DNA of 64,000 nucleotides from a bacterium (GCA_965218795.1 OZ244653.1:4800001-4864000), one strand, 5' to 3'. Counted from the first letter of the stretch, positions 1 through 64,000 are shown. The notes: generated by a model from the letters alone, not told the origin. Translations and numbers: made by a program.

Positions 1-311
1 CTCTTCGTGCAACCGCCAAGCAATCGGACGCCTTCAATGACGTGGCAAGGCCGAACGCGGGCGATCAGGGGTTTCAGAATGTCGGAAACGATCAGCGAGG
101 TCAGGGCGAGCGTGATCAGGGCCGTCGCAACGTAGAGCCTTTCCCTTCGGTTTCCGAGGCCTGCCAGGATCAGGAATGTCAAAGCGACGGGAGCAATCCA
201 CAGGCTCGCCTTGCCCAAGACGATGAGGAGCGATGCGAACCACTCGGGCCATTGGGTTCCGTTGATGATTCCGAAGATTTCTCGATCGTATGCCTGGAGA
301 GAGGAGAACAC
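1..311 (-). CDS. PAP2-family membrane phosphatase, N-terminal part (runs off the left edge; absent from the ORF track)
   Basis: Manual translation from GTG at 311: VFSSLQAYDREIFGIING...SDILKPLIARVRPCHVIEGVRLLGGCTK. It has hydrophobic segments and the PAP2 KxxxxxxRP motif. Confidence 0.8.
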   Translation of the reverse strand, partial: MFSSLQAYDREIFGIINGTQWPEWFASLLIVLGKASLWIAPVALTFLILAGLGNRRERLYVATALITLALTSLIVSDILKPLIARVRPCHVIEGVRLLGGCTK

Positions 312-394
312 GTTCAGGAGATTCCGGATTCCTCGAGAATCGGGTGGGTTAGGGATTTGGCATCAGTTTATGCGCGCTGAGGGCAACCGTTCGA

Positions 395-1402
395 TCAAGT
401 GAATTCCTCCCGAAGCGCACGGCTCATCAATTCGTCGAGCGCCAAAGTCGGATCGCGTCCTTCAAAAAGCACCTTATGCGTCTGCTCGATGATAGGAAGC
501 TCGACGTTTTCATTCTCTCCCAGCCGCTTTGCCGCTCTTGCCGTTTCGACGCCCTCGGCCACCATTCTCATGCCGGACAGTATCTGTTCCAGCTTTTCGC
601 CCGTTCCGAGACGGTATCCGACGGTCCGGTTGCGGCTTAGTTCCCCGGTGCTGGTCAGCACAAGGTCCCCGAATCCCGCCAACCCGGAAAATGTGCGGGC
701 CTTCGCGCCCATGGCGACTCCAAGTCGGGCGATCTCGGCGATCCCGCGGACGAGGAGGGCTGCTCGCGCATTGTGGCCCAGATTCAGGCCGTCTGAAATC
801 CCCGCAGTGAGCGCGATGACATTCTTGAGGGAGCCGCCCAGTTCAACGCCGAGAACGTCCTCTCCGGTATAGATCCGGAAGCTGGAATTGGAGAACAGCT
901 CTTGCGTCCGCACGGCGACGTCCGGTTCTTTCGAAGCCGCCACGGCCGCTGTGGGAAGCTCGGCGGAGACCTCCCGGGCGAAGGTCGGACCGGATAGAAC
1001 GCATAGCCGCAACTCCGTTCCATCGCCGGCGACTTCCCGAATGACCTGACTCATGGTGAGCAGAGAATCGGTTTCGATCCCTTTTGAGACTGTGACAATC
1101 AAGGGGGCCGCGGTTATCTCCGGGGCGAGTCTTTCCCAGATTTGCCGAACAACGTGAGAAGGCGGAGCGGAGACGATGGCGTCTACCCCTTGCACGGACG
1201 CTTTCAGATCGTTGAAGGGCTGGATGTGATTGTGAAGGCGAACGCCGGGGAGAAACACCGGATTTTCCCGTTTGTCCTCAATGGCCCGACAAATCTCGAT
1301 CTCGTAGACCCATAATTGGATGCGGTGGCCCATTTTGGCCAGATGGTGAGCCAGCGTCGTTCCCCAACTTCCCGCGCCGATCACGGCGATTGTCTGCTTC
1401 AT
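395..1402 (-). CDS. gpsA: NAD(P)H-dependent glycerol-3-phosphate dehydrogenase
   Basis: IAVIGAGSWGT Rossmann motif, LSGPTFA, GVELGGSLKNVIA, GDLVLT, SRNR. Start placed at MKQTIAV. Confidence 0.95.
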   Translation of the reverse strand: MKQTIAVIGAGSWGTTLAHHLAKMGHRIQLWVYEIEICRAIEDKRENPVFLPGVRLHNHIQPFNDLKASVQGVDAIVSAPPSHVVRQIWERLAPEITAAPLIVTVSKGIETDSLLTMSQVIREVAGDGTELRLCVLSGPTFAREVSAELPTAAVAASKEPDVAVRTQELFSNSSFRIYTGEDVLGVELGGSLKNVIALTAGISDGLNLGHNARAALLVRGIAEIARLGVAMGAKARTFSGLAGFGDLVLTSTGELSRNRTVGYRLGTGEKLEQILSGMRMVAEGVETARAAKRLGENENVELPIIEQTHKVLFEGRDPTLALDELMSRALREEFT

Positions 1403-1456
1403 CTTGATTCTCGAAGATGGTGTGCGGGTCACAGGAGACCCGATTCAATGAGCGGC

Positions 1457-2905
1457 TCATCCCTTGATGCATCCGACGGGCGTGAGGCGGGCCACCTTGC
1501 CGGCGATGCCTGCTTCATGGACGACATCGACCACTTCCGAAACGTCTTTGTAGGCCTCCGGCATTTCTTCGGCCATCGTTGAGCGTCCAGAGGCCATCAC
1601 AATGACGCCGCGGTCCTCCATCTCACGGTGAAGGGCCCTGCCCCGTGCAGCCTTCTTTGCCGCATGCCGGCTCATTCGTCGCCCCGCTCCGTGGCAGGTG
1701 CTGCCGAAGCTTTCTCCCATGGCCTTATCGGTTCCGGCGAGAATGAAGGATTGCCGTCCCATGTCTCCAGGGATCAGAACAGGCTGACCGACTTGTCTGT
1801 AATCGATCGGAATCTCCGCGTTTCCGGGGGGATAGGCGCGGGTGGCTCCTTTTCGATGCACGGCGACGCGCCGTTGCTTTCCATTCACCCTATGGGTTTC
1901 GAGTTTCACGATATTGTGCGCCACGTCATAGAGCGTGATCATCCCAAGGTCACGGGGCGAGATGGAGAGCGCCTCGAGAAACGCATCTTCGACTTGTCCC
2001 CGAATGCATTGGCGATTGGCCCAGGCGAAATTGGCGGCACATCGCATGGCGCCCATGTAGGATCGTCCTTCGGGGGATTCGATCGGGGCGCAGGCCAGCT
2101 GCCGGTCAGGAAGACGAATGCCGTACTTCGGCATGGCCTTCTCCATCACCCCCAGAAAATCGGTGCACACCTGATGGCCGAATCCGCGAGACCCAGTATG
2201 GATCATGACGGTGACCTGGCCTTCAAAAAGCCCATAGGCTTCGGCGATGATCGGATTGTAGATGTCTCGAACGATTTGAATCTCCGCGAAATGATTGCCG
2301 GACCCCAAGGTTCCCAATTGCCTTCGGCCTCGCTCAAAGGCTTTCTCGCCGACTTCTGAAGGCTGCGCGTCCGGCAGCATTCCTTCTGATTCGATGTGCG
2401 GCAAGTCGGCAGGTGATCCGAATCCCCGGCCGATCGCCCATTTCGCTCCTTGCTCCAGCAGGGCGCCTTTGTCGCCTTTGTCGAGGCGGAGGTCGCTATG
2501 GGATCCCACGCCGGTCGGGATCTTCTGAAACATCGCTGTGACGAGCTCGTGAATCCGGTTCCGGATGTCCTCGGAGTGAAGCCTGGTTCGGAGAAGGCGG
2601 ACGCCGCAGTTGATGTCGAATCCAACGCCCCCGGGGCTGACGACACCACCCGCTTCCGGGTCTGTGGCGACAACACCCCCGATGGGTAAACCGTAGCCGA
2701 AGTGGATGTCCGGCATCGCGATGGATGCGGTCACGATTCCGGGGAGCATCGCTCCATTGACGACTTGCTCCAGGGATTCATCCTTCCGGATTTCAGTCAG
2801 CAGGGTTTCGTTCGCGAAAACCAGTCCGTTCACGCGCATTCCCGGCTTGTAATCTCTTGGAATTTCGTATCGGTAGTCATCCAGCTTCTTGATGGGAACG
2901 CTCAT
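1457..2905 (-). CDS. rtcB: RtcB RNA ligase, long archaeal-type (482 aa)
   Basis: MPDIHFGYGLPIGGV, GFDINCGVR, LGSGNHF, HTGSRG, YDVAHN, HRKGAT, STCHGAGR and EEMPEAYKDV motifs. Confidence 0.95.
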   Translation of the reverse strand: MSVPIKKLDDYRYEIPRDYKPGMRVNGLVFANETLLTEIRKDESLEQVVNGAMLPGIVTASIAMPDIHFGYGLPIGGVVATDPEAGGVVSPGGVGFDINCGVRLLRTRLHSEDIRNRIHELVTAMFQKIPTGVGSHSDLRLDKGDKGALLEQGAKWAIGRGFGSPADLPHIESEGMLPDAQPSEVGEKAFERGRRQLGTLGSGNHFAEIQIVRDIYNPIIAEAYGLFEGQVTVMIHTGSRGFGHQVCTDFLGVMEKAMPKYGIRLPDRQLACAPIESPEGRSYMGAMRCAANFAWANRQCIRGQVEDAFLEALSISPRDLGMITLYDVAHNIVKLETHRVNGKQRRVAVHRKGATRAYPPGNAEIPIDYRQVGQPVLIPGDMGRQSFILAGTDKAMGESFGSTCHGAGRRMSRHAAKKAARGRALHREMEDRGVIVMASGRSTMAEEMPEAYKDVSEVVDVVHEAGIAGKVARLTPVGCIKG

Positions 2906-2928
2906 GGCCCTACCCTCTGGAAGCCTCC

Positions 2929-3363
2929 CTACACATCCAATATAACGTACGTCCTCCAGCCTTCGGGGGTTTGGTCCAGACTCAAGCGATGAAGGGCAAC
3001 CCCCTTCACCTCAAGCCCCAGGGCATGGCGGCTTCGGTCTCCCGGTTCCCCCAGCAGCTCTCCTTCAATCTGTTTTTCTTCCAATCTGGAGATATGCACG
3101 TTACATCCGAAAAAGCAATGTATCTCGCCAAGGTATATCAGTTCGTTCAACCATTGGACCAGAAGGTCCTCCGGATTTCCCCCTTCGGTCCGAAAGGGAA
3201 GTGATTGACGCGGTTCCAGGCTGTCGAGATCGCAGATCGCGCTGAATAGTCCACGCGCGGTCTCCCGAAATACATCCTCTTGAGTCGCCCCCCAGGCCGC
3301 GACGGCCAAATCGGCCACAGTGGGACGAAGACAAAACCCCGAGGTTGACGGCGCACGCTGCAT
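2929..3363 (-). CDS. Archease (RtcB activator)
   Basis: TVADL at the N-terminus, EDLLVQWLNELIY, EVKGVALH and a C-terminal ILDV; lies directly upstream of rtcB. Confidence 0.88.
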   Translation of the reverse strand: MQRAPSTSGFCLRPTVADLAVAAWGATQEDVFRETARGLFSAICDLDSLEPRQSLPFRTEGGNPEDLLVQWLNELIYLGEIHCFFGCNVHISRLEEKQIEGELLGEPGDRSRHALGLEVKGVALHRLSLDQTPEGWRTYVILDV

Positions 3364-3378
3364 CCCGATCGTCAGGCC

Positions 3379-4731
3379 TCAGGGCTCATAGAGGATTTCA
3401 CTCCTGATGGCGATTCGGTTTCCGGCTATGGTGGATGGAAACTTGGGGAAAGGGGCTGCCTTTCGGACAGCCATGAGCGCTTCTTCGTCCAGCAGTTCGA
3501 ATCCCGAGCCTTGGAGCAGCTTCAGGGTGGCCAGCTGCCCGTCCCGGGTGACTTCGAATCGAACCACGACCCTTCCGCTGACTTTCCCATTCGCTGCGGC
3601 CTGCGGATAAAACAGGCGTTTGTCGATTTTCTTCCAGATCGCGTAACGGTACCCCCGGTATCTGAGGTCTTGTGTCATCAAAGGAGCGAGTCGGGTCCTT
3701 TTCTTCGCTTTCAGCTTCTCGGTCTTCGTCGCTGAAGGTCGATTCGTGATCGGGGCCTTCAGAGAGGTCAGAAGCTCGGTGGCCGTTTTGGGCTTCTTGA
3801 GGCGGCTTGATATTTTTGGGGGTACTCGGACGTAGTCGTCAACTTTGACCGAAGCCAATCGATCGTCCGACTTGGACGAAGGACGGGGCTTGTCGTCAGT
3901 CAGCGGTGGGGAGGGCGGGGCGGATTGGAACGTTCCGCTGAGTCGATTGGGATCGATCTTGGCGGTTCTCATCTTTTTCGCAGACCCCAATTTTGAAAAG
4001 CTCTCCTTCTTCAATTTTTCGGATGGCGTTTTCCGGGCAAGGGTGTCGGGAACCCGCCGATTGGATGGTCTAGGCGCTCGACGGACAGCGGGGCTGGCTC
4101 TGAACGAGGCCAAAAGCATTTTCGACTGATTCGCACGCGGGAGAGCTATCCGGGTTCCCTGTAACGGTTTCAGGTCTTCCGAAGATGCAAGAGCCGCCGG
4201 TTTGGAGACCTCCGGTTCTTTCAAAATGGGTCGAGGAGGCCGGGGTTTTCCGGTTTGCAATTCGGTTCGCGGGGTGGAACGACGAGCTGGATTTTTGCCG
4301 TTTTTCGCGACCCCATTTTTCTCGACCACAATCCGAACAGCCGGAATCTGATGTCTCTCGAGATTCTTCTGCAAAACCCGGCCTCCGCTTCCGAGCCGGG
4401 ATATCGTGTTATCCGAGACCTGAAGCGTCGGCGGGAGAGGGCGTGTCATAGAAAGAGGCGACGTTTTCTGGGGAGGAGGCGAAAATTTCACCACAGGCGG
4501 CGGCGAGGTATCTGATCCGCGAGAGGGTCGAGCTTCTGGATGAGACTTCATGGGCTTTGAATCAAGCATGGGGAGGGAGGCGAGAAGACGGACACGAACC
4601 GGCAGTTGATCAGAGATAACCCTCTGGCCAAAAAAAGAGAAAGTGTTCAGCGTGAGGACGGTCCCGACCGCCGCGAGACCATGGACGAAGATCGAAATGA
4701 GAACGTACGGTGAATACGCGGCTCTATCCAT
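3379..4731 (-). CDS. TonB-family protein (N-terminal TM helix, long Pro/Lys/Ser-rich linker, TonB_C domain)
   Basis: ISIFVHGL TM motif; C-terminal YPQAAANGKVSGRVVVRFEVTRDG...SGFELLDEEALMAVRKAAPFP. Confidence 0.85.
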   Translation of the reverse strand: MDRAAYSPYVLISIFVHGLAAVGTVLTLNTFSFFGQRVISDQLPVRVRLLASLPMLDSKPMKSHPEARPSRGSDTSPPPVVKFSPPPQKTSPLSMTRPLPPTLQVSDNTISRLGSGGRVLQKNLERHQIPAVRIVVEKNGVAKNGKNPARRSTPRTELQTGKPRPPRPILKEPEVSKPAALASSEDLKPLQGTRIALPRANQSKMLLASFRASPAVRRAPRPSNRRVPDTLARKTPSEKLKKESFSKLGSAKKMRTAKIDPNRLSGTFQSAPPSPPLTDDKPRPSSKSDDRLASVKVDDYVRVPPKISSRLKKPKTATELLTSLKAPITNRPSATKTEKLKAKKRTRLAPLMTQDLRYRGYRYAIWKKIDKRLFYPQAAANGKVSGRVVVRFEVTRDGQLATLKLLQGSGFELLDEEALMAVRKAAPFPKFPSTIAGNRIAIRSEILYEP

Positions 4732-4881
4732 GGATCCTATCGCTCAAGCAGGGTTGTCCAGCGTCTGTCAATCCGATGGGAAACGCCGGAACCCTTCCAT
4801 AAGTATAGTCCAGATTCAGGCTGGAATCCAATGGAAGAGTGCTCCTTCAGGTTTGCTGCGCGGAATCATGTATCGAACAAC

Positions 4882-4919
4882 AAAAAAAAAGAGCCCGCAT
4901 TCCCAAGGAACGCGGGCTC
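4882..4919 (-). terminator. Intrinsic terminator of groESL
   Basis: GAGCCCGC...GCGGGCTC stem followed by a T9 run on the minus strand, just after the groEL stop. Confidence 0.85.
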
Positions 4920-4944
4920 GTGACCGTCGAGGAATTTTCGACTC

Positions 4945-6573
<1,629 letters not shown>

Positions 6574-6636
6574 CTACGATTTCCTCTCGGAATCTTGAAA
6601 CCTTGGGGAATTTGATTTCATCTAGGGGCTGATCCC

Positions 6637-6924
6637 TTATTCGACGACGGCGAGGACATCATCCTCCCGCATGATCAGCAATTCTTCACCATTCAGCTTG
6701 ACCTCGGTACCTGCGTATTTCGCGTAGAGGACCTTCTCGCCCTTCTTGACTTCAAGGGGTTGTTTGTCCCCGTCCTTCAGTACGCGGCCAGAGCCCACCG
6801 CAACGATTTCTCCTTCCTGGGGCTTTTCCTTCGCGGTATCCGGGATAATGATCCCTCCCTGCTTCATTTCCTCTTCCGCCAAGGGCCGCACCAGGATGCG
6901 ATCTTGGAGTGGCCTAACCTTCAT
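6637..6924 (-). CDS. groS: Co-chaperonin GroES (true start MKVRPLQDR, 95 aa)
   Basis: [24 protein letters not shown]; purine-rich SD (GAGGAG) upstream of the ATG at 6924. Confidence 0.98.
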
Positions 6925-7073
6925 GGGATTTCTCTCCTCTGATGGATAGTTCATGGCGCCAATCAGCCGGACACATCGTGCTCCCAGCGCCGGTGAGTTC
7001 AAATCCTGCGCCCAAAAATCGAACACAGGAAATTCCCGAAATAAATGCAAAAACCTCCGATTTTTCAGAGAAA

Positions 7074-7100
7074 TTAGCACTCCCAACTTCCGAGTGCCAA
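7074..7100. promoter_or_regulatory. CIRCE operator (HrcA site) upstream of groESL
   Basis: TTAGCACTC-ccaacttcc-GAGTGCCAA matches the consensus at 17/18 positions with an exact N9 spacer. hrcA is in the window, and a sigma70-like TTGTAT-N18-TATATT lies just upstream on the minus strand. Confidence 0.95.
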
Positions 7101-7477
7101 TAATATATGTAACTTCAATCCCCAAATACAAGAAAAAATTGTAATTTTTCTTAGGGATTCTCATGCAAGGAATACGATTTAACCCTACGCCTAAAAAAAT
7201 CACGAATTTTGTAAAGCCTTGGTCATTCCCACAAGGAAGATACGGCGTTTTCTGGAATCCTGAATCGGGTTGTCCTATCCTGTTTGAAAGCCTTAGAATT
7301 CATTCTCCTTCATCCCGCTGACTACAAGGCAGGTTGCTGTCTGGAGCTTGCATCCGGCAATACGAGAATGAACCTGCGCCGAGAGTCTGTCGAAAGAAAA
7401 CTCCTGATCAAGCCGGTTTTCCTCCGGTTTCCGACGGCTCCCTCGGCCGTACCATCCCAACGAGATAGAATGTTCCC

Positions 7478-8272
7478 GTGAACTCTTCTCCGTGTGTGCA
7501 TATTCTGGGAACGTCCTCCGCCCGCCCGATGCCCAATCGCGATCACACATCTCTGGTCGTTGAAACAGGGGAGGACCTCACGCTCATCGATTGCTCCGCC
7601 AATCCGGTTGGGAAGATTCTGCGGCTGGGTCTCGATCCTCTCCGTCTCAGCAGGGTTGTTGTGACCCACGCCCATACCGATCACACGTACGGATTTCCAT
7701 CGGTCATTTATTCATTTCGGACCTATCATCCCAAACGTGTAGAACCCCTCACCGTGTTTGCACCGAAGGAAGCGTTAGACCTGTTGAAACGCCTATCGGA
7801 TTCCTATGGGTTTGGAAGTCCCCAATCCCCGTTGCAATTTGACCTGGAGTTCCGGGAAGTTCCCGATACCGAGGATCATCTCTTGTTGGATGCCGGCGAT
7901 TATCGGATCAAAACAGCCCCCGTTCTCCATAAGGACAAGGAGGTCGTCGCTCTCCGCGTGGATGACGGACGGACGGGGAGGGCCATGACCTACTCCGCCG
8001 ACACCGAACCGTGTCCGTCGTTGGATCGTCTCGCCGTCGGAACAAACCTGATCATCATGGAAGCCACCCTGACCGGAGAGGAGGAGCTACCCGGTCATTG
8101 CACAGGCGAGGAGGCGGGAGAAGTGGCTGCCCGTTCCGGGGCTGGTCAACTGCTCCTCGTTCACGTCATGACCCAAAACGCGGACGAGGAGAAAGCGCTG
8201 ACTGCGGCGGCTCGGAAATCATTCGGCGGTCCGGTTGAAATCGCGGATGAAATGAGGAGCTATGCCTTCTAA
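7478..8272 (+). CDS. Metallo-beta-lactamase-fold hydrolase, RNase Z/ElaC/AtsA-like
   Basis: ILGTSSARP, LIDC, THAHTDH (HxHxDH), YSADT, MEAT, LLLVH. Confidence 0.85.
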   Translation: MNSSPCVHILGTSSARPMPNRDHTSLVVETGEDLTLIDCSANPVGKILRLGLDPLRLSRVVVTHAHTDHTYGFPSVIYSFRTYHPKRVEPLTVFAPKEALDLLKRLSDSYGFGSPQSPLQFDLEFREVPDTEDHLLLDAGDYRIKTAPVLHKDKEVVALRVDDGRTGRAMTYSADTEPCPSLDRLAVGTNLIIMEATLTGEEELPGHCTGEEAGEVAARSGAGQLLLVHVMTQNADEEKALTAAARKSFGGPVEIADEMRSYAF

Positions 8273-8297
8273 CTAACTAAACTTGCGGATCTTCGGC

Positions 8298-9584
8298 TCA
8301 CCCTCCGAGACCGGACGACGCCTTAAGACCGATATCGCTCCTGTAATAGACTCCCTCCCATTGGATCTGTTTGACGGCTTCGTATGCAAGACGGACCGCC
8401 GCGTTGAGGTCTTTCCCGATCGCGGTCACCCCCAGCACGCGGCCTCCGTCGGTCAGTATCCGGTCTCCACGGCGCACGGTTCCTGCGTGAAACACCTGGA
8501 CTCCAGTCAATCCCGACACGTCTTCGAGGCCTGTGATGGTTTTTCCTTTTTCATATTCGCCGGGGTACCCGCCCGAAGCCATCACGACGCAAACCGCCGC
8601 GTCTTTGAGAAGCCGAACGGTTTGTCCGCCCTTCATCCTTCCTTCCGCGACCTCCAGGAGCCAGGGTACGATGTCCTCGTCCAATCGCATGAGAATGGGT
8701 TGGGTTTCCGGGTCACCGAAGCGCGCGTTGAATTCGAGCGCTTTTTCTCCCCGGTCCGTCAGAATCAATCCCCCATACAGCATGCCGCAGTAGGGAGTCC
8801 CATCGGCGCGCAGCGCATCCGCGGCCGGTTGGTGGCAATGCTCAAGAATGGATTGAATCAGCTGGTCACTCGCCAGGGGGACCGGAGAATAGGCGCCCAT
8901 ACCACCCGTATTCTCTCCCGTGTCCCCATCACCGATCGGTTTGTGGTCTTGCGCGCTGGCGAGATAAGCGACCTCGGGACCGTTGCAAAACGCAAAGACG
9001 GATAATTCGGGTCCCGCTAATTTCTCTTCGATGACGACGGTCCGTCCCGCCTCCCCCAACACCCTCTCCTCCATGAACCTTCGAACGGCCTGCTCGGCTT
9101 GGCGGCGAGAGTCGCAGACGATGACTCCCTTGCCCGCGGCCAGACCATCGGCTTTGACCACGACGGGCCCCTTTGGAAGGGTGCTGACGAACGCGAGGGC
9201 TGCGGATGCATCCTGAAAGGTCCGATGGGACGCGGTGGGCACGTTCGCCCTTTGGAAAAGGTCTTTGGCAAAAGCTTTGGATCCTTCTATAAGGGCGGCG
9301 GAACGCCGTGGCCCGAAGATTGTTTTCCCCTCGGATTCAAACCGATCGACAATCCCCGCCATGAGCGGCGCTTCCGGGCCGACAATGGTCAGGGCGATCC
9401 TTTCCCTCTTGGCGAAATTCAGTAGCGATTCCACATCATCGATCGGGATAGGGACGTTCGTCCCTTCCATCGCGGTCCCCGCATTGCCGGGAGCGATGAA
9501 AATTTCGTCAACGAGAGGACTCTGACGAGCCTTCCACGCCAGGGCATGCTCCCGTCCACCGCTTCCCGCGATGAGAATTTTCAT
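8298..9584 (-). CDS. purD: Phosphoribosylamine-glycine ligase
   Basis: GSGGREHAL, VVKADGLAAGKGV, NTGGMGAYSP, EFNARFGDPE. Confidence 0.98.
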   Translation of the reverse strand: MKILIAGSGGREHALAWKARQSPLVDEIFIAPGNAGTAMEGTNVPIPIDDVESLLNFAKRERIALTIVGPEAPLMAGIVDRFESEGKTIFGPRRSAALIEGSKAFAKDLFQRANVPTASHRTFQDASAALAFVSTLPKGPVVVKADGLAAGKGVIVCDSRRQAEQAVRRFMEERVLGEAGRTVVIEEKLAGPELSVFAFCNGPEVAYLASAQDHKPIGDGDTGENTGGMGAYSPVPLASDQLIQSILEHCHQPAADALRADGTPYCGMLYGGLILTDRGEKALEFNARFGDPETQPILMRLDEDIVPWLLEVAEGRMKGGQTVRLLKDAAVCVVMASGGYPGEYEKGKTITGLEDVSGLTGVQVFHAGTVRRGDRILTDGGRVLGVTAIGKDLNAAVRLAYEAVKQIQWEGVYYRSDIGLKASSGLGG

Positions 9585-10378
9585 GGTCGCTCCGGATCCT
9601 TCCTTCCATCGGACGGGGAGTTGATTTCCCCCACGGGCCCTGACCCCTCGCCCATTTCTCCGAAGATGTATTCCAGGATGGCAAGGACCGCGATAGGGGC
9701 GGTCTCTGATCGCAGGATCCGGGGACCCATATGGGTGGGGAGAAATCCCGCCGCTTCAGCGGAACGAACCTCACTCTCCGTAAATCCGCCCTCCGGCCCG
9801 ATGAGCACGGCCACCGATTCCTTGGATGAAGCCTTTGAGAGGGTTTCGCGAAGTCCCATCGGGGATTTCTCATGAAACACGATTTTCAGTTCCGCGTTCT
9901 TGGTCTCCCTCAGGAAATCATCGAGTGAAATGGGAGGCCCTACTTCCATCGGCCGGATGCGGCCGCATTGTTTCCTCGCGGCCTCGGCCACCCGTTGCCA
10001 CCTTTGGTGCCTGTCCGCTGCGCGGTCGGCGTCCAGCCGAGGCACGCTCCGGTCTGCAAGAATCGGAGATACCGCCCCCGCCCCCAGCTCAACGGCCTTC
10101 TCCACGATCCAGTCCAGTTTCCACCCCTTCGGGACCGCCTGCCCCAACCAAACGAAGAGGCGATCCCGCCGGGTCACTTGCCGGGTTCGGATCTTTCCTG
10201 CGGCGCCCCTGCGCGTCAACTCTGTCAACTCGACTTCATACTCGGTGATATCGCCGTCTGAAACGCGGATCACATCCCCCTTCTTCTGGCGCATGGCCCG
10301 CATATGCCTGGCTTCCTCGGCGGAGAAGCGGAGACGATTCGTGCGGACATTCTCCGGGTTGACTCGATAGACAGACAT
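9581..10378 (-). CDS. rsmE: 16S rRNA m3U1498 methyltransferase
   Basis: EKAVELG, AARKQCGR, IGPEGGFT, ILRSETA; follows prmA. Confidence 0.95.
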   Translation of the reverse strand: MSVYRVNPENVRTNRLRFSAEEARHMRAMRQKKGDVIRVSDGDITEYEVELTELTRRGAAGKIRTRQVTRRDRLFVWLGQAVPKGWKLDWIVEKAVELGAGAVSPILADRSVPRLDADRAADRHQRWQRVAEAARKQCGRIRPMEVGPPISLDDFLRETKNAELKIVFHEKSPMGLRETLSKASSKESVAVLIGPEGGFTESEVRSAEAAGFLPTHMGPRILRSETAPIAVLAILEYIFGEMGEGSGPVGEINSPSDGRKDPERP

Positions 10379-10464
10379 GGGCTCAACAGACCGAATTCAG
10401 GGTCATTCCCTTCCAACGACAGGGTTGGATGGAAAAGGTCTGGGGTCCGTTCAAGAGTTGGCGC

Positions 10465-11403
10465 TCAGGATTTCTTCATTGTCAGACATGCCCATTCCTT
10501 TTCACTCGATGTGCCGATCAAGTCAACACCCTCCGCCCTCAGAGCAGCCACCAACCTTGGAGTTTGATGGGTCAGGATTCCGGACAGTATCGCAATTCCA
10601 GCGACTTTGAGACGTCGAACAAGGATTGGAGTCATTGTCAGCAGGGGATCCAGGAAAAGATTCGCAAAAATCAGATCAAACCGGCCCTGCGTCCTTTCGA
10701 TCGATCCCTCCCGAGCGGTCATCCGGGACGCTACGCGGTTCCTGCGGGCGTTCTCTCGGGCTGCGTGTATGGATCCGGGCTCCAAATCGACCGAAGAAAC
10801 TCGGCAGGCACGGAACGACAATGCCGCCGCGATGCCAAGGATTCCCGAGCCGCAACCGATATCGAGAACGCGTTTGGGGGTGAGTCGCCCCTTTTTCTTG
10901 TGCCTGAAGATGTCGCCGAGGGTCAGCAAACAAAGGCGTGTCGTGGGGTGTTCCCCGGTTCCAAAGGCCATGGCGGGCGTCAGGAGGATCCGGATCCATC
11001 CCTCGTCCTCTCCATCCGCCGGTCGATCCCTTTCGCTTGCCTCCGGGTGAAACCCCGGCAGGATTTGGTACGGGCCAACTTTTCTCGGAACACATCGCTC
11101 CTGGAAGTCTCGTACCCAGTCGATTGCAGGCAGGGGGCGCGATTCAACCTTCTCACCGGAGAGCCCCAAGTGCATGAGGGAGTCGGTATAGGTACCCAGT
11201 TCCTCGAGATTTCTTTTCAGGTGAATGTCGTTGTGAAGATAACCCTCGACTCGCGCTTCCCCCTCACCGGAAATAACCACCCCGGGCGAGCCCAGCTCCA
11301 TCAGACGTGAAGCAACCGCTTCAATATAGACCGGATCACCCTTGGATTCGACGACGATCCACTTTGAATCTTCGGGGAGGAGGAAGGACGAATTTTCGAT
11401 CAC
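10465..11403 (-). CDS. prmA: Ribosomal protein L11 methyltransferase (probable GTG start at 11403)
   Basis: PAMAFGTGEHPTT, VLDIGCGSGILGI, FDLIFAN; dnaJ-prmA-rsmE order. Confidence 0.92.
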   Translation of the reverse strand: MIENSSFLLPEDSKWIVVESKGDPVYIEAVASRLMELGSPGVVISGEGEARVEGYLHNDIHLKRNLEELGTYTDSLMHLGLSGEKVESRPLPAIDWVRDFQERCVPRKVGPYQILPGFHPEASERDRPADGEDEGWIRILLTPAMAFGTGEHPTTRLCLLTLGDIFRHKKKGRLTPKRVLDIGCGSGILGIAAALSFRACRVSSVDLEPGSIHAARENARRNRVASRMTAREGSIERTQGRFDLIFANLFLDPLLTMTPILVRRLKVAGIAILSGILTHQTPRLVAALRAEGVDLIGTSSEKEWACLTMKKS

Positions 11404-11453
11404 CGATCCTCCGCCAAGGCCGTCTCGGACCCGATGGTAACCGAGAGTTTCGT

Positions 11454-12620
11454 TTAGATCGGCTTTTCGTGAAATCGAGGAAGCCACTGGTGCAGGAGAT
11501 AGGAAACCCCCGCCAAACGACGCCAACCTCGCCTTTTTGATTTTCCGGAAGACCCGTCTCCGCCGATCTCTTGCAATCGATTGAACTCTTCCAGGAGTTT
11601 GCGTTGCTTTTGGCTCATTCTCGTGGGCGTTTCAACGTGGATATGTACGATGACATCTCCCTTGGCCCCTCCGCCCGGTCGGGGCAATCCTTTTCCCTGA
11701 AGAGAAAAGGCCTTGCCCGACTGAGTACCAGCGGGGATCTTGATTCGGACGGGATCGTTCAGCGTCGGCACATCGACTTCCGCGCCCAATGCGGCGTCCG
11801 TTATCGTGATCGGGATCGAAATGTGCAGGTTCCGGCCCTCCCGCCGGAACACATCATGGGGCTGGATGCCGAGGGAGATGAGCAGATCGCCGGCGGCACC
11901 GCCGAGGGTCCCCGCATCGCCTTCCCGACTTACCTTCAAGGTGAACCCTTCCTCCGCCCCCGGCGGAATCCGGACATTCAAAGTTCGCTCTTTGCGGATT
12001 CCCCCGTTCCCCCCACATGCTCCGCAAACATCAAACAGAATTTGACCCGTCCCGCCACAGGACTTGCATGCGGATTGGGTCGCCCTCAGTCCGCGCTGTT
12101 TTTGCAGATAGCCCAATCCGCTGCATACCACACACGGTTGGGTTCGCGCATCAGGGGCGGCCCCTCTTCCCCGGCAGTCTTCACAGGTCTCGAGACGATC
12201 GGTTCGGATCGGGACGGTGGCTCCCGCTGCGGCTTGCTCAAGGGTGATGGTCATGTGATGCTTCAGGTCGCGTCCCCGTTCTGCTTTCACCGGGGTGCCC
12301 TGAGGTTTGCCCCGCACCAGATCGCCAAAAATCTCTTCGAAGAGGCTCGTGAAGGCTTCGCCGCCCTTGTCGGACGAAGCGCCGGCATTCTGCGTCCCCG
12401 TGCGCCAGAGGCCCCACTGATCGAATGTCGCGCGTTTTTTGGGGTCCCGAAGAATCCCGAAGGCGAGGTTGATTTCTCTGAATCGCTCGGCGGAGTGATG
12501 GTCCCCAGGATTCAGGTCGGGGTGGAATTCCTTGGCCAAACGGCGGTAGGCCTGCTTGATCTCTTCCTCGTCCGCCGTTGGATGGACGCCCAGAATCTGG
12601 TAGGGATTGGATCGGGTCAT
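11454..12620 (-). CDS. dnaJ: Chaperone DnaJ
   Basis: J domain with HPD, four CxxCxGxG repeats, C-terminal domain. Confidence 0.95.
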   Translation of the reverse strand: MTRSNPYQILGVHPTADEEEIKQAYRRLAKEFHPDLNPGDHHSAERFREINLAFGILRDPKKRATFDQWGLWRTGTQNAGASSDKGGEAFTSLFEEIFGDLVRGKPQGTPVKAERGRDLKHHMTITLEQAAAGATVPIRTDRLETCEDCRGRGAAPDARTQPCVVCSGLGYLQKQRGLRATQSACKSCGGTGQILFDVCGACGGNGGIRKERTLNVRIPPGAEEGFTLKVSREGDAGTLGGAAGDLLISLGIQPHDVFRREGRNLHISIPITITDAALGAEVDVPTLNDPVRIKIPAGTQSGKAFSLQGKGLPRPGGGAKGDVIVHIHVETPTRMSQKQRKLLEEFNRLQEIGGDGSSGKSKRRGWRRLAGVSYLLHQWLPRFHEKPI

Positions 12621-12645
12621 CAGACTCGTCCCGGCGACACCCGCC

Positions 12646-13260
12646 TCAAGTGTCTTCCTTTTTGGTGATGGCTCTGGCCACCACCACCCGGCTTGGCCGG
12701 ATCACTTTGTCGCCTATGGAATAACCTTTCTGCACTTCCTCGATGACAGTATCCCCGGGGTGGTCCTCGGTTTCCACCGCCATCACAGCTTCATGGCGCT
12801 CAGGATCGAAGGGCTCCCCCTGCGCCTCAACGACGCTCAGGCCGTGATTCTCCAACTTTTCGCGGATCGACTTGAGGACTAGTTCAATTCCTTCTTTGAA
12901 GGCCGCCAGTGTTCCCGCGTTTTCTCCATCGGTGGGGATAGAGTCCGAGGCACGCTCAAGATCATCGATGGCGGGTAACAAATCCTTGATCACGTGCTCA
13001 CTCGCCCGCTCTCGAATCTGACTTTGCTCCCGTGCGGAACGCTTTCGAAAATTCTCAAACTCCGCGAGGAGGCGCAAGTGTTGCTCCCGAGCCTCCTCCA
13101 ACTCACGACGCAAATCGTCGATGGAGGACGTTTCTTGACCCTCGGCGCTTTCCGCTTCAGAGGGCTCCGGGCGCTCGTCGTCCAGAGAATCTCCCTCTTG
13201 TCCGGTTCGGTTCGCCTCTGCAGGATTCTTTTCTTCTACGTTGTTTCCGTCGGTGTTCAC
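12646..13260 (-). CDS. grpE: Nucleotide exchange factor GrpE
   Basis: AEFENFRKR, FDPERHEAV, KGY...IRPSRVVV. Confidence 0.97.
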   Translation of the reverse strand: MNTDGNNVEEKNPAEANRTGQEGDSLDDERPEPSEAESAEGQETSSIDDLRRELEEAREQHLRLLAEFENFRKRSAREQSQIRERASEHVIKDLLPAIDDLERASDSIPTDGENAGTLAAFKEGIELVLKSIREKLENHGLSVVEAQGEPFDPERHEAVMAVETEDHPGDTVIEEVQKGYSIGDKVIRPSRVVVARAITKKEDT

Positions 13261-13443
13261 GTTTGTCCCGTTGACCTTTGAGGGCGTAGTCGAGTCAAAG
13301 CGCCCAGGATTCCGTTTCTTTTCAGCCGGTATGCAGGTCGTCGGCTGGGGGATGTCCGTCGGGTGGCCCTTGAATCGTAATGCCCCGCTGCAATTGACAC
13401 GTTGAGGCGGAATAGAGGAACGGCGGAATTCACGTATTGGATG

Positions 13444-14508
13444 TTACAGATTGGGATCCGATGCAATCCGCTGGCTGAGCTTGGCCGCCATCATATCAAC
13501 CAGGGCCATGATCTGCGGATAGCGCATCCTTTTCGGACCGATGATGCCAACCGTCCCGAGACCCTGAGAACCGTCTCCGTATCTCTTGGCGATGATGGCG
13601 AAATCCTTCATTTCTTCAACCTCTGTCTCGGCTCCGATGCTGACGGAGACACCGTCGTCGCGGGCGCACTTGTCCAGGATTGAAATGATCTTGCTCTTCT
13701 CCTGGAAAGCGACAAACAAAGCCCGCATCTTCTCGAAGTCCGCCTGAAACTCCGGCTCGTCGAGGATATGATTGGTTCCGGAGGAAATAAACTCATCCTC
13801 TTCCACAGCCGTTTCCAGGAAGGCCTTCTCACACATCTTCAGGGATTCACTGTACAAGATGTCAAAATCGCGCTTGTGCTCGAACACCTGCTGCTCAATC
13901 CGGGACCGGACTTCCTCAAGGGTCATCCCTTCAAACTCATCGTTCAGAAATCGCCCTACCTTGTCCAGAAAATCCTGGGACAGATCCTCTTCCAAATCGA
14001 TGAGCCGGTTCCTGATGATTCCGTTCTGCGCGACAAGAGTAATCTGTGAAACGCTCGGTTGGAGTCTGACAATCCGGATTTGACTGAATACCGTTTTTGA
14101 AAGACCGGGCAACAGGACCACGCTGGCGTGGTGGGTCAGAGAAGACAACAGCTTTGATGTCTGTTCCAGCAGAGACTCCAACCCGACCGCCGGCACCATG
14201 TCATAGTCGATGTGGATGCGCTCTACTTCCATCTCCGTCAGAGGCGGCAAGTCCGTTAGCTGATCGACGTAGAAACGGTACGCCCTATCCGTGGGCACCC
14301 TTCCCGAGGAGGTATGGGGCTGATGGAGGTATCCCCGATCGGTCAGTTCGGAAAGTTCGTTGCGGATCGATGCGGGGCTTAGGTTTCGGACGTACTTGTG
14401 GGCCAAAGTCTTGGACCCAACGGGTTCGTTGGATTCAACAAAACTCGTCAATATCCCGAGCAAAATTTCCTGCTGTCGGGATGTCAGGATTGCCGGACGA
14501 GAGAACAT
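13444..14508 (-). CDS. hrcA: Heat-inducible transcription repressor HrcA
   Basis: EPVGSK, SPASIRNE, QPHTSSGRVPT, GIIGPKRMRY. Confidence 0.97.
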   Translation of the reverse strand: MFSRPAILTSRQQEILLGILTSFVESNEPVGSKTLAHKYVRNLSPASIRNELSELTDRGYLHQPHTSSGRVPTDRAYRFYVDQLTDLPPLTEMEVERIHIDYDMVPAVGLESLLEQTSKLLSSLTHHASVVLLPGLSKTVFSQIRIVRLQPSVSQITLVAQNGIIRNRLIDLEEDLSQDFLDKVGRFLNDEFEGMTLEEVRSRIEQQVFEHKRDFDILYSESLKMCEKAFLETAVEEDEFISSGTNHILDEPEFQADFEKMRALFVAFQEKSKIISILDKCARDDGVSVSIGAETEVEEMKDFAIIAKRYGDGSQGLGTVGIIGPKRMRYPQIMALVDMMAAKLSQRIASDPNL

Positions 14509-14575
14509 GGCGGACCTTCACCCCAAAAATCATCTCGCTCAAGGCGCCTAACAGCCTGGTTGGCATTACAATCGA

Positions 14576-14604
14576 AAATTAGCAATCCGGTCGAATCTTG
14601 TCAA
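14576..14604 (-). promoter_or_regulatory. Sigma70-type promoter of the hrcA operon, overlapped by a CIRCE-like half site
   Basis: TTGACA-N17-TAATTT on the minus strand. TTAGCAATC (8/9 match to a CIRCE half) is at 14579-14587; the second half is degenerate. Confidence 0.6.
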
Positions 14605-14638
14605 CCAAAAGACCTGCGCTTGACACTTTTCGGCGGGC

Positions 14639-15499
14639 TTGAGAGACTCCCTTATTGAAATTATCCCTTATTTTTCTGATTGTTTCAGGGATTATGATGA
14701 AATGGAGCCAAGGTCCTCCGCCGCTTTGGGTCGCAATGTTCACGATTCAAGTCCGAAGAATCGTGAAATCCTGATGACCATCTACCATCGCCTCCTTCGG
14801 CATTTCGGCCCAAGGGGATGGTGGCCGGGAGAGACTCCGTTCGAAGTCTGTATCGGTGCGATTCTGGTCCAGAATACTTCTTGGACAAACGCCTCCCTGG
14901 CGATACGAAATTTGAAAAAGAACAGGCTTCTTTCTCCCGAAAAACTCCATGAAGTCTCCCGGGCCCGCCTTGCGCGGCTCATCCGCCCTGCGCGGTTTTT
15001 CAATCTCAAATCTGAGAGGTTGAAGTCTTTTGTGAAATTCCTTTGGAACAAGCACGGGGGCGACCTGAACCGGCTCTTTGAGTTGCCCGACGATGAGTTA
15101 CGGGAGACCCTCGTTCAATTGAAGGGTATCGGGCCTGAAACGGCTGATTCCATCAGTCTCTATGCGGCTGAACGATCTGTTTTTGTGGTGGATGCCTATA
15201 CCCGCCGGATCTTCGGGCGATTGGGCTTGTATAAGGGGTCGGCGATGAGTCGAGGCGGTTACCAATCCCTGCAGGATTTTTTCCATCGCCGGCTTCCCTC
15301 TAACGCCGGGTTGTTCAACGAATACCACGCATTGCTGGTGGAATTGGGCAAAGAGTTCTGCCGCCCGAAGCCCATCTGCCTGCCCTGTCCTTTGCGCACG
15401 ATGTGTCCGTACTCCGGTGAAAAGGGAGAGTGCCCCACTCCCCCCCGAGCTCCACTAGCGAGCAACGCCACGGCGATAGAAGAAAAGGAGAGGGATTGA
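14639..15499 (+). CDS. HhH-GPD / endonuclease III-related DNA glycosylase with a 4Fe-4S motif (start uncertain)
   Basis: WWPGETPFEVCIGAILVQNTSW, LKGIGPETADSI, VVDAYTRR, CRPKPICLPCPLRTMC. Confidence 0.9.
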   Translation: MRDSLIEIIPYFSDCFRDYDEMEPRSSAALGRNVHDSSPKNREILMTIYHRLLRHFGPRGWWPGETPFEVCIGAILVQNTSWTNASLAIRNLKKNRLLSPEKLHEVSRARLARLIRPARFFNLKSERLKSFVKFLWNKHGGDLNRLFELPDDELRETLVQLKGIGPETADSISLYAAERSVFVVDAYTRRIFGRLGLYKGSAMSRGGYQSLQDFFHRRLPSNAGLFNEYHALLVELGKEFCRPKPICLPCPLRTMCPYSGEKGECPTPPRAPLASNATAIEEKERD

Positions 15500-16041
15500 C
15501 GATTTTTCCCAAAGCCTTCCGATTTGTGGCTGATCTGACCGTGGGCAAGACTGCAAAATGGCTCAGAATTCTCGGCTTCGACACCTTGTTGGTTCGCCAT
15601 CCTGATGAGAAATTTTTGAGCGACTGCCTGGCAGACGGACGCATATTTGTCACACGCGATTCCAAAGCGGCCTGCCGCCGGGGAATGACCAATACCCTCC
15701 TTTTGGATGCAGATTCGCCCATTTCTCAATTGGCGGATATTCTGAACCGGTTGGGGCTGCAGGAGCATGTACTCGCTGCGGTTCGGACGACCTTGGGTAA
15801 AGGTTCGACCCGGCCTCGGTCAAGTCCTGCCTCCATCAAACTCTTGTCCAGGTGTATCCGGTGCAATGAACCCCTGGTTGTCGTATCTCGGTCCGAGATT
15901 GTAGATGAAGTGCCGGACTTTACGTGGTCGACGCAAAGCAGGTTTCGGCGGTGTCCTGAATGCCTCCGCGTCTACTGGGAGGGTACGCATAAAGAGCAAA
16001 TCCTCGGAAAAATCAGAAAGATTTGTAACGAAGCGGCATGA
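15496..16041 (+). CDS. Mut7-C RNase (PIN-like) domain protein; TTG start overlaps the upstream stop
   Basis: FVADLTVGKTAKWLRILGFDT, FVTRD, SRCIRCN, CPECLRVYWEGTH. Confidence 0.9.
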   Translation: MTIFPKAFRFVADLTVGKTAKWLRILGFDTLLVRHPDEKFLSDCLADGRIFVTRDSKAACRRGMTNTLLLDADSPISQLADILNRLGLQEHVLAAVRTTLGKGSTRPRSSPASIKLLSRCIRCNEPLVVVSRSEIVDEVPDFTWSTQSRFRRCPECLRVYWEGTHKEQILGKIRKICNEAA

Positions 16042-16102
16042 TGGGTCTGAATGAAGGGGCTCTGCTCGAATTCAATCAAGCAGGAAATGGGGAATTCTCA
16101 AG

Positions 16103-16255
16103 CGCATGAGAAGGCTTCTTTCCTCACAGGTTGGATAAACTTCTTGACCGTGTCGATGGGTCGGCTGCCCATGTTGCGCCAGCCCTGATGAGGGCACTCG
16201 TTGTTGTAGAACTTGAGCAGGTACTCGTCCAGGTCCCTCCCAGCCTTCTCCATGC
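16103..16255 (-). mobile_element. IS481-family transposase 3' remnant with a decayed right end
   Basis: The minus frame reads DLDEYLLKFYNNECPHQGWRNMGSRPIDTVKKFIQPVRKEA, resembling the YNxERPHxG C-terminus of IS481 transposases. DNA is homologous to 57525-57640. Confidence 0.75.
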
Positions 16256-16257
16256 TG

Positions 16258-16429
16258 CCTGGATTCCTGCCTCAACTTGCCCTCGAATGCTTCAGTCGAG
16301 AACCTGCCGAATGGATTCCTGCATGCGCAGGAATGACAAACGACTCAGACAGCGCGGAACTCTCACACCCCCGTCGAACTCCTCCTGTCCAACCCTTTTG
16401 CTCGTCATTCCCGCGTAGGCGGGAATCCA
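16258..16429. repeat. REP-like palindrome cluster (GTCATTCCYGCNNNNGCRGGAATCCA family)
   Basis: TGGATTCCTGCATGCGCAGGAATGAC (16312-16337) and GTCATTCCCGCGTAGGCGGGAATCCA (16404-16429) form an inverted doublet; a degenerate copy is at 16258-16300. Confidence 0.85.
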
Positions 16430-16673
16430 CTCAAGTGCATGAGAAGCTGGTCCCCACATTTCGAGGCTGATGGGATTGTTCACCTGGTTTCCGGTCGATT
16501 GAGGAAGAAACTGCACCAAGTTATTGAAGATTTCACAACAGGTTCACTCCAAGGAGCCAAAGTATCGATCCCGGGCGCTGGGGTGAGCGCCCATCTTCTG
16601 GTTTGATATCAATGAACCGATTGAATTCCAGTCAGTTATGGAAGGGAGAATTTTCAGAATTTTTTTGAACTTT

Positions 16674-16690
16674 TTGGTACATGAATTGCT
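16674..16690 (+). promoter_or_regulatory. Sigma54 (-24/-12) promoter
   Basis: TTGGTAC-ATGAA-TTGCT has exact GG-N10-GC spacing, sits in an AT-rich intergenic stretch, and is 55 nt upstream of a small ORF with a strong SD. Confidence 0.65.
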
Positions 16691-16745
16691 CTAACTTCAT
16701 AGGGAAGCAATCATAAACTCATATCGGTTCTGTGGAGGGAGAGCG

Positions 16746-16967
16746 ATGATTACGACGGAAGAGAAAGTCGGATCAGTCACCATCACGGTCGCGGAAGCCG
16801 CCGAGGCATTTCGGGAAGAAGCCCTGAGTCTCGCGGATTCTGACAAAGAAGCCGACATCCTCGCCACGGCCGCCCTTTTGAATTATCTATCCAAAGAAAA
16901 CCCTGCTCTGTTCGATCCGCCTCTGAATCAGGTCGGAAAAGCGGCGATCGTTTCAAGTCTTTCCTAA
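16746..16967 (+). CDS. Small hypothetical acidic protein (73 aa)
   Basis: SD GGAGG before the ATG, protein-like composition, upstream sigma54 motif; family not recognised. Confidence 0.6.
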   Translation: MITTEEKVGSVTITVAEAAEAFREEALSLADSDKEADILATAALLNYLSKENPALFDPPLNQVGKAAIVSSLS

Positions 16968-17194
16968 TCAAATCGTTCCAATGAGCGGGGAATTTCTCCC
17001 TCCCTCCCGTATATCTTTCGATTGACTCTTGACGACCTCGGCACCTCCCTGATGGCTCCCTTCATTCGCTCGAGTCATCCTTCGCTGGTATGCCTCGCAG
17101 CCCTCTGCTACACTGTTTTTTGAGGGATATGAGTCGGATACGAAACTTCTCAAGAATGCGTTTTTCGTGGTTTCCGATGAAGCGGTTCAGACCA

Positions 17195-17875
17195 ATGGCC
17201 GGAACATTGATTACGTTTGAGGGCATTGAAGGTGCCGGGAAGAGTACCCAGATTGAGCTTTTGGCAACACGTCTGAAGGAGCGCGGAACTTCCGTCCTTT
17301 GTACGCGCGAGCCGGGGGGGACTCAGTTGGGGGAGGAGATACGGGATTTGGTGCTCAATCCGACCCATGAGGAAATTTCCCCGATTGTTGAATTATTCCT
17401 GATGGAAGCCGCCCGGGGTCAGCACGTCACGACAAGGATCATTCCCGCGCTCAAGAAGGGCCGGGTTGTCCTCTGTGATCGCTTTGCCGATTCCACGTTG
17501 GTCTACCAGGGGGACGGACGAGGCCTGGATTGGAAGATAATCGAAGAGATGAACCAGGTGGCGGCTCAGGGTCTTCAACCGGATCTGACGATATTACTCG
17601 ATCTGGATGTCGCGACGAGTCTGGAGAGAACCGCACAACGGTCTGGTCGTGGGCCGTCTTCGGGTCATCCCTCGCAGGCACATGGGGGGGCGTCTCGTTT
17701 TGATCTGGAGGAAGTCGATTTCCATGAGCGCGTCCGGGCGGGATTTCTCAAGATCGCGAAAAACGATCCGGATCGGGTCCGTGTTGTTTCATCCGCCGGC
17801 ACACCCAAGGAAGTGCATGAGCGGATTTGGCGCGCGTTGGAAAAAACGCTTGAGTCGGTCGTGATATGCGGCTAG
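17195..17875 (+). CDS. tmk: Thymidylate kinase
   Basis: ITFEGIEGAGKSTQ, TREPGGT, LCDRF, PDLTILLD. Confidence 0.97.
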   Translation: MAGTLITFEGIEGAGKSTQIELLATRLKERGTSVLCTREPGGTQLGEEIRDLVLNPTHEEISPIVELFLMEAARGQHVTTRIIPALKKGRVVLCDRFADSTLVYQGDGRGLDWKIIEEMNQVAAQGLQPDLTILLDLDVATSLERTAQRSGRGPSSGHPSQAHGGASRFDLEEVDFHERVRAGFLKIAKNDPDRVRVVSSAGTPKEVHERIWRALEKTLESVVICG

Positions 17876-18912
17876 CCGATATTCGGGGACAGGATCGGGC
17901 CGTTTCCACCCTTGGAGGAGATATCGCCGCGGGTAGAATGGCCCATGCGTATCTATTCGTCGGCCCTGAGAGCATAGGGAAATTCACGACTGCGTCGGCG
18001 GTTGCGAGTGTGCTTCTGTGTGAGAGGAAGGGGGTAGAACCGGGAGAGAAAGACGCTTGCGGAGTCTGTGCTGCTTGTGGAAAGGTAGAAGCAGGAACCC
18101 ACCCCGACTTCATGGTCATCCGTCGGGATGGCCAGTTCATCAAGATCGGGGAGTTCGAGGCCGACCGGAAACGTGAAGATCCCCCGCAAATCCGGGAACT
18201 GATTGCTGCGGCCAACCGAAAGCCTTACGAGGGGCCGGTCAAGGTGTTTGTGGTGGATGAAGCCCACCGGATGAATCCCTCTGCGGCCAATGCGCTCCTG
18301 AAGACACTTGAAGAGCCCCCCGGGGGTACGGTGGTCATCCTGACGGCCACCACGTCGGGTTCCCTTCCCCGGACCATCGTCTCCCGTAGTCGTGTAGTTC
18401 GGTTCCAGACTCTTCAGCGGCGGCAATTGGAGACGGAGATCCGACGGGTCCGAGGATTGGAAGAAGATGAAGCGCGATTGCTGGCCGCGTTTTCGGCGGG
18501 TCGGATGGACCTGGCGCTTACAGGTGATCCGGAAGAGATAGTCGATAGACTGGATCGGGCTCTTGCGTTGCTGGAGGCGGGAATAACGGGCGGAACGGAG
18601 GAGATTCTCAAGATCGTCGCAGGCGTCGGCCGGCCTTCCGAGGAGGCGGAGGCCCTGTTGGAGGTGCTTCGGTTCATTCTTCGCGATGCGATTTTGCTTC
18701 GCAGCAATGTGAGCGGCGAATACCTGATGCATGAGGGGCTGAATGAGAAACTGAGTCACCTGATTCAGGCTTGCCCGTTGAAAACGTTGGAGCATATGTT
18801 TCAGCGGGCGGGGGCGTTGCTTCAAGATATTCGAGTTCGAAACGTGAATCCTCAACTGGGATGGGAATCTCTCTTGCTTGATTCCCGTTCGATGGCGACT
18901 GCCGGAGGATGA
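17866..18912 (+). CDS. holB: DNA polymerase III delta' subunit
   Basis: HAYLFVGP..IGK, CGVCAAC, HPD, AANALLKTLEEPP, TIVSR; follows tmk. Confidence 0.93.
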   Translation: MRLADIRGQDRAVSTLGGDIAAGRMAHAYLFVGPESIGKFTTASAVASVLLCERKGVEPGEKDACGVCAACGKVEAGTHPDFMVIRRDGQFIKIGEFEADRKREDPPQIRELIAAANRKPYEGPVKVFVVDEAHRMNPSAANALLKTLEEPPGGTVVILTATTSGSLPRTIVSRSRVVRFQTLQRRQLETEIRRVRGLEEDEARLLAAFSAGRMDLALTGDPEEIVDRLDRALALLEAGITGGTEEILKIVAGVGRPSEEAEALLEVLRFILRDAILLRSNVSGEYLMHEGLNEKLSHLIQACPLKTLEHMFQRAGALLQDIRVRNVNPQLGWESLLLDSRSMATAGG

Positions 18913-19726
18913 ACCCTTGAAGGTCAGAGTCGTAGGACTCAATTTTCGAAGGAACCATCGGGCGGCCCGATACAATGCCTGTGGGATACCCCTTCGTCTG
19001 GGCGATTACTGCATCGTAGAAACTGATCACGGGATCGAGGTTGGCCGGGTGGCCGCCAATCCCATGATCCTCCCGCCGGAGCATGTGAGGGGAAAGTTGC
19101 CAAAGATATTGCGGCGGGCAACGGACAAGGACATTGCCCGCTTCAAAGAGCTGGAAGAAGAAGAAATGGATGCCCGCCGGATGGCGCAGCGTTTCATCCG
19201 GTCCATGGGGCTGACGATGAAGATTTTCCAGGTCGAGTATCATTTTGAGGAGGATTTGGCCACCTTCTACTTCACAGCGCGGGAGAGGGTGGATTTTCGC
19301 CAGTTGGTCCGGAAACTGTCCGACGAGTTGGGGATGCGAGTGGACATGAGGCAGATCGGCGCCCGGGACGAAGCGAGGATGTTGAATGGCTGCGGTTCCT
19401 GCGGGCGGGATCTTTGCATTTCCGGCTGGTTGCCGGAATTCCGCTTGATATCCATCCGAATGGCCAAAGTACAGGATCTTGCTTTGAATCCATCGAAGCT
19501 TTCCGGGATGTGCGGAAAATTGAAATGCTGCCTTTCTTATGAATTCAAGGAATATGAAGGGGTGGCCAAGAGGATGCCGAAGGTCGGCAAGCGGGTCGCC
19601 GGATGTGCCGGTTGCAGTGGCTGTGTCACCAAGAGGAACACCCTGGAGGAGACCTTCGTCATCCTGACCGAAGATGGCCAGAGGGTAACGGCAACCCTTC
19701 AGGATTATGAGGAAAGCAGGAAATAG
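18878..19726 (+). CDS. ricT: PSP1-domain protein (YaaT/RicT family); start uncertain
   Basis: FYFTARERVDFRQLV, RQIGARDEA, CGSCGRDLC, KLSGMCGKLKCCLSYE. Confidence 0.92.
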   Translation: MIPVRWRLPEDEPLKVRVVGLNFRRNHRAARYNACGIPLRLGDYCIVETDHGIEVGRVAANPMILPPEHVRGKLPKILRRATDKDIARFKELEEEEMDARRMAQRFIRSMGLTMKIFQVEYHFEEDLATFYFTARERVDFRQLVRKLSDELGMRVDMRQIGARDEARMLNGCGSCGRDLCISGWLPEFRLISIRMAKVQDLALNPSKLSGMCGKLKCCLSYEFKEYEGVAKRMPKVGKRVAGCAGCSGCVTKRNTLEETFVILTEDGQRVTATLQDYEESRK

Positions 19727-19910
19727 GCGGCGGTGGGTCTCCCATGTGAAGGCCTCGATGCACCGTGGACTCGCGCGGCGTTTCCAATGGCCGTGCAATG
19801 GATGTTCCAGGTTTCCCGGATCTTGTCAAGACAAAGCATTCCGTCTGAATTCGCCAGGGGATGACCTCTTGGAACTTGTATGGCCTCTGCAGATTTTCCC
19901 CGGATGACTC

Positions 19911-21902
19911 ATGACTGACACCTATTACATCACAACGCCGATTTATTATGTGAATGATGTGCCCCACATCGGGCATGCCTACACGACGATTGCCGCGGAT
20001 ACACTGGCTCGGTTTCAGCGTTTGGCCGGAAAACGGGTTTTCTTCCTGACCGGGACGGATGAACACGGCCAAAAGGTGGAACGCGCTGCGCGGGAGCAAG
20101 GTCTGACTCCCCAGGCGTTGGCCGACCGGGTCGTCGAGCGCTATCACCACCTGTGGGAAAGGCTCCGGATCGAGCCGGATGATTTCATTCGGACGACGGA
20201 AGCCCGCCACAAGATCGGCGTGGAAGCTCTCTTTCGCCGTGTCTGGGAAAAGGGCGATATCTATCTGGATGAATACGAGGGCTGGTACTGCACATCGGAT
20301 GAGTCGTTCTGGACGGAGATCCAGTTGGTGGACGGGAGATGTCCGGAATGCGGAAGAGCCGTCGAGCGTGTGCGGGAGTCAAGCTATTTCTTTCGGATGT
20401 CCAAATACCAGGAGCCGCTTCTCCAGCATCTCGAGGAACACCCGAAGTTCGTTCTCCCCGAAACCCGTCGGAACGAGATCGTCAGTTTCGTGAAGGGAGG
20501 CCTGCGAGATCTCAGCATCAGCCGAACCAGCTTCGAATGGGGTATCCCGGTTCCGAACGATCCGAGTCATGTTCTTTATGTGTGGTTCGATGCCCTCACG
20601 AATTACATCTCCGCCCTGGGTTTTGGACAGGAAGGCGGGGAAGAAAACCACCGGACGTTTTGGCCGGTCAATGTTCATCTGATAGGGAAGGATATCCTGA
20701 GGTTTCATGCGGTGTATTGGCCGACGTTTCTGATGTCCGCTGAACTACCTCTACCCGAGTGTGTCTTTGCGCACGGGTGGTGGACGGTCGAGGGCCGGAA
20801 AATGTCCAAGTCTCTCCGCAACGTTGTCGAACCCAATCGGTTGCTGGATCAATACGGCACCGACGCCGTTCGATACTTCCTGTTGAGAGAAATACCTTTC
20901 GGGCAGGACGGAGACTTCTCGCATGAGGCTTTGATTGATCGGATGAACAGCGACCTGGCGAACGATTTCGGCAACCTCTTGCATCGGACGATCGGGATGA
21001 TCGACAGGTTCTGTGATGGGAAGCTCCCGCCGTGTTCCGAGCCGGGAGCACTGGAGCGGGAGATACGGGATGCGGCCGGAGCAACGACGGATGCGCTGAT
21101 CCGCGACCTTGAGTCGTTCGAATTCCATCCGGCCCTGAAATCAATCTGGGATTTCATCGGTCGGGTGAACAAATATCTGGATGAACGCGCGCCCTGGGCA
21201 TCCGCGAAGGCGGGTCAAAATGCAGACGTCCAGACAACGCTCCACACGGCGGCGGAAGCCCTCCAGGCCTTGTCGGTCTGGCTGTGGCCTTTCATGCCTG
21301 AGAGCGCGATGAAGGTTCGCTCCACCTTGGGGTTGCCGGAAGGCCACCCGCCGCGGTCCCTGGATGAAGGCCGCCGGTGGGGCCTCCTGCCCGTGGGAGA
21401 GTCCGTCAAGCTCGGCGCCCCGCTTTTCCCCCGTATCGAGGCGGATCAGGCGGAGGAAATCAAGAAGTCGGTTGTTCGAGAGATATCGGTTGACGAAGGG
21501 ACGGAACCTGCCAAGCTGAAAATCGCCGGCGGGAACGGCACAATATCCGCTCCTTCCCGCCCGGAGACGGAAGGAGAGGCGATGATCGACTATGAAGCCT
21601 TCTCGAACGTATCATTGCGGGTCGCTACCATTGTCTCGGCCGAGAAGGTGGAGAAATCCAGAAACCTGCTGAAGCTGAGAGTGGATTTGGGAAGCGAGGA
21701 GCGAACGGTTGTGGCCGGCATCGCCGGGAGTTACCGGCCGGAGGAATTGCCGGGTAAATCTGTGGTCGTCGTTGCGAACTTGAGGCCGCGAAAATTGATG
21801 GGGATCGAGTCGCAGGGAATGATCCTGGCCGCCCGGGAGGATGAGGAGTTGACGCTCGTCACGGTGGATCGGCCCATCTCCCCGGGGAGTTCGGTCCAGT
21901 AG
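19911..21902 (+). CDS. metG: Methionine-tRNA ligase with C-terminal tRNA-binding domain
   Basis: YITTPIYYVN, HIGH, KMSKS, GIESQGMIL. Confidence 0.98.
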   Translation: MTDTYYITTPIYYVNDVPHIGHAYTTIAADTLARFQRLAGKRVFFLTGTDEHGQKVERAAREQGLTPQALADRVVERYHHLWERLRIEPDDFIRTTEARHKIGVEALFRRVWEKGDIYLDEYEGWYCTSDESFWTEIQLVDGRCPECGRAVERVRESSYFFRMSKYQEPLLQHLEEHPKFVLPETRRNEIVSFVKGGLRDLSISRTSFEWGIPVPNDPSHVLYVWFDALTNYISALGFGQEGGEENHRTFWPVNVHLIGKDILRFHAVYWPTFLMSAELPLPECVFAHGWWTVEGRKMSKSLRNVVEPNRLLDQYGTDAVRYFLLREIPFGQDGDFSHEALIDRMNSDLANDFGNLLHRTIGMIDRFCDGKLPPCSEPGALEREIRDAAGATTDALIRDLESFEFHPALKSIWDFIGRVNKYLDERAPWASAKAGQNADVQTTLHTAAEALQALSVWLWPFMPESAMKVRSTLGLPEGHPPRSLDEGRRWGLLPVGESVKLGAPLFPRIEADQAEEIKKSVVREISVDEGTEPAKLKIAGGNGTISAPSRPETEGEAMIDYEAFSNVSLRVATIVSAEKVEKSRNLLKLRVDLGSEERTVVAGIAGSYRPEELPGKSVVVVANLRPRKLMGIESQGMILAAREDEELTLVTVDRPISPGSSVQ

Positions 21903-21968
21903 GCGGTTGGACAACGAAGGCCCGGGAGCCGCCGACCCCTTCGAAATCGCGCGAAAGGAACCCTTCGG

Positions 21969-23372
21969 GTGGAAGAATCAGATGACATCAGCTGGGTGGA
22001 TACCCACTGTCATTTGGAAGATCCCCAGTTCGACAATGACAGGCGGGCGGTTCTTCAGCGTGCCGAACAATCCGGGGTTCGGTTTGTCATCACCTTGGGT
22101 TCCGACATCCTCAGCAGTCGAAAAGCCTTGGAACTGGCGCAGACTCACGATGCGGTTTTCGCGGGGGTAGGCATCCATCCGCATGAAGCGAAGAAGGCGG
22201 GAAAGCGAACCTATGCGACGCTGACCAAACTCTCCAAGGAGCCCAAGGTTGTCGCCATCGGCGAAGTCGGGCTCGACTTCTATCGCGATCACTCGCCGCG
22301 GGAGCAGCAAGAAGAGGTGTTCCGGAATCAAATTCGGTTGGCGAAAAAGGTCGAACGCCCTCTGGTCCTTCATGAGCGGGAGTCACACGATGACATGATC
22401 CGTATTCTCAAGGAAGAGCGCGCCTGGGAGGTTCGGGGTGTGATCCATTGCTTCACGGGCGGCCCCCGCGAAGTCGAAGATTACCTCGACTTGGATTTTT
22501 TCGTTTCCCTGGCCGGTCCGGTGACTTTCCCGAAGTCGGCCTCGCTCCAGGAGACGGTGAAACGGATCCCGCTGGAGCGCTTGATGATTGAAACGGATTC
22601 TCCTTACCTCACTCCGGCCCCATTCCGCGGAAAGCGACCCAATGAACCCGCCATGGTCGTTTCGGTGGCGAACAAGGTTGCCGAGTTACTGGAATTGCCG
22701 CTGGAAGACTTGGCTCGGATCACGAACTACAATGCCCACGCCATGTTTGGAATTCCGTCCGTTAATTCCAACCCGCAAATGGTCTACAAGCTGCGCGGCG
22801 GCGTGCATGTCAACCTCACCTATACCTGTACCAACCACTGTTTCTATTGCCCTGGATTTTCTTCGGATTATCATTTCGGGCATAACCTGAAGCTGGAGCG
22901 GGATCCGCTTGCCGACGAAGTGTGGACGTCGCTGGAGTCCAAGGGTGAGGTGAACGGCGTGGTGACGTTTAGCGGCTACGGGGAACCCTGTCTTCGGCTG
23001 GACGTCCTCCTTGAGCTTGCCAAGCGGATCAAGGACGCCGGGGGGGTGGTACGCGTTCTGACCAATGGTCAGGGAAATTTGATTCACGGTCGGAATATCG
23101 TGCCGGACCTTGCAGGTCTCGTCGATCAGATCCGCATTTCCCTTCACGCGGAGTCTTCGGAAAAGTACGTGAAGGTTGCCGCCCCCCAGTCAGGGGAGGA
23201 GGCCTTTCAAAGTGTTCTGGCGTTTATCCGTGAAGCCAATCAGAGCATCCCCGATGTCGAGGTTGTCATCCCGAATCGGCCCATGATGATAGACGTGGAT
23301 AGATTGGAGAAACTGGTGGCCGACGACCTGGGGGTTCGAACTGTCCGACACGATTTCGCCGTCTACTCCTAA
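21969..23372 (+). CDS. TatD hydrolase fused to a radical SAM domain
   Basis: DTHCH, GIHPH, IGEVGLD and IETDSPYL, followed by CTNHCFYC (CxxxCxxC), FSGYGEP and LTNGQG. Confidence 0.92.
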   Translation: MEESDDISWVDTHCHLEDPQFDNDRRAVLQRAEQSGVRFVITLGSDILSSRKALELAQTHDAVFAGVGIHPHEAKKAGKRTYATLTKLSKEPKVVAIGEVGLDFYRDHSPREQQEEVFRNQIRLAKKVERPLVLHERESHDDMIRILKEERAWEVRGVIHCFTGGPREVEDYLDLDFFVSLAGPVTFPKSASLQETVKRIPLERLMIETDSPYLTPAPFRGKRPNEPAMVVSVANKVAELLELPLEDLARITNYNAHAMFGIPSVNSNPQMVYKLRGGVHVNLTYTCTNHCFYCPGFSSDYHFGHNLKLERDPLADEVWTSLESKGEVNGVVTFSGYGEPCLRLDVLLELAKRIKDAGGVVRVLTNGQGNLIHGRNIVPDLAGLVDQIRISLHAESSEKYVKVAAPQSGEEAFQSVLAFIREANQSIPDVEVVIPNRPMMIDVDRLEKLVADDLGVRTVRHDFAVYS

Positions 23373-23427
23373 ATCCGCACAACCCGAAGATCGGACCGGT
23401 CCAATCGACTCTCAGCTCCTTCCGGGT

Positions 23428-24288
23428 CTAATTCTTGCCCGCGTCTTCGATTCGAATCCTCTCAATGGACAGAGCGCGGCCCGATTCCCGGTCCGCGGTG
23501 ATAAGAACCGCGTTGAGTTGACCCGGGCCGGACGCCGGTTCGAATTTCTGGGGAAGTCCCGTTAAAAAGCGCTGTATGGCCGGCTCCCGCTTGACGCCGA
23601 TGACGGAGACCCAGGGTCCCGTCATGCCCACATCGGTCATGTAGGCGGTCCCCTCCGGCAGGATCCGTTCGTCCGATGTCTGTACGTGAGTATGGGTCCC
23701 GAGGACTGCGGATACCTGGCCGTCCAGAAACCATCCCATGGCGATCTTTTCGGAAGTGGCTTCGGCGTGCATATCCACAAGAATGACAGGCGTCTCCCGA
23801 CGGAGCTGATCGACATGGTGCGAGGCTGAGCGGAACGGGCATTCCAGGCTGATCGGGATAAACACCCGACCCATCAAATTGAGCACACCGACCCGCAACT
23901 GATTGGACACCTCATAGACGTAAGAACCCCAGCCCGGCGTTCCGGCGGGGTAATTGGCCGGCCGCAAAATGCGAGGCTCATGTGGAATGATGTCGTAGAT
24001 TTCGCGCTTGTTCCAGATGTGGTTTCCGGAGGTCAGGACCTGAACCCCCATGTCGAATAGATCGTCGGCCACCTCTCGGGTTATTCCCACGCCGCCCGCA
24101 GCGTTTTCTCCATTGGCGACACAGAGATCCACCTGGTGGTCCTTCAGGAGCGTGGGTAAGTGCTCCCTCAGGATCCGCCGGCCCGGCTTCCCCACAATAT
24201 CCGAGACAAAAAGAATCGTTGCTCGGGCGGACCGATCGTGCGTCGATTCCCCGGGCAAAGACGTTTGCGAAGACGAGGCGTCAGCCAA
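23428..24288 (-). CDS. ymdB: YmdB-like metallophosphoesterase
   Basis: DIVGKPG, NGENAAGG, TSGNH, DMHAEATSEK, GTHTHV; follows rny. Confidence 0.93.
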   Translation of the reverse strand: MADASSSQTSLPGESTHDRSARATILFVSDIVGKPGRRILREHLPTLLKDHQVDLCVANGENAAGGVGITREVADDLFDMGVQVLTSGNHIWNKREIYDIIPHEPRILRPANYPAGTPGWGSYVYEVSNQLRVGVLNLMGRVFIPISLECPFRSASHHVDQLRRETPVILVDMHAEATSEKIAMGWFLDGQVSAVLGTHTHVQTSDERILPEGTAYMTDVGMTGPWVSVIGVKREPAIQRFLTGLPQKFEPASGPGQLNAVLITADRESGRALSIERIRIEDAGKN

Positions 24289-24299
24289 TCAGGACCCCC

Positions 24300-25883
24300 T
24301 TATGTGGCGAGCTCGACCGATCGGGTCTCGCGGATCACGGTGACTTTGATCTCTCCCGGGTAGGTGAGCTCCTCTTCGATCCTTTTGGCGATGTCCTTTG
24401 CCAGGAAGATCGCTTCCGATTCATTGACAGTGGAGGGTTCGACAATCACACGGATTTCTCTTCCCGCCTGGATGGCGTAGGTTTTCTCGACGCCCTTGAA
24501 AGAGTCGCCGATCTTTTCGAGTTGTTCCAGACGCTTGACGTGGGATTCCAAGGTCTCTCGACGAGCGCCCGGACGCGCTGCTGAGAGAGCGTCCGCCGCG
24601 CAAACCGCAATCGACTCGATGCTGGTGGGCTCTTCTTCCTCGTGATGGGCCGCAATAGCGTTCAGAACAACCGGGGATTCCTGATACCGGCGGGCCACCT
24701 CGATACCGATCTGAACGTGAGAACCTTCCAACTCGTGGTCCAGAGCTTTACCGATATCGTGGAGCAATCCGGCCCGCTTGGCCAGCTTGACGTCGCCGCC
24801 GAGTTCCGCGGCCACGAGCCCACTCAGATGGGCCACTTCTTTGGAATGCATCAGGACGTTTTGGCTGTAACTGGTCCTGTAATTCAACCGCCCCAGGAGG
24901 CGGAGGATTTCCGGATTGAGCGCATCCACCCCCATCTCCATCGCGGTCTGCTGCCCAATCTCTCGAATATGCTTATCCATCTCGGTCTTGACCTTGACGA
25001 CGACATCTTCAATGCGTTTGGGATGGATTCGTCCGTCGGATACCAGCCGTTCGAGTGCCCGCTTTGCGATCTCACGCTTGATCGGATCAAAGCCTGAGAT
25101 GATGACCGCTTCGGGAGTGTCGTCGATAATGAGATCTACGCCCGTAGCCATCTCCATCGCTCGGATGTTGCGGCCTTCGCGCCCAATGATTCTGCCCTTC
25201 ATTTCGTCGTTCGGGAGATTCACGACCGAAAGCGTGCTCTCCGACACATGGTCCGCCGCATAACGTTGAATGGCGATTCCGATGATGCGATTGGCTTTCT
25301 GTTCCGCGTTCTCCCGCGCTTCCTCCTCGATTCGACGAACTTGATGAGCGCATTCATGGCGGGCCTCCTCGATCATTTGATCCATGAGGGTCTTCTTGGC
25401 CTCTGCAACCGTCAATCCGGAAACTTGTTCGAGCGCCCGGGTTTGCTCTAGACGAAGCCGGTCCACTTCTTCCAAATGCGCATTGAGTTTTGTGTTCTTC
25501 TCTACGGCTTGTTCCAGTTGGTTTTCTACCTGCCGTTCTCGCTTCTCGACCGTTTCACGTTTGCCTTCGAGCGCCTCTTCCCGCTGGATGAGCCGGCGCT
25601 CTTGGGATTGGATCTCCTGTCTCCGTTCCCTGATTTCTTCTTCCAGTTCCCGGCTGACGCGCAACCGCTCCTCTTTGGCCTCCAGTTCCGCCTGGCGACG
25701 GGTGTTCTCCGCCTCTCGAGCGGTTTCGATCTGGATCCGAGAGGCCTGTTCCTCAGCTTCCTTGAGCTTGGCTTGGACGGATACCCGGCGAAGCAGGAAC
25801 CCGATGACGCCGCCTGCAACCAATATCAGCGCCATCAGGCCCAAGCCTGCGGGATTCATCCAAATGGCCATCCATTCCGACAC
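24300..25883 (-). CDS. rny: Ribonuclease Y
   Basis: N-terminal TM helix, coiled coil, KH domain ([14 protein letters not shown]), HD domain (LLHDIGK), SAARPGAR. Confidence 0.98.
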
Positions 25884-25905
25884 GGCGATTCACCTCCTCG
25901 GTGAT

Positions 25906-26616
25906 TCAGCGTTTTACACTACGAGAATGACTCGACGATGGTCCTGTATGACAGCGAATGACACCATTCTCGGTGACCACCCGGTGCATGGGAACGTCCC
26001 AAGGGTCACTGGGCAGTAGATCGACGACCTGCAATGAAAACGCGAGCGCGATCCGAGGGGCTTCCGGCCGGGCCGCTCCGAGCAGCTGATCGTAATAGCC
26101 CTTCCCGAACCCGAGTCGAGAGCCGAATCGGTCAAATCCAAGACCAGGGATCACAAAACAGTCCATCTCAGACGGATCGATGGGCTTGAGATCACAAGGT
26201 TGCACGAGGCCAAAGCCGGACCGAACCCACCCCGGACCGGGCTCTTCCCTTCCTGGGGCATTGGACACCTCGGAGAGCATGAGGCCCGCATTGGATTCGG
26301 GAAGCACGACCGGAACCGCCACCTTGTATCCCCGCCCCAACGCCTTGCGCAAAAGGGTCCGGGTCCGGACTTCGTGGCCAAAGTCCACATAACAGGACAT
26401 CCAAACCTCTCGCCGCCCGGGTCGCCGTCTGTCCAGGTCGCGAATGGCCCGCAGACGCCAGAATCTCTCCAGTACGGATTGGCTCAGGCGGTCCACGCTG
26501 CGGGTGGAAAGGCGGTTTCGTCTGGCGAGAAGGGTCTTGCGCAAGCGGCTCTTGGCCGCAACTTCCGGAGTATCAGCTTCCCGAGGCCGAAGGGCGGGTT
26601 GCGAAGAGGCCGTCAC
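25906..26616 (-). CDS. 5-formyltetrahydrofolate cyclo-ligase
   Basis: KSRLRK, EVRT, IPGLGFDRFGSRLGFGKGYYD, VVTE; downstream of 6S RNA as usual. Confidence 0.92.
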   Translation of the reverse strand: MTASSQPALRPREADTPEVAAKSRLRKTLLARRNRLSTRSVDRLSQSVLERFWRLRAIRDLDRRRPGRREVWMSCYVDFGHEVRTRTLLRKALGRGYKVAVPVVLPESNAGLMLSEVSNAPGREEPGPGWVRSGFGLVQPCDLKPIDPSEMDCFVIPGLGFDRFGSRLGFGKGYYDQLLGAARPEAPRIALAFSLQVVDLLPSDPWDVPMHRVVTENGVIRCHTGPSSSHSRSVKR

Positions 26617-26984
26617 GCTTTGACTCCTTCTGCGCGACGGAGGGAGGTTCCGAACGGGCGGTGCCTGCGGGCTTCAGGAAGGTCGGTTCGTCCCCTCGTT
26701 TTTCACAAAATGCTTCTTCATGGGGGAGAACAGTTCGCCATTTTTGATGAGAAGCCGTGAGGACGGAGATCCGGACGCCAAGAACTCACAGAAGGCCTGC
26801 CGGATGTCTCACGCCTCGGATCGCATACAAACGACAAAATGGTCAATCGACCTCTAACCAGTAGCATATCCGCCTGGGAGAACGCTTCCACTCCGAGTTT
26901 TCATTTCATACGCAATAATGGTTGCGTATGGGTATCTTCCTTGGGCCCTGTGACAGCCGGATGGCCACACAGGGAAGACAAAAA

Positions 26985-27163
26985 GCCCCTGCCGAAATGC
27001 CGTGCAGGCTCTTTTTTTGAACCTGGCAGAACCAGGTGGGCGCCTCGGAGGGTGCTTCAGGCTCGCTCCGGCTAGGGAGGTGCACACCACACCCATCTCC
27101 CGGCTCCCTTTTCTTGTCTGTTGGCTCAAAAATTTTTTGCCCATCACGCGCATGGCAGGGGAA
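26985..27163 (-). ncRNA. ssrS: 6S RNA
   Basis: About 180 nt between zapA and the 5-formyl-THF cyclo-ligase gene. Ends pair (CCCCTGCC/GGCAGGGG), with TTGAGCC...GGTTCAA helix motifs flanking A-rich bubbles. Confidence 0.88.
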
Positions 27164-27177
27164 ATCGTTCGTTCCGT

Positions 27178-27465
27178 TCATTCTGCGCTCTCGACCATGG
27201 ACAGCAAATCAGTCGTGCGCTTCTCCATTTCAGATTCCGTTCGTTCCGCCTGGAAGAGCTCGTTCGCGATATTCAGCGCCGCCAATACGGCGACTTTCTG
27301 TGTGTCCACCGCGTTGGATTGCTTGGAAACATTTTGCATCTTCTCATCGACATAGCAGGCCAAGGTGCGGGTATATTCAGGATCCGCTCCGGCCAGCACC
27401 AAATAGGTCTTGCCGAAAATGTCCACCGATACGGTGTTCCTTCCGGCCACCGCGCTTTCTCCCAT
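27178..27465 (-). CDS. zapA: Cell division protein ZapA
   Basis: VDIFGKTY, LACYVDEKM, AVLAALNIANELF. Confidence 0.93.
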   Translation of the reverse strand: MGESAVAGRNTVSVDIFGKTYLVLAGADPEYTRTLACYVDEKMQNVSKQSNAVDTQKVAVLAALNIANELFQAERTESEMEKRTTDLLSMVESAE

Positions 27466-27473
27466 GATTTTCG

Positions 27474-27713
27474 CTAGCTGGCTTTGCTCATGCGGGAAAT
27501 CGCCGACAATATGGACTCGACTTCCCGGCGAACGCCATCGCGCTCTTGTGCGAGCAGATCGTTTGTCCGCCGAAGCTCCTCAGCGGCGCCTTCCCCGCCT
27601 TCTCCCGACGCCGCCGTTTCCAGTTCGGCCAAACGAGCCTTCAATCCTTCCCGCTCGGAAAGCAGCGTCCGAAGCCGTCCTTCCAGCTTTTGCAGGTTCT
27701 CCAGACTTGTCAT
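27474..27713 (-). CDS. Short coiled-coil protein (ZapB-like)
   Basis: 79-aa heptad-rich ORF directly upstream of zapA. Confidence 0.7.
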   Translation of the reverse strand: MTSLENLQKLEGRLRTLLSEREGLKARLAELETAASGEGGEGAAEELRRTNDLLAQERDGVRREVESILSAISRMSKAS

Positions 27714-27797
27714 CGTCCACCTTCTCTTCAGAGTTAGCCTCTCTCGTATATTACGCCAATGCGGCTCTCCAAAAAAGCTTTTTTCCTTCCGCAGGCA

Positions 27798-30278
27798 TCA
27801 TCGCAGTTCGGCTTGAAAGTCACCCGCCAGCTTGGCAACGATTCGATCGTGAACTTCGGCCACCTCTTCACCCGTCAGTGTCCGTTCGTCCGACCGATAT
27901 TCGAGAGCGAATGCAATGCTCTTGTTTCCTGCAGGGATGTTCTCTCCCGTATGGACGTCGAAGGCTTCGGCCGATCGAACCAGGGGTGAACCCGCATCAA
28001 GAATCGTCCGCCGAAGCTCCTGCATGGTTACCTCCTGGGGCACGACGACAGCCAAATCCCTCGATGAGGCCGGAAACTTCGGCAATGGCTGGAACCGAGG
28101 GGACCGCCGCATCGCGTCTTCCAAAGGATCCGCCTTGATCTCGAACAGGAACACCGGCTGCGCAATGTCAAGGGATCGCAGGATGTCCGGATGGATTTCA
28201 CCCACCTCGCCGACCCTTTCCTCTTGCTTTAGCTCCCCCCATTTACACCAAACCGTACCTGATCGGGCTGGATGGAATGGCCTTCCCGAACCCGGGGTGA
28301 AGGATACGTCCTTGATGCCGAACGAATCGAAAAGATGCTCCAATATTCCCTTTATGTCGTAAAAGTCTCGTCCCTGGTCCTTGTGCGTCCAGGTCTTCCG
28401 CTCACTGCCTTGGTTCAAAAGGGCAGCGATATGCAGCGGCTCGATGGGTAGTGGATCGGAGGGAGACTCGGGCCGAGGAAGAAATACGCGTCCAGCCTCA
28501 TAGATTTGAACGTCTTGAACGTTATGGTTTAAATTCGCCGCGGCATTTTTCAACAGGCCGGGCCAAAGTCTGGGACGAAGCAAGGCAGCCCCTTGACTCA
28601 TCGGGTTCAACAGCCGAACCGTACCGCCGTTGGCATCACCACCTGAGAGATCCGTCGGTTTTTCTTCTGGTGAATCGTGTTCCGGTGGATCTTGAGCCGA
28701 TAGTTCCCGATCCGATACGAAGCTCAGGTTGACAGCTTCTACGAGGCCCGCTCCGCTCAGCACTTCCCCGACGCGGCAGAGCAACTCCCATTCGGAAGGC
28801 GGCCCAAAATGGATTTCCCCGGATGACGGCAGGGTGGCGGGGAACCTGTCGTATCCGTGAATGCGGGCCACCTCTTCGATCACATCGATTTCCCGCGTCA
28901 AATCCGGCCGGTGAAGCGGAACTTGAATGGCGATATGGTCTTGTTCCCTGATCGGCGTTGCCTCCAAACCAAGGCAAAGGAGAATTTCCGATACCTCACG
29001 GATCGAAAGATCCATTCCCAAAACGCGCTTGATTTGGGGCGTCCGTAGAATGATATTCCTTTTTTCGAGAAGATCGGTTTGGCAGACATCGGCGAAACCC
29101 CGAGCGGTTCGCCCCCCGGCCATACATCGTATCAACTCGGCAACGCGGTCCAGGGCCAAGTGTGTACCTTCAGGGTTCACGCCACGCTCGAACCGGTAAG
29201 AGGCCTCCGTGGAGATACCCAAAGCGCGCGCCGTTCTTCGGACACTTTCCGGTTGGAAATACGCGCTTTCCAACACAATGGAGGTCGATTTGAGGTCGAC
29301 TTCGGAATTCATGCCTCCCATAACGCCCCCGATGGCCACTGGGCCCTCCCTGTCGCAGATCATGCAGGCGGATTCGGGGGGGACCCGTTCTTCATTGTCC
29401 AGTGTCCAGAAGGATTCCCCCGCGCCGCCGGTCCATTCGCGCACGACGATCCTGCCGCCCCGGATTTTCTCCAGATCGAATGCGTGCAGCGGCTGCCCTC
29501 TCTCGTGCATCACGTAATTGGTTGCGTCCACCACGTTGTTGATAGGCCGAATTCCCGAGTGATGAAGGCGCCATTGCATCCAGAGCGGGGAGACCCCCAT
29601 CTCCACGCCTTGGATGACCCGGGCGGTATAGCGGGGGCAGAGCGCGGGAGTCTCGACCGCAACTTCGAGCAGCTCCTGAACGGGAGTCCCGTGTTCGAGG
29701 ACTCTTGGCTTCGAAGGATGAAGGGGGATTCTTTGAAGACTGGCCACCTCCCGCGCGATTCCCAGGATGCTCAGACAATCCCCGCGATTGGGCGTCACCT
29801 CCACTTCAAAAACGTAATCGGAAAGACCTGCCGCTTCACTCAGAGGCGCCCCCACTTCACAGGTTTCATCCAGAACCCAGATCCCGTCCTGCGCGTCCTG
29901 GAAGCCCAGTTCGCCGGCAGAACAGATCATTCCCTCTGAGAGGACGCCTCGGATCTCGGTCGCCTCAATCCTCTTTCTACTCGGGAGCATCGTGTCTGGC
30001 GGGACCACCGCAACCCGCTGACCTCGTGCGACATTCGGCGCGCCGCAAACGATCTTTTTCATTTCGTCTCCGGTTGAAACCGTACAGACCTGAAGCTTGT
30101 CCGCCTGGGGATGCGGGGAAATCTCGAGGATCTCACCGACGCGAATCGGCTCGAATTCCACCCCCACGCGCTCGACGCTTCCGGCTTCGACGCCGCTCAT
30201 GGTAAGGCCTTGGGTCAATTCTTCCGGTGACCCTTCATAGTCCACAAATTCTTTTAGCCAACTCCAGATGACGCGCAA
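27798..30278 (-). CDS. pheT: Phenylalanine-tRNA ligase beta subunit
   Basis: WLKEFV, IVCGAPNV, TPNRGDCLS, RFERG, IEEVARIHGYD, RDLAVVV. Confidence 0.98.
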   Translation of the reverse strand: MRVIWSWLKEFVDYEGSPEELTQGLTMSGVEAGSVERVGVEFEPIRVGEILEISPHPQADKLQVCTVSTGDEMKKIVCGAPNVARGQRVAVVPPDTMLPSRKRIEATEIRGVLSEGMICSAGELGFQDAQDGIWVLDETCEVGAPLSEAAGLSDYVFEVEVTPNRGDCLSILGIAREVASLQRIPLHPSKPRVLEHGTPVQELLEVAVETPALCPRYTARVIQGVEMGVSPLWMQWRLHHSGIRPINNVVDATNYVMHERGQPLHAFDLEKIRGGRIVVREWTGGAGESFWTLDNEERVPPESACMICDREGPVAIGGVMGGMNSEVDLKSTSIVLESAYFQPESVRRTARALGISTEASYRFERGVNPEGTHLALDRVAELIRCMAGGRTARGFADVCQTDLLEKRNIILRTPQIKRVLGMDLSIREVSEILLCLGLEATPIREQDHIAIQVPLHRPDLTREIDVIEEVARIHGYDRFPATLPSSGEIHFGPPSEWELLCRVGEVLSGAGLVEAVNLSFVSDRELSAQDPPEHDSPEEKPTDLSGGDANGGTVRLLNPMSQGAALLRPRLWPGLLKNAAANLNHNVQDVQIYEAGRVFLPRPESPSDPLPIEPLHIAALLNQGSERKTWTHKDQGRDFYDIKGILEHLFDSFGIKDVSFTPGSGRPFHPARSGTVWCKWGELKQEERVGEVGEIHPDILRSLDIAQPVFLFEIKADPLEDAMRRSPRFQPLPKFPASSRDLAVVVPQEVTMQELRRTILDAGSPLVRSAEAFDVHTGENIPAGNKSIAFALEYRSDERTLTGEEVAEVHDRIVAKLAGDFQAELR

Positions 30279-30312
30279 GGTTCAGGCTTCCGGCGAGAAG
30301 TGAGTGACGGCT

Positions 30313-31323
30313 CTAGAACTGAGACAGGAAACGTATATCATTTTCAAAAAACAGGCGGATGTCGTCGATTCCGTATTTGAGCATGGCGACCCGTTCCACC
30401 CCCAGACCAAACGCGAAGCCGGTCACCTCTTCGGGGTCGTATCCGACGAACCCATACACGTCCGGGTCCACCATCCCGGCCCCGAGAATCTCCAGCCAGC
30501 CGGTCGACCCGCAAACCCGGCAACCCTTCCCGCCGCACATGACGCACTGGATATCGACCTCGGCGCTCGGTTCGGTAAAGGGAAAAAAACTGGGTCGGAA
30601 TCGCACGCCCACCTCCTGGCCGAACATGCCGTGAACGAACGTGGAGAGGGTCCCGCGAAGATCGCCGAAGGTCACATGGCGGTCCACGAACAACCCCTCC
30701 ACCTGATGGAACATGGGCGAATGGGAGACATCGGCGTCCATTCGGTACACCTTGCCCGGGGCGATGATCTTCACGGGGGGCTTGCGTTTCTCCATCACGC
30801 GAATCTGGACGGGAGACGTATGGGTCCGGAGGAGCCTCGACTCTGAGAGATAAAATGTATCATGCATGTCGCGGGCTGGATGATCAGCCGGAATATTCAG
30901 GGCTTCGAAGTTGTAGTAATCGAGCTCGACTTCGGGTCCCTCCGCGATTTCAAACCCCAGCCGGTGGAATATCCTCAGAATCTCATCCATGACTTGTGAA
31001 ATCGGGTGTCGATGACCGTGGGGCAGTGATCGCCCCGGAAGCGTGACGTCAAATCCCGAAGCGGTCTTTTGGAGCGACGCTCGCCGAATGGCTTCCCGAC
31101 GTCTCTCAATGACGGCCTCGACTTCGGTTTCCACGGCATGGACGGCTTTGCCGAATTCGGGGCGCTGTTCTTTGGGAATATCACCCATGCGCTTCAGTTG
31201 CTGGGTCACGATTCCCTTCCGGCCCAGGAATCTGGCTTTGACGGAATAGAGTTCCTCTTCCGAGCGGGCCGCTTCCGCTTCCTCTGCTGCGATGCGCGGG
31301 AGATCCCTCAGGTCTTCACTCAT
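30313..31323 (-). CDS. pheS: Phenylalanine-tRNA ligase alpha subunit
   Basis: HPARDMHDTF, LLRTHTSPVQ, FPFTEPS, GFAFGLGVER. Confidence 0.98.
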   Translation of the reverse strand: MSEDLRDLPRIAAEEAEAARSEEELYSVKARFLGRKGIVTQQLKRMGDIPKEQRPEFGKAVHAVETEVEAVIERRREAIRRASLQKTASGFDVTLPGRSLPHGHRHPISQVMDEILRIFHRLGFEIAEGPEVELDYYNFEALNIPADHPARDMHDTFYLSESRLLRTHTSPVQIRVMEKRKPPVKIIAPGKVYRMDADVSHSPMFHQVEGLFVDRHVTFGDLRGTLSTFVHGMFGQEVGVRFRPSFFPFTEPSAEVDIQCVMCGGKGCRVCGSTGWLEILGAGMVDPDVYGFVGYDPEEVTGFAFGLGVERVAMLKYGIDDIRLFFENDIRFLSQF

Positions 31324-31476
31324 GAATCCTCGGCCTGAAAAAAGCAACGACCCTCCCTGATTCGGGCGGGTCGAATACGGAAAAGGTCATTCCCTGACCG
31401 GTGACGAAGTCGAAAGATTGGGCGCGTTGCGGCTGAAAAACCCGTACCGCATGGTCGGATCGCTGCTCGGGTGCGG

Positions 31477-31830
31477 TCACAGATGTTCTTTAGCGAGGGA
31501 GGCCAGTTTGGCAAACGCCTGCACGTCGTTGACAGCCAGATCGGCGAGGACCTTGCGGTCCAGAGAAACCTGCGCCTGTTGAAGGCCGTGAATGAACTGG
31601 CTGTAGGATAGGCCGTGCTCGCGGGTCGCCGCATTGATGCGAGTGATCCACAGTCGGCGGAACTGGCGCTTTCGTTGACGGCGATCGCGGTAAGCGAAAG
31701 CGAGACCCCGTTCTACCGTTTCGCGGGCAATGCGGAAGTTACTGTGCCTCCGACCCCAATAACCTTTCGCCTGCTTCAGGATTTTCTTATGCCTGCGCTT
31801 GGTCGCAGGGGAGCTTGTGGCGCGGGGCAT
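31477..31830 (-). CDS. rplT: 50S ribosomal protein L20
   Basis: [29 protein letters not shown]. Confidence 0.98.
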
Positions 31831-31840
31831 GGCTCCACTC

Positions 31841-32038
31841 CTATCTCTTGCCGAGGAGAACGCGAACTCGCTGGGTATCTCCCGGTGAAGCCAGGGGGGA
31901 CTTTCTCAGCGACCGTTTTCGTTTCCTCGTCTTATGGGTCAACAGATGGCTCTTATATGCATGGTTGCGCCGCACCTTGCCTTTGCCAGTCAGACGAAAG
32001 CGCTTGGCGGCGCCGCGATTGGTCTTTAATTTCGGCAC
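31841..32038 (-). CDS. rpmI: 50S ribosomal protein L35
   Basis: [14 protein letters not shown]. Confidence 0.98.
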
Positions 32039-32063
32039 TGGTCAGGTTCTCCTTCCTGGAACA

Positions 32064-32615
32064 TCAGGATCCCTTCGTCGATACGGGAGCCAAAACCATC
32101 GACATGTTGCGACCTTCCTGGATCGGCTCTTGTTCGACCTGAGCGATTTCCTGGAGCTCTTCAATCATGCGGGTCATCAGGCGCATGCCCAAATGTTGAT
32201 GGGCCATTTCGCGGCCGCGAAACATGATGGTCACCTTCGCCTTGTTTCCTTCCCCCAGGAATCGTCGAATGTGCCGGGCCTTGAACTGAAAGTCATGCTC
32301 CTCGGTTTTCGGCCGAAGCTTGACTTCCTTGACGTGAATGACCTTCTGGTTCTTCTTCGCTTCGTTCGACCGTTTGCTTTGCTGGTACTTGAATCGGCCA
32401 TAATCCATGATCCGGCAAACCGGTGGATCACTGTTGGGCGATACCTCCACCAAGTCCAGACTCTGAGCATCGGCGGCCGCCAGCGCCTCCTCGATCGGAA
32501 GGATCCCCAGTTGCTCCCCATCGTCATCGACGACCCGAACCTCTCTGACCCGAATGTCTCGATTGATGCGCTGTGCCGGCTTCGGTTGGCTCCTGTCCAG
32601 GAATCGTCTGGCTAT
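32064..32615 (-). CDS. infC: Translation initiation factor IF-3 with a non-canonical ATA start
   Basis: The frame stays open upstream of the tracked ORF (IARRFLDRSQPKPAQRINRDIRVREVRVV) to an ATA at 32615 preceded by a G-rich SD; PPVCRIMDYG, MFRGRE. Confidence 0.92.
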   Translation of the reverse strand: MARRFLDRSQPKPAQRINRDIRVREVRVVDDDGEQLGILPIEEALAAADAQSLDLVEVSPNSDPPVCRIMDYGRFKYQQSKRSNEAKKNQKVIHVKEVKLRPKTEEHDFQFKARHIRRFLGEGNKAKVTIMFRGREMAHQHLGMRLMTRMIEELQEIAQVEQEPIQEGRNMSMVLAPVSTKGS

Positions 32616-32639
32616 ATCCCCGTCTCCCTCTCTTTCAGG

Positions 32640-34529
32640 TTAATTCTTGGTCGACCTCTCTGAGCGCAGTTCCGGCCCGACTCGGTCCAAAAACGCTTCC
32701 AGGGTCATCGCGCCCAAGTCGCCCTCGCTTCGATCCCGCACGGCAACGGTGCGCGATTCCTCTTCTCGATCACCCATGACGAACAAATAGGGAATCCGCT
32801 CCAGACGACCTTGCCTTATCTTGTAACCCAGCTTTTCATTTCGATCATCGACTTCCACCCGAATCCCCCGGTCTTTAAGGGTATCGGTCACCTCCCGTGC
32901 GTACCCGTGATTCCTGTCGGTGATGGGCAGGACCTTGACCTGAACGGGCGCAAGCCATAGGGGAAATGCCCCCGCGGTATGTTCGACCAGGGCGCCCACA
33001 AACCGCTCCAGGGAGCCAAGCAATGCCCGGTGGACCATGTAGGGTGTGTGAAAGCCGCCGTCGGGGCCCACATATTTCAGGTCGAACCGTCTGGGAAGGT
33101 TGAAGTCGAATTGGATGGTGGAGGCCTGCCAGCCCCGTCCAAGGGCATCGACAATCTTGACGTCGATTTTGGGACCATAAAATACGGCTTCCCCCTCGCA
33201 CCGCTTGTAGGGGAGATTCCGCTCCTCCAGGGCGCGCACCAAGGCAACTTCGGCCGATTCCCACTCTTCGTCGCTGCCCGCGTATTTTTCAGGCCGGTCC
33301 GGGTCCCTCACGCTCAGTTCCACATCGAATTCACTGAACCCGAACGTGGAAAGCATGTACAAGGTCAGGTCCAGGACGCCGAGAATCTCTCCCGGAAGCT
33401 GCTCGGGGGTGCAAAAGATGTGGCCGTCATCCTGGGTGAAGCCCCTGACCCGGAGCATTCCGTGGAGCACGCCCGATCGTTCATTGCGGTATACCGTACC
33501 CAACTCGGCGTAGCGGATCGGCAAATCCCGGTAACTTCGCCGTTGATTCTCATAGATCAGGATGTGGCCGGGGCAGTTCATGGGCTTGGCCACGTATTCC
33601 TCTTCGTCGACGGCGAGAGTGAACATGTTTTCCCGGTAATAGTCATAATGCCCCGAGGTGCGGAACAGGTTGGAATGAGCCAAATGCGGAATCACGACCA
33701 GCTCATAACCCGCCTTGACGTGTTCGTCTTCCCAGAATCGCTCGATAATCTTTCGCAACGTGGTGCCTCGCGGCAACCAGTACACCAGGCCGCTTCCCGC
33801 CTGCTCATGAATCAAGAACAGGCCCAGCTCTTTGCCCAGGGTACGGTGGTCCCGCAGGCGGGCCTCTTTCCGGATCTCGATGTACTCATCCAAGGCTTCT
33901 TGCGACGGGAAGGAAGTGCCATAGATGCGCTGAAGCATCTTGTTTCTCTCATCCCCGCGCCAGTAGGCACCTGCGACCGAAAGCAGCTTGACGGCTCCGA
34001 TAACCCCCGTCGATGGAACATGGGGACCCCTGCACAGATCCAGCCACTCCCCTTGGTGATAGACGGACACCGTGGAGTCGGGAATTTCATCAATCAGTTC
34101 CAGCTTATAGGGCTCATTCCGCGCCTTGAAGAGCGAACGGGCTTCCTCCTTCGATAAGGATTCACGCTCGAACGGTCGGTCCTCGCGTATGATCTCTTGC
34201 ATTCTTTTTTCGATCCGCTCCAGATCTTCCGGGGTGAACGGCTCGTCGCGGTCGAAGTCATAATAAAATCCGTTTTCGATGGGGGGTCCAATCGTCAATT
34301 GGATCCCTTCAAACAGATCCTGTACGGCCTCAGCCATGATGTGGGCGGTGCTGTGCCGGTACACTTCCTGGCCTTCCGGATCATCGAAAGTGATCAGGCG
34401 GTTGGCCGGTTCGTCTTCGAGACTGGCAAGATCCCTCATCTCACTGTTCACCTTCCAGACAAGGGGCTCTGCGTATACTTCGGGCTCGGCTTCTTTTTGA
34501 GTGCCCGCGGGAACTTCCGGCGCGCTCAT
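32640..34529 (-). CDS. thrS: Threonine-tRNA ligase
   Basis: HSTAH, DLCRGPH, GAYWRGD, KPMNCP, RVRGFTQDD, FYGPKID. Confidence 0.98.
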   Translation of the reverse strand: MSAPEVPAGTQKEAEPEVYAEPLVWKVNSEMRDLASLEDEPANRLITFDDPEGQEVYRHSTAHIMAEAVQDLFEGIQLTIGPPIENGFYYDFDRDEPFTPEDLERIEKRMQEIIREDRPFERESLSKEEARSLFKARNEPYKLELIDEIPDSTVSVYHQGEWLDLCRGPHVPSTGVIGAVKLLSVAGAYWRGDERNKMLQRIYGTSFPSQEALDEYIEIRKEARLRDHRTLGKELGLFLIHEQAGSGLVYWLPRGTTLRKIIERFWEDEHVKAGYELVVIPHLAHSNLFRTSGHYDYYRENMFTLAVDEEEYVAKPMNCPGHILIYENQRRSYRDLPIRYAELGTVYRNERSGVLHGMLRVRGFTQDDGHIFCTPEQLPGEILGVLDLTLYMLSTFGFSEFDVELSVRDPDRPEKYAGSDEEWESAEVALVRALEERNLPYKRCEGEAVFYGPKIDVKIVDALGRGWQASTIQFDFNLPRRFDLKYVGPDGGFHTPYMVHRALLGSLERFVGALVEHTAGAFPLWLAPVQVKVLPITDRNHGYAREVTDTLKDRGIRVEVDDRNEKLGYKIRQGRLERIPYLFVMGDREEESRTVAVRDRSEGDLGAMTLEAFLDRVGPELRSERSTKN

Positions 34530-34699
34530 ACGTCTTCCTCAAGACATCAAGACGAGAAAAGGCGCCTGGGAATCCACTCGGGCTCCCTTCGGTGCCTACG
34601 GGAACAGTGGCAGTCTTGTGGTTGAAGGCGAGACGATGTATCGGTTGAAATCAGGCTCTTCACCCTGCAAGCGATACCACACTCTTTCAATGATTTCAA

Positions 34700-34774
34700 T
34701 GGTAGGCACGGGCGGTTTCGAACCGCCGACCTCTTGCGCGTCAAGCAAGCGCTCTCCCCCTGAGCTACGTGCCT
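34700..34774 (-). tRNA. tRNA-Val(GAC)
   Basis: Cloverleaf AGGCACGTAGCTCAG...CTTGC-TTGACGC-GCAAG...GGTTCGAAACC...ACCA. Confidence 0.95.
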
Positions 34775-34865
34775 ACTGACCACAATCTGTCTATTTCATT
34801 GAATTGTTGAGCCGAACGGCATCATTGTCAAGGAAAAACACGCCCTTTCAGCGTCCACTCGGCCA

Positions 34866-37304
34866 TCAGTTCGGAAGAGCCGCTTTCGTTCGTTCGGCCC
34901 GGTGCCTCGATCGAATCCCCGGTTTTCTTTTCGCCAGACTTTTCTCTGATTTCATCAACGCGAACGGGAGTATCTCATCCACGTGATCGACCAGCCGAAT
35001 ATTTATGGCCCGTCGGATGGCGGGAGGTATTTCCTGCAGATCCCGCTCATTCTCGACGGGAAGGAAGACTGTTTCGCAATCGGCCTGATGGGCGGCCAGA
35101 ATCTTTTCCTTGATCCCGCCCACGGGGAGGATTTTTCCCCTCAGCGTGATTTCGCCCGTCATGCAGATGGATTTCCGGACCTTGCGCCGGGAAAGAGCTG
35201 ATATCAGGGCAATGACCATGGTGACTCCCGCCGACGGACCGTCTTTGGGAATGGCCCCCTCGGGTACATGGATGTGGATGTCCTGTTTTTTGTAAAAATC
35301 CCGAGGAAGATCGAGCGCCTCTGCTTTGGATCGGACATAGCTGACCGCGGCCCTGGCGGATTCCTGAAGGACTTCACCAAGCTTGCCGGTCAGGGTCAGC
35401 CGGCCCGTTCCCGGCATCAGCCCGATTTCCGTCAGGAGTAACTCCCCGCCGTTCTGGGTCCAGGCCAATCCGGTCGCAACGCCGATTTCGGAGGATTCGA
35501 CGCCTTTGGTGATTCGATGCCGAGGAATACCAATGAAGCTTTCAAGGTTGCCCGCATGGATGCGCACCGGCCCCTTGCTTCCCCCGGAAGCCACGCGCTT
35601 CGCCGCCTTTCGGCAGAGGGAGGCGATTTCCCGTTCCAGATTCCGGACCCCCGCTTCACGCGTATACTCCCGCTGGATTCGTTCGACCGTTTTGCGGGAG
35701 ATTCGAACCTGCTCCTGCTTCAGACCGTGTTGTTCAATCTGTTTGGGTAAGAGGAACCGGGTGGCGATTTTTGTTTTTTCATGGTGGGTATAGCCGGGGA
35801 TCCGGATGACTTCCAGCCGGTCCCGAAGGGTGGCCTGGATTCCGTCCAGGATATTGGCGGTCGCAATGAAGAAGACCTGGGACAGATCATAATCCACTTC
35901 CAGGTAATGGTCGCTGAAGGTCTTGTTCTGTTCCGGGTCCAGGACTTCCAGGAGGGCGCTTGTCGGGTCTCCCCGGAAATCGGAAGTCAACTTGTCGATC
36001 TCGTCGAGCATGAGGACCGGATTGATCGTTCCGACCCGATGCATGCTCTGGATAATCCTGCCTGGAAGGGAGCCGATATAGGTACGCCGATGTCCCCGGA
36101 TTTCCGCCTCATCCCGGATCCCGCCCAATGAGATGCGGGCGAATTTCCGGTTTGTCGCCTTTGCGATGGAGCGGCCCAGGGAAGTCTTGCCGACACCGGG
36201 AGGTCCGACCAGGCAGAGGATGGGTCCCCTGGGCTTTCGAACGAGCCGGCGAACCGCCAGGTACTCGAGAATCCGTTCCTTCACCTTTTTCAACCCATGG
36301 TGGTCCTCATCGAGAACGGCCTGCGCGTGGGCGATGTCGAGCTTCTCCCGCGATCGTTTGGCCCAGGGGAGTTCCACGAGCCACTCGATATAGTTTCGTA
36401 CCACCGTGCCTTCAGCGGACATGGGCGGCATGGATTCCAGTCTGCGAATTTCCTTTTCCGTCTTCTCGGCGACTCCAGCGGGCATCTTCGCCTTTTTGGC
36501 CTTCTCCCGCAGTTCCTCCACTTCAGAGTGTAGATCATCGGCCGTCCCAAGCTCTTCTTGGATGGCCCTCATCTGCTCCGTAAGGTAAAATTCCTTCTGA
36601 CTTCGTTCGATACGCTTCTTGACACGCCCTCGGATTTCCCTTTCCACGGACAATACTTCGATTTCCCCGTTGAGGAGCTCCAACAGGTTTTCCAGTCTTT
36701 TCCGTAGATCGAGTTGTTCGAGTATGCGCTGCTTGTCGGCCAGCTTCAGCGTGAGGTTTCCGGCAATGGTATCGGCCATGGCGGCGGAATTCGGGGCGTT
36801 CTCCACCGCGGTCAGGACTTCGGGCGGGATTCGCTGACTGAGTTTCAAATACTCCTCGAATCGGCTGATGACTTGTCGGGCCATCGCCTTCTCTTCCGTG
36901 CCGTCGGCACTGTCTTCCGGAAGATCGACGATATCCGCCCACAGGAATTTTTCCCTTTCATGGATGCGGGCCGCCCCAATCCGCCCGACACCCTCCACAA
37001 GCATCTTGACGGTACCATCCGGCAAATTGGCCGCCTGAACAATCTCCCCCCGGGTTCCGACGGAAAAGAAGTCGCCCTCCAATGGGTCCTCCACCCTCGC
37101 ATCCCGCTGTGCGATGAGAGCGATTTGGGTCCCGTCGTCCATGACTTTTCCGACTGCATTGAGCGATTTCTCCCGCCCGACGAACAGCGGAATCATGATG
37201 TGTGGAAAGACGACGATATCCCGCAGGGGTAGAACGGGAAGGCTGTCATGGGGAGCACGTGGTTCGTCGTGAAATGCTTCGGTCGTGGAGTCGTCAGAGT
37301 GCAT
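34866..37304 (-). CDS. lon: Lon protease
   Basis: [32 protein letters not shown]; start placed at MHSDD. Confidence 0.98.
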
Positions 37305-37323
37305 CAATCGGTGGGCAGGCTCC

Positions 37324-38568
37324 TCAGCTCGCTCGTTTCTTTTCGTACACGAGGATAGGAGGTTCCTTGAGGTGGACCACCTCATCCGTGATGACGCATT
37401 CCTTCACATCGGCGCGAGAGGGGATCTCATACATGGTGTCCAGCATGATTTCCTCGAGGATGGAGCGTAGACCCCGCGCCCCCGTTTTTCGCCTGTGTGC
37501 CTGCTGCGCAATGGCGGTCAAGGCTTCCTCGGTAAAGCGGAGCGCGACGTTCTCAAACTCGAAAAGCTTTGTGTACTGCTTGATGAGGGCGTTCTTCGGT
37601 TCACTCAGGACCTTCACGAGGGATGCCTCATCGAGTTCATCCAGGTAAGCCGTGACGGGGAGGCGGCCCACGAACTCGGGAATGAGACCGTATTTCAGCA
37701 AGTCCTCAGGCTGAACCTTGGAGAAGATCTCCCCAATTGTCATATCGTCCCGGCTTCGGATCTCCGCCCCGAATCCCATCGCGCTCGAACCGACCCGGCG
37801 CTGGATGATCTGCTCCAAGCCGGTAAAGGCCCCGCCACAGATGAAGAACACGTGCGTCGTGTCGACTTGGAGGAATTCCTGGTGAGGGTGTTTGCGTCCG
37901 CCCTGCGGGGGAACGTTGGCGACGCTACCTTCGATGATCTTCAGAAGCGCCTGCTGGACGCCTTCGCCGGATACGTCCCGCGTGATCGAGGGGTTCTCCG
38001 ACTTCCGGCTGATCTTATCGATCTCATCAATGTAAATGATTCCCCGCTCGGCCCGCTGGACGTCATAGTCGGCGTTCTGAAGAAGCTTCAGAACGATATT
38101 TTCGACATCCTCTCCGACATACCCGGCTTCTGTAAGCGTCGTCGCATCTACGATAGCGAAGGGAACGTCCAGGATCCGGGCCATGGTCTGGGCGAGAAGT
38201 GTCTTTCCAGAACCCGTGGGACCGATCAACAGGACGTTGCTCTTTTGAATTTCAATATCGTTCAGATCGATGTTTGCTTCGATCCGCTTATAGTGGTTGT
38301 GGATGGCAACGGAAAGGATGCGCTTCGAGGTTTCCTGTCCGACCACATATTCATCGAGGGTGGATTTGATTTCCTTCGGCTTCGGGAGGCGCTGCATTTC
38401 CCGGGCCTTCTCCTGCGTCCAGTCCTCCACAATGATGTCGTTACAAAGGTCGATGCACTCGTCGCAAATGAAGACGGTGGGCCCGGCGATCAGTTTCTTC
38501 ACATCAGCGTTGCTTTTTCCGCAGAAAGAGCATCTCAAGGTTTGGTCCTGATCGTTTTTCTTTGGCAT
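37324..38568 (-). CDS. clpX: ClpX ATPase
   Basis: CSFCGK zinc domain, [23 protein letters not shown]. Confidence 0.98.
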
Positions 38569-38611
38569 GGCTCCGTCTTTCGCTCCGGGGCATCAGCCGC
38601 CGATGAGGCTT

Positions 38612-39241
38612 CTAGTCCCCGGAAGAGGCCTTCTCTTTCTTGAGTGGAAGGTCCCTGGAAACGATGACATCATCAATGAGACCATATTTTTTTGCGTCTT
38701 CTCCGCTCATGAAAAAATCACGATCGGTGTCAGTCTGGATTCGGTCCCTGGTCTGACCGGAGTGGCGCACCAGGATTTCATTGAGGGTTTCCCGCATTCG
38801 CAGGATCTCGCGGGCGTGGATGTCGATATCCGTCGCTTGGCCTTGGACCCCCGCGAGAGGCTGGTGAATCATGATCCGGGCGTGGGGGAGGGCGTATCGT
38901 TTTCCCTCGGTGCCCGCGCCGAGCAGCAGCGCACCCATACTGGCCGCCTGCCCGATGCAGATCGTCGAGATGGCGGGCCGAATGTATTGCAAGGTGTCAT
39001 ATATCGCAAGGCCGGCGGTCACAACGCCCCCCGGGCAGTTAATATACAGGTAGATGTCCTGATCGGGATCCTCCGCCTCCAGGAACAGCAGTTGGGCAAC
39101 CAAAAGGTTTGAGATGGCGTCGTCAATGGGGGTGCCCAGGAAGACGATGCGATCCTTCAAAAGCCGCGAGTAGATGTCGTAGGCCCGTTCGCCGCGGGAG
39201 TTCTGCTCGACCACCATGGGTACGAGATGAGCACGTTCCAA
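38612..39241 (-). CDS. clpP: ClpP protease subunit
   Basis: [22 protein letters not shown]. Confidence 0.98.
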
Positions 39242-39243
39242 GG

Positions 39244-40608
39244 CTATTCCTCCGCCGCCGATGCGGCCGGCAATGGGGATTCATCTTCGTCGTCGGCGTC
39301 ATGGTCGTGCGTATGCCCGGCCAAAACGCTCTGTTCGTCCTCTATGGATACGATGTGTGCCTTCTCGATGATGTGGTCCAGTGCTTTTTCGCGCCGAATT
39401 TTTTCTGCGATGCCCGCCAGGCCGTCTCTTTTCTCCAGGAAGGCGCGAAATTCAGGATAGGGTCTGCTGTATTGCTTCGCCATTTGGCGAATTTCAGCTT
39501 CCACCTGTGAGGGCGTCACGCGGACGTCCACCTCGCCCGCCACCCGCTCCAAGAGAATTCGCTGCCGTACGTTTTTCCGCGCCTGCGGATCGAGATCGGC
39601 GGACAGTTTCTCCTGATCCAGATTGTCGCGCTCCTCGGGCGACACCATGGCTTGAATTTGCCGGAAGAGTGCATTGGATTCCGATTCGACCAGCCCTTTA
39701 GGCAGTTCAACCTGAATTTCTTCGGCCAGGGTTTCGAGGACATTCTTTCTCAGGGCGGCATCGCCTTGCCGGTCGGCATTTTTCTCCAAATCCTCGCGGA
39801 TGGCTGCCTGGACATCATCAAGGGTTTCGTACTCTCCAAGTGATTTTGCGAATTCGTCATCCAGCTCCGGATAGATCGGCACCTTGATTTCCTTGACGGT
39901 CACTCTGAAATGTACGACCTTCCCCGCCAGTTCGGCGTTGGAATGATTTTCGGGGAAATTCACTTCCACCTGCAGGGACTCGTCGATGACCGCTCCCGGG
40001 AGCGTCTTTTCAATTTCGGGGAGAAGGGTGTTTTTTCCGACCTGGAACGCCTGGTCTTGCGATTTCAGATCGTCGCGCTCGATGCCGTCCAACGCGCCCG
40101 TAATATCGAGGATGACGTAATCTCCGTCCTGGACGGGTCGATCATCCGCGTTCTCAAGTTGGGCGTTCTGTTCCCTGACACGCTCCAGCATGTGCTCCAC
40201 ATCTTCATCCCGAACGCGGGGGATGGGCTTGTCGAATTCGCGGCCTTCAAAGGGGGGTGAATCGAACGGCGGAATCACCTCAATCGTCGCTTTGAAGCTC
40301 AGGGATTTCCCCTCGTCCATCTCTACGGCCTCCACCTTCGGCTGCCCGACCGCTTCAAGCGAGGTCTCCTTCAGCGCAGCCGAATACGACTCGGGGATGA
40401 GGCTTTCCAGAACTTCCCGCTCCACGACATCGCGGTGATTTCGAATGATGATGCTCCGGGGAACCTTCCCCTTGCGGAAGCCGGGGACGCGGATGCTCTT
40501 CTGGAAGCGTTGATACACGCGCTCGAAAGCACGACTGACCTCCTCGGCGGGCACCTCAATGGAAAGCCGCTTGGTGCAAGCGTCGATCTCTTCTATTTCT
40601 AATTGCAT
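39244..40608 (-). CDS. tig: Trigger factor
   Basis: PGFRKGKVP motif, FKBP-like domain, upstream of clpP. Confidence 0.97.
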
Positions 40609-40679
40609 GGGGCTTTCGCAGTATGAAACAGTTCGCGGAAATCAATGGATGCGGGAAAGCCGAATGGCGAATCGGGCGG

Positions 40680-40763
40680 TGGTGCGAGAGGGGGGATTTG
40701 AACCCCCACGCCCGAAGGCACTAGATCCTAAATCTAGCGCGTCTGCCATTCCGCCACCCTCGC
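40680..40763 (-). tRNA. tRNA-Leu(TAG)
   Basis: GCGAGGGTGGCGGAATGGCAGAC...CTAGA-TTTAGGA-TCTAG, long variable arm, CCA end. Confidence 0.95.
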
Positions 40764-40809
40764 TGACGACCTCGGGACCCGTTCAGAGGGACCGTCGGGT
40801 GAGCTTGTT

Positions 40810-40885
40810 TGGTGAGCCGCCAGGGAATCGAACCCCGAACCCACGGATTAAGAGTCCGTTGCTCTGCCAGTTGAGCTAGCGGCCC
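40810..40885 (-). tRNA. tRNA-Lys(CTT)
   Basis: GGGCCGCTAGCTCAA...ACGGA-CTCTTAA-TCCGT...CCA. Confidence 0.95.
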
Positions 40886-40990
40886 ATCTGAATTCGGTGC
40901 ACCCATTGAGGGGAGGCGTTCCGACAGGCGCGCCGGTGGACATCCATCTTCCCCCCCAATGAGCAGGCGCAGCATCATTTTGCCTGCGAA

Positions 40991-41068
40991 TGGGGTGAGC
41001 GAAGGGATTCGAACCCTCGACCCCTGGGACCACAACCCAGTGCTCTAACCAGCTGAGCTACGCTCACC
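40991..41068 (-). tRNA. tRNA-His(GTG)
   Basis: GGTGAGCGTAGCTCAG...CTGGG-TTGTGGT-CCCAG...CCCCA, with an encoded G-1. Confidence 0.95.
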
Positions 41069-41085
41069 GTAAGCTTCAAATGTCA

Positions 41086-41162
<77 letters not shown>

Positions 41163-41239
41163 ATGGAATCAAGAGTTTCCATCGCGCGGAAAGGGTGGGC
41201 AATCCCTGGTTACATCAGCCCTTCCGGGCCTGGATTGAA

Positions 41240-41268
41240 AATCTAACGCCCTATCGGAGGGTTGTCAA
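41240..41268 (-). promoter_or_regulatory. Sigma70 promoter of the tRNA-tig-clpPX-lon cluster
   Basis: TTGACA-N17-TAGATT on the minus strand, about 80 nt upstream of tRNA-Arg. Confidence 0.75.
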
Positions 41269-41455
41269 GGATTCTCCATTCACCTGGGCTTCATCCCTGC
41301 ATTCCAATCCCCGGAGTTGTCAACGGACCGGTGATGCTCTAGGATCACAGCCCGCATCAAGGGCTTCCGAAAAATTCGGACACTCGAGTTCCCTTCCGTT
41401 TCAAGGAGTTCCCTGGTCTTTGGACGATTCCGCCCCTTCCTCTGCGCAGAAGACA

Positions 41456-41875
41456 ATGGCGTATATCCACGCCAACCGTCATCGAATCATCCCTTTCCTC
41501 GTAGTGGGAGGCACGGCTTTCCTGGTGAATTGGGGACTTTTCAAACTGTTTCGGGTAGCGGGGATGACCTCCCGGCCTCAGGTGTTTGGCGCTTTCCTCA
41601 TCTCGATGGAGCTCAGCATCCTCTGTAATTTTGCTCTCCAGTATCAATGGACCTGGAAGGATACGCAGCGGCTGCGGGGGTGGAGCCTTTTCATGAAACT
41701 GGCGGCCTTCCACGGAGCGGTGGGAGCGGGCGCGGTCTTCAGGATGATTCTGTTTCCGATAGGCCAGGTCTTGCGGATTCAGGATGATCTGAATCTGATG
41801 ATCGGCGTCGGAGCCGCAACATTCATAGATTTCCTGCTTTACGACAGAGTCGTTTTCAAAAAGGCTCCGCATTGA
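41456..41875 (+). CDS. GtrA-like small membrane protein (alternative TTG start at 41420)
   Basis: FLVVGGTAFLVNW, SILCNFALQYQWTW, FLLYDRVVFK; about four TM segments. Confidence 0.82.
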   Translation: MAYIHANRHRIIPFLVVGGTAFLVNWGLFKLFRVAGMTSRPQVFGAFLISMELSILCNFALQYQWTWKDTQRLRGWSLFMKLAAFHGAVGAGAVFRMILFPIGQVLRIQDDLNLMIGVGAATFIDFLLYDRVVFKKAPH

Positions 41876-41922
41876 GCAGACAGGAGGTTCCTTTTCCACC
41901 TGCAAAGTGCGTCCAGCCTGGA

Positions 41923-42213
41923 TCAGTCGACTCGTTCATTGGCGCCGGTTGCATAGTCGGCATACCTTTGTTCACAAGGTACCGGTCGTTCATATCCAAG
42001 AAACCTTTCCCAATCCATGTGAATGGTTGCATCGACGCCGGCTTCCCGGGCCTTGCTCTGCAGGAAAAGCTGTAATTCCATCAGCACGCCGCTTTCGTCA
42101 AAAAGTTCTTGTTGCGATGAACGCAGCGTTTGAAACAGCGCCCTGTAGATCTCCTTGACCTCTTCGATGGAACACATCAACTGGATACCGACGTCTTTTT
42201 CCTGAATTTCCAT
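41923..42213 (-). CDS. Hypothetical protein (96 aa)
   Basis: SD GAGGGAAGAG before MEIQEK; protein-like composition; family not recognised. Confidence 0.65.
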   Translation of the reverse strand: MEIQEKDVGIQLMCSIEEVKEIYRALFQTLRSSQQELFDESGVLMELQLFLQSKAREAGVDATIHMDWERFLGYERPVPCEQRYADYATGANERVD

Positions 42214-42450
42214 CGTTCGCTCTTCCCTCGGGAGTCTTCTGTTCCGATTGAAAGACCCATGCCGGCTCAAGCGAATTGAGCCTCACGGATCTTCCTCTCG
42301 TTGTGGAAGGCCGATCATCTTCAACGTGAATCCGTCGGATGATGCCAGACGTTCGGGCCGGGTACTATCGTGTGTGGATCGGCCGAGCAGATCAAGGAAA
42401 TCCCGGTCTGTTCGCCTAGGGCCCGGATGAATTCAGCCCTGACGATTCTG

Positions 42451-42900
42451 TTACATGGTCCCCTTTCCCTTCTTATACGGATCCTTGGTATTTCCCGGCG
42501 CTTAAGTCCCGGATGTGCTGCATCACCGCGTCCTTATCACGCCCACACCGGCCTTGATCATCGCCTTGGCCGATCCCTTGCCCTTGGCGACGTCCCACCA
42601 GGAATTGACGAAGACCTGTGTCACCTGGACACAAGGATTCACGGTCTTGGCCGCTTTTTCATAAGCGTCCATCGAGCCCTCAATGACCGGGAAGGGAAAG
42701 GCGCCGATGGTGTCGACCCTGTTGGTCTTGGTGATTAAGCCCGCCATGACGCCGGCATTCCAACCCTGATCATTGATCGGGCCGGGCAGGACCAGCATGA
42801 TCTTGTCTTTCTTGTCGGCCGCTGTCGAAGTTGCGGGCTACGTCATGACCGAAGCCATGACCATGGCAGCCAGTAAGCCGATTATCCGAAACGGCTTCAT
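42451..42900 (-). pseudogene. Internally deleted paralog of the neighbouring BMP substrate-binding gene
   Basis: MKPFRIIG...*...KDKIMLVLPGPINDQGWNA/GVMAG...FPFPVIEGSMD...HIRDLSAGKY. It carries an in-frame TAG, two deletions of about 90 codons each, and frameshifts. Confidence 0.9.
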
Positions 42901-43173
42901 TTCTATCCGCTCCACGAAAAAGTGAGGTGAAACACTGAGCGCGGGCACAAGGGTGAAAATTGCGAACTTTCCGGCGTCCAGCGTAAGGAAATTGCATTTC
43001 TGAAGAGCAGGAAAATCATATTTCCAAAGTGGAAATCCAGTCAATGAGGTGTTCAGGCTTGGAGTTCTTCTTTCTCCATAGGGCAACGAATGAACATCAT
43101 CCGAGTCGGGGTTTGAAGAAAACAGCCGAAATTCCTCAAAATCCGCTGCCACCCGTCGGGAGAAGAGCAAGGC

Positions 43174-43209
43174 AAAAAAGCGCCCCCGGCACAAGAGAGC
43201 GGGGGCGCT
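43174..43209 (-). terminator. Intrinsic terminator after the BMP gene
   Basis: GCGCCCCCG...CGGGGGCGC stem plus T6 on the minus strand. Confidence 0.8.
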
Positions 43210-43237
43210 CACGGACTTCAGGATGACCTCATGGGAC

Positions 43238-44230
43238 TTACTTCGTTCCCTTCCCGGGCTTGTACGGGTTTTTGTACTTGCCGGCGCTCAGGTCGGCAAT
43301 ATGCCGCTTGACCGCCGCCTTCACCTTCTCAGGCGTGCCCGGGTCATACTTTCCGAGACCGAAGAATTTCTCTTTCCATCCATAGGTCTTGACCTGCGGA
43401 TTCAGTTTCCCTTTGACGTAATCGCTCATGATCGCGGTAAAGAATCTGGGCGTGTAGTAAAGAACGCTCCCAACGACCGTCCCGGGCGCGAGGGAGTGCT
43501 GGTCGGAGATAAATCCGACGGCTTTCACTCCAGCCTCGCGGGCAGCCTGGATGGAGCCGATCCCGACTTGATTGGCAGTCGTCATAATCACGTCCACACC
43601 GGCCTCGATCATCGCCTTCGCCGATTCCTTGCCCTTGGCGACGTCGGACCAGGAGTTGACAAACACCTGTGTCACCTTGACACGAGGATTCACGGTTTTT
43701 GCGCCCTTTTCGAAACCGTCCATCGATCCTTCGATCACCGGGAAGGGAAATCCGCCGATCGTGCCGATCTTATTGCTCTTGGTGCTCAATCCCGCCATGA
43801 CGCCGGCGATCCAGCCGGCTTCCCATTCGCGGAACCCGACCCCCCCAAGGTTTGGCTCGGCCGACTTGATGCCGTTGATGATCCAATACTTGGTCTTGGG
43901 AAACTTCAGAGCGACTTTGGCTGCATAGTCGTTGTACTGGGTCCCATGCGCGATGACCAATTGGTAGCCCTTGGAGCCCAAATCCGTCATGGTGGATTCC
44001 GCATTGGCCGTCTCGATGTTCTCGATGTATTTCATCGTGACGCCAAGGTTCTTTTTGACCTGAAGGAGCCCCTTGTACGCGGTTGCGTTCCAGCTTTGAT
44101 CATTGATGGGACCTGGAAGGACGAGCATGATCTTGTCGCCCTTGCCGGCTGCCGCTACGGTGGAAGGACATGCCCACGCGAGCGACAGGACGAGAACGAA
44201 GAGTACTCCGAGCAGCCGAATTGGTTTCAT
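43238..44230 (-). CDS. BMP/PnrA-family ABC substrate-binding protein (nucleoside-type)
   Basis: Signal peptide, GPINDQSWNA, LVIAHG, FREWEAGWIAGVMAG, GVDVI. Confidence 0.9.
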   Translation of the reverse strand: MKPIRLLGVLFVLVLSLAWACPSTVAAAGKGDKIMLVLPGPINDQSWNATAYKGLLQVKKNLGVTMKYIENIETANAESTMTDLGSKGYQLVIAHGTQYNDYAAKVALKFPKTKYWIINGIKSAEPNLGGVGFREWEAGWIAGVMAGLSTKSNKIGTIGGFPFPVIEGSMDGFEKGAKTVNPRVKVTQVFVNSWSDVAKGKESAKAMIEAGVDVIMTTANQVGIGSIQAAREAGVKAVGFISDQHSLAPGTVVGSVLYYTPRFFTAIMSDYVKGKLNPQVKTYGWKEKFFGLGKYDPGTPEKVKAAVKRHIADLSAGKYKNPYKPGKGTK

Positions 44231-44418
44231 GCGCCGTCCCTCCGGTATGAATTTGTTGGTGGCGGTTCCCCATGAAGCGGTGAATCCTTCAGGGGCTCAC
44301 GCTTGAGGCATCGGTGAGGATGCTTTTCGGGAATTGCGCCGAATCTTATTTCAAGGCCAAAAAACTGTCAAGAAGATTAAAGAGATCATGACGGCTGTGA
44401 AAAGTATCGCTCCTGAAC

Positions 44419-45366
44419 CTAGCTCCCGCGTCTGTAAGGAAGACCGAGCGCCTTGGGGTACTCGGTTTTTCCGACGAGTCCGGCCAGCGCGATAATCGTG
44501 AGAACGTAGGGGAGCATGAACAGGAATTCGTAGGGGACGTCGAAACCTCTGGCCTGAAGGCGCAGAGCGATGGCGTCGGCCGTCCCGAAAATGATGGAAG
44601 CGCCCAATACGCCGAAGGGGTTCCACCTGCCGAAAATAACGGCTGCCAACGCAATGAATCCCCGCCCGGCCGTCATATTGTCCGCGAAAAAGTTCAACTG
44701 GCCGATGGAGAGGAAGCAGCCCCCCACGCCCGCCAAAAGCCCCCCAATGGCGGTGCAGAGATAGCGAATCCGTGTGACGCTGATCCCCACGGTATCCGCT
44801 GCTTTCGGATGTTCTCCCACCGTCCGGATCTTCAACCCCACAGGTGTCTTCATCAGGATGAACCATGTCAAGGGCACCAGAATCAGCGCAATATAGACCA
44901 GAGCGCTTTGCTGAAAGACGACTGGGCCCAGGATGGGGATCTCCGACAATCCCGGGACCTTTATCGGTTTGAAGCTCTTGACCGTGACCGGGAGAATCGT
45001 GATGCCGAACACGCCCCTGAAGATAAACGTTGAGAGGCCCAGGGCGAGAATATTGATCGCGACGCCGCTGACAATCTGATCCGCACGCAGTGTGATCGTT
45101 ACATAGGCGTGAATCAGACTCATCAGGATACCTGCAATCATCCCCAGGAGGAGCCCCGCCCAAGGGCTCCCGGTGAACTTGGAACCCAGGACGCCTGCGA
45201 GCGCGCCGATGAGCATCATCCCCTCCACGCCGATGTTGAGCACTCCTGAACGCTCGGCGAACACCTCTCCGAGGGCGGCGAGCAGGATCGGTGTTCCCAG
45301 GCGAAGCCCCGCTGTGAGGAGGGCGATCAGGAATGTCACGGTGAATAACTCGGCGACCTGGCTCAT
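44419..45366 (-). CDS. Nucleoside-type ABC permease
   Basis: ERSGVLNIGVEG, GRGFIALAAVIFGRWNP, PYVLT. Confidence 0.92.
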   Translation of the reverse strand: MSQVAELFTVTFLIALLTAGLRLGTPILLAALGEVFAERSGVLNIGVEGMMLIGALAGVLGSKFTGSPWAGLLLGMIAGILMSLIHAYVTITLRADQIVSGVAINILALGLSTFIFRGVFGITILPVTVKSFKPIKVPGLSEIPILGPVVFQQSALVYIALILVPLTWFILMKTPVGLKIRTVGEHPKAADTVGISVTRIRYLCTAIGGLLAGVGGCFLSIGQLNFFADNMTAGRGFIALAAVIFGRWNPFGVLGASIIFGTADAIALRLQARGFDVPYEFLFMLPYVLTIIALAGLVGKTEYPKALGLPYRRGS

Positions 45367-46451
45367 GATGCGCTCTCAGAACTGCGGAGCCTTCTTGCGA
45401 GGAGGACGTTCAGGACCTCCGAGCCCAATACGAAGAGCACCACAAGTCCCTGGAGGATGTAAATCATCGCAACGGGGACCCCTGCGTTGCGCTGGACCGT
45501 GATCGCCCCCACTCGGAGCGCCCCGAAGAACAGAGCCGCGATCACGACCCCGGCGGGGTGTGTCCTGCCCAGCAGGGCGACGGCAATGGCATCGTAGCCG
45601 TAGCCGGTGGTGATTTTGTCCAGGAGTCGGTGGTGAACCCCGTTCACTTCGCCAAAGCCGGCAATCCCCGCCAACGCTCCGCTGATCGCCATGGCGAGGA
45701 AGAAGCTCCGTCCCACGTGGATTCCCGCATACTCGGCGGCTTCCCTGTTCGCGCCGACCGTGCGGAGGCGATATCCCAATGTTGTGTGGGCGATGAGGTA
45801 GTAGACGACCACGGCAGCCGCCAGGGCGACAAAGAGCCCGATGTGGAGTCGGGTATCGGCCACGAGGTTCGGCAGCCAGGAAATTTCGGGAAACGTGTCG
45901 GTCTTGGGATAGAAACCCGATTTTTCCCGCATGGGAACGTTCACCATGTACCGGACCAGGTTCAACGCGACGTAGTTGAGCATGATGGTGACGATGATCT
46001 CATTCACATCGAGGCGCGCCCGCAGCCATCCGGGGATGCCGCCCCAGATTCCACCCGCCACCATTCCCGCAATTCCGGCCAACAGGATCAAAAGGAAGGG
46101 GGGCAATCCCTGGACGTACAGGCTCACCGCCGCGGCGGCCAGCGAGCCCACGAGAATTTGCCCCTCCGCACCGATGTTGAACAAGCCCGCCTTAAAGGCA
46201 AAGGCGATCCCCAGTCCGGCGAGGAGAAGGGGAGTTGCCTTGACCAGGGTTTCGGTAATGCCGAAGACCGTCCCCACTGAGCCCTCGAACAGGTAACCGT
46301 AAGCGACGAGCGGGTCTTTCCCGATGGCGAGCAGGAGGAAGGCCTCCACGATGAGTGCGCCGATGATGGCCACTATCGGCCCGCTCACTCCAATCAGGGA
46401 GCGGATTCCGCTTTCGCGAAGGCGTTTTTGGATTTCCGCGGCTGTCGTCAT
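45363..46451 (-). CDS. Nucleoside-type ABC permease
   Basis: GLFNIGAEGQ, NEIIVTIMLNY, GYGYDAIAVALLG. Confidence 0.92.
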   Translation of the reverse strand: MTTAAEIQKRLRESGIRSLIGVSGPIVAIIGALIVEAFLLLAIGKDPLVAYGYLFEGSVGTVFGITETLVKATPLLLAGLGIAFAFKAGLFNIGAEGQILVGSLAAAAVSLYVQGLPPFLLILLAGIAGMVAGGIWGGIPGWLRARLDVNEIIVTIMLNYVALNLVRYMVNVPMREKSGFYPKTDTFPEISWLPNLVADTRLHIGLFVALAAAVVVYYLIAHTTLGYRLRTVGANREAAEYAGIHVGRSFFLAMAISGALAGIAGFGEVNGVHHRLLDKITTGYGYDAIAVALLGRTHPAGVVIAALFFGALRVGAITVQRNAGVPVAMIYILQGLVVLFVLGSEVLNVLLARRLRSSESAS

Positions 46452-47968
46452 CGAACACCGCCCATCAAGAGACCAATCTGGTCGATATCCACCTGTCCGG
46501 AATCCATGATGTCCATGAACTCCCCTTCGAAGATGACGGCGATCCGATCCGCCAGCGTGAAAACTTCTGTGAGTTCGGTGGAAACGAGAAGGACCGCCAC
46601 GCCCCTGTCCCGCTCTTCAATCAGTCTTCGGTACACATATTCAATGGCGCCTACATCAAGACCCCGTGTGGGCTGGGCCGCAATCAGCAGGCGCGGTTCT
46701 CGGGAAAGCTCTCGTCCGAGAACCAGTTTTTGTTGATTTCCACCCGAGAGAGAGCCTGCCTGAATGTGGATACCAGGGGCTCTGACGTCATAGCCGACGA
46801 GGATTCGTTCGGCGAAATCTCGAATCTCTCCATGGTTGAGACGCCCGCCGCTGGAAAATGGGGGGCTGCCGTGGACCTGCAGGGCGGCATTTTCCGCCAG
46901 GCTCTGGCTGAGAACCAGGCCGCGACGATGGCGGTCCTCCGGGATGTGCGAGATGCCTCTGCGGTAGCGCTCGCCTGTTGATTTCGAGCTGATGTCCTCG
47001 CCCATGAGGCGCACCCGACCGGCTCTGATGGGGCGAAGCCCCGCGAGGGCTTCCACCAGCTCTGCCTGCCCGTTTCCGTCGACCCCCACAACCCCGAAAA
47101 TTTCGCCCGCCGGGATATCGAAACTCAAGCCCTTCACGGCGGAAAGCCCGCGGTCGTCTTCGACGCTCAACCCCTCGACCTCGAGGACCCGTTCTCCTGT
47201 CAATGCGGCTTCTTTCTCGACGCTCAATATGACGTCCCGTCCGACCATCATCCGGGCGAGCGCTCTTTCGTCGGTCTCTGAGGTTTCGACGGTCTGAATC
47301 TTTCGGCCGTCCCGGAGGACGGTCACGCGATCGCTGACAGCGACAACTTCATTGAGTTTGTGTGTGATGAAGATAACGGATTTTCCCTCTTGCGTGAGAC
47401 GGCGAATCATCCCGAAGAGGTCTTCGACTTCACCCGGTGTGAGGACGGAGCTGGGCTCGTCCAGGATCAGGAGGTCGGCCCCCCGGTACAAGGCCTTGAG
47501 GATCTCGACCCGCTGTTGTTCCCCCACCGAGAGCTCCCAGACATAAGCTTTTGGATCGACCTGCAGGCCGAAGCGGTCACCGAGTTCCCGGATCTCCTTT
47601 TCCGCGCGACCCGTCTCCAGGACAAAGCGCCCCGCCGTTTCCATTCCCATGACAACGTTCTCGATGACAGTATGAGCGGGCACCAGCATGAAATGCTGAT
47701 GGACCATGCCGATCCCGTGAGAAATGGCCTGACGGGGGGAACCGATCCGGACAGGCCGACCGCGCAGGAATATTTCACCTTCGTCCGGGTGAATCAGCCC
47801 ATACAGGATGTTCATCAAAGTGGATTTTCCGGCGCCGTTCTCGCCGAGAAGGGCATGGATCTCTCCGGGCTCCACCGTGAGGTCTACGTGATCGTTGGCG
47901 AGAACACCCGGGAAATTCTTGGTGATCCCCCGCATTTCCAAGGTCGATGTGGATGGATGCGTATCCAT
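46448..47968 (-). CDS. Double-domain ABC ATP-binding protein (CUT2/nucleoside type)
   Basis: GENGAGKST, LSVGEQQRVE, LSGGNQQK, QPTRGLDVG. Confidence 0.95.
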   Translation of the reverse strand: MDTHPSTSTLEMRGITKNFPGVLANDHVDLTVEPGEIHALLGENGAGKSTLMNILYGLIHPDEGEIFLRGRPVRIGSPRQAISHGIGMVHQHFMLVPAHTVIENVVMGMETAGRFVLETGRAEKEIRELGDRFGLQVDPKAYVWELSVGEQQRVEILKALYRGADLLILDEPSSVLTPGEVEDLFGMIRRLTQEGKSVIFITHKLNEVVAVSDRVTVLRDGRKIQTVETSETDERALARMMVGRDVILSVEKEAALTGERVLEVEGLSVEDDRGLSAVKGLSFDIPAGEIFGVVGVDGNGQAELVEALAGLRPIRAGRVRLMGEDISSKSTGERYRRGISHIPEDRHRRGLVLSQSLAENAALQVHGSPPFSSGGRLNHGEIRDFAERILVGYDVRAPGIHIQAGSLSGGNQQKLVLGRELSREPRLLIAAQPTRGLDVGAIEYVYRRLIEERDRGVAVLLVSTELTEVFTLADRIAVIFEGEFMDIMDSGQVDIDQIGLLMGGVR

Positions 47969-48361
47969 GTCTCGGTCATCACTTCGCAGGGTTAGTTTGC
48001 CGGTTCAGGGAGAATCCATCCTTATATACCATAAGAATCACGGGTCGCTTCCAGTCGATATTTGGATCCATGCGATTGGGAGAAGTGGGGATTGGCGCCT
48101 TTGCAGATCCGGGCGCCCCCGAATGTTCCCCGTTCAGAATGGTCTTGGGTCAGGAGCCGCAATTCCTTGACACGATTTTTTTTCTGACTGAGAATTCAAT
48201 CAAGAGCAATCCGGTCAACCAATGGCGGGTTGGCGTTTCCAGTTCGCCCCGGATGATTCAAAGCCGGCTTCTGGATGCAGCCGCGTTGAAATTCGAGTCG
48301 GACGGTATGCCCAGCCGGCGGGACAAGCCATGAGATATCGATTCCTCCATTCGGGAGTGAG

Positions 48362-50959
48362 TTGATGGTCGGTACACTGGACGCTGAAAAAAAGACTGAG
48401 CTGGCGAAGTCCGACGAAGGCTGGGTCCGCTCCGCGTGCATCATCTGCCTGAACCGGTGCGGCATATTGGCGCATCGGACGGCCGACGGGTATGTCGACA
48501 AGATCGTCGGCGATCCGGACAACCCCCACAATCAAGGGAAGACGTGCGCCAAGGGCAACTCGGGGATGGAAGGAATCTCCCCCGAAATCCGGGTGACGAC
48601 GCCCATGCGCCGGACCCATCCGGACAAGGGCATCGGGGTCGATCCGAAGTTTACGCCGATTTCCTGGGATGAAGCCTTGGATGAGATTGCCAAGCGCCTC
48701 AAGGAGGTGCGCGACGATGATCCGCTCAGGCTTCTTTTCTCGACTTTCGACGCCTTCCAGTTGCGCGGCGCTTTCCTTCCCGCTTTCATCAATGGATTCG
48801 GAGCCCCGGGGTACAGTACTTGGTCCGCCCAGATCTTCTGCGGGAATAACGTCCATGGGATTCATTACATGGCGCAGAACGCCTTCGAGGCGATCCCCGA
48901 CGCAGACCACGCCGAATACATCCTCCACTTCGGATCGCAGTTCGGATCGGTTGTTCATTACGACACAATGAGAAGCACGCGGGAGCTCGCAGGGAGGCGG
49001 CCGGGAAAGCTGAAGCAGGTCGTGATCGATCCGATTTGCAGTGCCGCCGCTTCGCGAGCGGAGGAATGGGTGCCCATCCGGCCGGGGACGGACGCCGCCC
49101 TGATCCTGGGTATCGTAGACCAGATGATCAACCACAATGGCCACTGCGACAGGCAGTTTCTTCGACAATTCACGAATGCTCCCTATCTTATCGGCGACGA
49201 TGAGCACTATGTGCGGGACCCCGAGACCGATAAGCCCCTGGTTTGGGATGCTTCCTCGCAGTCGGCCAAACCGTTCAACGCCAATGTCGGCGAATTCGCC
49301 CTGGAGGGTGCCTACGAAGTCAACGGGAAGTCCGTTCGAACCGCGTTTCAGGCCCTCAAAGATCACGTTGGCCGCTATACCCCGGAGTACGTGGAAGAGA
49401 TCACGACCGTGCCGAAGGATACAGTGGTCCGCCTGGCCCGGGAGTTCGGGGAAGCCGCCAGGATCGGCGAGACCCTTGAAATCGACGGCGTCGAGCTCCC
49501 CTTCCGCCCCGCCACGGTGACTTGGTATCGCGGTCTCTCGGCCCACAAGCACTGCTTTCTTTCGGGACTCGCCATCAACCTCCTCCCGACGTTGATCGGA
49601 GGGATGGACGTGCCGGGCGGGTTGCTGGGCGATCCGTATGCCCTCATGGGCAAGGCGGCTTTTGGCCGAAAGTATCAATGCGCGGAAAGTCCGGACGGCC
49701 TCATTGTCCAGGGGATGATTGGAGGCGGCCGCGTCGGGGGCTGCTACCCGCCTCGCAAGGTCCGCGCGCCCATGACGCCGGAGATGTTCGAGCTGATTCC
49801 CTGCGGTCCCTACGGCGCGATCTTTTACCTGCTGACGTCCGAATTCGAGGAGAAGTACAATCCGCCCCCGTTCCCCAGGATGCTCATGCATTACCACTCC
49901 AACCTGGTCAAGACCTCGGGACCTCCGGAGGTGATGGAGCGGTTCATGAAGCGGATCCCATTCGTGGTCTCGATCGTCCGCCGGATGGAGGAAACAGCAG
50001 AATTTGCGGACATTGTCCTCCCGGATCTCCACCACCTGGAACGTCTGGTTCCCTTCGTTTTTCAGCATTACGGGGCCGGAGAGGGGGATCTGACGACTTA
50101 TGGCGCGAAGCCGGTCGTCCACCCGCCGTTCGACCATCCGTTCGAGCCGGAGTACGTGGACGTTATGCAGATCATGCTGGAGCTGGCGAAGCGCGCTGGA
50201 TTCCTCGGCGATTTCTATGAGGCCATTAATACGATTGCGGGCCTGAAGGACGGACAAGAGCTGGACCTCCAGCGGGAATACACCTACCCGGAAATTGTCG
50301 ACCGGCTGCTGAAGAATGAGCTGGGCCCGGAGAAGGGCCTCGACTGGTTCCTGAAAGACGGCCTCTGGACGGATCAAAAGTCCGTCGAAGAGAAGTACCC
50401 GCGTCCCTTCGTTACGGCTCGAACCCACCTCTACTATGAATTCATGAAACGGGCGGGAGAAGACGTGAAAAACGTCACCGAACAGTGCGGCATTCCCTGG
50501 GATACCCAGGATTACCAGACCCTGCCCGACTGGAAGCCGGGACCCGCCTACAAGCGGGAGCCCCCTTACAATCTGTATGTCATCAACATGAAGGTCCCGA
50601 ACCACGCCCTGTCGCACACGCATAAGAACCCGATGCTGCTTTCGCTGTCGGCGAGACATGACGATCTTCGGACGGTTTGGATCAACTCCAAAACCGCGGC
50701 TGAGTGCAGGATTGAGGATGGCGATTCGGTGATCATCGAGACGTTCGAGAAGAGGCGGCAGACGGCAGTGGCCCGGGTGACCGAGCTCGTTCATCCCGAA
50801 GTGCTGGCCACGCAGGGTTGCGGAGGCGGATGGGTGGACGCGACGACCCGGCAGGAGGTGAACTTCAACGCCCTGCTGGCCATCGATGAAGACCATATCG
50901 ATTTTGTGAGCGGCGCGCTCGATTGCGCCATCTCCGCCCGCGTCATCAAGGCCGCATAG
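48362..50959 (+). CDS. Mo/W-bisPGD (DMSO reductase family) oxidoreductase catalytic subunit, PadB-like, no Tat signal
   Basis: SACIICLNRC...C FS0 motif, ISWDEALD, EWVPIRPGTD, ADIVLPD. The segments TNAPYLIG...KPLVWD and IGETLEIDGVELPFRP resemble phenylacetyl-CoA:acceptor oxidoreductase PadB, from recall. Confidence 0.88.
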   Translation: MMVGTLDAEKKTELAKSDEGWVRSACIICLNRCGILAHRTADGYVDKIVGDPDNPHNQGKTCAKGNSGMEGISPEIRVTTPMRRTHPDKGIGVDPKFTPISWDEALDEIAKRLKEVRDDDPLRLLFSTFDAFQLRGAFLPAFINGFGAPGYSTWSAQIFCGNNVHGIHYMAQNAFEAIPDADHAEYILHFGSQFGSVVHYDTMRSTRELAGRRPGKLKQVVIDPICSAAASRAEEWVPIRPGTDAALILGIVDQMINHNGHCDRQFLRQFTNAPYLIGDDEHYVRDPETDKPLVWDASSQSAKPFNANVGEFALEGAYEVNGKSVRTAFQALKDHVGRYTPEYVEEITTVPKDTVVRLAREFGEAARIGETLEIDGVELPFRPATVTWYRGLSAHKHCFLSGLAINLLPTLIGGMDVPGGLLGDPYALMGKAAFGRKYQCAESPDGLIVQGMIGGGRVGGCYPPRKVRAPMTPEMFELIPCGPYGAIFYLLTSEFEEKYNPPPFPRMLMHYHSNLVKTSGPPEVMERFMKRIPFVVSIVRRMEETAEFADIVLPDLHHLERLVPFVFQHYGAGEGDLTTYGAKPVVHPPFDHPFEPEYVDVMQIMLELAKRAGFLGDFYEAINTIAGLKDGQELDLQREYTYPEIVDRLLKNELGPEKGLDWFLKDGLWTDQKSVEEKYPRPFVTARTHLYYEFMKRAGEDVKNVTEQCGIPWDTQDYQTLPDWKPGPAYKREPPYNLYVINMKVPNHALSHTHKNPMLLSLSARHDDLRTVWINSKTAAECRIEDGDSVIIETFEKRRQTAVARVTELVHPEVLATQGCGGGWVDATTRQEVNFNALLAIDEDHIDFVSGALDCAISARVIKAA

Positions 50960-50973
50960 GGAAGGAGTTCGCG

Positions 50974-51633
50974 ATGCCTCGATGGGGAATGGTGATTGAT
51001 CTGACGAAATGCGTCGGGTGCGACGCCTGCACCGTGGCCTGCAAAGTCGAGAATCAGACGCCCGGCGACATCTGGTACGCTCCGGTCATTCAGGAAGAGG
51101 TCGGACAGTACCCCAACGCCCGCATGGTGTTTGTCCCCACGCTGTGCATGCATTGCGAAGACGCCCCGTGCGTGCGGGCCTGCCCGACGAAAGCCTTGAT
51201 GCGCCGGGACGACGGCATCGTCATGTATGAGGAAGACAAGTGTTGCGGCTCGCGCGCGTGCGTGACCGCCTGCCCGTACGACGCCGCCAAGTTTTTCGAG
51301 GGCGAGACGGGCGAAAGCCTGTTCGGCGATGAGCATACGCCGCCCACCGTGGCGGACCGCGGCGCGCGGGAGAAATACGATGCGGGGACGGTCCAAAAGT
51401 GCACGTTCTGCGCACACCGCGTGGATCACGGGATGGACCAGGGCCTCCAAGTCGGCGTCGACCGGGAAGCCACCCCCGCCTGTGTCGTTACCTGCCCGGC
51501 GGAATGCCGAATCTTTGGCGACCTGGATGATCCGGCAAGCAACGCCAGCCGGTATCTGCAGGAGCGGAGAAGCAACGAGGTGCTGCGGCCCGACGCCCAG
51601 ACCCGACCCAAAGTCATTTATGTGGTGGATTGA
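50974..51633 (+). CDS. Four-cluster 4Fe-4S subunit (DmsB/NrfC/PadC type)
   Basis: WGMVIDLTKCVGCDACTVACK, CMHCEDAPCVRACP, KCTFC, PACVVTCP; SD AAGGAG. Confidence 0.95.
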   Translation: MPRWGMVIDLTKCVGCDACTVACKVENQTPGDIWYAPVIQEEVGQYPNARMVFVPTLCMHCEDAPCVRACPTKALMRRDDGIVMYEEDKCCGSRACVTACPYDAAKFFEGETGESLFGDEHTPPTVADRGAREKYDAGTVQKCTFCAHRVDHGMDQGLQVGVDREATPACVVTCPAECRIFGDLDDPASNASRYLQERRSNEVLRPDAQTRPKVIYVVD

Positions 51634-52616
51634 GTGATGGCTTCTGCTGCGCAGCCGGGCGCGATAGTCGCATGACGGTTGGCTCCCCGCACGGGGATTA
51701 CGTGGGGGAATGGAGGATGCGCCCCCGTGTCCAGCGTGTCTGGGACGTTCCCCATGCGAGCTGGTTCACGCTGATGGGGATTGGAGGCGGTCTCTTCGTG
51801 ATCTCCCGCCTGATGGGGATCTCGCATGACCTGGGCCTTTGGTTCGGTCTTCCCGCAGTGGAAATCGTGAGCTTCCTGGCCATTGGCGTGGGTGGGTTGA
51901 TCCTCCTGGCCGACCTGGGAAAACCCTTCCGCTTTCTGCGGGCACTGCTGAATGTGCGCACCTCATGGATATCCCGCGGAGCGGTGGCCGATTTTGTTTT
52001 CCTCGTGCTCGCCGCCTTGCTGATCCTTCCCAATTTGAAATTCGGGGCGGCAATGCCTTTTTCGGCGCTGCCCTGGAAGTCCGAGGCTGTCTCCGGGTTC
52101 GGGCGGTTTTTGGAATTCGTGTCCATCCTTGCCGCGATCATCGTGATGTATTATGCGGGGGCCGTCCTTTCCGACCCGAAATCCATCCCCTATTGGAATT
52201 CCCCGCTGGTCCCGACGCAGTTTGTCCTGTCCTCGGCCGTCATGTCGACGGGGATTCTCTTGATGTTCTACCTGGCGGCTGGAAAGCCCGTCTCGACGGG
52301 CTTGATCGTGACGCAGGCCATCTTCGTCGGATTGCTTCTGGCGGCGCTGGTTTGGCACCTCTCCACACGGAGAGAGAATCCCGGAAAGGCGGAGAGCGTA
52401 AAGCTCCTGTTGCGGGGGAAGTACCGCGGCCTGTTTATCGGGGTCGTCCTCGTCCTGGGAGCGCTGGTTCCTTTTATATCGAGTTGGGCGGCCGCCGTGA
52501 CATCGGGAGCCGCGCAGGTCGCCTGGCTGGTGATCTCCGCGATTCTGTTGTTGGTTCAGGGATATTACCTGCGGCTCCTTACGCTCCGCGTCGGCATCTA
52601 TCCTCCTCTCCGGTAA
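51630..52616 (+). CDS. NrfD/PsrC/DmsC-type membrane anchor
   Basis: LLADLGKPFRF, TSWISRG, IPYWNS; about eight TM helices. Confidence 0.9.
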   Translation: MSDGFCCAAGRDSRMTVGSPHGDYVGEWRMRPRVQRVWDVPHASWFTLMGIGGGLFVISRLMGISHDLGLWFGLPAVEIVSFLAIGVGGLILLADLGKPFRFLRALLNVRTSWISRGAVADFVFLVLAALLILPNLKFGAAMPFSALPWKSEAVSGFGRFLEFVSILAAIIVMYYAGAVLSDPKSIPYWNSPLVPTQFVLSSAVMSTGILLMFYLAAGKPVSTGLIVTQAIFVGLLLAALVWHLSTRRENPGKAESVKLLLRGKYRGLFIGVVLVLGALVPFISSWAAAVTSGAAQVAWLVISAILLLVQGYYLRLLTLRVGIYPPLR

Positions 52617-52626
52617 ACGGTTCCGG

Positions 52627-52926
52627 TTGAACGCGGTGGATCTCAAGATCAGCTACATGGGCCCGCTCCGGCGGGTGATGCGATGCAACGAGGAAAGTCT
52701 CCAGCTCGCGCCCCCGATTACCGTCCGGTCCATATTGGATGAATTGATCCGGGAGCACGGGGAGCATCTGAGGGACGTCTTCTACAGCACCCAAGGCTGG
52801 ATCGATTCTCGGATCCTGTTTCTGATTGACGGGCAAAGACCGGAGGCGCGGGAGGGCCTGGACACGCCGATCAGCGGAGAAGAGAAAATTCAGATTCTCA
52901 TGGGTATCCCGATGTCCGGGGGTTGA
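52627..52926 (+). CDS. MoaD/ThiS-family ubiquitin-like sulfur carrier
   Basis: About 99-aa beta-grasp pattern (ILFLIDG, GLDTPI) ending in the di-glycine MSGG. Confidence 0.88.
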   Translation: MNAVDLKISYMGPLRRVMRCNEESLQLAPPITVRSILDELIREHGEHLRDVFYSTQGWIDSRILFLIDGQRPEAREGLDTPISGEEKIQILMGIPMSGG

Positions 52927-52954
52927 GGGTCTCCCCGGCGGAACAGGATGAGAA

Positions 52955-53455
52955 ATGCGCGATAGCGCCGTTCAACGGGTCATCGGTGGACTGAAAGAGG
53001 CCGGCGTCAGCGTGGCCTGCTACCTGCCGGATTCTTTGTTGAAAGAACTCTATCCCGCGTTGGAGCAGGATCCGGAGATTCGGACCATTCCCGTGACCAA
53101 CGAGGGCGAGGGCGCGGCGATCTGCGGAGGGATCTGGTTGTCGGGGAAGCGTTCCGTCCTCGTCATGGAGAACTCCGGCTTGCGGGCGTCGATTGAGCCC
53201 TTGGCGCGAATGGGGCTCGGCGCGGGTATCCCCGTGATCATGATCATGAGCTATCGGGGAGACCTGGGCGAGAACAACTGGTGGGCCATTCCGCACGGAC
53301 AGACCATGGAACCGCTCCTGCAAGCCATGCGAATCCCTTACCGGATCGTCAACGAGGAAAGCGGCATCGAGCAGGCCATCGTGGACGCCTACGAGTGGTC
53401 CTGTACCGCCTATTATCACTCGGCCGTGGTGCTGGGGGGGAGCGTGGTGCGGTGA
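52955..53455 (+). CDS. TPP-dependent decarboxylase alpha subunit (ComD / sulfopyruvate-phosphonopyruvate decarboxylase-like)
   Basis: LPDS, NEGEGAAICGG, VMENSG, IMSYRG. Confidence 0.88.
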   Translation: MRDSAVQRVIGGLKEAGVSVACYLPDSLLKELYPALEQDPEIRTIPVTNEGEGAAICGGIWLSGKRSVLVMENSGLRASIEPLARMGLGAGIPVIMIMSYRGDLGENNWWAIPHGQTMEPLLQAMRIPYRIVNEESGIEQAIVDAYEWSCTAYYHSAVVLGGSVVR

Positions 53456-54057
53456 GACGTTACGACTGCATGAAGATCCTGGGCTCCAGGCTCAGGGAGG
53501 AACTGGTCATCCTGGCGCTCGGCGGGAGCGTGGATGAATGGTACAACGCCGCGCCGCATATGCGGGATGCGAGCCTCTTTCAGCAGCAGCTCGGCTGCGT
53601 GACCCCCCAGGCGTTCGGGCTCGCCGTCGGGCTGCCGCACCGGAAGATCGTCTCGCTCGATACGGACGGCGGAATGCTCTTCAACCTCGGGATCCTGGCG
53701 ACTCTGGTCAATGAGCAGCCGAAAAACCTCTTCGTCGTCGTCTGGGACAATCAATGCTATTTGTCCATCGGAGGGCCGCCCACCCACACGTCCAGGCGCG
53801 CGGATATCGCGGGGATGGCCCGCGGCACCGGAATCGAGCGCGCCTATACGGTTGACAATCTGGAGGACTTCGAGCGGCTGTGCGACGAAGGTCTTCCGGC
53901 GGACGAGCTCTATCTCATCGTCGCCAAGGTCGAGCCCTCGGTCCATTCGGAGTTGAAACGGAAGCACAGCGACGGGCAGGAGGACAAGTATATCTTCGTC
54001 CGACACGTCGAGGAGACCGAGGGCGTGGTCATCATGGGACCCAGCGAGCACAACTGA
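53452..54057 (+). CDS. TPP-dependent decarboxylase beta subunit (ComE-like); GTG start overlaps the upstream stop
   Basis: GLAVG, DTDGGMLFNLG...VVWDN (variant GDG...N TPP motif), SIGGPPT. Confidence 0.85.
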   Translation: MRRYDCMKILGSRLREELVILALGGSVDEWYNAAPHMRDASLFQQQLGCVTPQAFGLAVGLPHRKIVSLDTDGGMLFNLGILATLVNEQPKNLFVVVWDNQCYLSIGGPPTHTSRRADIAGMARGTGIERAYTVDNLEDFERLCDEGLPADELYLIVAKVEPSVHSELKRKHSDGQEDKYIFVRHVEETEGVVIMGPSEHN

Positions 54058-54238
54058 CTGGGATTCGAGGTTCAGGTTCCTTTTCCATGGTGTGAGCCTG
54101 AAGCCGATTTCGATGGATTCCTTCCTGCTGGCGTGATTCCGGTCTATTCGAGAACCCTGTCTTCCGGGCTTGCGCCTGGATACGCACGGCTGCGCTGTCG
54201 AAGACATAAAGCGCGTTATTTCATCAGTTCAGGGTTTG

Positions 54239-54366
54239 TGTACAGCCAGGCGTCTTCCCGAACAAATGATATTTTGCAAAGGGGAAACGAGCTCCCCCGG
54301 ATGCCTGCCCTCGAATGTCTTCGTCGGGGGCAGAGGGGAGGAGCCGTGACAACGGCAGAGTAGGTG
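54239..54366 (+). mobile_element. IS481-like left end with SD and first transposase codons, interrupted by a REP-like insert
   Basis: TGTACAGCCAGGCGTCTTCCCGAACA matches the end at 57525 at 20/26 positions. GGAGGAGCC-GTG ACA ACG GCA GAG TAG GTG reads MTTAE*V, resembling IS481 MTTxxKV starts. Confidence 0.6.
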
Positions 54367-54737
54367 GACTCCCGCCCCCGGCGTAAGGCCAGGGGGAATG
54401 ACAGATGGGTGGGGTTGCGTGACGCTGTTTCGTCATTCCTGCCTCCTGTCGGAACCATGCAGGGGCAGGCCGCGGGAAGGACGGGTTTGGGGACGCCTCG
54501 TCAAGCGTCCTTCCCCTGGATTCCTGTTGCAGCCTGCCCTTGAATGTCTTGGTCGGGGCGGGAATGGCCGGGTTGGAGGTCGCGCGGCCCATGTTCGTCA
54601 TTCCTGCTTGCCTGCCAGCCTGTCCCCCTGGATTGCTGCAGGAGCCTGTCCTCGAAGGCTTTTATCGGGAGCGGGAATGACCGGGTTGGAGGTCACGCGG
54701 CCCATGTTCGTCATTCCTGCGAAAGCAGGAATCCAGG
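54365..54737. repeat. REP/REPIN-like array left of the Sel1 gene, including inverted-repeat arm 54484-54526 and direct-repeat unit 54627-54737
   Basis: Several TGGATTCC...GGAATGAC / GTCATTCC...GGAATCCA palindromes; a degenerate tandem unit at 54515-54608. Confidence 0.88.
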
Positions 54738-54863
54738 AAGTTGTACGCTTTCGGTTACGGATATCTCCACATCGTCCGTCCCGACAGGCATACGCCGCGG
54801 TGCGCCCCGGTCTGCTTTCATGCGTTGACTGTATCGAGGCGGGCGTCGGCGGAAGATCCCGCG

Positions 54864-57302
54864 TCACTTCCAGCAAACGACAGGAACCGTGAAGCGGCGC
54901 GCGCGGCTTGCCGCGCCCTCGCCTCCGATCCCTTTTCCGGGACTGGCCGTGTTGTAGTCGATGCCGTGAATGTCGAGGAAGCCGCGCACGATGGCCCCCT
55001 TGATCGCGAAGTTCACGTTTTGAGGGATGTCGCCGACCAGTAGCATCGTTTTCAGCGCGTTGAGCTTGGCCACCACGATCCCGATCACGTTGCCGCCCGC
55101 GTCGAGCAGCGGGCCGCCGCTGTTTCCGGGTTGGACGGGAGCCGTGATCTGGAGAACGCGCGGGTTGTCGCCGGGGCCGGCGAGCGCGCTGACAGCGCCG
55201 TCCGTGACGTTGAGGTCGCTCGCGAGCAGGCCGCGGAGAGGGAAGCCGGAGACCGTCACCGGCTCGCCGAGCTTCGCGCGGGTCGATCGGAACGCCGCGC
55301 CCATGCCGTCCGTCCGGCTGGTGGACAGCAGGGCGAGATCATCCGCCTCGCTCACCGCGCGAACGGCGGCGTCCCGGTCTTTCCCCTCGAAGGTGACGGT
55401 GAGCCGCGCGCAGCCGTCGATGACGTGACGGTTGGTGAGAACGTGGCCGCGCGCGTCGGCGAAGAACCCGCTGCCGCTCGCGGCTTTCTCGAGGTCTTGT
55501 CGTCGTTCGCCCTTGCCGGCGGGCGGACTGTCGGCCTTGCGCCCGGTCCCGCCCTCGATGCGGCGCAAAAGCGACGCGCTGAGTTCCTGCGCCCGTGAGA
55601 TCTGGGAGAGGGTCATGCGCCGCCGGATGCTGTCCTTGTTCGTGACGGCGGCTTCGCTTCCTTGCGCCGCGGCAAGGTTGTACCAGGCGTAGGCGCGGAC
55701 GTCATCCTCCGGCACGCCCTCGCCGTTGGCGTACATCACGCCGAGGTTGAGCTGGGCGTTGGCGTGTCCCTGCTCGGCGGCTCGTCGGTACCACTTCACC
55801 GCTTCTCGGTCATCCTCCGGCACGCCCTCGCCATTGGCGTACATCAGGCCGAGGTTGAATTGGGCGTCGGCGAACCCCTGCCCGGCGGCTCGTCGGAACC
55901 ACTTCACGGCTTCGCGGTCATCCTTCGGCACGCCCTCGCCGTTGTCGTACATATTGCCGAGGTTGAACTGGGCGTCGGCGTTCCCCTGCTCGGCTGCTTG
56001 TCGGTACCACTTCACGGCTTCGCGGTCGTCCTCCGGCACGCCCTCGCCATTGTCGTACATATTGCCGAGGTTGAACTGGGCGTCGGCGTTCCCCTGCTCG
56101 GCTGCTTGTCGGTACCACTTCACGGCTTCGCGGTCGTCCTTCGGCACGCCCACGCCTCCGTGGTACATCACGCCGAGCAAGTGCTGGGCAGAGGCGTTCC
56201 CCTGCTCGGCTGCACGTCGGTACCACTTCACGGCTTCGCGGTCGTCCTCCGGCACGCCCTTGCCTATGTGGTACATCAGGCCGAGGATGAGTTGGGCGCC
56301 GGCGTTCCCCTGCCCGGCGGCTCGTCGGTACCATTTCACTGCTTCGCGGTCGTCCTTCGGCACGCCCTCGCCGTTGTAGTACATCCCGCCGAGGTAGAGT
56401 TGGGCGCCGGCATCCCCCTGCCCGGCGGCTCGTCGGTACCACTTCACTGCTTCGCGGTCGTCCTTCGGCACGCCCCTGCCATTGGCGTACATCCCGCCGA
56501 GGGCAACCTGGGCGAGGGCGTTCCCCTGCCCGGCGGCTCGTCGGTACCACTTCACCGCTTCGCGGTCGTCCTTCGGCACGCCCCTGCCATTGGCGTACAT
56601 CGCGCCGAGGGTAGCCTGGGCGCTAGCGTGTCCCTGCCCGGCGGCCTTGCGGAACCACTTCACGGCCTCGCGGTCATCCTTCGGCACGCCCCTGCCCTTG
56701 ACGTACATCCCGCCGAGGGTAGCCTGGGCGAGGGCATCCCCCTGCCCGGCGGCTCGTCGGTACCACTTCACCGCTTCGCGGTCGTCCTTCGGCACGCCGC
56801 TGCCATTGGCGTACATCACGCCGAGGGCAACCTGGGCGAGGGCGAACCCCTTCTCGGCGGCTCGTCGATACCATTTCACCGCTTCGCGGTCATCCTTCGG
56901 CACGCCCCTGCCCTTGGCGTACATCGCGCCGAGGGTAGCCTGGGCGCTAGCGATCCCCTGCCCGGCGGCCTTGCGGAACCACTTCACGGCCTCGCGGTCA
57001 TCCTTCGGCACGCCCTCGCCGTTGGCGTACATCAGGCCGAGGATAGCCTGGGCGAGGGCGAACCCCTTCTCGGCGGCTCGGCGGAACAACTTCGCAGCGG
57101 CAGCGTCATCGCCCCGGTCTCGGTCTTCGATGCCCGCCTGCAAGTCGTCCGAACCCGCCTTCAGGCCCTCCGGCGTCCGGGTCCGGGGCGCCGCGCGGTC
57201 TTCCTCAAGGCCCCGCGTTGGCGGGGAACACGCTGTGAGTCCCAGAAACAGGACAAGGAGCGCGACAGCGCGGCGCGATGCGGAACGGAAATTCACTCTC
57301 AT
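54864..57302 (-). CDS. Lipoprotein with 13 Sel1-like repeats and a C-terminal trypsin-like serine protease
   Basis: Start MRVNF with signal peptide and lipobox LTAC; 36-aa AQxxLGxMYxxGxGVPxDDREAVKW repeats; catalytic triad TNRHV / DDLAL / GNSGGP. Confidence 0.92.
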   Translation of the reverse strand: MRVNFRSASRRAVALLVLFLGLTACSPPTRGLEEDRAAPRTRTPEGLKAGSDDLQAGIEDRDRGDDAAAAKLFRRAAEKGFALAQAILGLMYANGEGVPKDDREAVKWFRKAAGQGIASAQATLGAMYAKGRGVPKDDREAVKWYRRAAEKGFALAQVALGVMYANGSGVPKDDREAVKWYRRAAGQGDALAQATLGGMYVKGRGVPKDDREAVKWFRKAAGQGHASAQATLGAMYANGRGVPKDDREAVKWYRRAAGQGNALAQVALGGMYANGRGVPKDDREAVKWYRRAAGQGDAGAQLYLGGMYYNGEGVPKDDREAVKWYRRAAGQGNAGAQLILGLMYHIGKGVPEDDREAVKWYRRAAEQGNASAQHLLGVMYHGGVGVPKDDREAVKWYRQAAEQGNADAQFNLGNMYDNGEGVPEDDREAVKWYRQAAEQGNADAQFNLGNMYDNGEGVPKDDREAVKWFRRAAGQGFADAQFNLGLMYANGEGVPEDDREAVKWYRRAAEQGHANAQLNLGVMYANGEGVPEDDVRAYAWYNLAAAQGSEAAVTNKDSIRRRMTLSQISRAQELSASLLRRIEGGTGRKADSPPAGKGERRQDLEKAASGSGFFADARGHVLTNRHVIDGCARLTVTFEGKDRDAAVRAVSEADDLALLSTSRTDGMGAAFRSTRAKLGEPVTVSGFPLRGLLASDLNVTDGAVSALAGPGDNPRVLQITAPVQPGNSGGPLLDAGGNVIGIVVAKLNALKTMLLVGDIPQNVNFAIKGAIVRGFLDIHGIDYNTASPGKGIGGEGAASRARRFTVPVVCWK
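55650..57053 (-). repeat. Coding tandem repeat, 13 x 108 bp
   Basis: Near-identical 108-nt units encoding the Sel1 repeats. Confidence 0.95.
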
Positions 57303-57524
57303 GCGGCATTCCCCGAATGGCTCCCGGCTTCGGCTCCGATGGTAGCGGAACATGCTGTTTGACGGGAACCTGAAACGCATGTTGGCCGGATTCGCCTGGT
57401 TTTGGGCAAATATATCTGCTTTCGCGGCCCGGTTCCGACCGGTTTCGTCCCGTCCGGACATCACTGCTCCCTTCACCGTCTCGTTACCCTTCGGTTCGAC
57501 CTGCCGCCGGGAGCGTCCATAACG

Positions 57525-57640
57525 TGTATGACCAGGCTTCTTCCCTCACAGTTTGGATAAACTCCCTGACCGTGCGATGGGACGCCTCCCCATGTTGCGG
57601 CAGCCCTGATGAGGCCGCTCGGTGTTGTAGAACTCGACGA
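57525..57640 (-). mobile_element. IS481-family transposase 3' remnant with right end (TGT at 57525)
   Basis: The minus frame reads FVEFYNTERPHQGCRNMGRRPI, then frameshifts to TVREFIQTVREEA and ends ...GGTCATACA; homologous to 16103-16255. Confidence 0.78.
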
Positions 57641-57720
57641 AGCGTCTCGACGAGGCGTGTCTTGACGAGGCGTCTTCAGGTGCGCGTTCAGGTCCTTCCC
57701 TCGCAACCCGCCCCGTGCTG

Positions 57721-57863
57721 CCTGGATTCCTGCTGGAGCCTGTCCTCGAAGGCTTTTATCGGGGGCAGGAATGACCGGGTTGGAGGTCACGCGGCCCATG
57801 TTCGTCATTCCTGCGAAAGCAGGAATCCAGGGAAAGGAACGCTTGACGAGGCGTCCCCAAACC
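57721..57863. repeat. REP/REPIN-like unit right of the Sel1 gene (direct repeat 57721-57831, inverted arm 57820-57863)
   Basis: 107/111 identical to 54627-54737. The reverse complement of 57820-57863 matches 54484-54526, with the outer 25 nt identical. Confidence 0.92.
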
Positions 57864-58590
57864 ACGCGCCCCCTCAACTTCCACGCACCCAGGCCGGTTG
57901 TCAGCGATCAGCAACCAGTTCCTTGGATAACGTTTGAATCCGGGTTCGCAAGATTTCCCGGCTTCCCGTTCACAGAAACCAGTACGCGGCCTCCGTCCAT
58001 CCCTGTTCTATGGCATCCCTTCGTCCCGGAGAACCTCGGGTATCGTCAGGAAGGCATTTTCTTTTCCGAATCACCATTTTGACCGGAGCGATCCAATTGT
58101 CAATCCTGTCCAGGGACACGGTCCGGCGCGTTTTTTCGCTTGAACCCTCCGATTCGTATGGGACGGTATCGGCGGGCCGAACAGCCGGGAACTTCTTGCG
58201 TCAAAGCGCCGCCGGCGTGGCGAGGCGTGGCGGGAGGGCCGGTCGCCGGCTCCCGGCAAGGGTGGAGCAAAAGGTTTTTGAATCAGAGGGATTTCTTGAC
58301 CTCAAGCCTCGCAATCCACGATAATTCAACCCCCGGAAAAGATATGCCGGTTTGTTGCGCCGGCCCCATAACGGGATAGCTCATGGATGGGCGCCGCACT
58401 CCTTATTGGGATATCCTGCGATACCCTGTGTCTTGGGGTTTTCTCACCGCCGAGCTTTTCAGCGGGTCATCCCGCCGCCGTCCACATCCGTGGCCCCGGC
58501 CTGAACCAATGGAGAACGCCGGGGCAGGGGACGACGAAACGTCATTTTGAATGGAACCCGGAATCGGACCCACAAAGGGAGGTGAATTCT

Positions 58591-59760
58591 ATGTTCAGGA
58601 AATCCATCGCGGCAATGGCCGGACTGCTGGCCCTGGTGTTCTCGGGTCAGGCGCAGGCGGCGGATCCGGTCCGGATTGGATACTCGATCGCGAAGACCGG
58701 CCTGTTCTCCAAGGCGGCCCCGTCACAGATTACGGCCTATGAGCTCTGGCGGGATCAGGTGAACGCGGCGGGAGGATTGAACGTCGCCGGGGTCAAGCGT
58801 CCCGTGAAGCTCGTCTGGTACGACGACGAGTCGAACCCTGCGAAAGCGGCCCATATTTATGAAAAGCTCATCACGGACGACAAGGTGGACCTCCTGCTGG
58901 CCCCCTGGGGCACCCCCCACCACCTGAACGTGGCCGGCGTGGTGGAGAAGTACAGGTTCCCGATGGTCGGCAACACGGCCGCTTCCGTGGCCATTCGCAA
59001 GGTATCGCCGGGCTACATCTGGTTTCCGACCTCCGCCATCCCGGACCGGATCGGCAATGAGCTGGCGGCCCTGGCCAAGGCCAACGGGGTCAAGAGTGCC
59101 GCGGTGATCTCGAACGTCCTGCCGTTCTCGCAGGAGAACCGGCAGTTCCTCATTCCCGCCTTGAAGAAGGCCGGCATCGAGGTCAAGGTCAACGCGCAGT
59201 ACCCGCCCGATGTGAAAGACATGACGACGATGCTGGCGAACATCAAGAACGCGGGCGTGGACGCCGTCATCGGTCTCTCCTATCCCGCCGACTCGTTCCT
59301 CTACATGGGGCAGGCCAAAGAGCTCGGCATCCAGGCGCCGTTTCAATTTCTGCTCGTCGGGCCGACGATCGATGCGTTCGGCAAGGCCTTCGGGAAATTC
59401 GCGAACGGGATTGTAACGATTGGCCACTGGAGCCCTCATCAGAAGGCCTGGCCCAGGGGAAAGGCGTTCTTCGACGCTTACAGGGCGAAATTCAAGGGTG
59501 CGTCGCCGGACTATCTGGACACGGCCCTGGCTTACATATCGTGCGAGATCCTCCAGCAGGCGGTCGCCAAGGCGGGCCTCAATCGCCAAAAGCTGCGGGA
59601 GGTCATTGCGAACGGGACGTTCGAGACCATCAACGGCCCCATTCGATTCAAAGGCGTTCAGAACACGGTTACGCCGACCGCCTTTCTTCAAATGCAAGGC
59701 GGCGAGATGCACTTGATCTGGCCCAAGAGCATCTCGACGAGCAAGTTCCAGCCGCGGTAA
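58591..59760 (+). CDS. Liv/HAAT-family ABC substrate-binding protein
   Basis: SD GGGAGGTG, signal peptide MFRKSIAAMAG...AQA, YDDESNP, KLITDDKVDLLLAPW, FETINGPIRF. Confidence 0.92.
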   Translation: MFRKSIAAMAGLLALVFSGQAQAADPVRIGYSIAKTGLFSKAAPSQITAYELWRDQVNAAGGLNVAGVKRPVKLVWYDDESNPAKAAHIYEKLITDDKVDLLLAPWGTPHHLNVAGVVEKYRFPMVGNTAASVAIRKVSPGYIWFPTSAIPDRIGNELAALAKANGVKSAAVISNVLPFSQENRQFLIPALKKAGIEVKVNAQYPPDVKDMTTMLANIKNAGVDAVIGLSYPADSFLYMGQAKELGIQAPFQFLLVGPTIDAFGKAFGKFANGIVTIGHWSPHQKAWPRGKAFFDAYRAKFKGASPDYLDTALAYISCEILQQAVAKAGLNRQKLREVIANGTFETINGPIRFKGVQNTVTPTAFLQMQGGEMHLIWPKSISTSKFQPR

Positions 59761-59787
59761 TCCGTCGGATGGCTCGTGCCGATGAAG

Positions 59788-59830
59788 CGGGGGCGGGCGG
59801 CCGTTCGCCCGAAATGCCCGCCCGCCCCCG
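59788..59830 (+). other. 13-bp GC stem-loop between the binding-protein and permease genes (possible mRNA stabiliser or partial terminator)
   Basis: CGGGGGCGGGCGG...CCGCCCGCCCCCG with no U tract. Confidence 0.55.
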
Positions 59831-59895
59831 TCGCTGAATGATCCCGCGGCCACAGTCCGCCCCTTCCCAACCCTTCATCGGGAGTCGCGGGAACG

Positions 59896-60786
59896 TTGGA
59901 CATCATGTTTTCCGGACAATTGCTCTTTTCCGCCTTGGTGCTGGGATCCCTCTATGCCCTCATCGCCCTGGGGCTGAATCTGGTTTATGGGACCATGCAG
60001 CTGTTAAACGTCGCACACGGCGATCTGATCATGATCGGCGCGTACACCTCCTTCTGGCTGTTCACGGTGGCCGACATTCCGCCGCCGGTCTCCATGGTTC
60101 TGGCGGTCGGGATTGCCGCGGGATTCGGGGCGGCGGCCTACTACGGTTTATTCCGCCGCCAGTTGGGCTCGACCCTCACAGTTCAACGTCTGGAGGCGAA
60201 TTCGCTGCTTTTGTTCTTCGGCCTGTCCGTCGTGCTTCAAAATCTCGCGTCTCTCGCCTTCACGGCTTCCCCCCGGGCGTATCCATATCTGGACGGCGTG
60301 TACAGGTTCGGAGGGATTGCCATGACGGGCAACCGCCTCTTGGCGCTCCTGGTGAGCGTCCTGCTTTGCGTCGCCGTGATTGCGTTTCTGCGCGTGAGCA
60401 TTTACGGCCTGGCCATCAAGGCCCTGATCCAGAATCGGACCGCCGCCGCGGTGGTCGGGGTCAATGTGGGGCGCGTTCAGCTGCTGAGCTTCTGCATCGG
60501 CTTCGGCGTGGCGGGCCTCGCCGGCTCTCTCCTCAGCATGACGGAGCAAATCACGCCTTTCATGGGTTTCCCTTTCACGATTGCGGCCTTCGTCGTCATC
60601 ATTCTGGGGGGTCTGGGAAATTTATTGGGGGGCATGTTGGCGGGTCTGTTCCTGGGCTTCCTGCAGATTTACGGAGTTGCGCTGACTTCGCCGATCTACG
60701 GGGCCATCCTTCACTACGGGACTTTCGTGGCGATTCTCCTCCTGCTGCCGCAAGGGCTGCTCGGGGGCCGGAGGATCGGACGGTGA
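59896..60786 (+). CDS. LivH-like ABC permease
   Basis: YALIALGLNLVYG, NVAHG, AFVVIILGGLG. Confidence 0.93.
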   Translation: MDIMFSGQLLFSALVLGSLYALIALGLNLVYGTMQLLNVAHGDLIMIGAYTSFWLFTVADIPPPVSMVLAVGIAAGFGAAAYYGLFRRQLGSTLTVQRLEANSLLLFFGLSVVLQNLASLAFTASPRAYPYLDGVYRFGGIAMTGNRLLALLVSVLLCVAVIAFLRVSIYGLAIKALIQNRTAAAVVGVNVGRVQLLSFCIGFGVAGLAGSLLSMTEQITPFMGFPFTIAAFVVIILGGLGNLLGGMLAGLFLGFLQIYGVALTSPIYGAILHYGTFVAILLLLPQGLLGGRRIGR

Positions 60787-61691
60787 ACGGCGGATGGACG
60801 CTGACTGCGGCAGCTGTCGTCTTGACGGGCGCGCTTCTCATTCCGTGGATCGTCGGACCTTATTATCTGACAGCCGCCCTTTCGCTCTGGATGTGGGTGG
60901 CCCTGACCCAGAGCTGGATCATCCTTTCCGGCATGGGGGGTTACATTTCCCTGGGGCATGTGGTGTTTTACGGATTGGGCGCCTATGCCTCCGTTGTTTC
61001 CTGGAAGGTGCTGCCGCTCTACCTGACGATTCCACTCGCGGGTCTCGCGACCGGAATGTTCGCCTTGTGCATCGGTCCGCCCGTCCTTCGCGTGCGCGGC
61101 CCCTACTTTGTCATCTTGACATTCGGTCTGGCCGAGCTGATCAAGTTCATCGTCGTCAACGTGGAGACGGCCCTGGGACAGGCGAGTCGGCTCCTGTTCG
61201 GTACGCCGGACGTTTCCGATCTCTATTTCGTCATGCTGGGTCTGGCGGCGGCTTCGAGCCTGATGGCCTATCTCGCTCGGCGATCACGGCTCGGGCGGGG
61301 GCTCTTGGCGATCCGAGAGGACGAGGAGGCGGCCGAGACGATCGGTATCCCCGTGGCGAAGTACAAGGTCTTCGCCTACGCCGTCTCCGCCGTGATCCCG
61401 GGAATGGTCGGGGCGGTGATGGCGCTTCGATCGACCTATTTCGAGCCGTTGCAGGTCTTCAGCCCCGCGGTCTCTTTCACGGTCGTCACGATGGCCGTCA
61501 TCGGCGGCAGCGACGACGCTCGCGGTCCTCTCGTCGGTGCGGTCTTCTTGGTGGTCCTCTCCGAATTGTTGTGGGCCAACGCCCCGCAGCTTTACATGAT
61601 CATTCTCGGTGGGCTTCTCGTGGGCTTTGTCCTTTTCGCTCCTCAGGGAATCGTCGGGCGGATGACCGGACGGCGGAGGGCGCCCGGATGA
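60783..61691 (+). CDS. LivM-like ABC permease (GTG start overlaps the upstream stop)
   Basis: GYISLGH, RVRGPYF, AIREDEEAAE, MAVIGG. Confidence 0.93.
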   Translation: MNGGWTLTAAAVVLTGALLIPWIVGPYYLTAALSLWMWVALTQSWIILSGMGGYISLGHVVFYGLGAYASVVSWKVLPLYLTIPLAGLATGMFALCIGPPVLRVRGPYFVILTFGLAELIKFIVVNVETALGQASRLLFGTPDVSDLYFVMLGLAAASSLMAYLARRSRLGRGLLAIREDEEAAETIGIPVAKYKVFAYAVSAVIPGMVGAVMALRSTYFEPLQVFSPAVSFTVVTMAVIGGSDDARGPLVGAVFLVVLSELLWANAPQLYMIILGGLLVGFVLFAPQGIVGRMTGRRRAPG

Positions 61692-62416
61692 GCTTGATCG
61701 AGATACAAGAGATCAGCAAGTCTTTCGGCGGTCTCCACGCGCTGAGGGCGGTTTCTGTCGCCGTCGAACCTCATGAAACCGTCGGGGTCATGGGCGCGAA
61801 CGGCGCCGGGAAGACGACCCTTTTCGGATTGATTGCCGGCCACCAGCGCCCGAGCGGCGGGGATATCCTCTTCGAGGGGCGTCGGCTGAACGGCTTGCGG
61901 CCGGATCAGATCTGTCGCCTTGGAATCGCCCGCACGTTTCAGATCGTCCGGCCGTTTCGCGGCCTGACCGTACTCGACAATGTGGCCACCGCAGCCTTGT
62001 TCGGCTCCATCACCGCTTCGACTCAGGCGGCAGCGGGCGCGAGGGCGCGGGAAGTCCTGGCCGACGTCGGGTTGGGCGACCGGGCGGACGATGCGGCCGG
62101 AGCACTCACCTTGTCTGGACAGAAGCGGCTGGAGGTGGCCAAAGCGGTCGCGACCGGCCCGAAGCTCTTGATGCTCGACGAGGTGATGGGGGGTCTGACA
62201 CCGTCCGAAGTCGGGGCGATGCTGGAGACGATCCGCGCGCTCAAAGCCAAGCACGGGCTGACGTTGTTGGTGATCGAGCACATGATGCGGGCCCTGATGG
62301 AACTGTCGGACCGAATCGTCGTACTGCACCATGGAGAGCTGATCGCGGAAGGTCAGCCGAAGCATATCGCTGACAATCCGCGTGTGCTGGAAGCCTACGT
62401 GGGGAAGACGCCATGA
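61688..62416 (+). CDS. LivG-like ABC ATPase
   Basis: KSFGGL, GANGAGKTT, ARTFQ, MLDE, IEH. Confidence 0.93.
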   Translation: MSLIEIQEISKSFGGLHALRAVSVAVEPHETVGVMGANGAGKTTLFGLIAGHQRPSGGDILFEGRRLNGLRPDQICRLGIARTFQIVRPFRGLTVLDNVATAALFGSITASTQAAAGARAREVLADVGLGDRADDAAGALTLSGQKRLEVAKAVATGPKLLMLDEVMGGLTPSEVGAMLETIRALKAKHGLTLLVIEHMMRALMELSDRIVVLHHGELIAEGQPKHIADNPRVLEAYVGKTP

Positions 62417-63129
62417 CCGGCGGGAGCCTGGATATCCAGGGATTGGTGAGCGGGTACGGGAAAGTCAGGACGGTGCACGGAATTGATGTGAGCGTCCTCG
62501 CGGGCCGGGTCACCGCGCTGGTCGGCAGCAACGGTGCCGGCAAGAGCACGACGATGCGCGCCGTTGTCGGTCTGTTGCCGGTCCAGGCCGGTGCGATCCA
62601 CTTCGACGGAGAGCCCGTCCACGGGTTGACGTCCGACCAGCGGGTGAATCTCGGTCTGGTGATGGTACCGGAAGGGCGTTTGATCTTCTCACGCATGACG
62701 GTCGAGGAAAACCTGAGGATCGGCGCCTTCGCCCCCCGCGCGCGGGATCGGGTTCGGGAAAACCTCAGCCTCGTCTATGACCTGTTGCCCCGGCTGGCGG
62801 AGCGGCGTCGACAGCTGGGGGGAACCCTCTCCGGCGGAGAACAGCAGATGCTGGCCCTCGGCCGGGGGCTGATGTCAGAACCCCGGCTCCTCCTTTTGGA
62901 TGAGCCGACTCTCGGTCTGGCCCCGGTGATGGCGCAGAAAATATTCGAGACGATTGAGAGCTTGGCGCAATCCGGTTTGACCATCGTCCTTGCGGAGCAG
63001 AACCTCCAGATGACGCTCTCGCTGGCCGCGGCCGGTTACGTCATGGAAAACGGCAGGATCGCGCTCCAGGGCACGGGGCGGGAACTGCTGGAAAATCCGG
63101 ATATCCGTCGGGCTTATCTGGGAGTATAG
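62413..63129 (+). CDS. LivF-like ABC ATPase
   Basis: GSNGAGKST, VPEGR, LSGGEQQMLA, DEPTLGLAP, AYLG. Confidence 0.95.
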   Translation: MTGGSLDIQGLVSGYGKVRTVHGIDVSVLAGRVTALVGSNGAGKSTTMRAVVGLLPVQAGAIHFDGEPVHGLTSDQRVNLGLVMVPEGRLIFSRMTVEENLRIGAFAPRARDRVRENLSLVYDLLPRLAERRRQLGGTLSGGEQQMLALGRGLMSEPRLLLLDEPTLGLAPVMAQKIFETIESLAQSGLTIVLAEQNLQMTLSLAAAGYVMENGRIALQGTGRELLENPDIRRAYLGV

Positions 63130-63177
63130 AAAGTGACGATGGAAATTGATCTCGGAGCTTTCCCGCTGCGCCGCAAG

Positions 63178-64000
63178 TCAGCCCGAAGCGCCTTCTTCCT
63201 CGAGTGCGGCGAGGACCTTCTCCGGGGTCAACGGCAGATCCTTGATGCGAACCCCTACAGCGTCGTAGACGGCATTGGCCACGGCGGGGGCTGTGGCCAC
63301 AAGTCCAGGCTCTCCCACGCCCTTGGCGCCGAAGGGTCCGTTCGGATCGGGGTCTTCTATGATAATAGGGATCATCTCCTCAGGAACGTCATATACGCTG
63401 GGAATTTTGTAATCGATGAATGATGCATTGACCGTCTGCCCGCCTTCGGTCACGAGGTCTTCCATCAAGGCGTAGCCCAGTCCCTGGGCGAATCCTCCTT
63501 CGATCTGCCCTTCGACAACCGTCGGGTTGATGGCCTGACCGACGTCGTGCGCTGCAATCGCTCTGATGACGCGCACGTCACCGGTCTCCGTGTCCACCTC
63601 CACCTCGACAATGTGCACCCCGAATATGAACGCCGTCAACGCGCCAAAGGGAAAGCCGTTCAGGACGGCCCGCTTGGGATCGAAGGCTTGACCTTCGACC
63701 AGGAACGAACCCTTGCCCAGAATCGGGCCCCCGCTCACCCAGTGGCTGATGGCCCCCAGGTCGCGATAAGGCAGAGCCCGCTGCGGGGCGCCTTTGACGC
63801 GGATGGTTCGATCGTGGAGCTCCAGGTCCGCGACATCCGCTTCCAGCGTCTTCGCGGCCAGATCGAGAAGCTGATTCTTTGCGTCTTCGGCGGCCAGCTT
63901 GACGGCGTTGCCGACCGTGAAGGTGGTGCGGCTGCCCGCGGTCCCCCAGTTGAACGGTGAGGTGTCGGAATCGATCGAAGCGTAGTGAATGTCCGACATC
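63178..64000 (-). CDS. Xanthine dehydrogenase / aldehyde oxidoreductase family Mo-binding subunit, C-terminal part (runs off the right edge)
   Basis: GTAGSR, EVEVDTETG, HDVGQAINP, GQIEGG, GPFGAKGVGE, LPLTPEKV. Confidence 0.93.
   Translation of the reverse strand, partial: MSDIHYASIDSDTSPFNWGTAGSRTTFTVGNAVKLAAEDAKNQLLDLAAKTLEADVADLELHDRTIRVKGAPQRALPYRDLGAISHWVSGGPILGKGSFLVEGQAFDPKRAVLNGFPFGALTAFIFGVHIVEVEVDTETGDVRVIRAIAAHDVGQAINPTVVEGQIEGGFAQGLGYALMEDLVTEGGQTVNASFIDYKIPSVYDVPEEMIPIIIEDPDPNGPFGAKGVGEPGLVATAPAVANAVYDAVGVRIKDLPLTPEKVLAALEEEGASG

Follow-up and report, generated by a model that had tools for sequence, protein, structure and literature searches.

A PadB-related molybdenum enzyme with a ubiquitin-like protein of its own, next to a split TPP enzyme, at a locus that may belong to an undescribed breakdown pathway

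PadBCD is the phenylacetyl-CoA:acceptor oxidoreductase of Thauera, Aromatoleum and Magnetospirillum, its catalytic subunit PadB acting on a carrier-bound (CoA) acid, and PsrABC, PhsABC and ArrAB are Tat-exported, periplasmic complexes. The PadB name is confirmed in PMC4148979; the catalytic side of SoeABC is predicted to face the cytoplasm in PMC8076601, and the phosphonopyruvate decarboxylase RhiEF is described in PMC12141560. Iyer, Burroughs and Aravind 2006 (PMC1779556) describe MoaD genes fused to, or strictly next to, tungsten AOR genes, an arrangement that they read as cofactor supply for that enzyme. The window analysed here, a 64,000-nucleotide stretch of a bacterial genome (GCA_965218795.1 OZ244653.1:4800001-4864000), carries a molybdenum enzyme, a ubiquitin-like protein of its own and a putative TPP decarboxylase, a combination that may belong to a breakdown pathway not yet described. 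The six genes, termed A to F, are as follows.

48362..50959, plus strand: A, Mo-bisPGD catalytic subunit, 865 aa (Pfam, NCBIfam, AF2, trees)
50971..51633, plus strand: B, ferredoxin-type FeS subunit (Pfam Fer4_11, 65.3 bits)
51630..52616, plus strand: C, NrfD-type membrane anchor (PF03916, 78.7 bits)
52627..52926, plus strand: D, divergent ThiS/MoaD-like beta-grasp protein, 99 aa, C-terminus PMSGG (Pfam, PDB profiles)
52955..53455, plus strand: E, PYR-domain subunit of a split TPP enzyme, ComD/RhiE-like (PF02776, 29.5 bits)
53470..54057, plus strand: F, PP-domain (TPP-binding) subunit, ComE/RhiF-like (PF02775, 50.2 bits)

As a previous reading of the sequence alone (the sequence-only reading) had noted, the six open reading frames are co-oriented, with overlaps or gaps of at most 28 bp (A/B 11, B/C −4, C/D 10, D/E 28 and E/F 14 bp); its coordinates and domains are confirmed. 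None of the six products reaches a curated NCBIfam equivalog cut-off. The ABCD and EF genes are seen together again, in differing orders, in three Acidimicrobiia genomes, a recurrence that chance would not give. RNA-library contigs (at least 95% identity), possibly derived from DNA, touch all six genes and bridge the A/B, B/C and C/D spacers; the sequence is present in RNA libraries labelled sponge metagenome.

The probable start of A is the ATG at 48365, preceded by GGGAG (reading frame 48362/48365-50959), and the protein matches PF00384 (70.2 bits), PF04879 (45.8 bits) and PF01568 (30.8 bits). It contains a complete FS0 cluster motif (C26/C29/C33/C62) and has Cys160 at the Mo-ligand position, aligned to the ligand Cys of acetylene hydratase and at most one position from the Cys of Nap, Arr and Psr, which we take to be the Mo-ligand residues of these enzymes; the FS0 cysteines, like C160-G161-N162, do not vary among the 24 A-family members. 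The RR motif is absent from the first 20 residues of both A (MMVGTLDAEKK...) and B (MPRWGMVIDL...), and the window pair thus has no twin-arginine leader, unlike the exported catalytic dimer of the Psr type. B, which also lacks a signal peptide, contains several Cys-cluster motifs and matches ArrB (176.9 bits), DsrO (153.4 bits) and TtrB (152.2 bits) in NCBIfam, each under its cut-off, and C matches PF03916 over residues 34-322, above the cut-off of 25.8 bits. These N-termini and the NrfD match bear out the Tat-less three-subunit layout proposed earlier. With FS0, a Cys ligand, an FeS subunit and an NrfD anchor, ABC has the Psr-type complex iron-sulfur molybdoenzyme architecture, and it resembles SoeABC in its three subunits, Tat-less A and B, NrfD-type anchor and FS0 motif. 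ABC would be a cytoplasm-facing, quinone-linked molybdenum bis-pyranopterin enzyme, and electrons may leave Mo via FS0, cross the FeS clusters of B and reach the anchor C.

The catalytic-subunit tree places A in a deep, uncharacterised family sister to PadB. This family, together with L009 and L046, is sister to the PadB clade (SH-aLRT 98; FastTree concordant), in which the reference, L034, was identified through synteny with a PadI equivalog (817 bits against a cut-off of 700). A aligns with PadB over its full length (residues 22-854) at about 28% identity and falls outside the PadB clade (support 100), so that it does not nest within that characterised group. It is likewise outside a separate, more distant clade (support 100) of 30 loci with proteins of about 965-994 aa, whose SoeA-like label is inferred from size, N-termini and taxa, no characterised sequence being used for it. 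Common to the PadB clade and the window are a Cys at the ligand position and a Tat-less Mo-bisPGD enzyme whose gene precedes that of an FeS subunit. However, the CxxCxxxC FS0 motif, complete in A, is not fully present at PadB-clade N-termini, a window-type NrfD C adjoins only 1 of 23 PadB-clade loci (tblastn), and the PadB clade has neither D nor the insertion at residues 441-485 of A, a segment gapped in PadB, SoeA-like and Psr-like sequences alike. The absence of a PadI partner, as the sequence-only reading had assumed, holds genome-wide: the best match to the PadI equivalog NF045766 in four genomes (G000, G054, G081 and G136) is 135.7 bits, below the cut-off in each.

Our best overall explanation, which we hold tentatively, is that an ABC dehydrogenase with a dedicated D, an importer block and an EF step take part in N-heterocycle catabolism. 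E and F resemble ComDE and RhiEF in being split PYR and PP subunits without the middle domain, and NEGEG in E and DGG-x24-DN in F, both read from the translation, are presumably their TPP/Mg motifs. The best NCBIfam match of E is ComD (TIGR03845, 105.9 bits against a cut-off of 147.95); that of F is PRK06163 (96.3 bits, cut-off 240), followed by ComE (TIGR03846, 87.7 bits, cut-off 221.5). RhiEF is among the few PDB matches of the two proteins (RhiE 9iz3, 1e-11 for E; RhiF 9iz3_B, 9e-11 for F), the best match being 9u8q (4e-21 for E), an entry for which we found no published function. No coenzyme M or phosphonate gene context surrounds EF, which would remove CO2 from a 2-oxo acid to give an aldehyde for further oxidation. 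The region upstream of EF is organised as follows.

41877..52951, no strand assigned: 11.1-kb block of a Bmp remnant, a Bmp-type ABC importer and ABCD (blastn collinearity)
43238..47968, minus strand: Bmp/PnrA-family ABC importer, divergent from A
43238-44230, minus strand: importer substrate-binding protein (PF02608, 225 bits)
44419-45366 and 45363-46451, minus strand: importer permeases (PF02653 twice)
46448-47968, minus strand: importer double ATPase (PF00005)

The importer binding protein has only a weak NCBIfam match ('B6 SBP', 104 bits against a cut-off of 400), and a homologous transporter adjoins ABCD in L001, L119 and L120. The 11.1-kb block is missing at this site in two relatives, G002 (L129) and G001 (L131), which match the window over 32094-41876 and then jump to 52952/52967-54057 (blastn). 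In a third relative, G006, XDH genes follow D and UbiD follows EF, with breakpoints exactly at the D/E spacer. The window array is the junction of the 11-kb block with a resident EF; two synteny blocks meet exactly at the D/E spacer, so that the 'operon' is a lineage-specific juxtaposition, and the D-E adjacency stems from an insertion or translocation of the block.

The alternative that survives best, although we consider it somewhat unlikely, is that EF is independent of ABCD and serves another pathway, a mobile block of ABC importer and ABCD having landed or stayed in a 92-bp spacer upstream of the resident EF. It draws on the collinearity of G002 and G001 on both sides of the site and on the G006 breakpoints. 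An EF orthologue (E about 80%, F 84-85% identical to the window) lies apart from ABCD in all three of these Nitrospinota relatives, so that EF can work without the ABC enzyme, and G002 keeps its orthologue (E 80%, F 84%) while a window-type A was not found there at E ≤ 1e-100. In addition, none of the at least 11 ComD-like genes of the window genome lies beside its other three A paralogues. Against this, each of the three Acidimicrobiia genomes (G054, G081 and G136) has a single ComD-like gene, found less than 5 kb from A and in three gene orders, and it is very unlikely that a random 11-kb insertion into a 5.17-Mb genome would end 28 bp short of one of its four co-orthologous EF pairs; the interval between D and E also shows no terminator-like site. 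The E tree mirrors the A tree. The comDE linkage noted from the sequence is conserved in three of three Acidimicrobiia and absent in three of three Nitrospinota relatives that keep EF. In the preferred N-heterocycle reading, the ABCD module travels with the Bmp-type importer as one block, which here lies directly upstream of EF.

The most robust new point is the recurrence of D beside A together with their predicted binding. D scores slightly below the cut-off for ThiS (PF02597, 20.4 bits against 22.5; 19.5 bits in the genome scan), and its probable placement in the MoaD/ThiS family is supported by the Gly-Gly end, by atlas features (0.94 to a MoaD/ThiS cluster) and by a profile match to the archaeal MoaD-like Ta0895 (2.7e-9, PDB profiles). 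A D-like ORF adjoins A at 13 family loci (HMM), ending in GG or, once, in AG; all 13 aligned D sequences have the GG, followed in two of them by a 2-residue extension (GGAT and GGSQ). Such an ORF was not found at about nine A-family loci with adequate flanks, nor at any of 23 PadB-clade or 30 SoeA-like loci (tblastn), the latter having no EF neighbour either. D is distinct from the housekeeping MoaD, a canonical MoaD-MoaE pair being encoded elsewhere in the window genome, at 3.392 Mb. MoeB and MoaE genes are absent near D; the ABCD clusters contain no E1, JAMM or MoaE gene, and the sole strong ThiF-family match of each genome lies far off (1.748 Mb in the window genome).

D resembles the AOR-linked MoaD in being a second MoaD-like gene outside the cofactor operon and tied to one pterin enzyme. 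The partner there is an AOR-family enzyme, often with MoeB or MoaE nearby, whereas the partner of D is a Mo-bisPGD enzyme with neither nearby, and a direct complex through a tail insertion is predicted for A and D, unlike in the AOR case. The predicted A-D complex gave ipSAE values of 0.87, 0.84 and 0.87, against 0.04 for the best of three controls, with at least 85% of contacts in agreement between runs and partner pLDDT of at least 84; 58 of 80 solved complexes and 2 of 110 mismatched pairs score at or above the mark used, counts that are only rough because our own alignments were used. The predicted interface includes residues 160-161 and 165-166 of A (C160, G161 and H165 included) and 93-99 of D. 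D is thereby predicted to sit where the substrate funnel opens, on an insertion specific to the family, its Gly-Gly tail reaching down to the Mo-ligand cysteine and touching the Mo-ligand region, although the model contains no cofactors and the tail geometry is therefore possibly an artefact of the empty cavity. No complex of this kind is solved among the PDB relatives of D. Of the MoaD carrier that the sequence-only reading had coupled to the pathway, the MoaD-like GG protein stands, but a partner dedicated to the Mo subunit itself is the better description, and D may be an enzyme-specific subunit or maturation factor, such as a sulfur donor or a funnel plug.

It is quite unlikely that D is instead a protein-borne substrate or carrier, A oxidising a group or thiocarboxylate on its C-terminal glycine and D taking the role that CoA has for PadBCD. 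The meeting of the D tail with C160, G161 and H165 in the model, the invariant GG, the CoA-bound acid used by the sister clade PadB and an A-D linkage tighter than that of A with B and C (in par2 and L004, B and C are missing while A and D are present) are all consistent with this idea. Yet no loading (E1, ATP-grasp) or release (JAMM) enzyme is conserved in the clusters, the one-to-one, translationally close gene arrangement suits a subunit, and the model is cofactor-free. It is just as doubtful that the A family as a whole acts on a ubiquitin-like C-terminus, by PadB-type alpha-oxidation or sulfur transfer on a D-tethered group and not on a CoA ester or free molecule.

In the preferred reading, with D as a dedicated partner, ABC would most likely be a water-dependent, O2-independent dehydrogenase or hydroxylase that carries out a single oxidation in the course of which an imported N-heterocyclic (purine-like) compound, or an organic acid derived from it, is broken down. 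The Acidimicrobiia A loci contain a Bmp-type ABC importer, deaminase-type amidohydrolases, an XDH-family enzyme, which in L120 reaches the PucD cut-off (830.5 against 783.65 bits), and an aldehyde dehydrogenase; the last, SSADH-like, is conserved at all three. The suggested conversion of a 2-oxo acid through an aldehyde to an acid gains support from these aldehyde dehydrogenases and from the window genome, which has about 70 XDH-family genes and no full-length aldehyde dehydrogenase homologue. The window itself ends within one such XDH gene.

63178..64000, minus strand: XDH-family Mo-binding subunit, C-terminal part (PF20256, 198 bits)

The gene extends past the window, to 65658 in window coordinates, and the whole protein scores below cut-off against both 4-hydroxybenzoyl-CoA reductase alpha (612.8 against 994.55 bits) and XdhA (555.8 against 780 bits). 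It is a possible but unproven member of the pathway; together with about 40 UbiD-like genes, the abundance of XDH-like genes means that XDH or UbiD neighbours in this lineage weigh little.

It is very improbable that ABC works reductively, as a cytoplasmic, quinol-dependent enzyme that, like Psr, Phs, Arr or Dms, reduces an oxyanion, an N-oxide or an S-oxide. The best HMM and fold matches of A are indeed reductases: PhsA (181 bits) and ArrA among HMMs and, for the AF2 model (pLDDT 84.9), ArrA and PsrA (2vpw, 6cz7; same fold, TMq 0.69, TMt 0.80 for PsrA), whose complexes share the Cys ligand, four-cluster subunit and NrfD anchor. These matches lie chiefly in the N-terminal 250 residues (mostly residues 20-270) at 18-21% identity, however, PadB forms the sister clade, the surrounding genes are catabolic, and the known N-side relatives, PadBCD and SoeABC, are both dehydrogenases (for SoeABC, PMC8076601, which also states its orientation).

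Another claim concerned the genes around the array. The sequence-only reading had found no CoA ligase in the window, but a CoA-ligase-like gene lies 5 kb beyond its end. Least probable of all is the organosulfur route, with A as a SoeABC-like sulfite dehydrogenase and EF as a sulfopyruvate decarboxylase in sulfolactate or cysteate degradation, to which the shared layout, the ComD and ComE matches and the sponge-metagenome libraries (sponges being rich in sulfonates) lend some colour, but which is opposed by the position of A outside the SoeA-like clade, by E and F scores under the ComD and ComE cut-offs, by Xsc above cut-off in none of five genomes (best 345 bits against 676) and by conserved neighbours that are deaminase-type amidohydrolases, an XDH-family enzyme (PucD-type where scored) and the SSADH-like aldehyde dehydrogenase.

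The six genes at 48362-54057 lie in one orientation, separated in the window sequence by 11, -4, 10, 28 and 14 bp, and encode the following proteins.

A: 48362/48365-50959, + strand, 865-aa catalytic subunit with three Mo-bisPGD Pfam domains
B: 50971-51633, + strand, FeS subunit, a poly-ferredoxin
C: 51630-52616, + strand, NrfD anchor
D: 52627-52926, + strand, 99-aa protein with a weak ThiS-family match and a Gly-Gly end
E: 52955-53455, + strand, PYR half of a TPP enzyme (Pfam)
F: 53470-54057, + strand, PP half of a TPP enzyme (Pfam)

ORF, spacer and Pfam data thus confirm the sequence-only reading in its description of six co-oriented, tightly spaced genes of these kinds, and its Tat-less assignment also holds, as the N-termini of both A and B, read from the sequence, carry no twin-arginine leader. 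A GGAG-type ribosome-binding site precedes the ATG of A at 48365. None of the six proteins reaches an NCBIfam equivalog cut-off; the best match of A is PhsA (181 bits versus a cut-off of 694), while E and F score 105.9 and 87.7 bits against the ComD and ComE models, respectively (cut-offs, 147.95 and 221.5). In a scan for expression signals, promoter-like sites (4 versus 2.0 +/- 1.6 expected) and terminator-like sites (9 versus 5.6 +/- 2.5) were not above chance, leaving the promoter-like TTGACA-17-GAGAAT at 48167-48195 as a mere lead, and an inverted-repeat scan of the intergenic DNA upstream of A gave just two short palindromes.

A belongs to a large family without any characterised member. 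Among 8000 scored candidates of the protein collection, 1168 are related to A at E <= 0.001, all annotated solely as 'molybdopterin-dependent oxidoreductase' and distributed among Nitrospinota, Acidimicrobiia, Chloroflexota (Chloroflexi), Thaumarchaeota, Binatia, Firmicutes, Deltaproteobacteria and others; about 50 proteins of the collection match A at 62% identity or more, and a metagenome scan yielded seven loci, five of them shorter than 2.6 kb. For the trees (FastTree, 119 rows; IQ-TREE, 58 rows, LG+G4, SH-aLRT), the phenylacetyl-CoA oxidoreductase reference, PadB, was identified by context as the A homologue of Paramagnetospirillum caucaseum (locus L034), which lies 5.8 kb upstream of, and on the same strand as, a PadI equivalog (817 bits versus a cut-off of 700); ArrA and PsrA were left out and judged by NCBIfam, structure-sequence and fold matches. 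The window A sits in a Nitrospinota clade (support 100) with Acidimicrobiia copies as its sister, and both nest in a family of uncharacterised proteins (support 94-96) that is sister to the PadB clade (joint node 98, PadB clade 100). Outside both lie the Psr/Phs-like loci L073 and L080 and a 30-locus proteobacterial clade of about 965-994 aa, which is probably SoeA-like (sulfite dehydrogenase), a label based solely on protein size, Tat-less FS0 N-termini and taxa. Ten other Mo enzymes, among them the PadB orthologue and SoeA-like proteins, all stay under the NCBIfam cut-offs, indicating that NCBIfam holds no PadB or SoeA model able to name these clades. The earlier term 'PadB-like' is therefore apt in that PadB is the nearest characterised relative, but at about 28% identity the A family is a sister of the PadB clade. 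As side observations, the PadB-clade N-termini at L034 and L018 show CxxC only, the full FS0 CxxCxxxC motif being missing, and a tblastn match to the window's NrfD-type anchor stands beside only one of 23 PadB-clade loci.

No solved structure related to A exceeds 21% identity, and sequence alignments with solved structures are largely confined to residues 20-270 (best, ArrA at 6.6e-29 and PsrA at 1.3e-26). The AlphaFold2 model of A (pLDDT 84.9, pTM 0.88) likewise finds its closest folds in ArrA and PsrA (TMq 0.69, 18-21% identity). Twenty-four family members all share the FS0 cysteines C26/C29/C33/C62 and the motif C160-G161-N162, and C160 aligns with the ligand Cys of acetylene hydratase and is offset by no more than one column from the Cys of Nap, Arr and Psr. 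The window genome contains four A paralogues (100, 74, 71 and 42% identity), of which three are adjoined by D but only two by B and C. Paralogue 2 (G000:C1:921771-926361) and paralogue 3 (1563200-1565881), at 71-74% identity, are the copies without adjoining B or C, and may either dock on the B-C module of the window or be soluble enzymes; after paralogue 2 come a chlorohydrolase-family amidohydrolase (474 bits versus a cut-off of 416) and a copy of D that is 59% identical.

The strongest new finding is that this PadB-sister family, cytoplasm-facing and uncharacterised, appears to possess a dedicated ubiquitin-like partner with a Gly-Gly end, D, which is predicted from complex models to reach the metal site. 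Since a canonical MoaD directly adjoins MoaE at 3.392 Mb of the window genome, D is an extra, divergent copy. With an HMM of D, a D-like ORF was found to adjoin A in 13 family loci, and Gly-Gly is invariant in all 13 aligned sequences, two of which have two extra residues; by tblastn, D was found near none of 23 PadB-clade and none of 30 SoeA-like loci. About nine A-family loci with good flanks have no D. The A-D complex, modelled without cofactors, scored 0.87, 0.84 and 0.87, against 0.04 for the best of three controls; 58 out of 80 solved complexes and two out of 110 mismatched pairs reach the mark for this score, counts that are rough because own alignments were used. At least 85% of the contacts agree among the A-D runs, with a partner pLDDT of at least 84. 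The solved relatives of D comprise MoaD, SAMP or Urm1 proteins in free form and MoaD in complex with MoaE, so that the score is unlikely to reflect memory of a like complex. In the predicted interface, residues 9-16, 50-73 and 89-99 of D face residues 120-175, 441-485, 617-627 and 697-701 of A, among them C160, G161 and H165. Segment 441-485 is an insertion specific to the family, with gaps in its place in PadB, SoeA-like and Psr-like proteins. Sequence identity within the interface, divided by that outside it, comes to 1.11-1.12 for the two Acidimicrobiia orthologues and 0.80-0.92 for close copies in which D was not detected, but the distant groups overlap (0.51-1.05 versus 0.46-0.98), so that this comparison of interface conservation is no more than suggestive.

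One study describes MoaD genes that are either fused to tungsten AOR genes or strictly next to them, an arrangement read there as cofactor supply (PMC1779556). This arrangement is a precedent for D and at the same time provides a rival reading, namely that D supplies the cofactor. Genes for E1, JAMM and MoaE were not found in the clusters. What is said here of the substrate, of the direction in which electrons flow and of D's role stands at the level of inference. If the reading of D as a partner at the metal site holds, it would constitute a new way to build or feed a Mo-bisPGD enzyme.

The linkage of this enzyme to the ComDE-like pair EF, on which the earlier proposal of a pathway rested, differs between lineages. 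Among 301 sampled Acidimicrobiia genomes, three have A at E <= 1e-150 (G054, G136 and G081; loci L001, L119 and L120, respectively), and their loci share ABCD, EF, a Bmp-type ABC importer, XDH large and FAD subunits and an aldehyde dehydrogenase, together with one or two deaminase-type amidohydrolases each, in a gene order that is different in each. Each of these genomes has a single ComD-like gene, always within 5 kb of A, and the tree of E mirrors that of A. The XDH of L120 is above the PucD cut-off (830.5 versus 783.65); the amidohydrolases best match 8-oxoguanine and 5'-deoxyadenosine deaminase models, below cut-off, and the aldehyde dehydrogenase is SSADH-like (582 bits versus a cut-off of 646). 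The ABCD-EF coupling is well supported in Acidimicrobiia, and this conserved cluster, if the reading holds, points to an O2-independent step in the breakdown of heterocycles, possibly purines, that current pathway maps lack.

In the window genome, the coupling is only circumstantial. EF stands apart from ABCD in the related Nitrospinota genomes G001, G002 and G006. The first two belong to the same family as the window and share the gene order of window 32094-41876 (ThrRS, Lon, ClpX, ClpP, trigger factor, four tRNAs and a GtrA-like gene), after which EF comes directly (window 52952-54057, at 76-77% identity of nucleotides), the 11.1-kb block between the two stretches (41877-52951) being missing at that site; a window-type A was not found in G002. 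In G006, XDH genes come after D, and EF is on a separate contig with UbiD after it, the breakpoints being at the D/E spacer. The absence of the block and the position of these breakpoints indicate that the six-gene array is a junction of two modules, and EF can exist without the A enzyme. In G001:C106 (L101, L132), a truncated A is joined to a permease fragment; this is either a rearrangement or a misassembly and gives no information. At the left edge of the block, 42523-42894 (- strand) holds what an internal deletion has left of a Bmp-family binding protein, which matches parts of the intact copy at 43238-44230 with 54-77% identity. Four tRNA genes (Leu, Lys, His and Arg; 40680-41162, - strand) lie about 700 bp from the left border, a cluster that is a possible hot spot of integration.

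Of 34 family loci, 10 have UbiD near A (versus 0/23 PadB-clade and 0/30 SoeA-like loci) and nine have XDH (versus 3/23 and 0/30). However, several catabolic families are strongly expanded in the window genome, which has about 70 XDH/CoxL-like large subunits and about 40 UbiD-like genes, for which reason this signal was downgraded; with about 22 HyuA-like genes and at least 25 Bmp-type binding proteins also present, UbiD, XDH, HyuA and Bmp neighbours are weak evidence in this lineage. ComD-like genes, likewise expanded, number at least 11. Past the window end (L122, 62000-82000 in extended coordinates, - strand) lies an island of XDH, CoxM, UbiD, a 130-aa ORF, an acyl-CoA-ligase-like gene, HyuB and HyuA, continuing with a hydantoinase-like amidohydrolase and a second UbiD. 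A full-length (NAD(P)) aldehyde dehydrogenase homologue was not found in the window genome, which fits, without showing, the idea of the sequence-only reading that the aldehyde is oxidised here by an XDH-family enzyme. The alternative of an organosulfur route is not borne out: A is outside the SoeA-like clade, E and F are under the ComDE cut-offs, and Xsc is above cut-off in none of five genomes, so that a sulfonate reading has a low likelihood. As a whole, the initial interpretation was partly right; no description of this gene combination was found in the literature, supplementary gene tables being outside reach.

RNA contigs were drawn from four runs, two registered as metatranscriptomes under the label sponge metagenome and two presumed to be RNA. 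Eighteen short contigs (16 at 99% identity or more, two at 95-99%) together touch all six genes, and single contigs bridge A/B (50918-51077), B/C (51510-51681) and the C/D spacer (52429-52654); none of those mapped spans the D/E or E/F spacer, although contigs cannot show absence. They provide a hint of transcription of the six genes, with DNA carry-over possible and single transcripts not proven by contigs. Directly after F, 54058-54900 consists of dispersed repeat units (129 blastn matches genome-wide, including window 57721-57844), and the 164-aa ORF at 54398-54892 is probably not a gene. Next to it, 54864-57476 (- strand) encodes a protein of 870 aa that combines 13 Sel1 repeats with a trypsin-like protease domain at the C-terminus. 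Sel1-type repeat proteins are typical of host-associated bacteria, and the sponge-metagenome RNA libraries hold near-identical pieces of window 47900-54200, close to the Sel1 gene.
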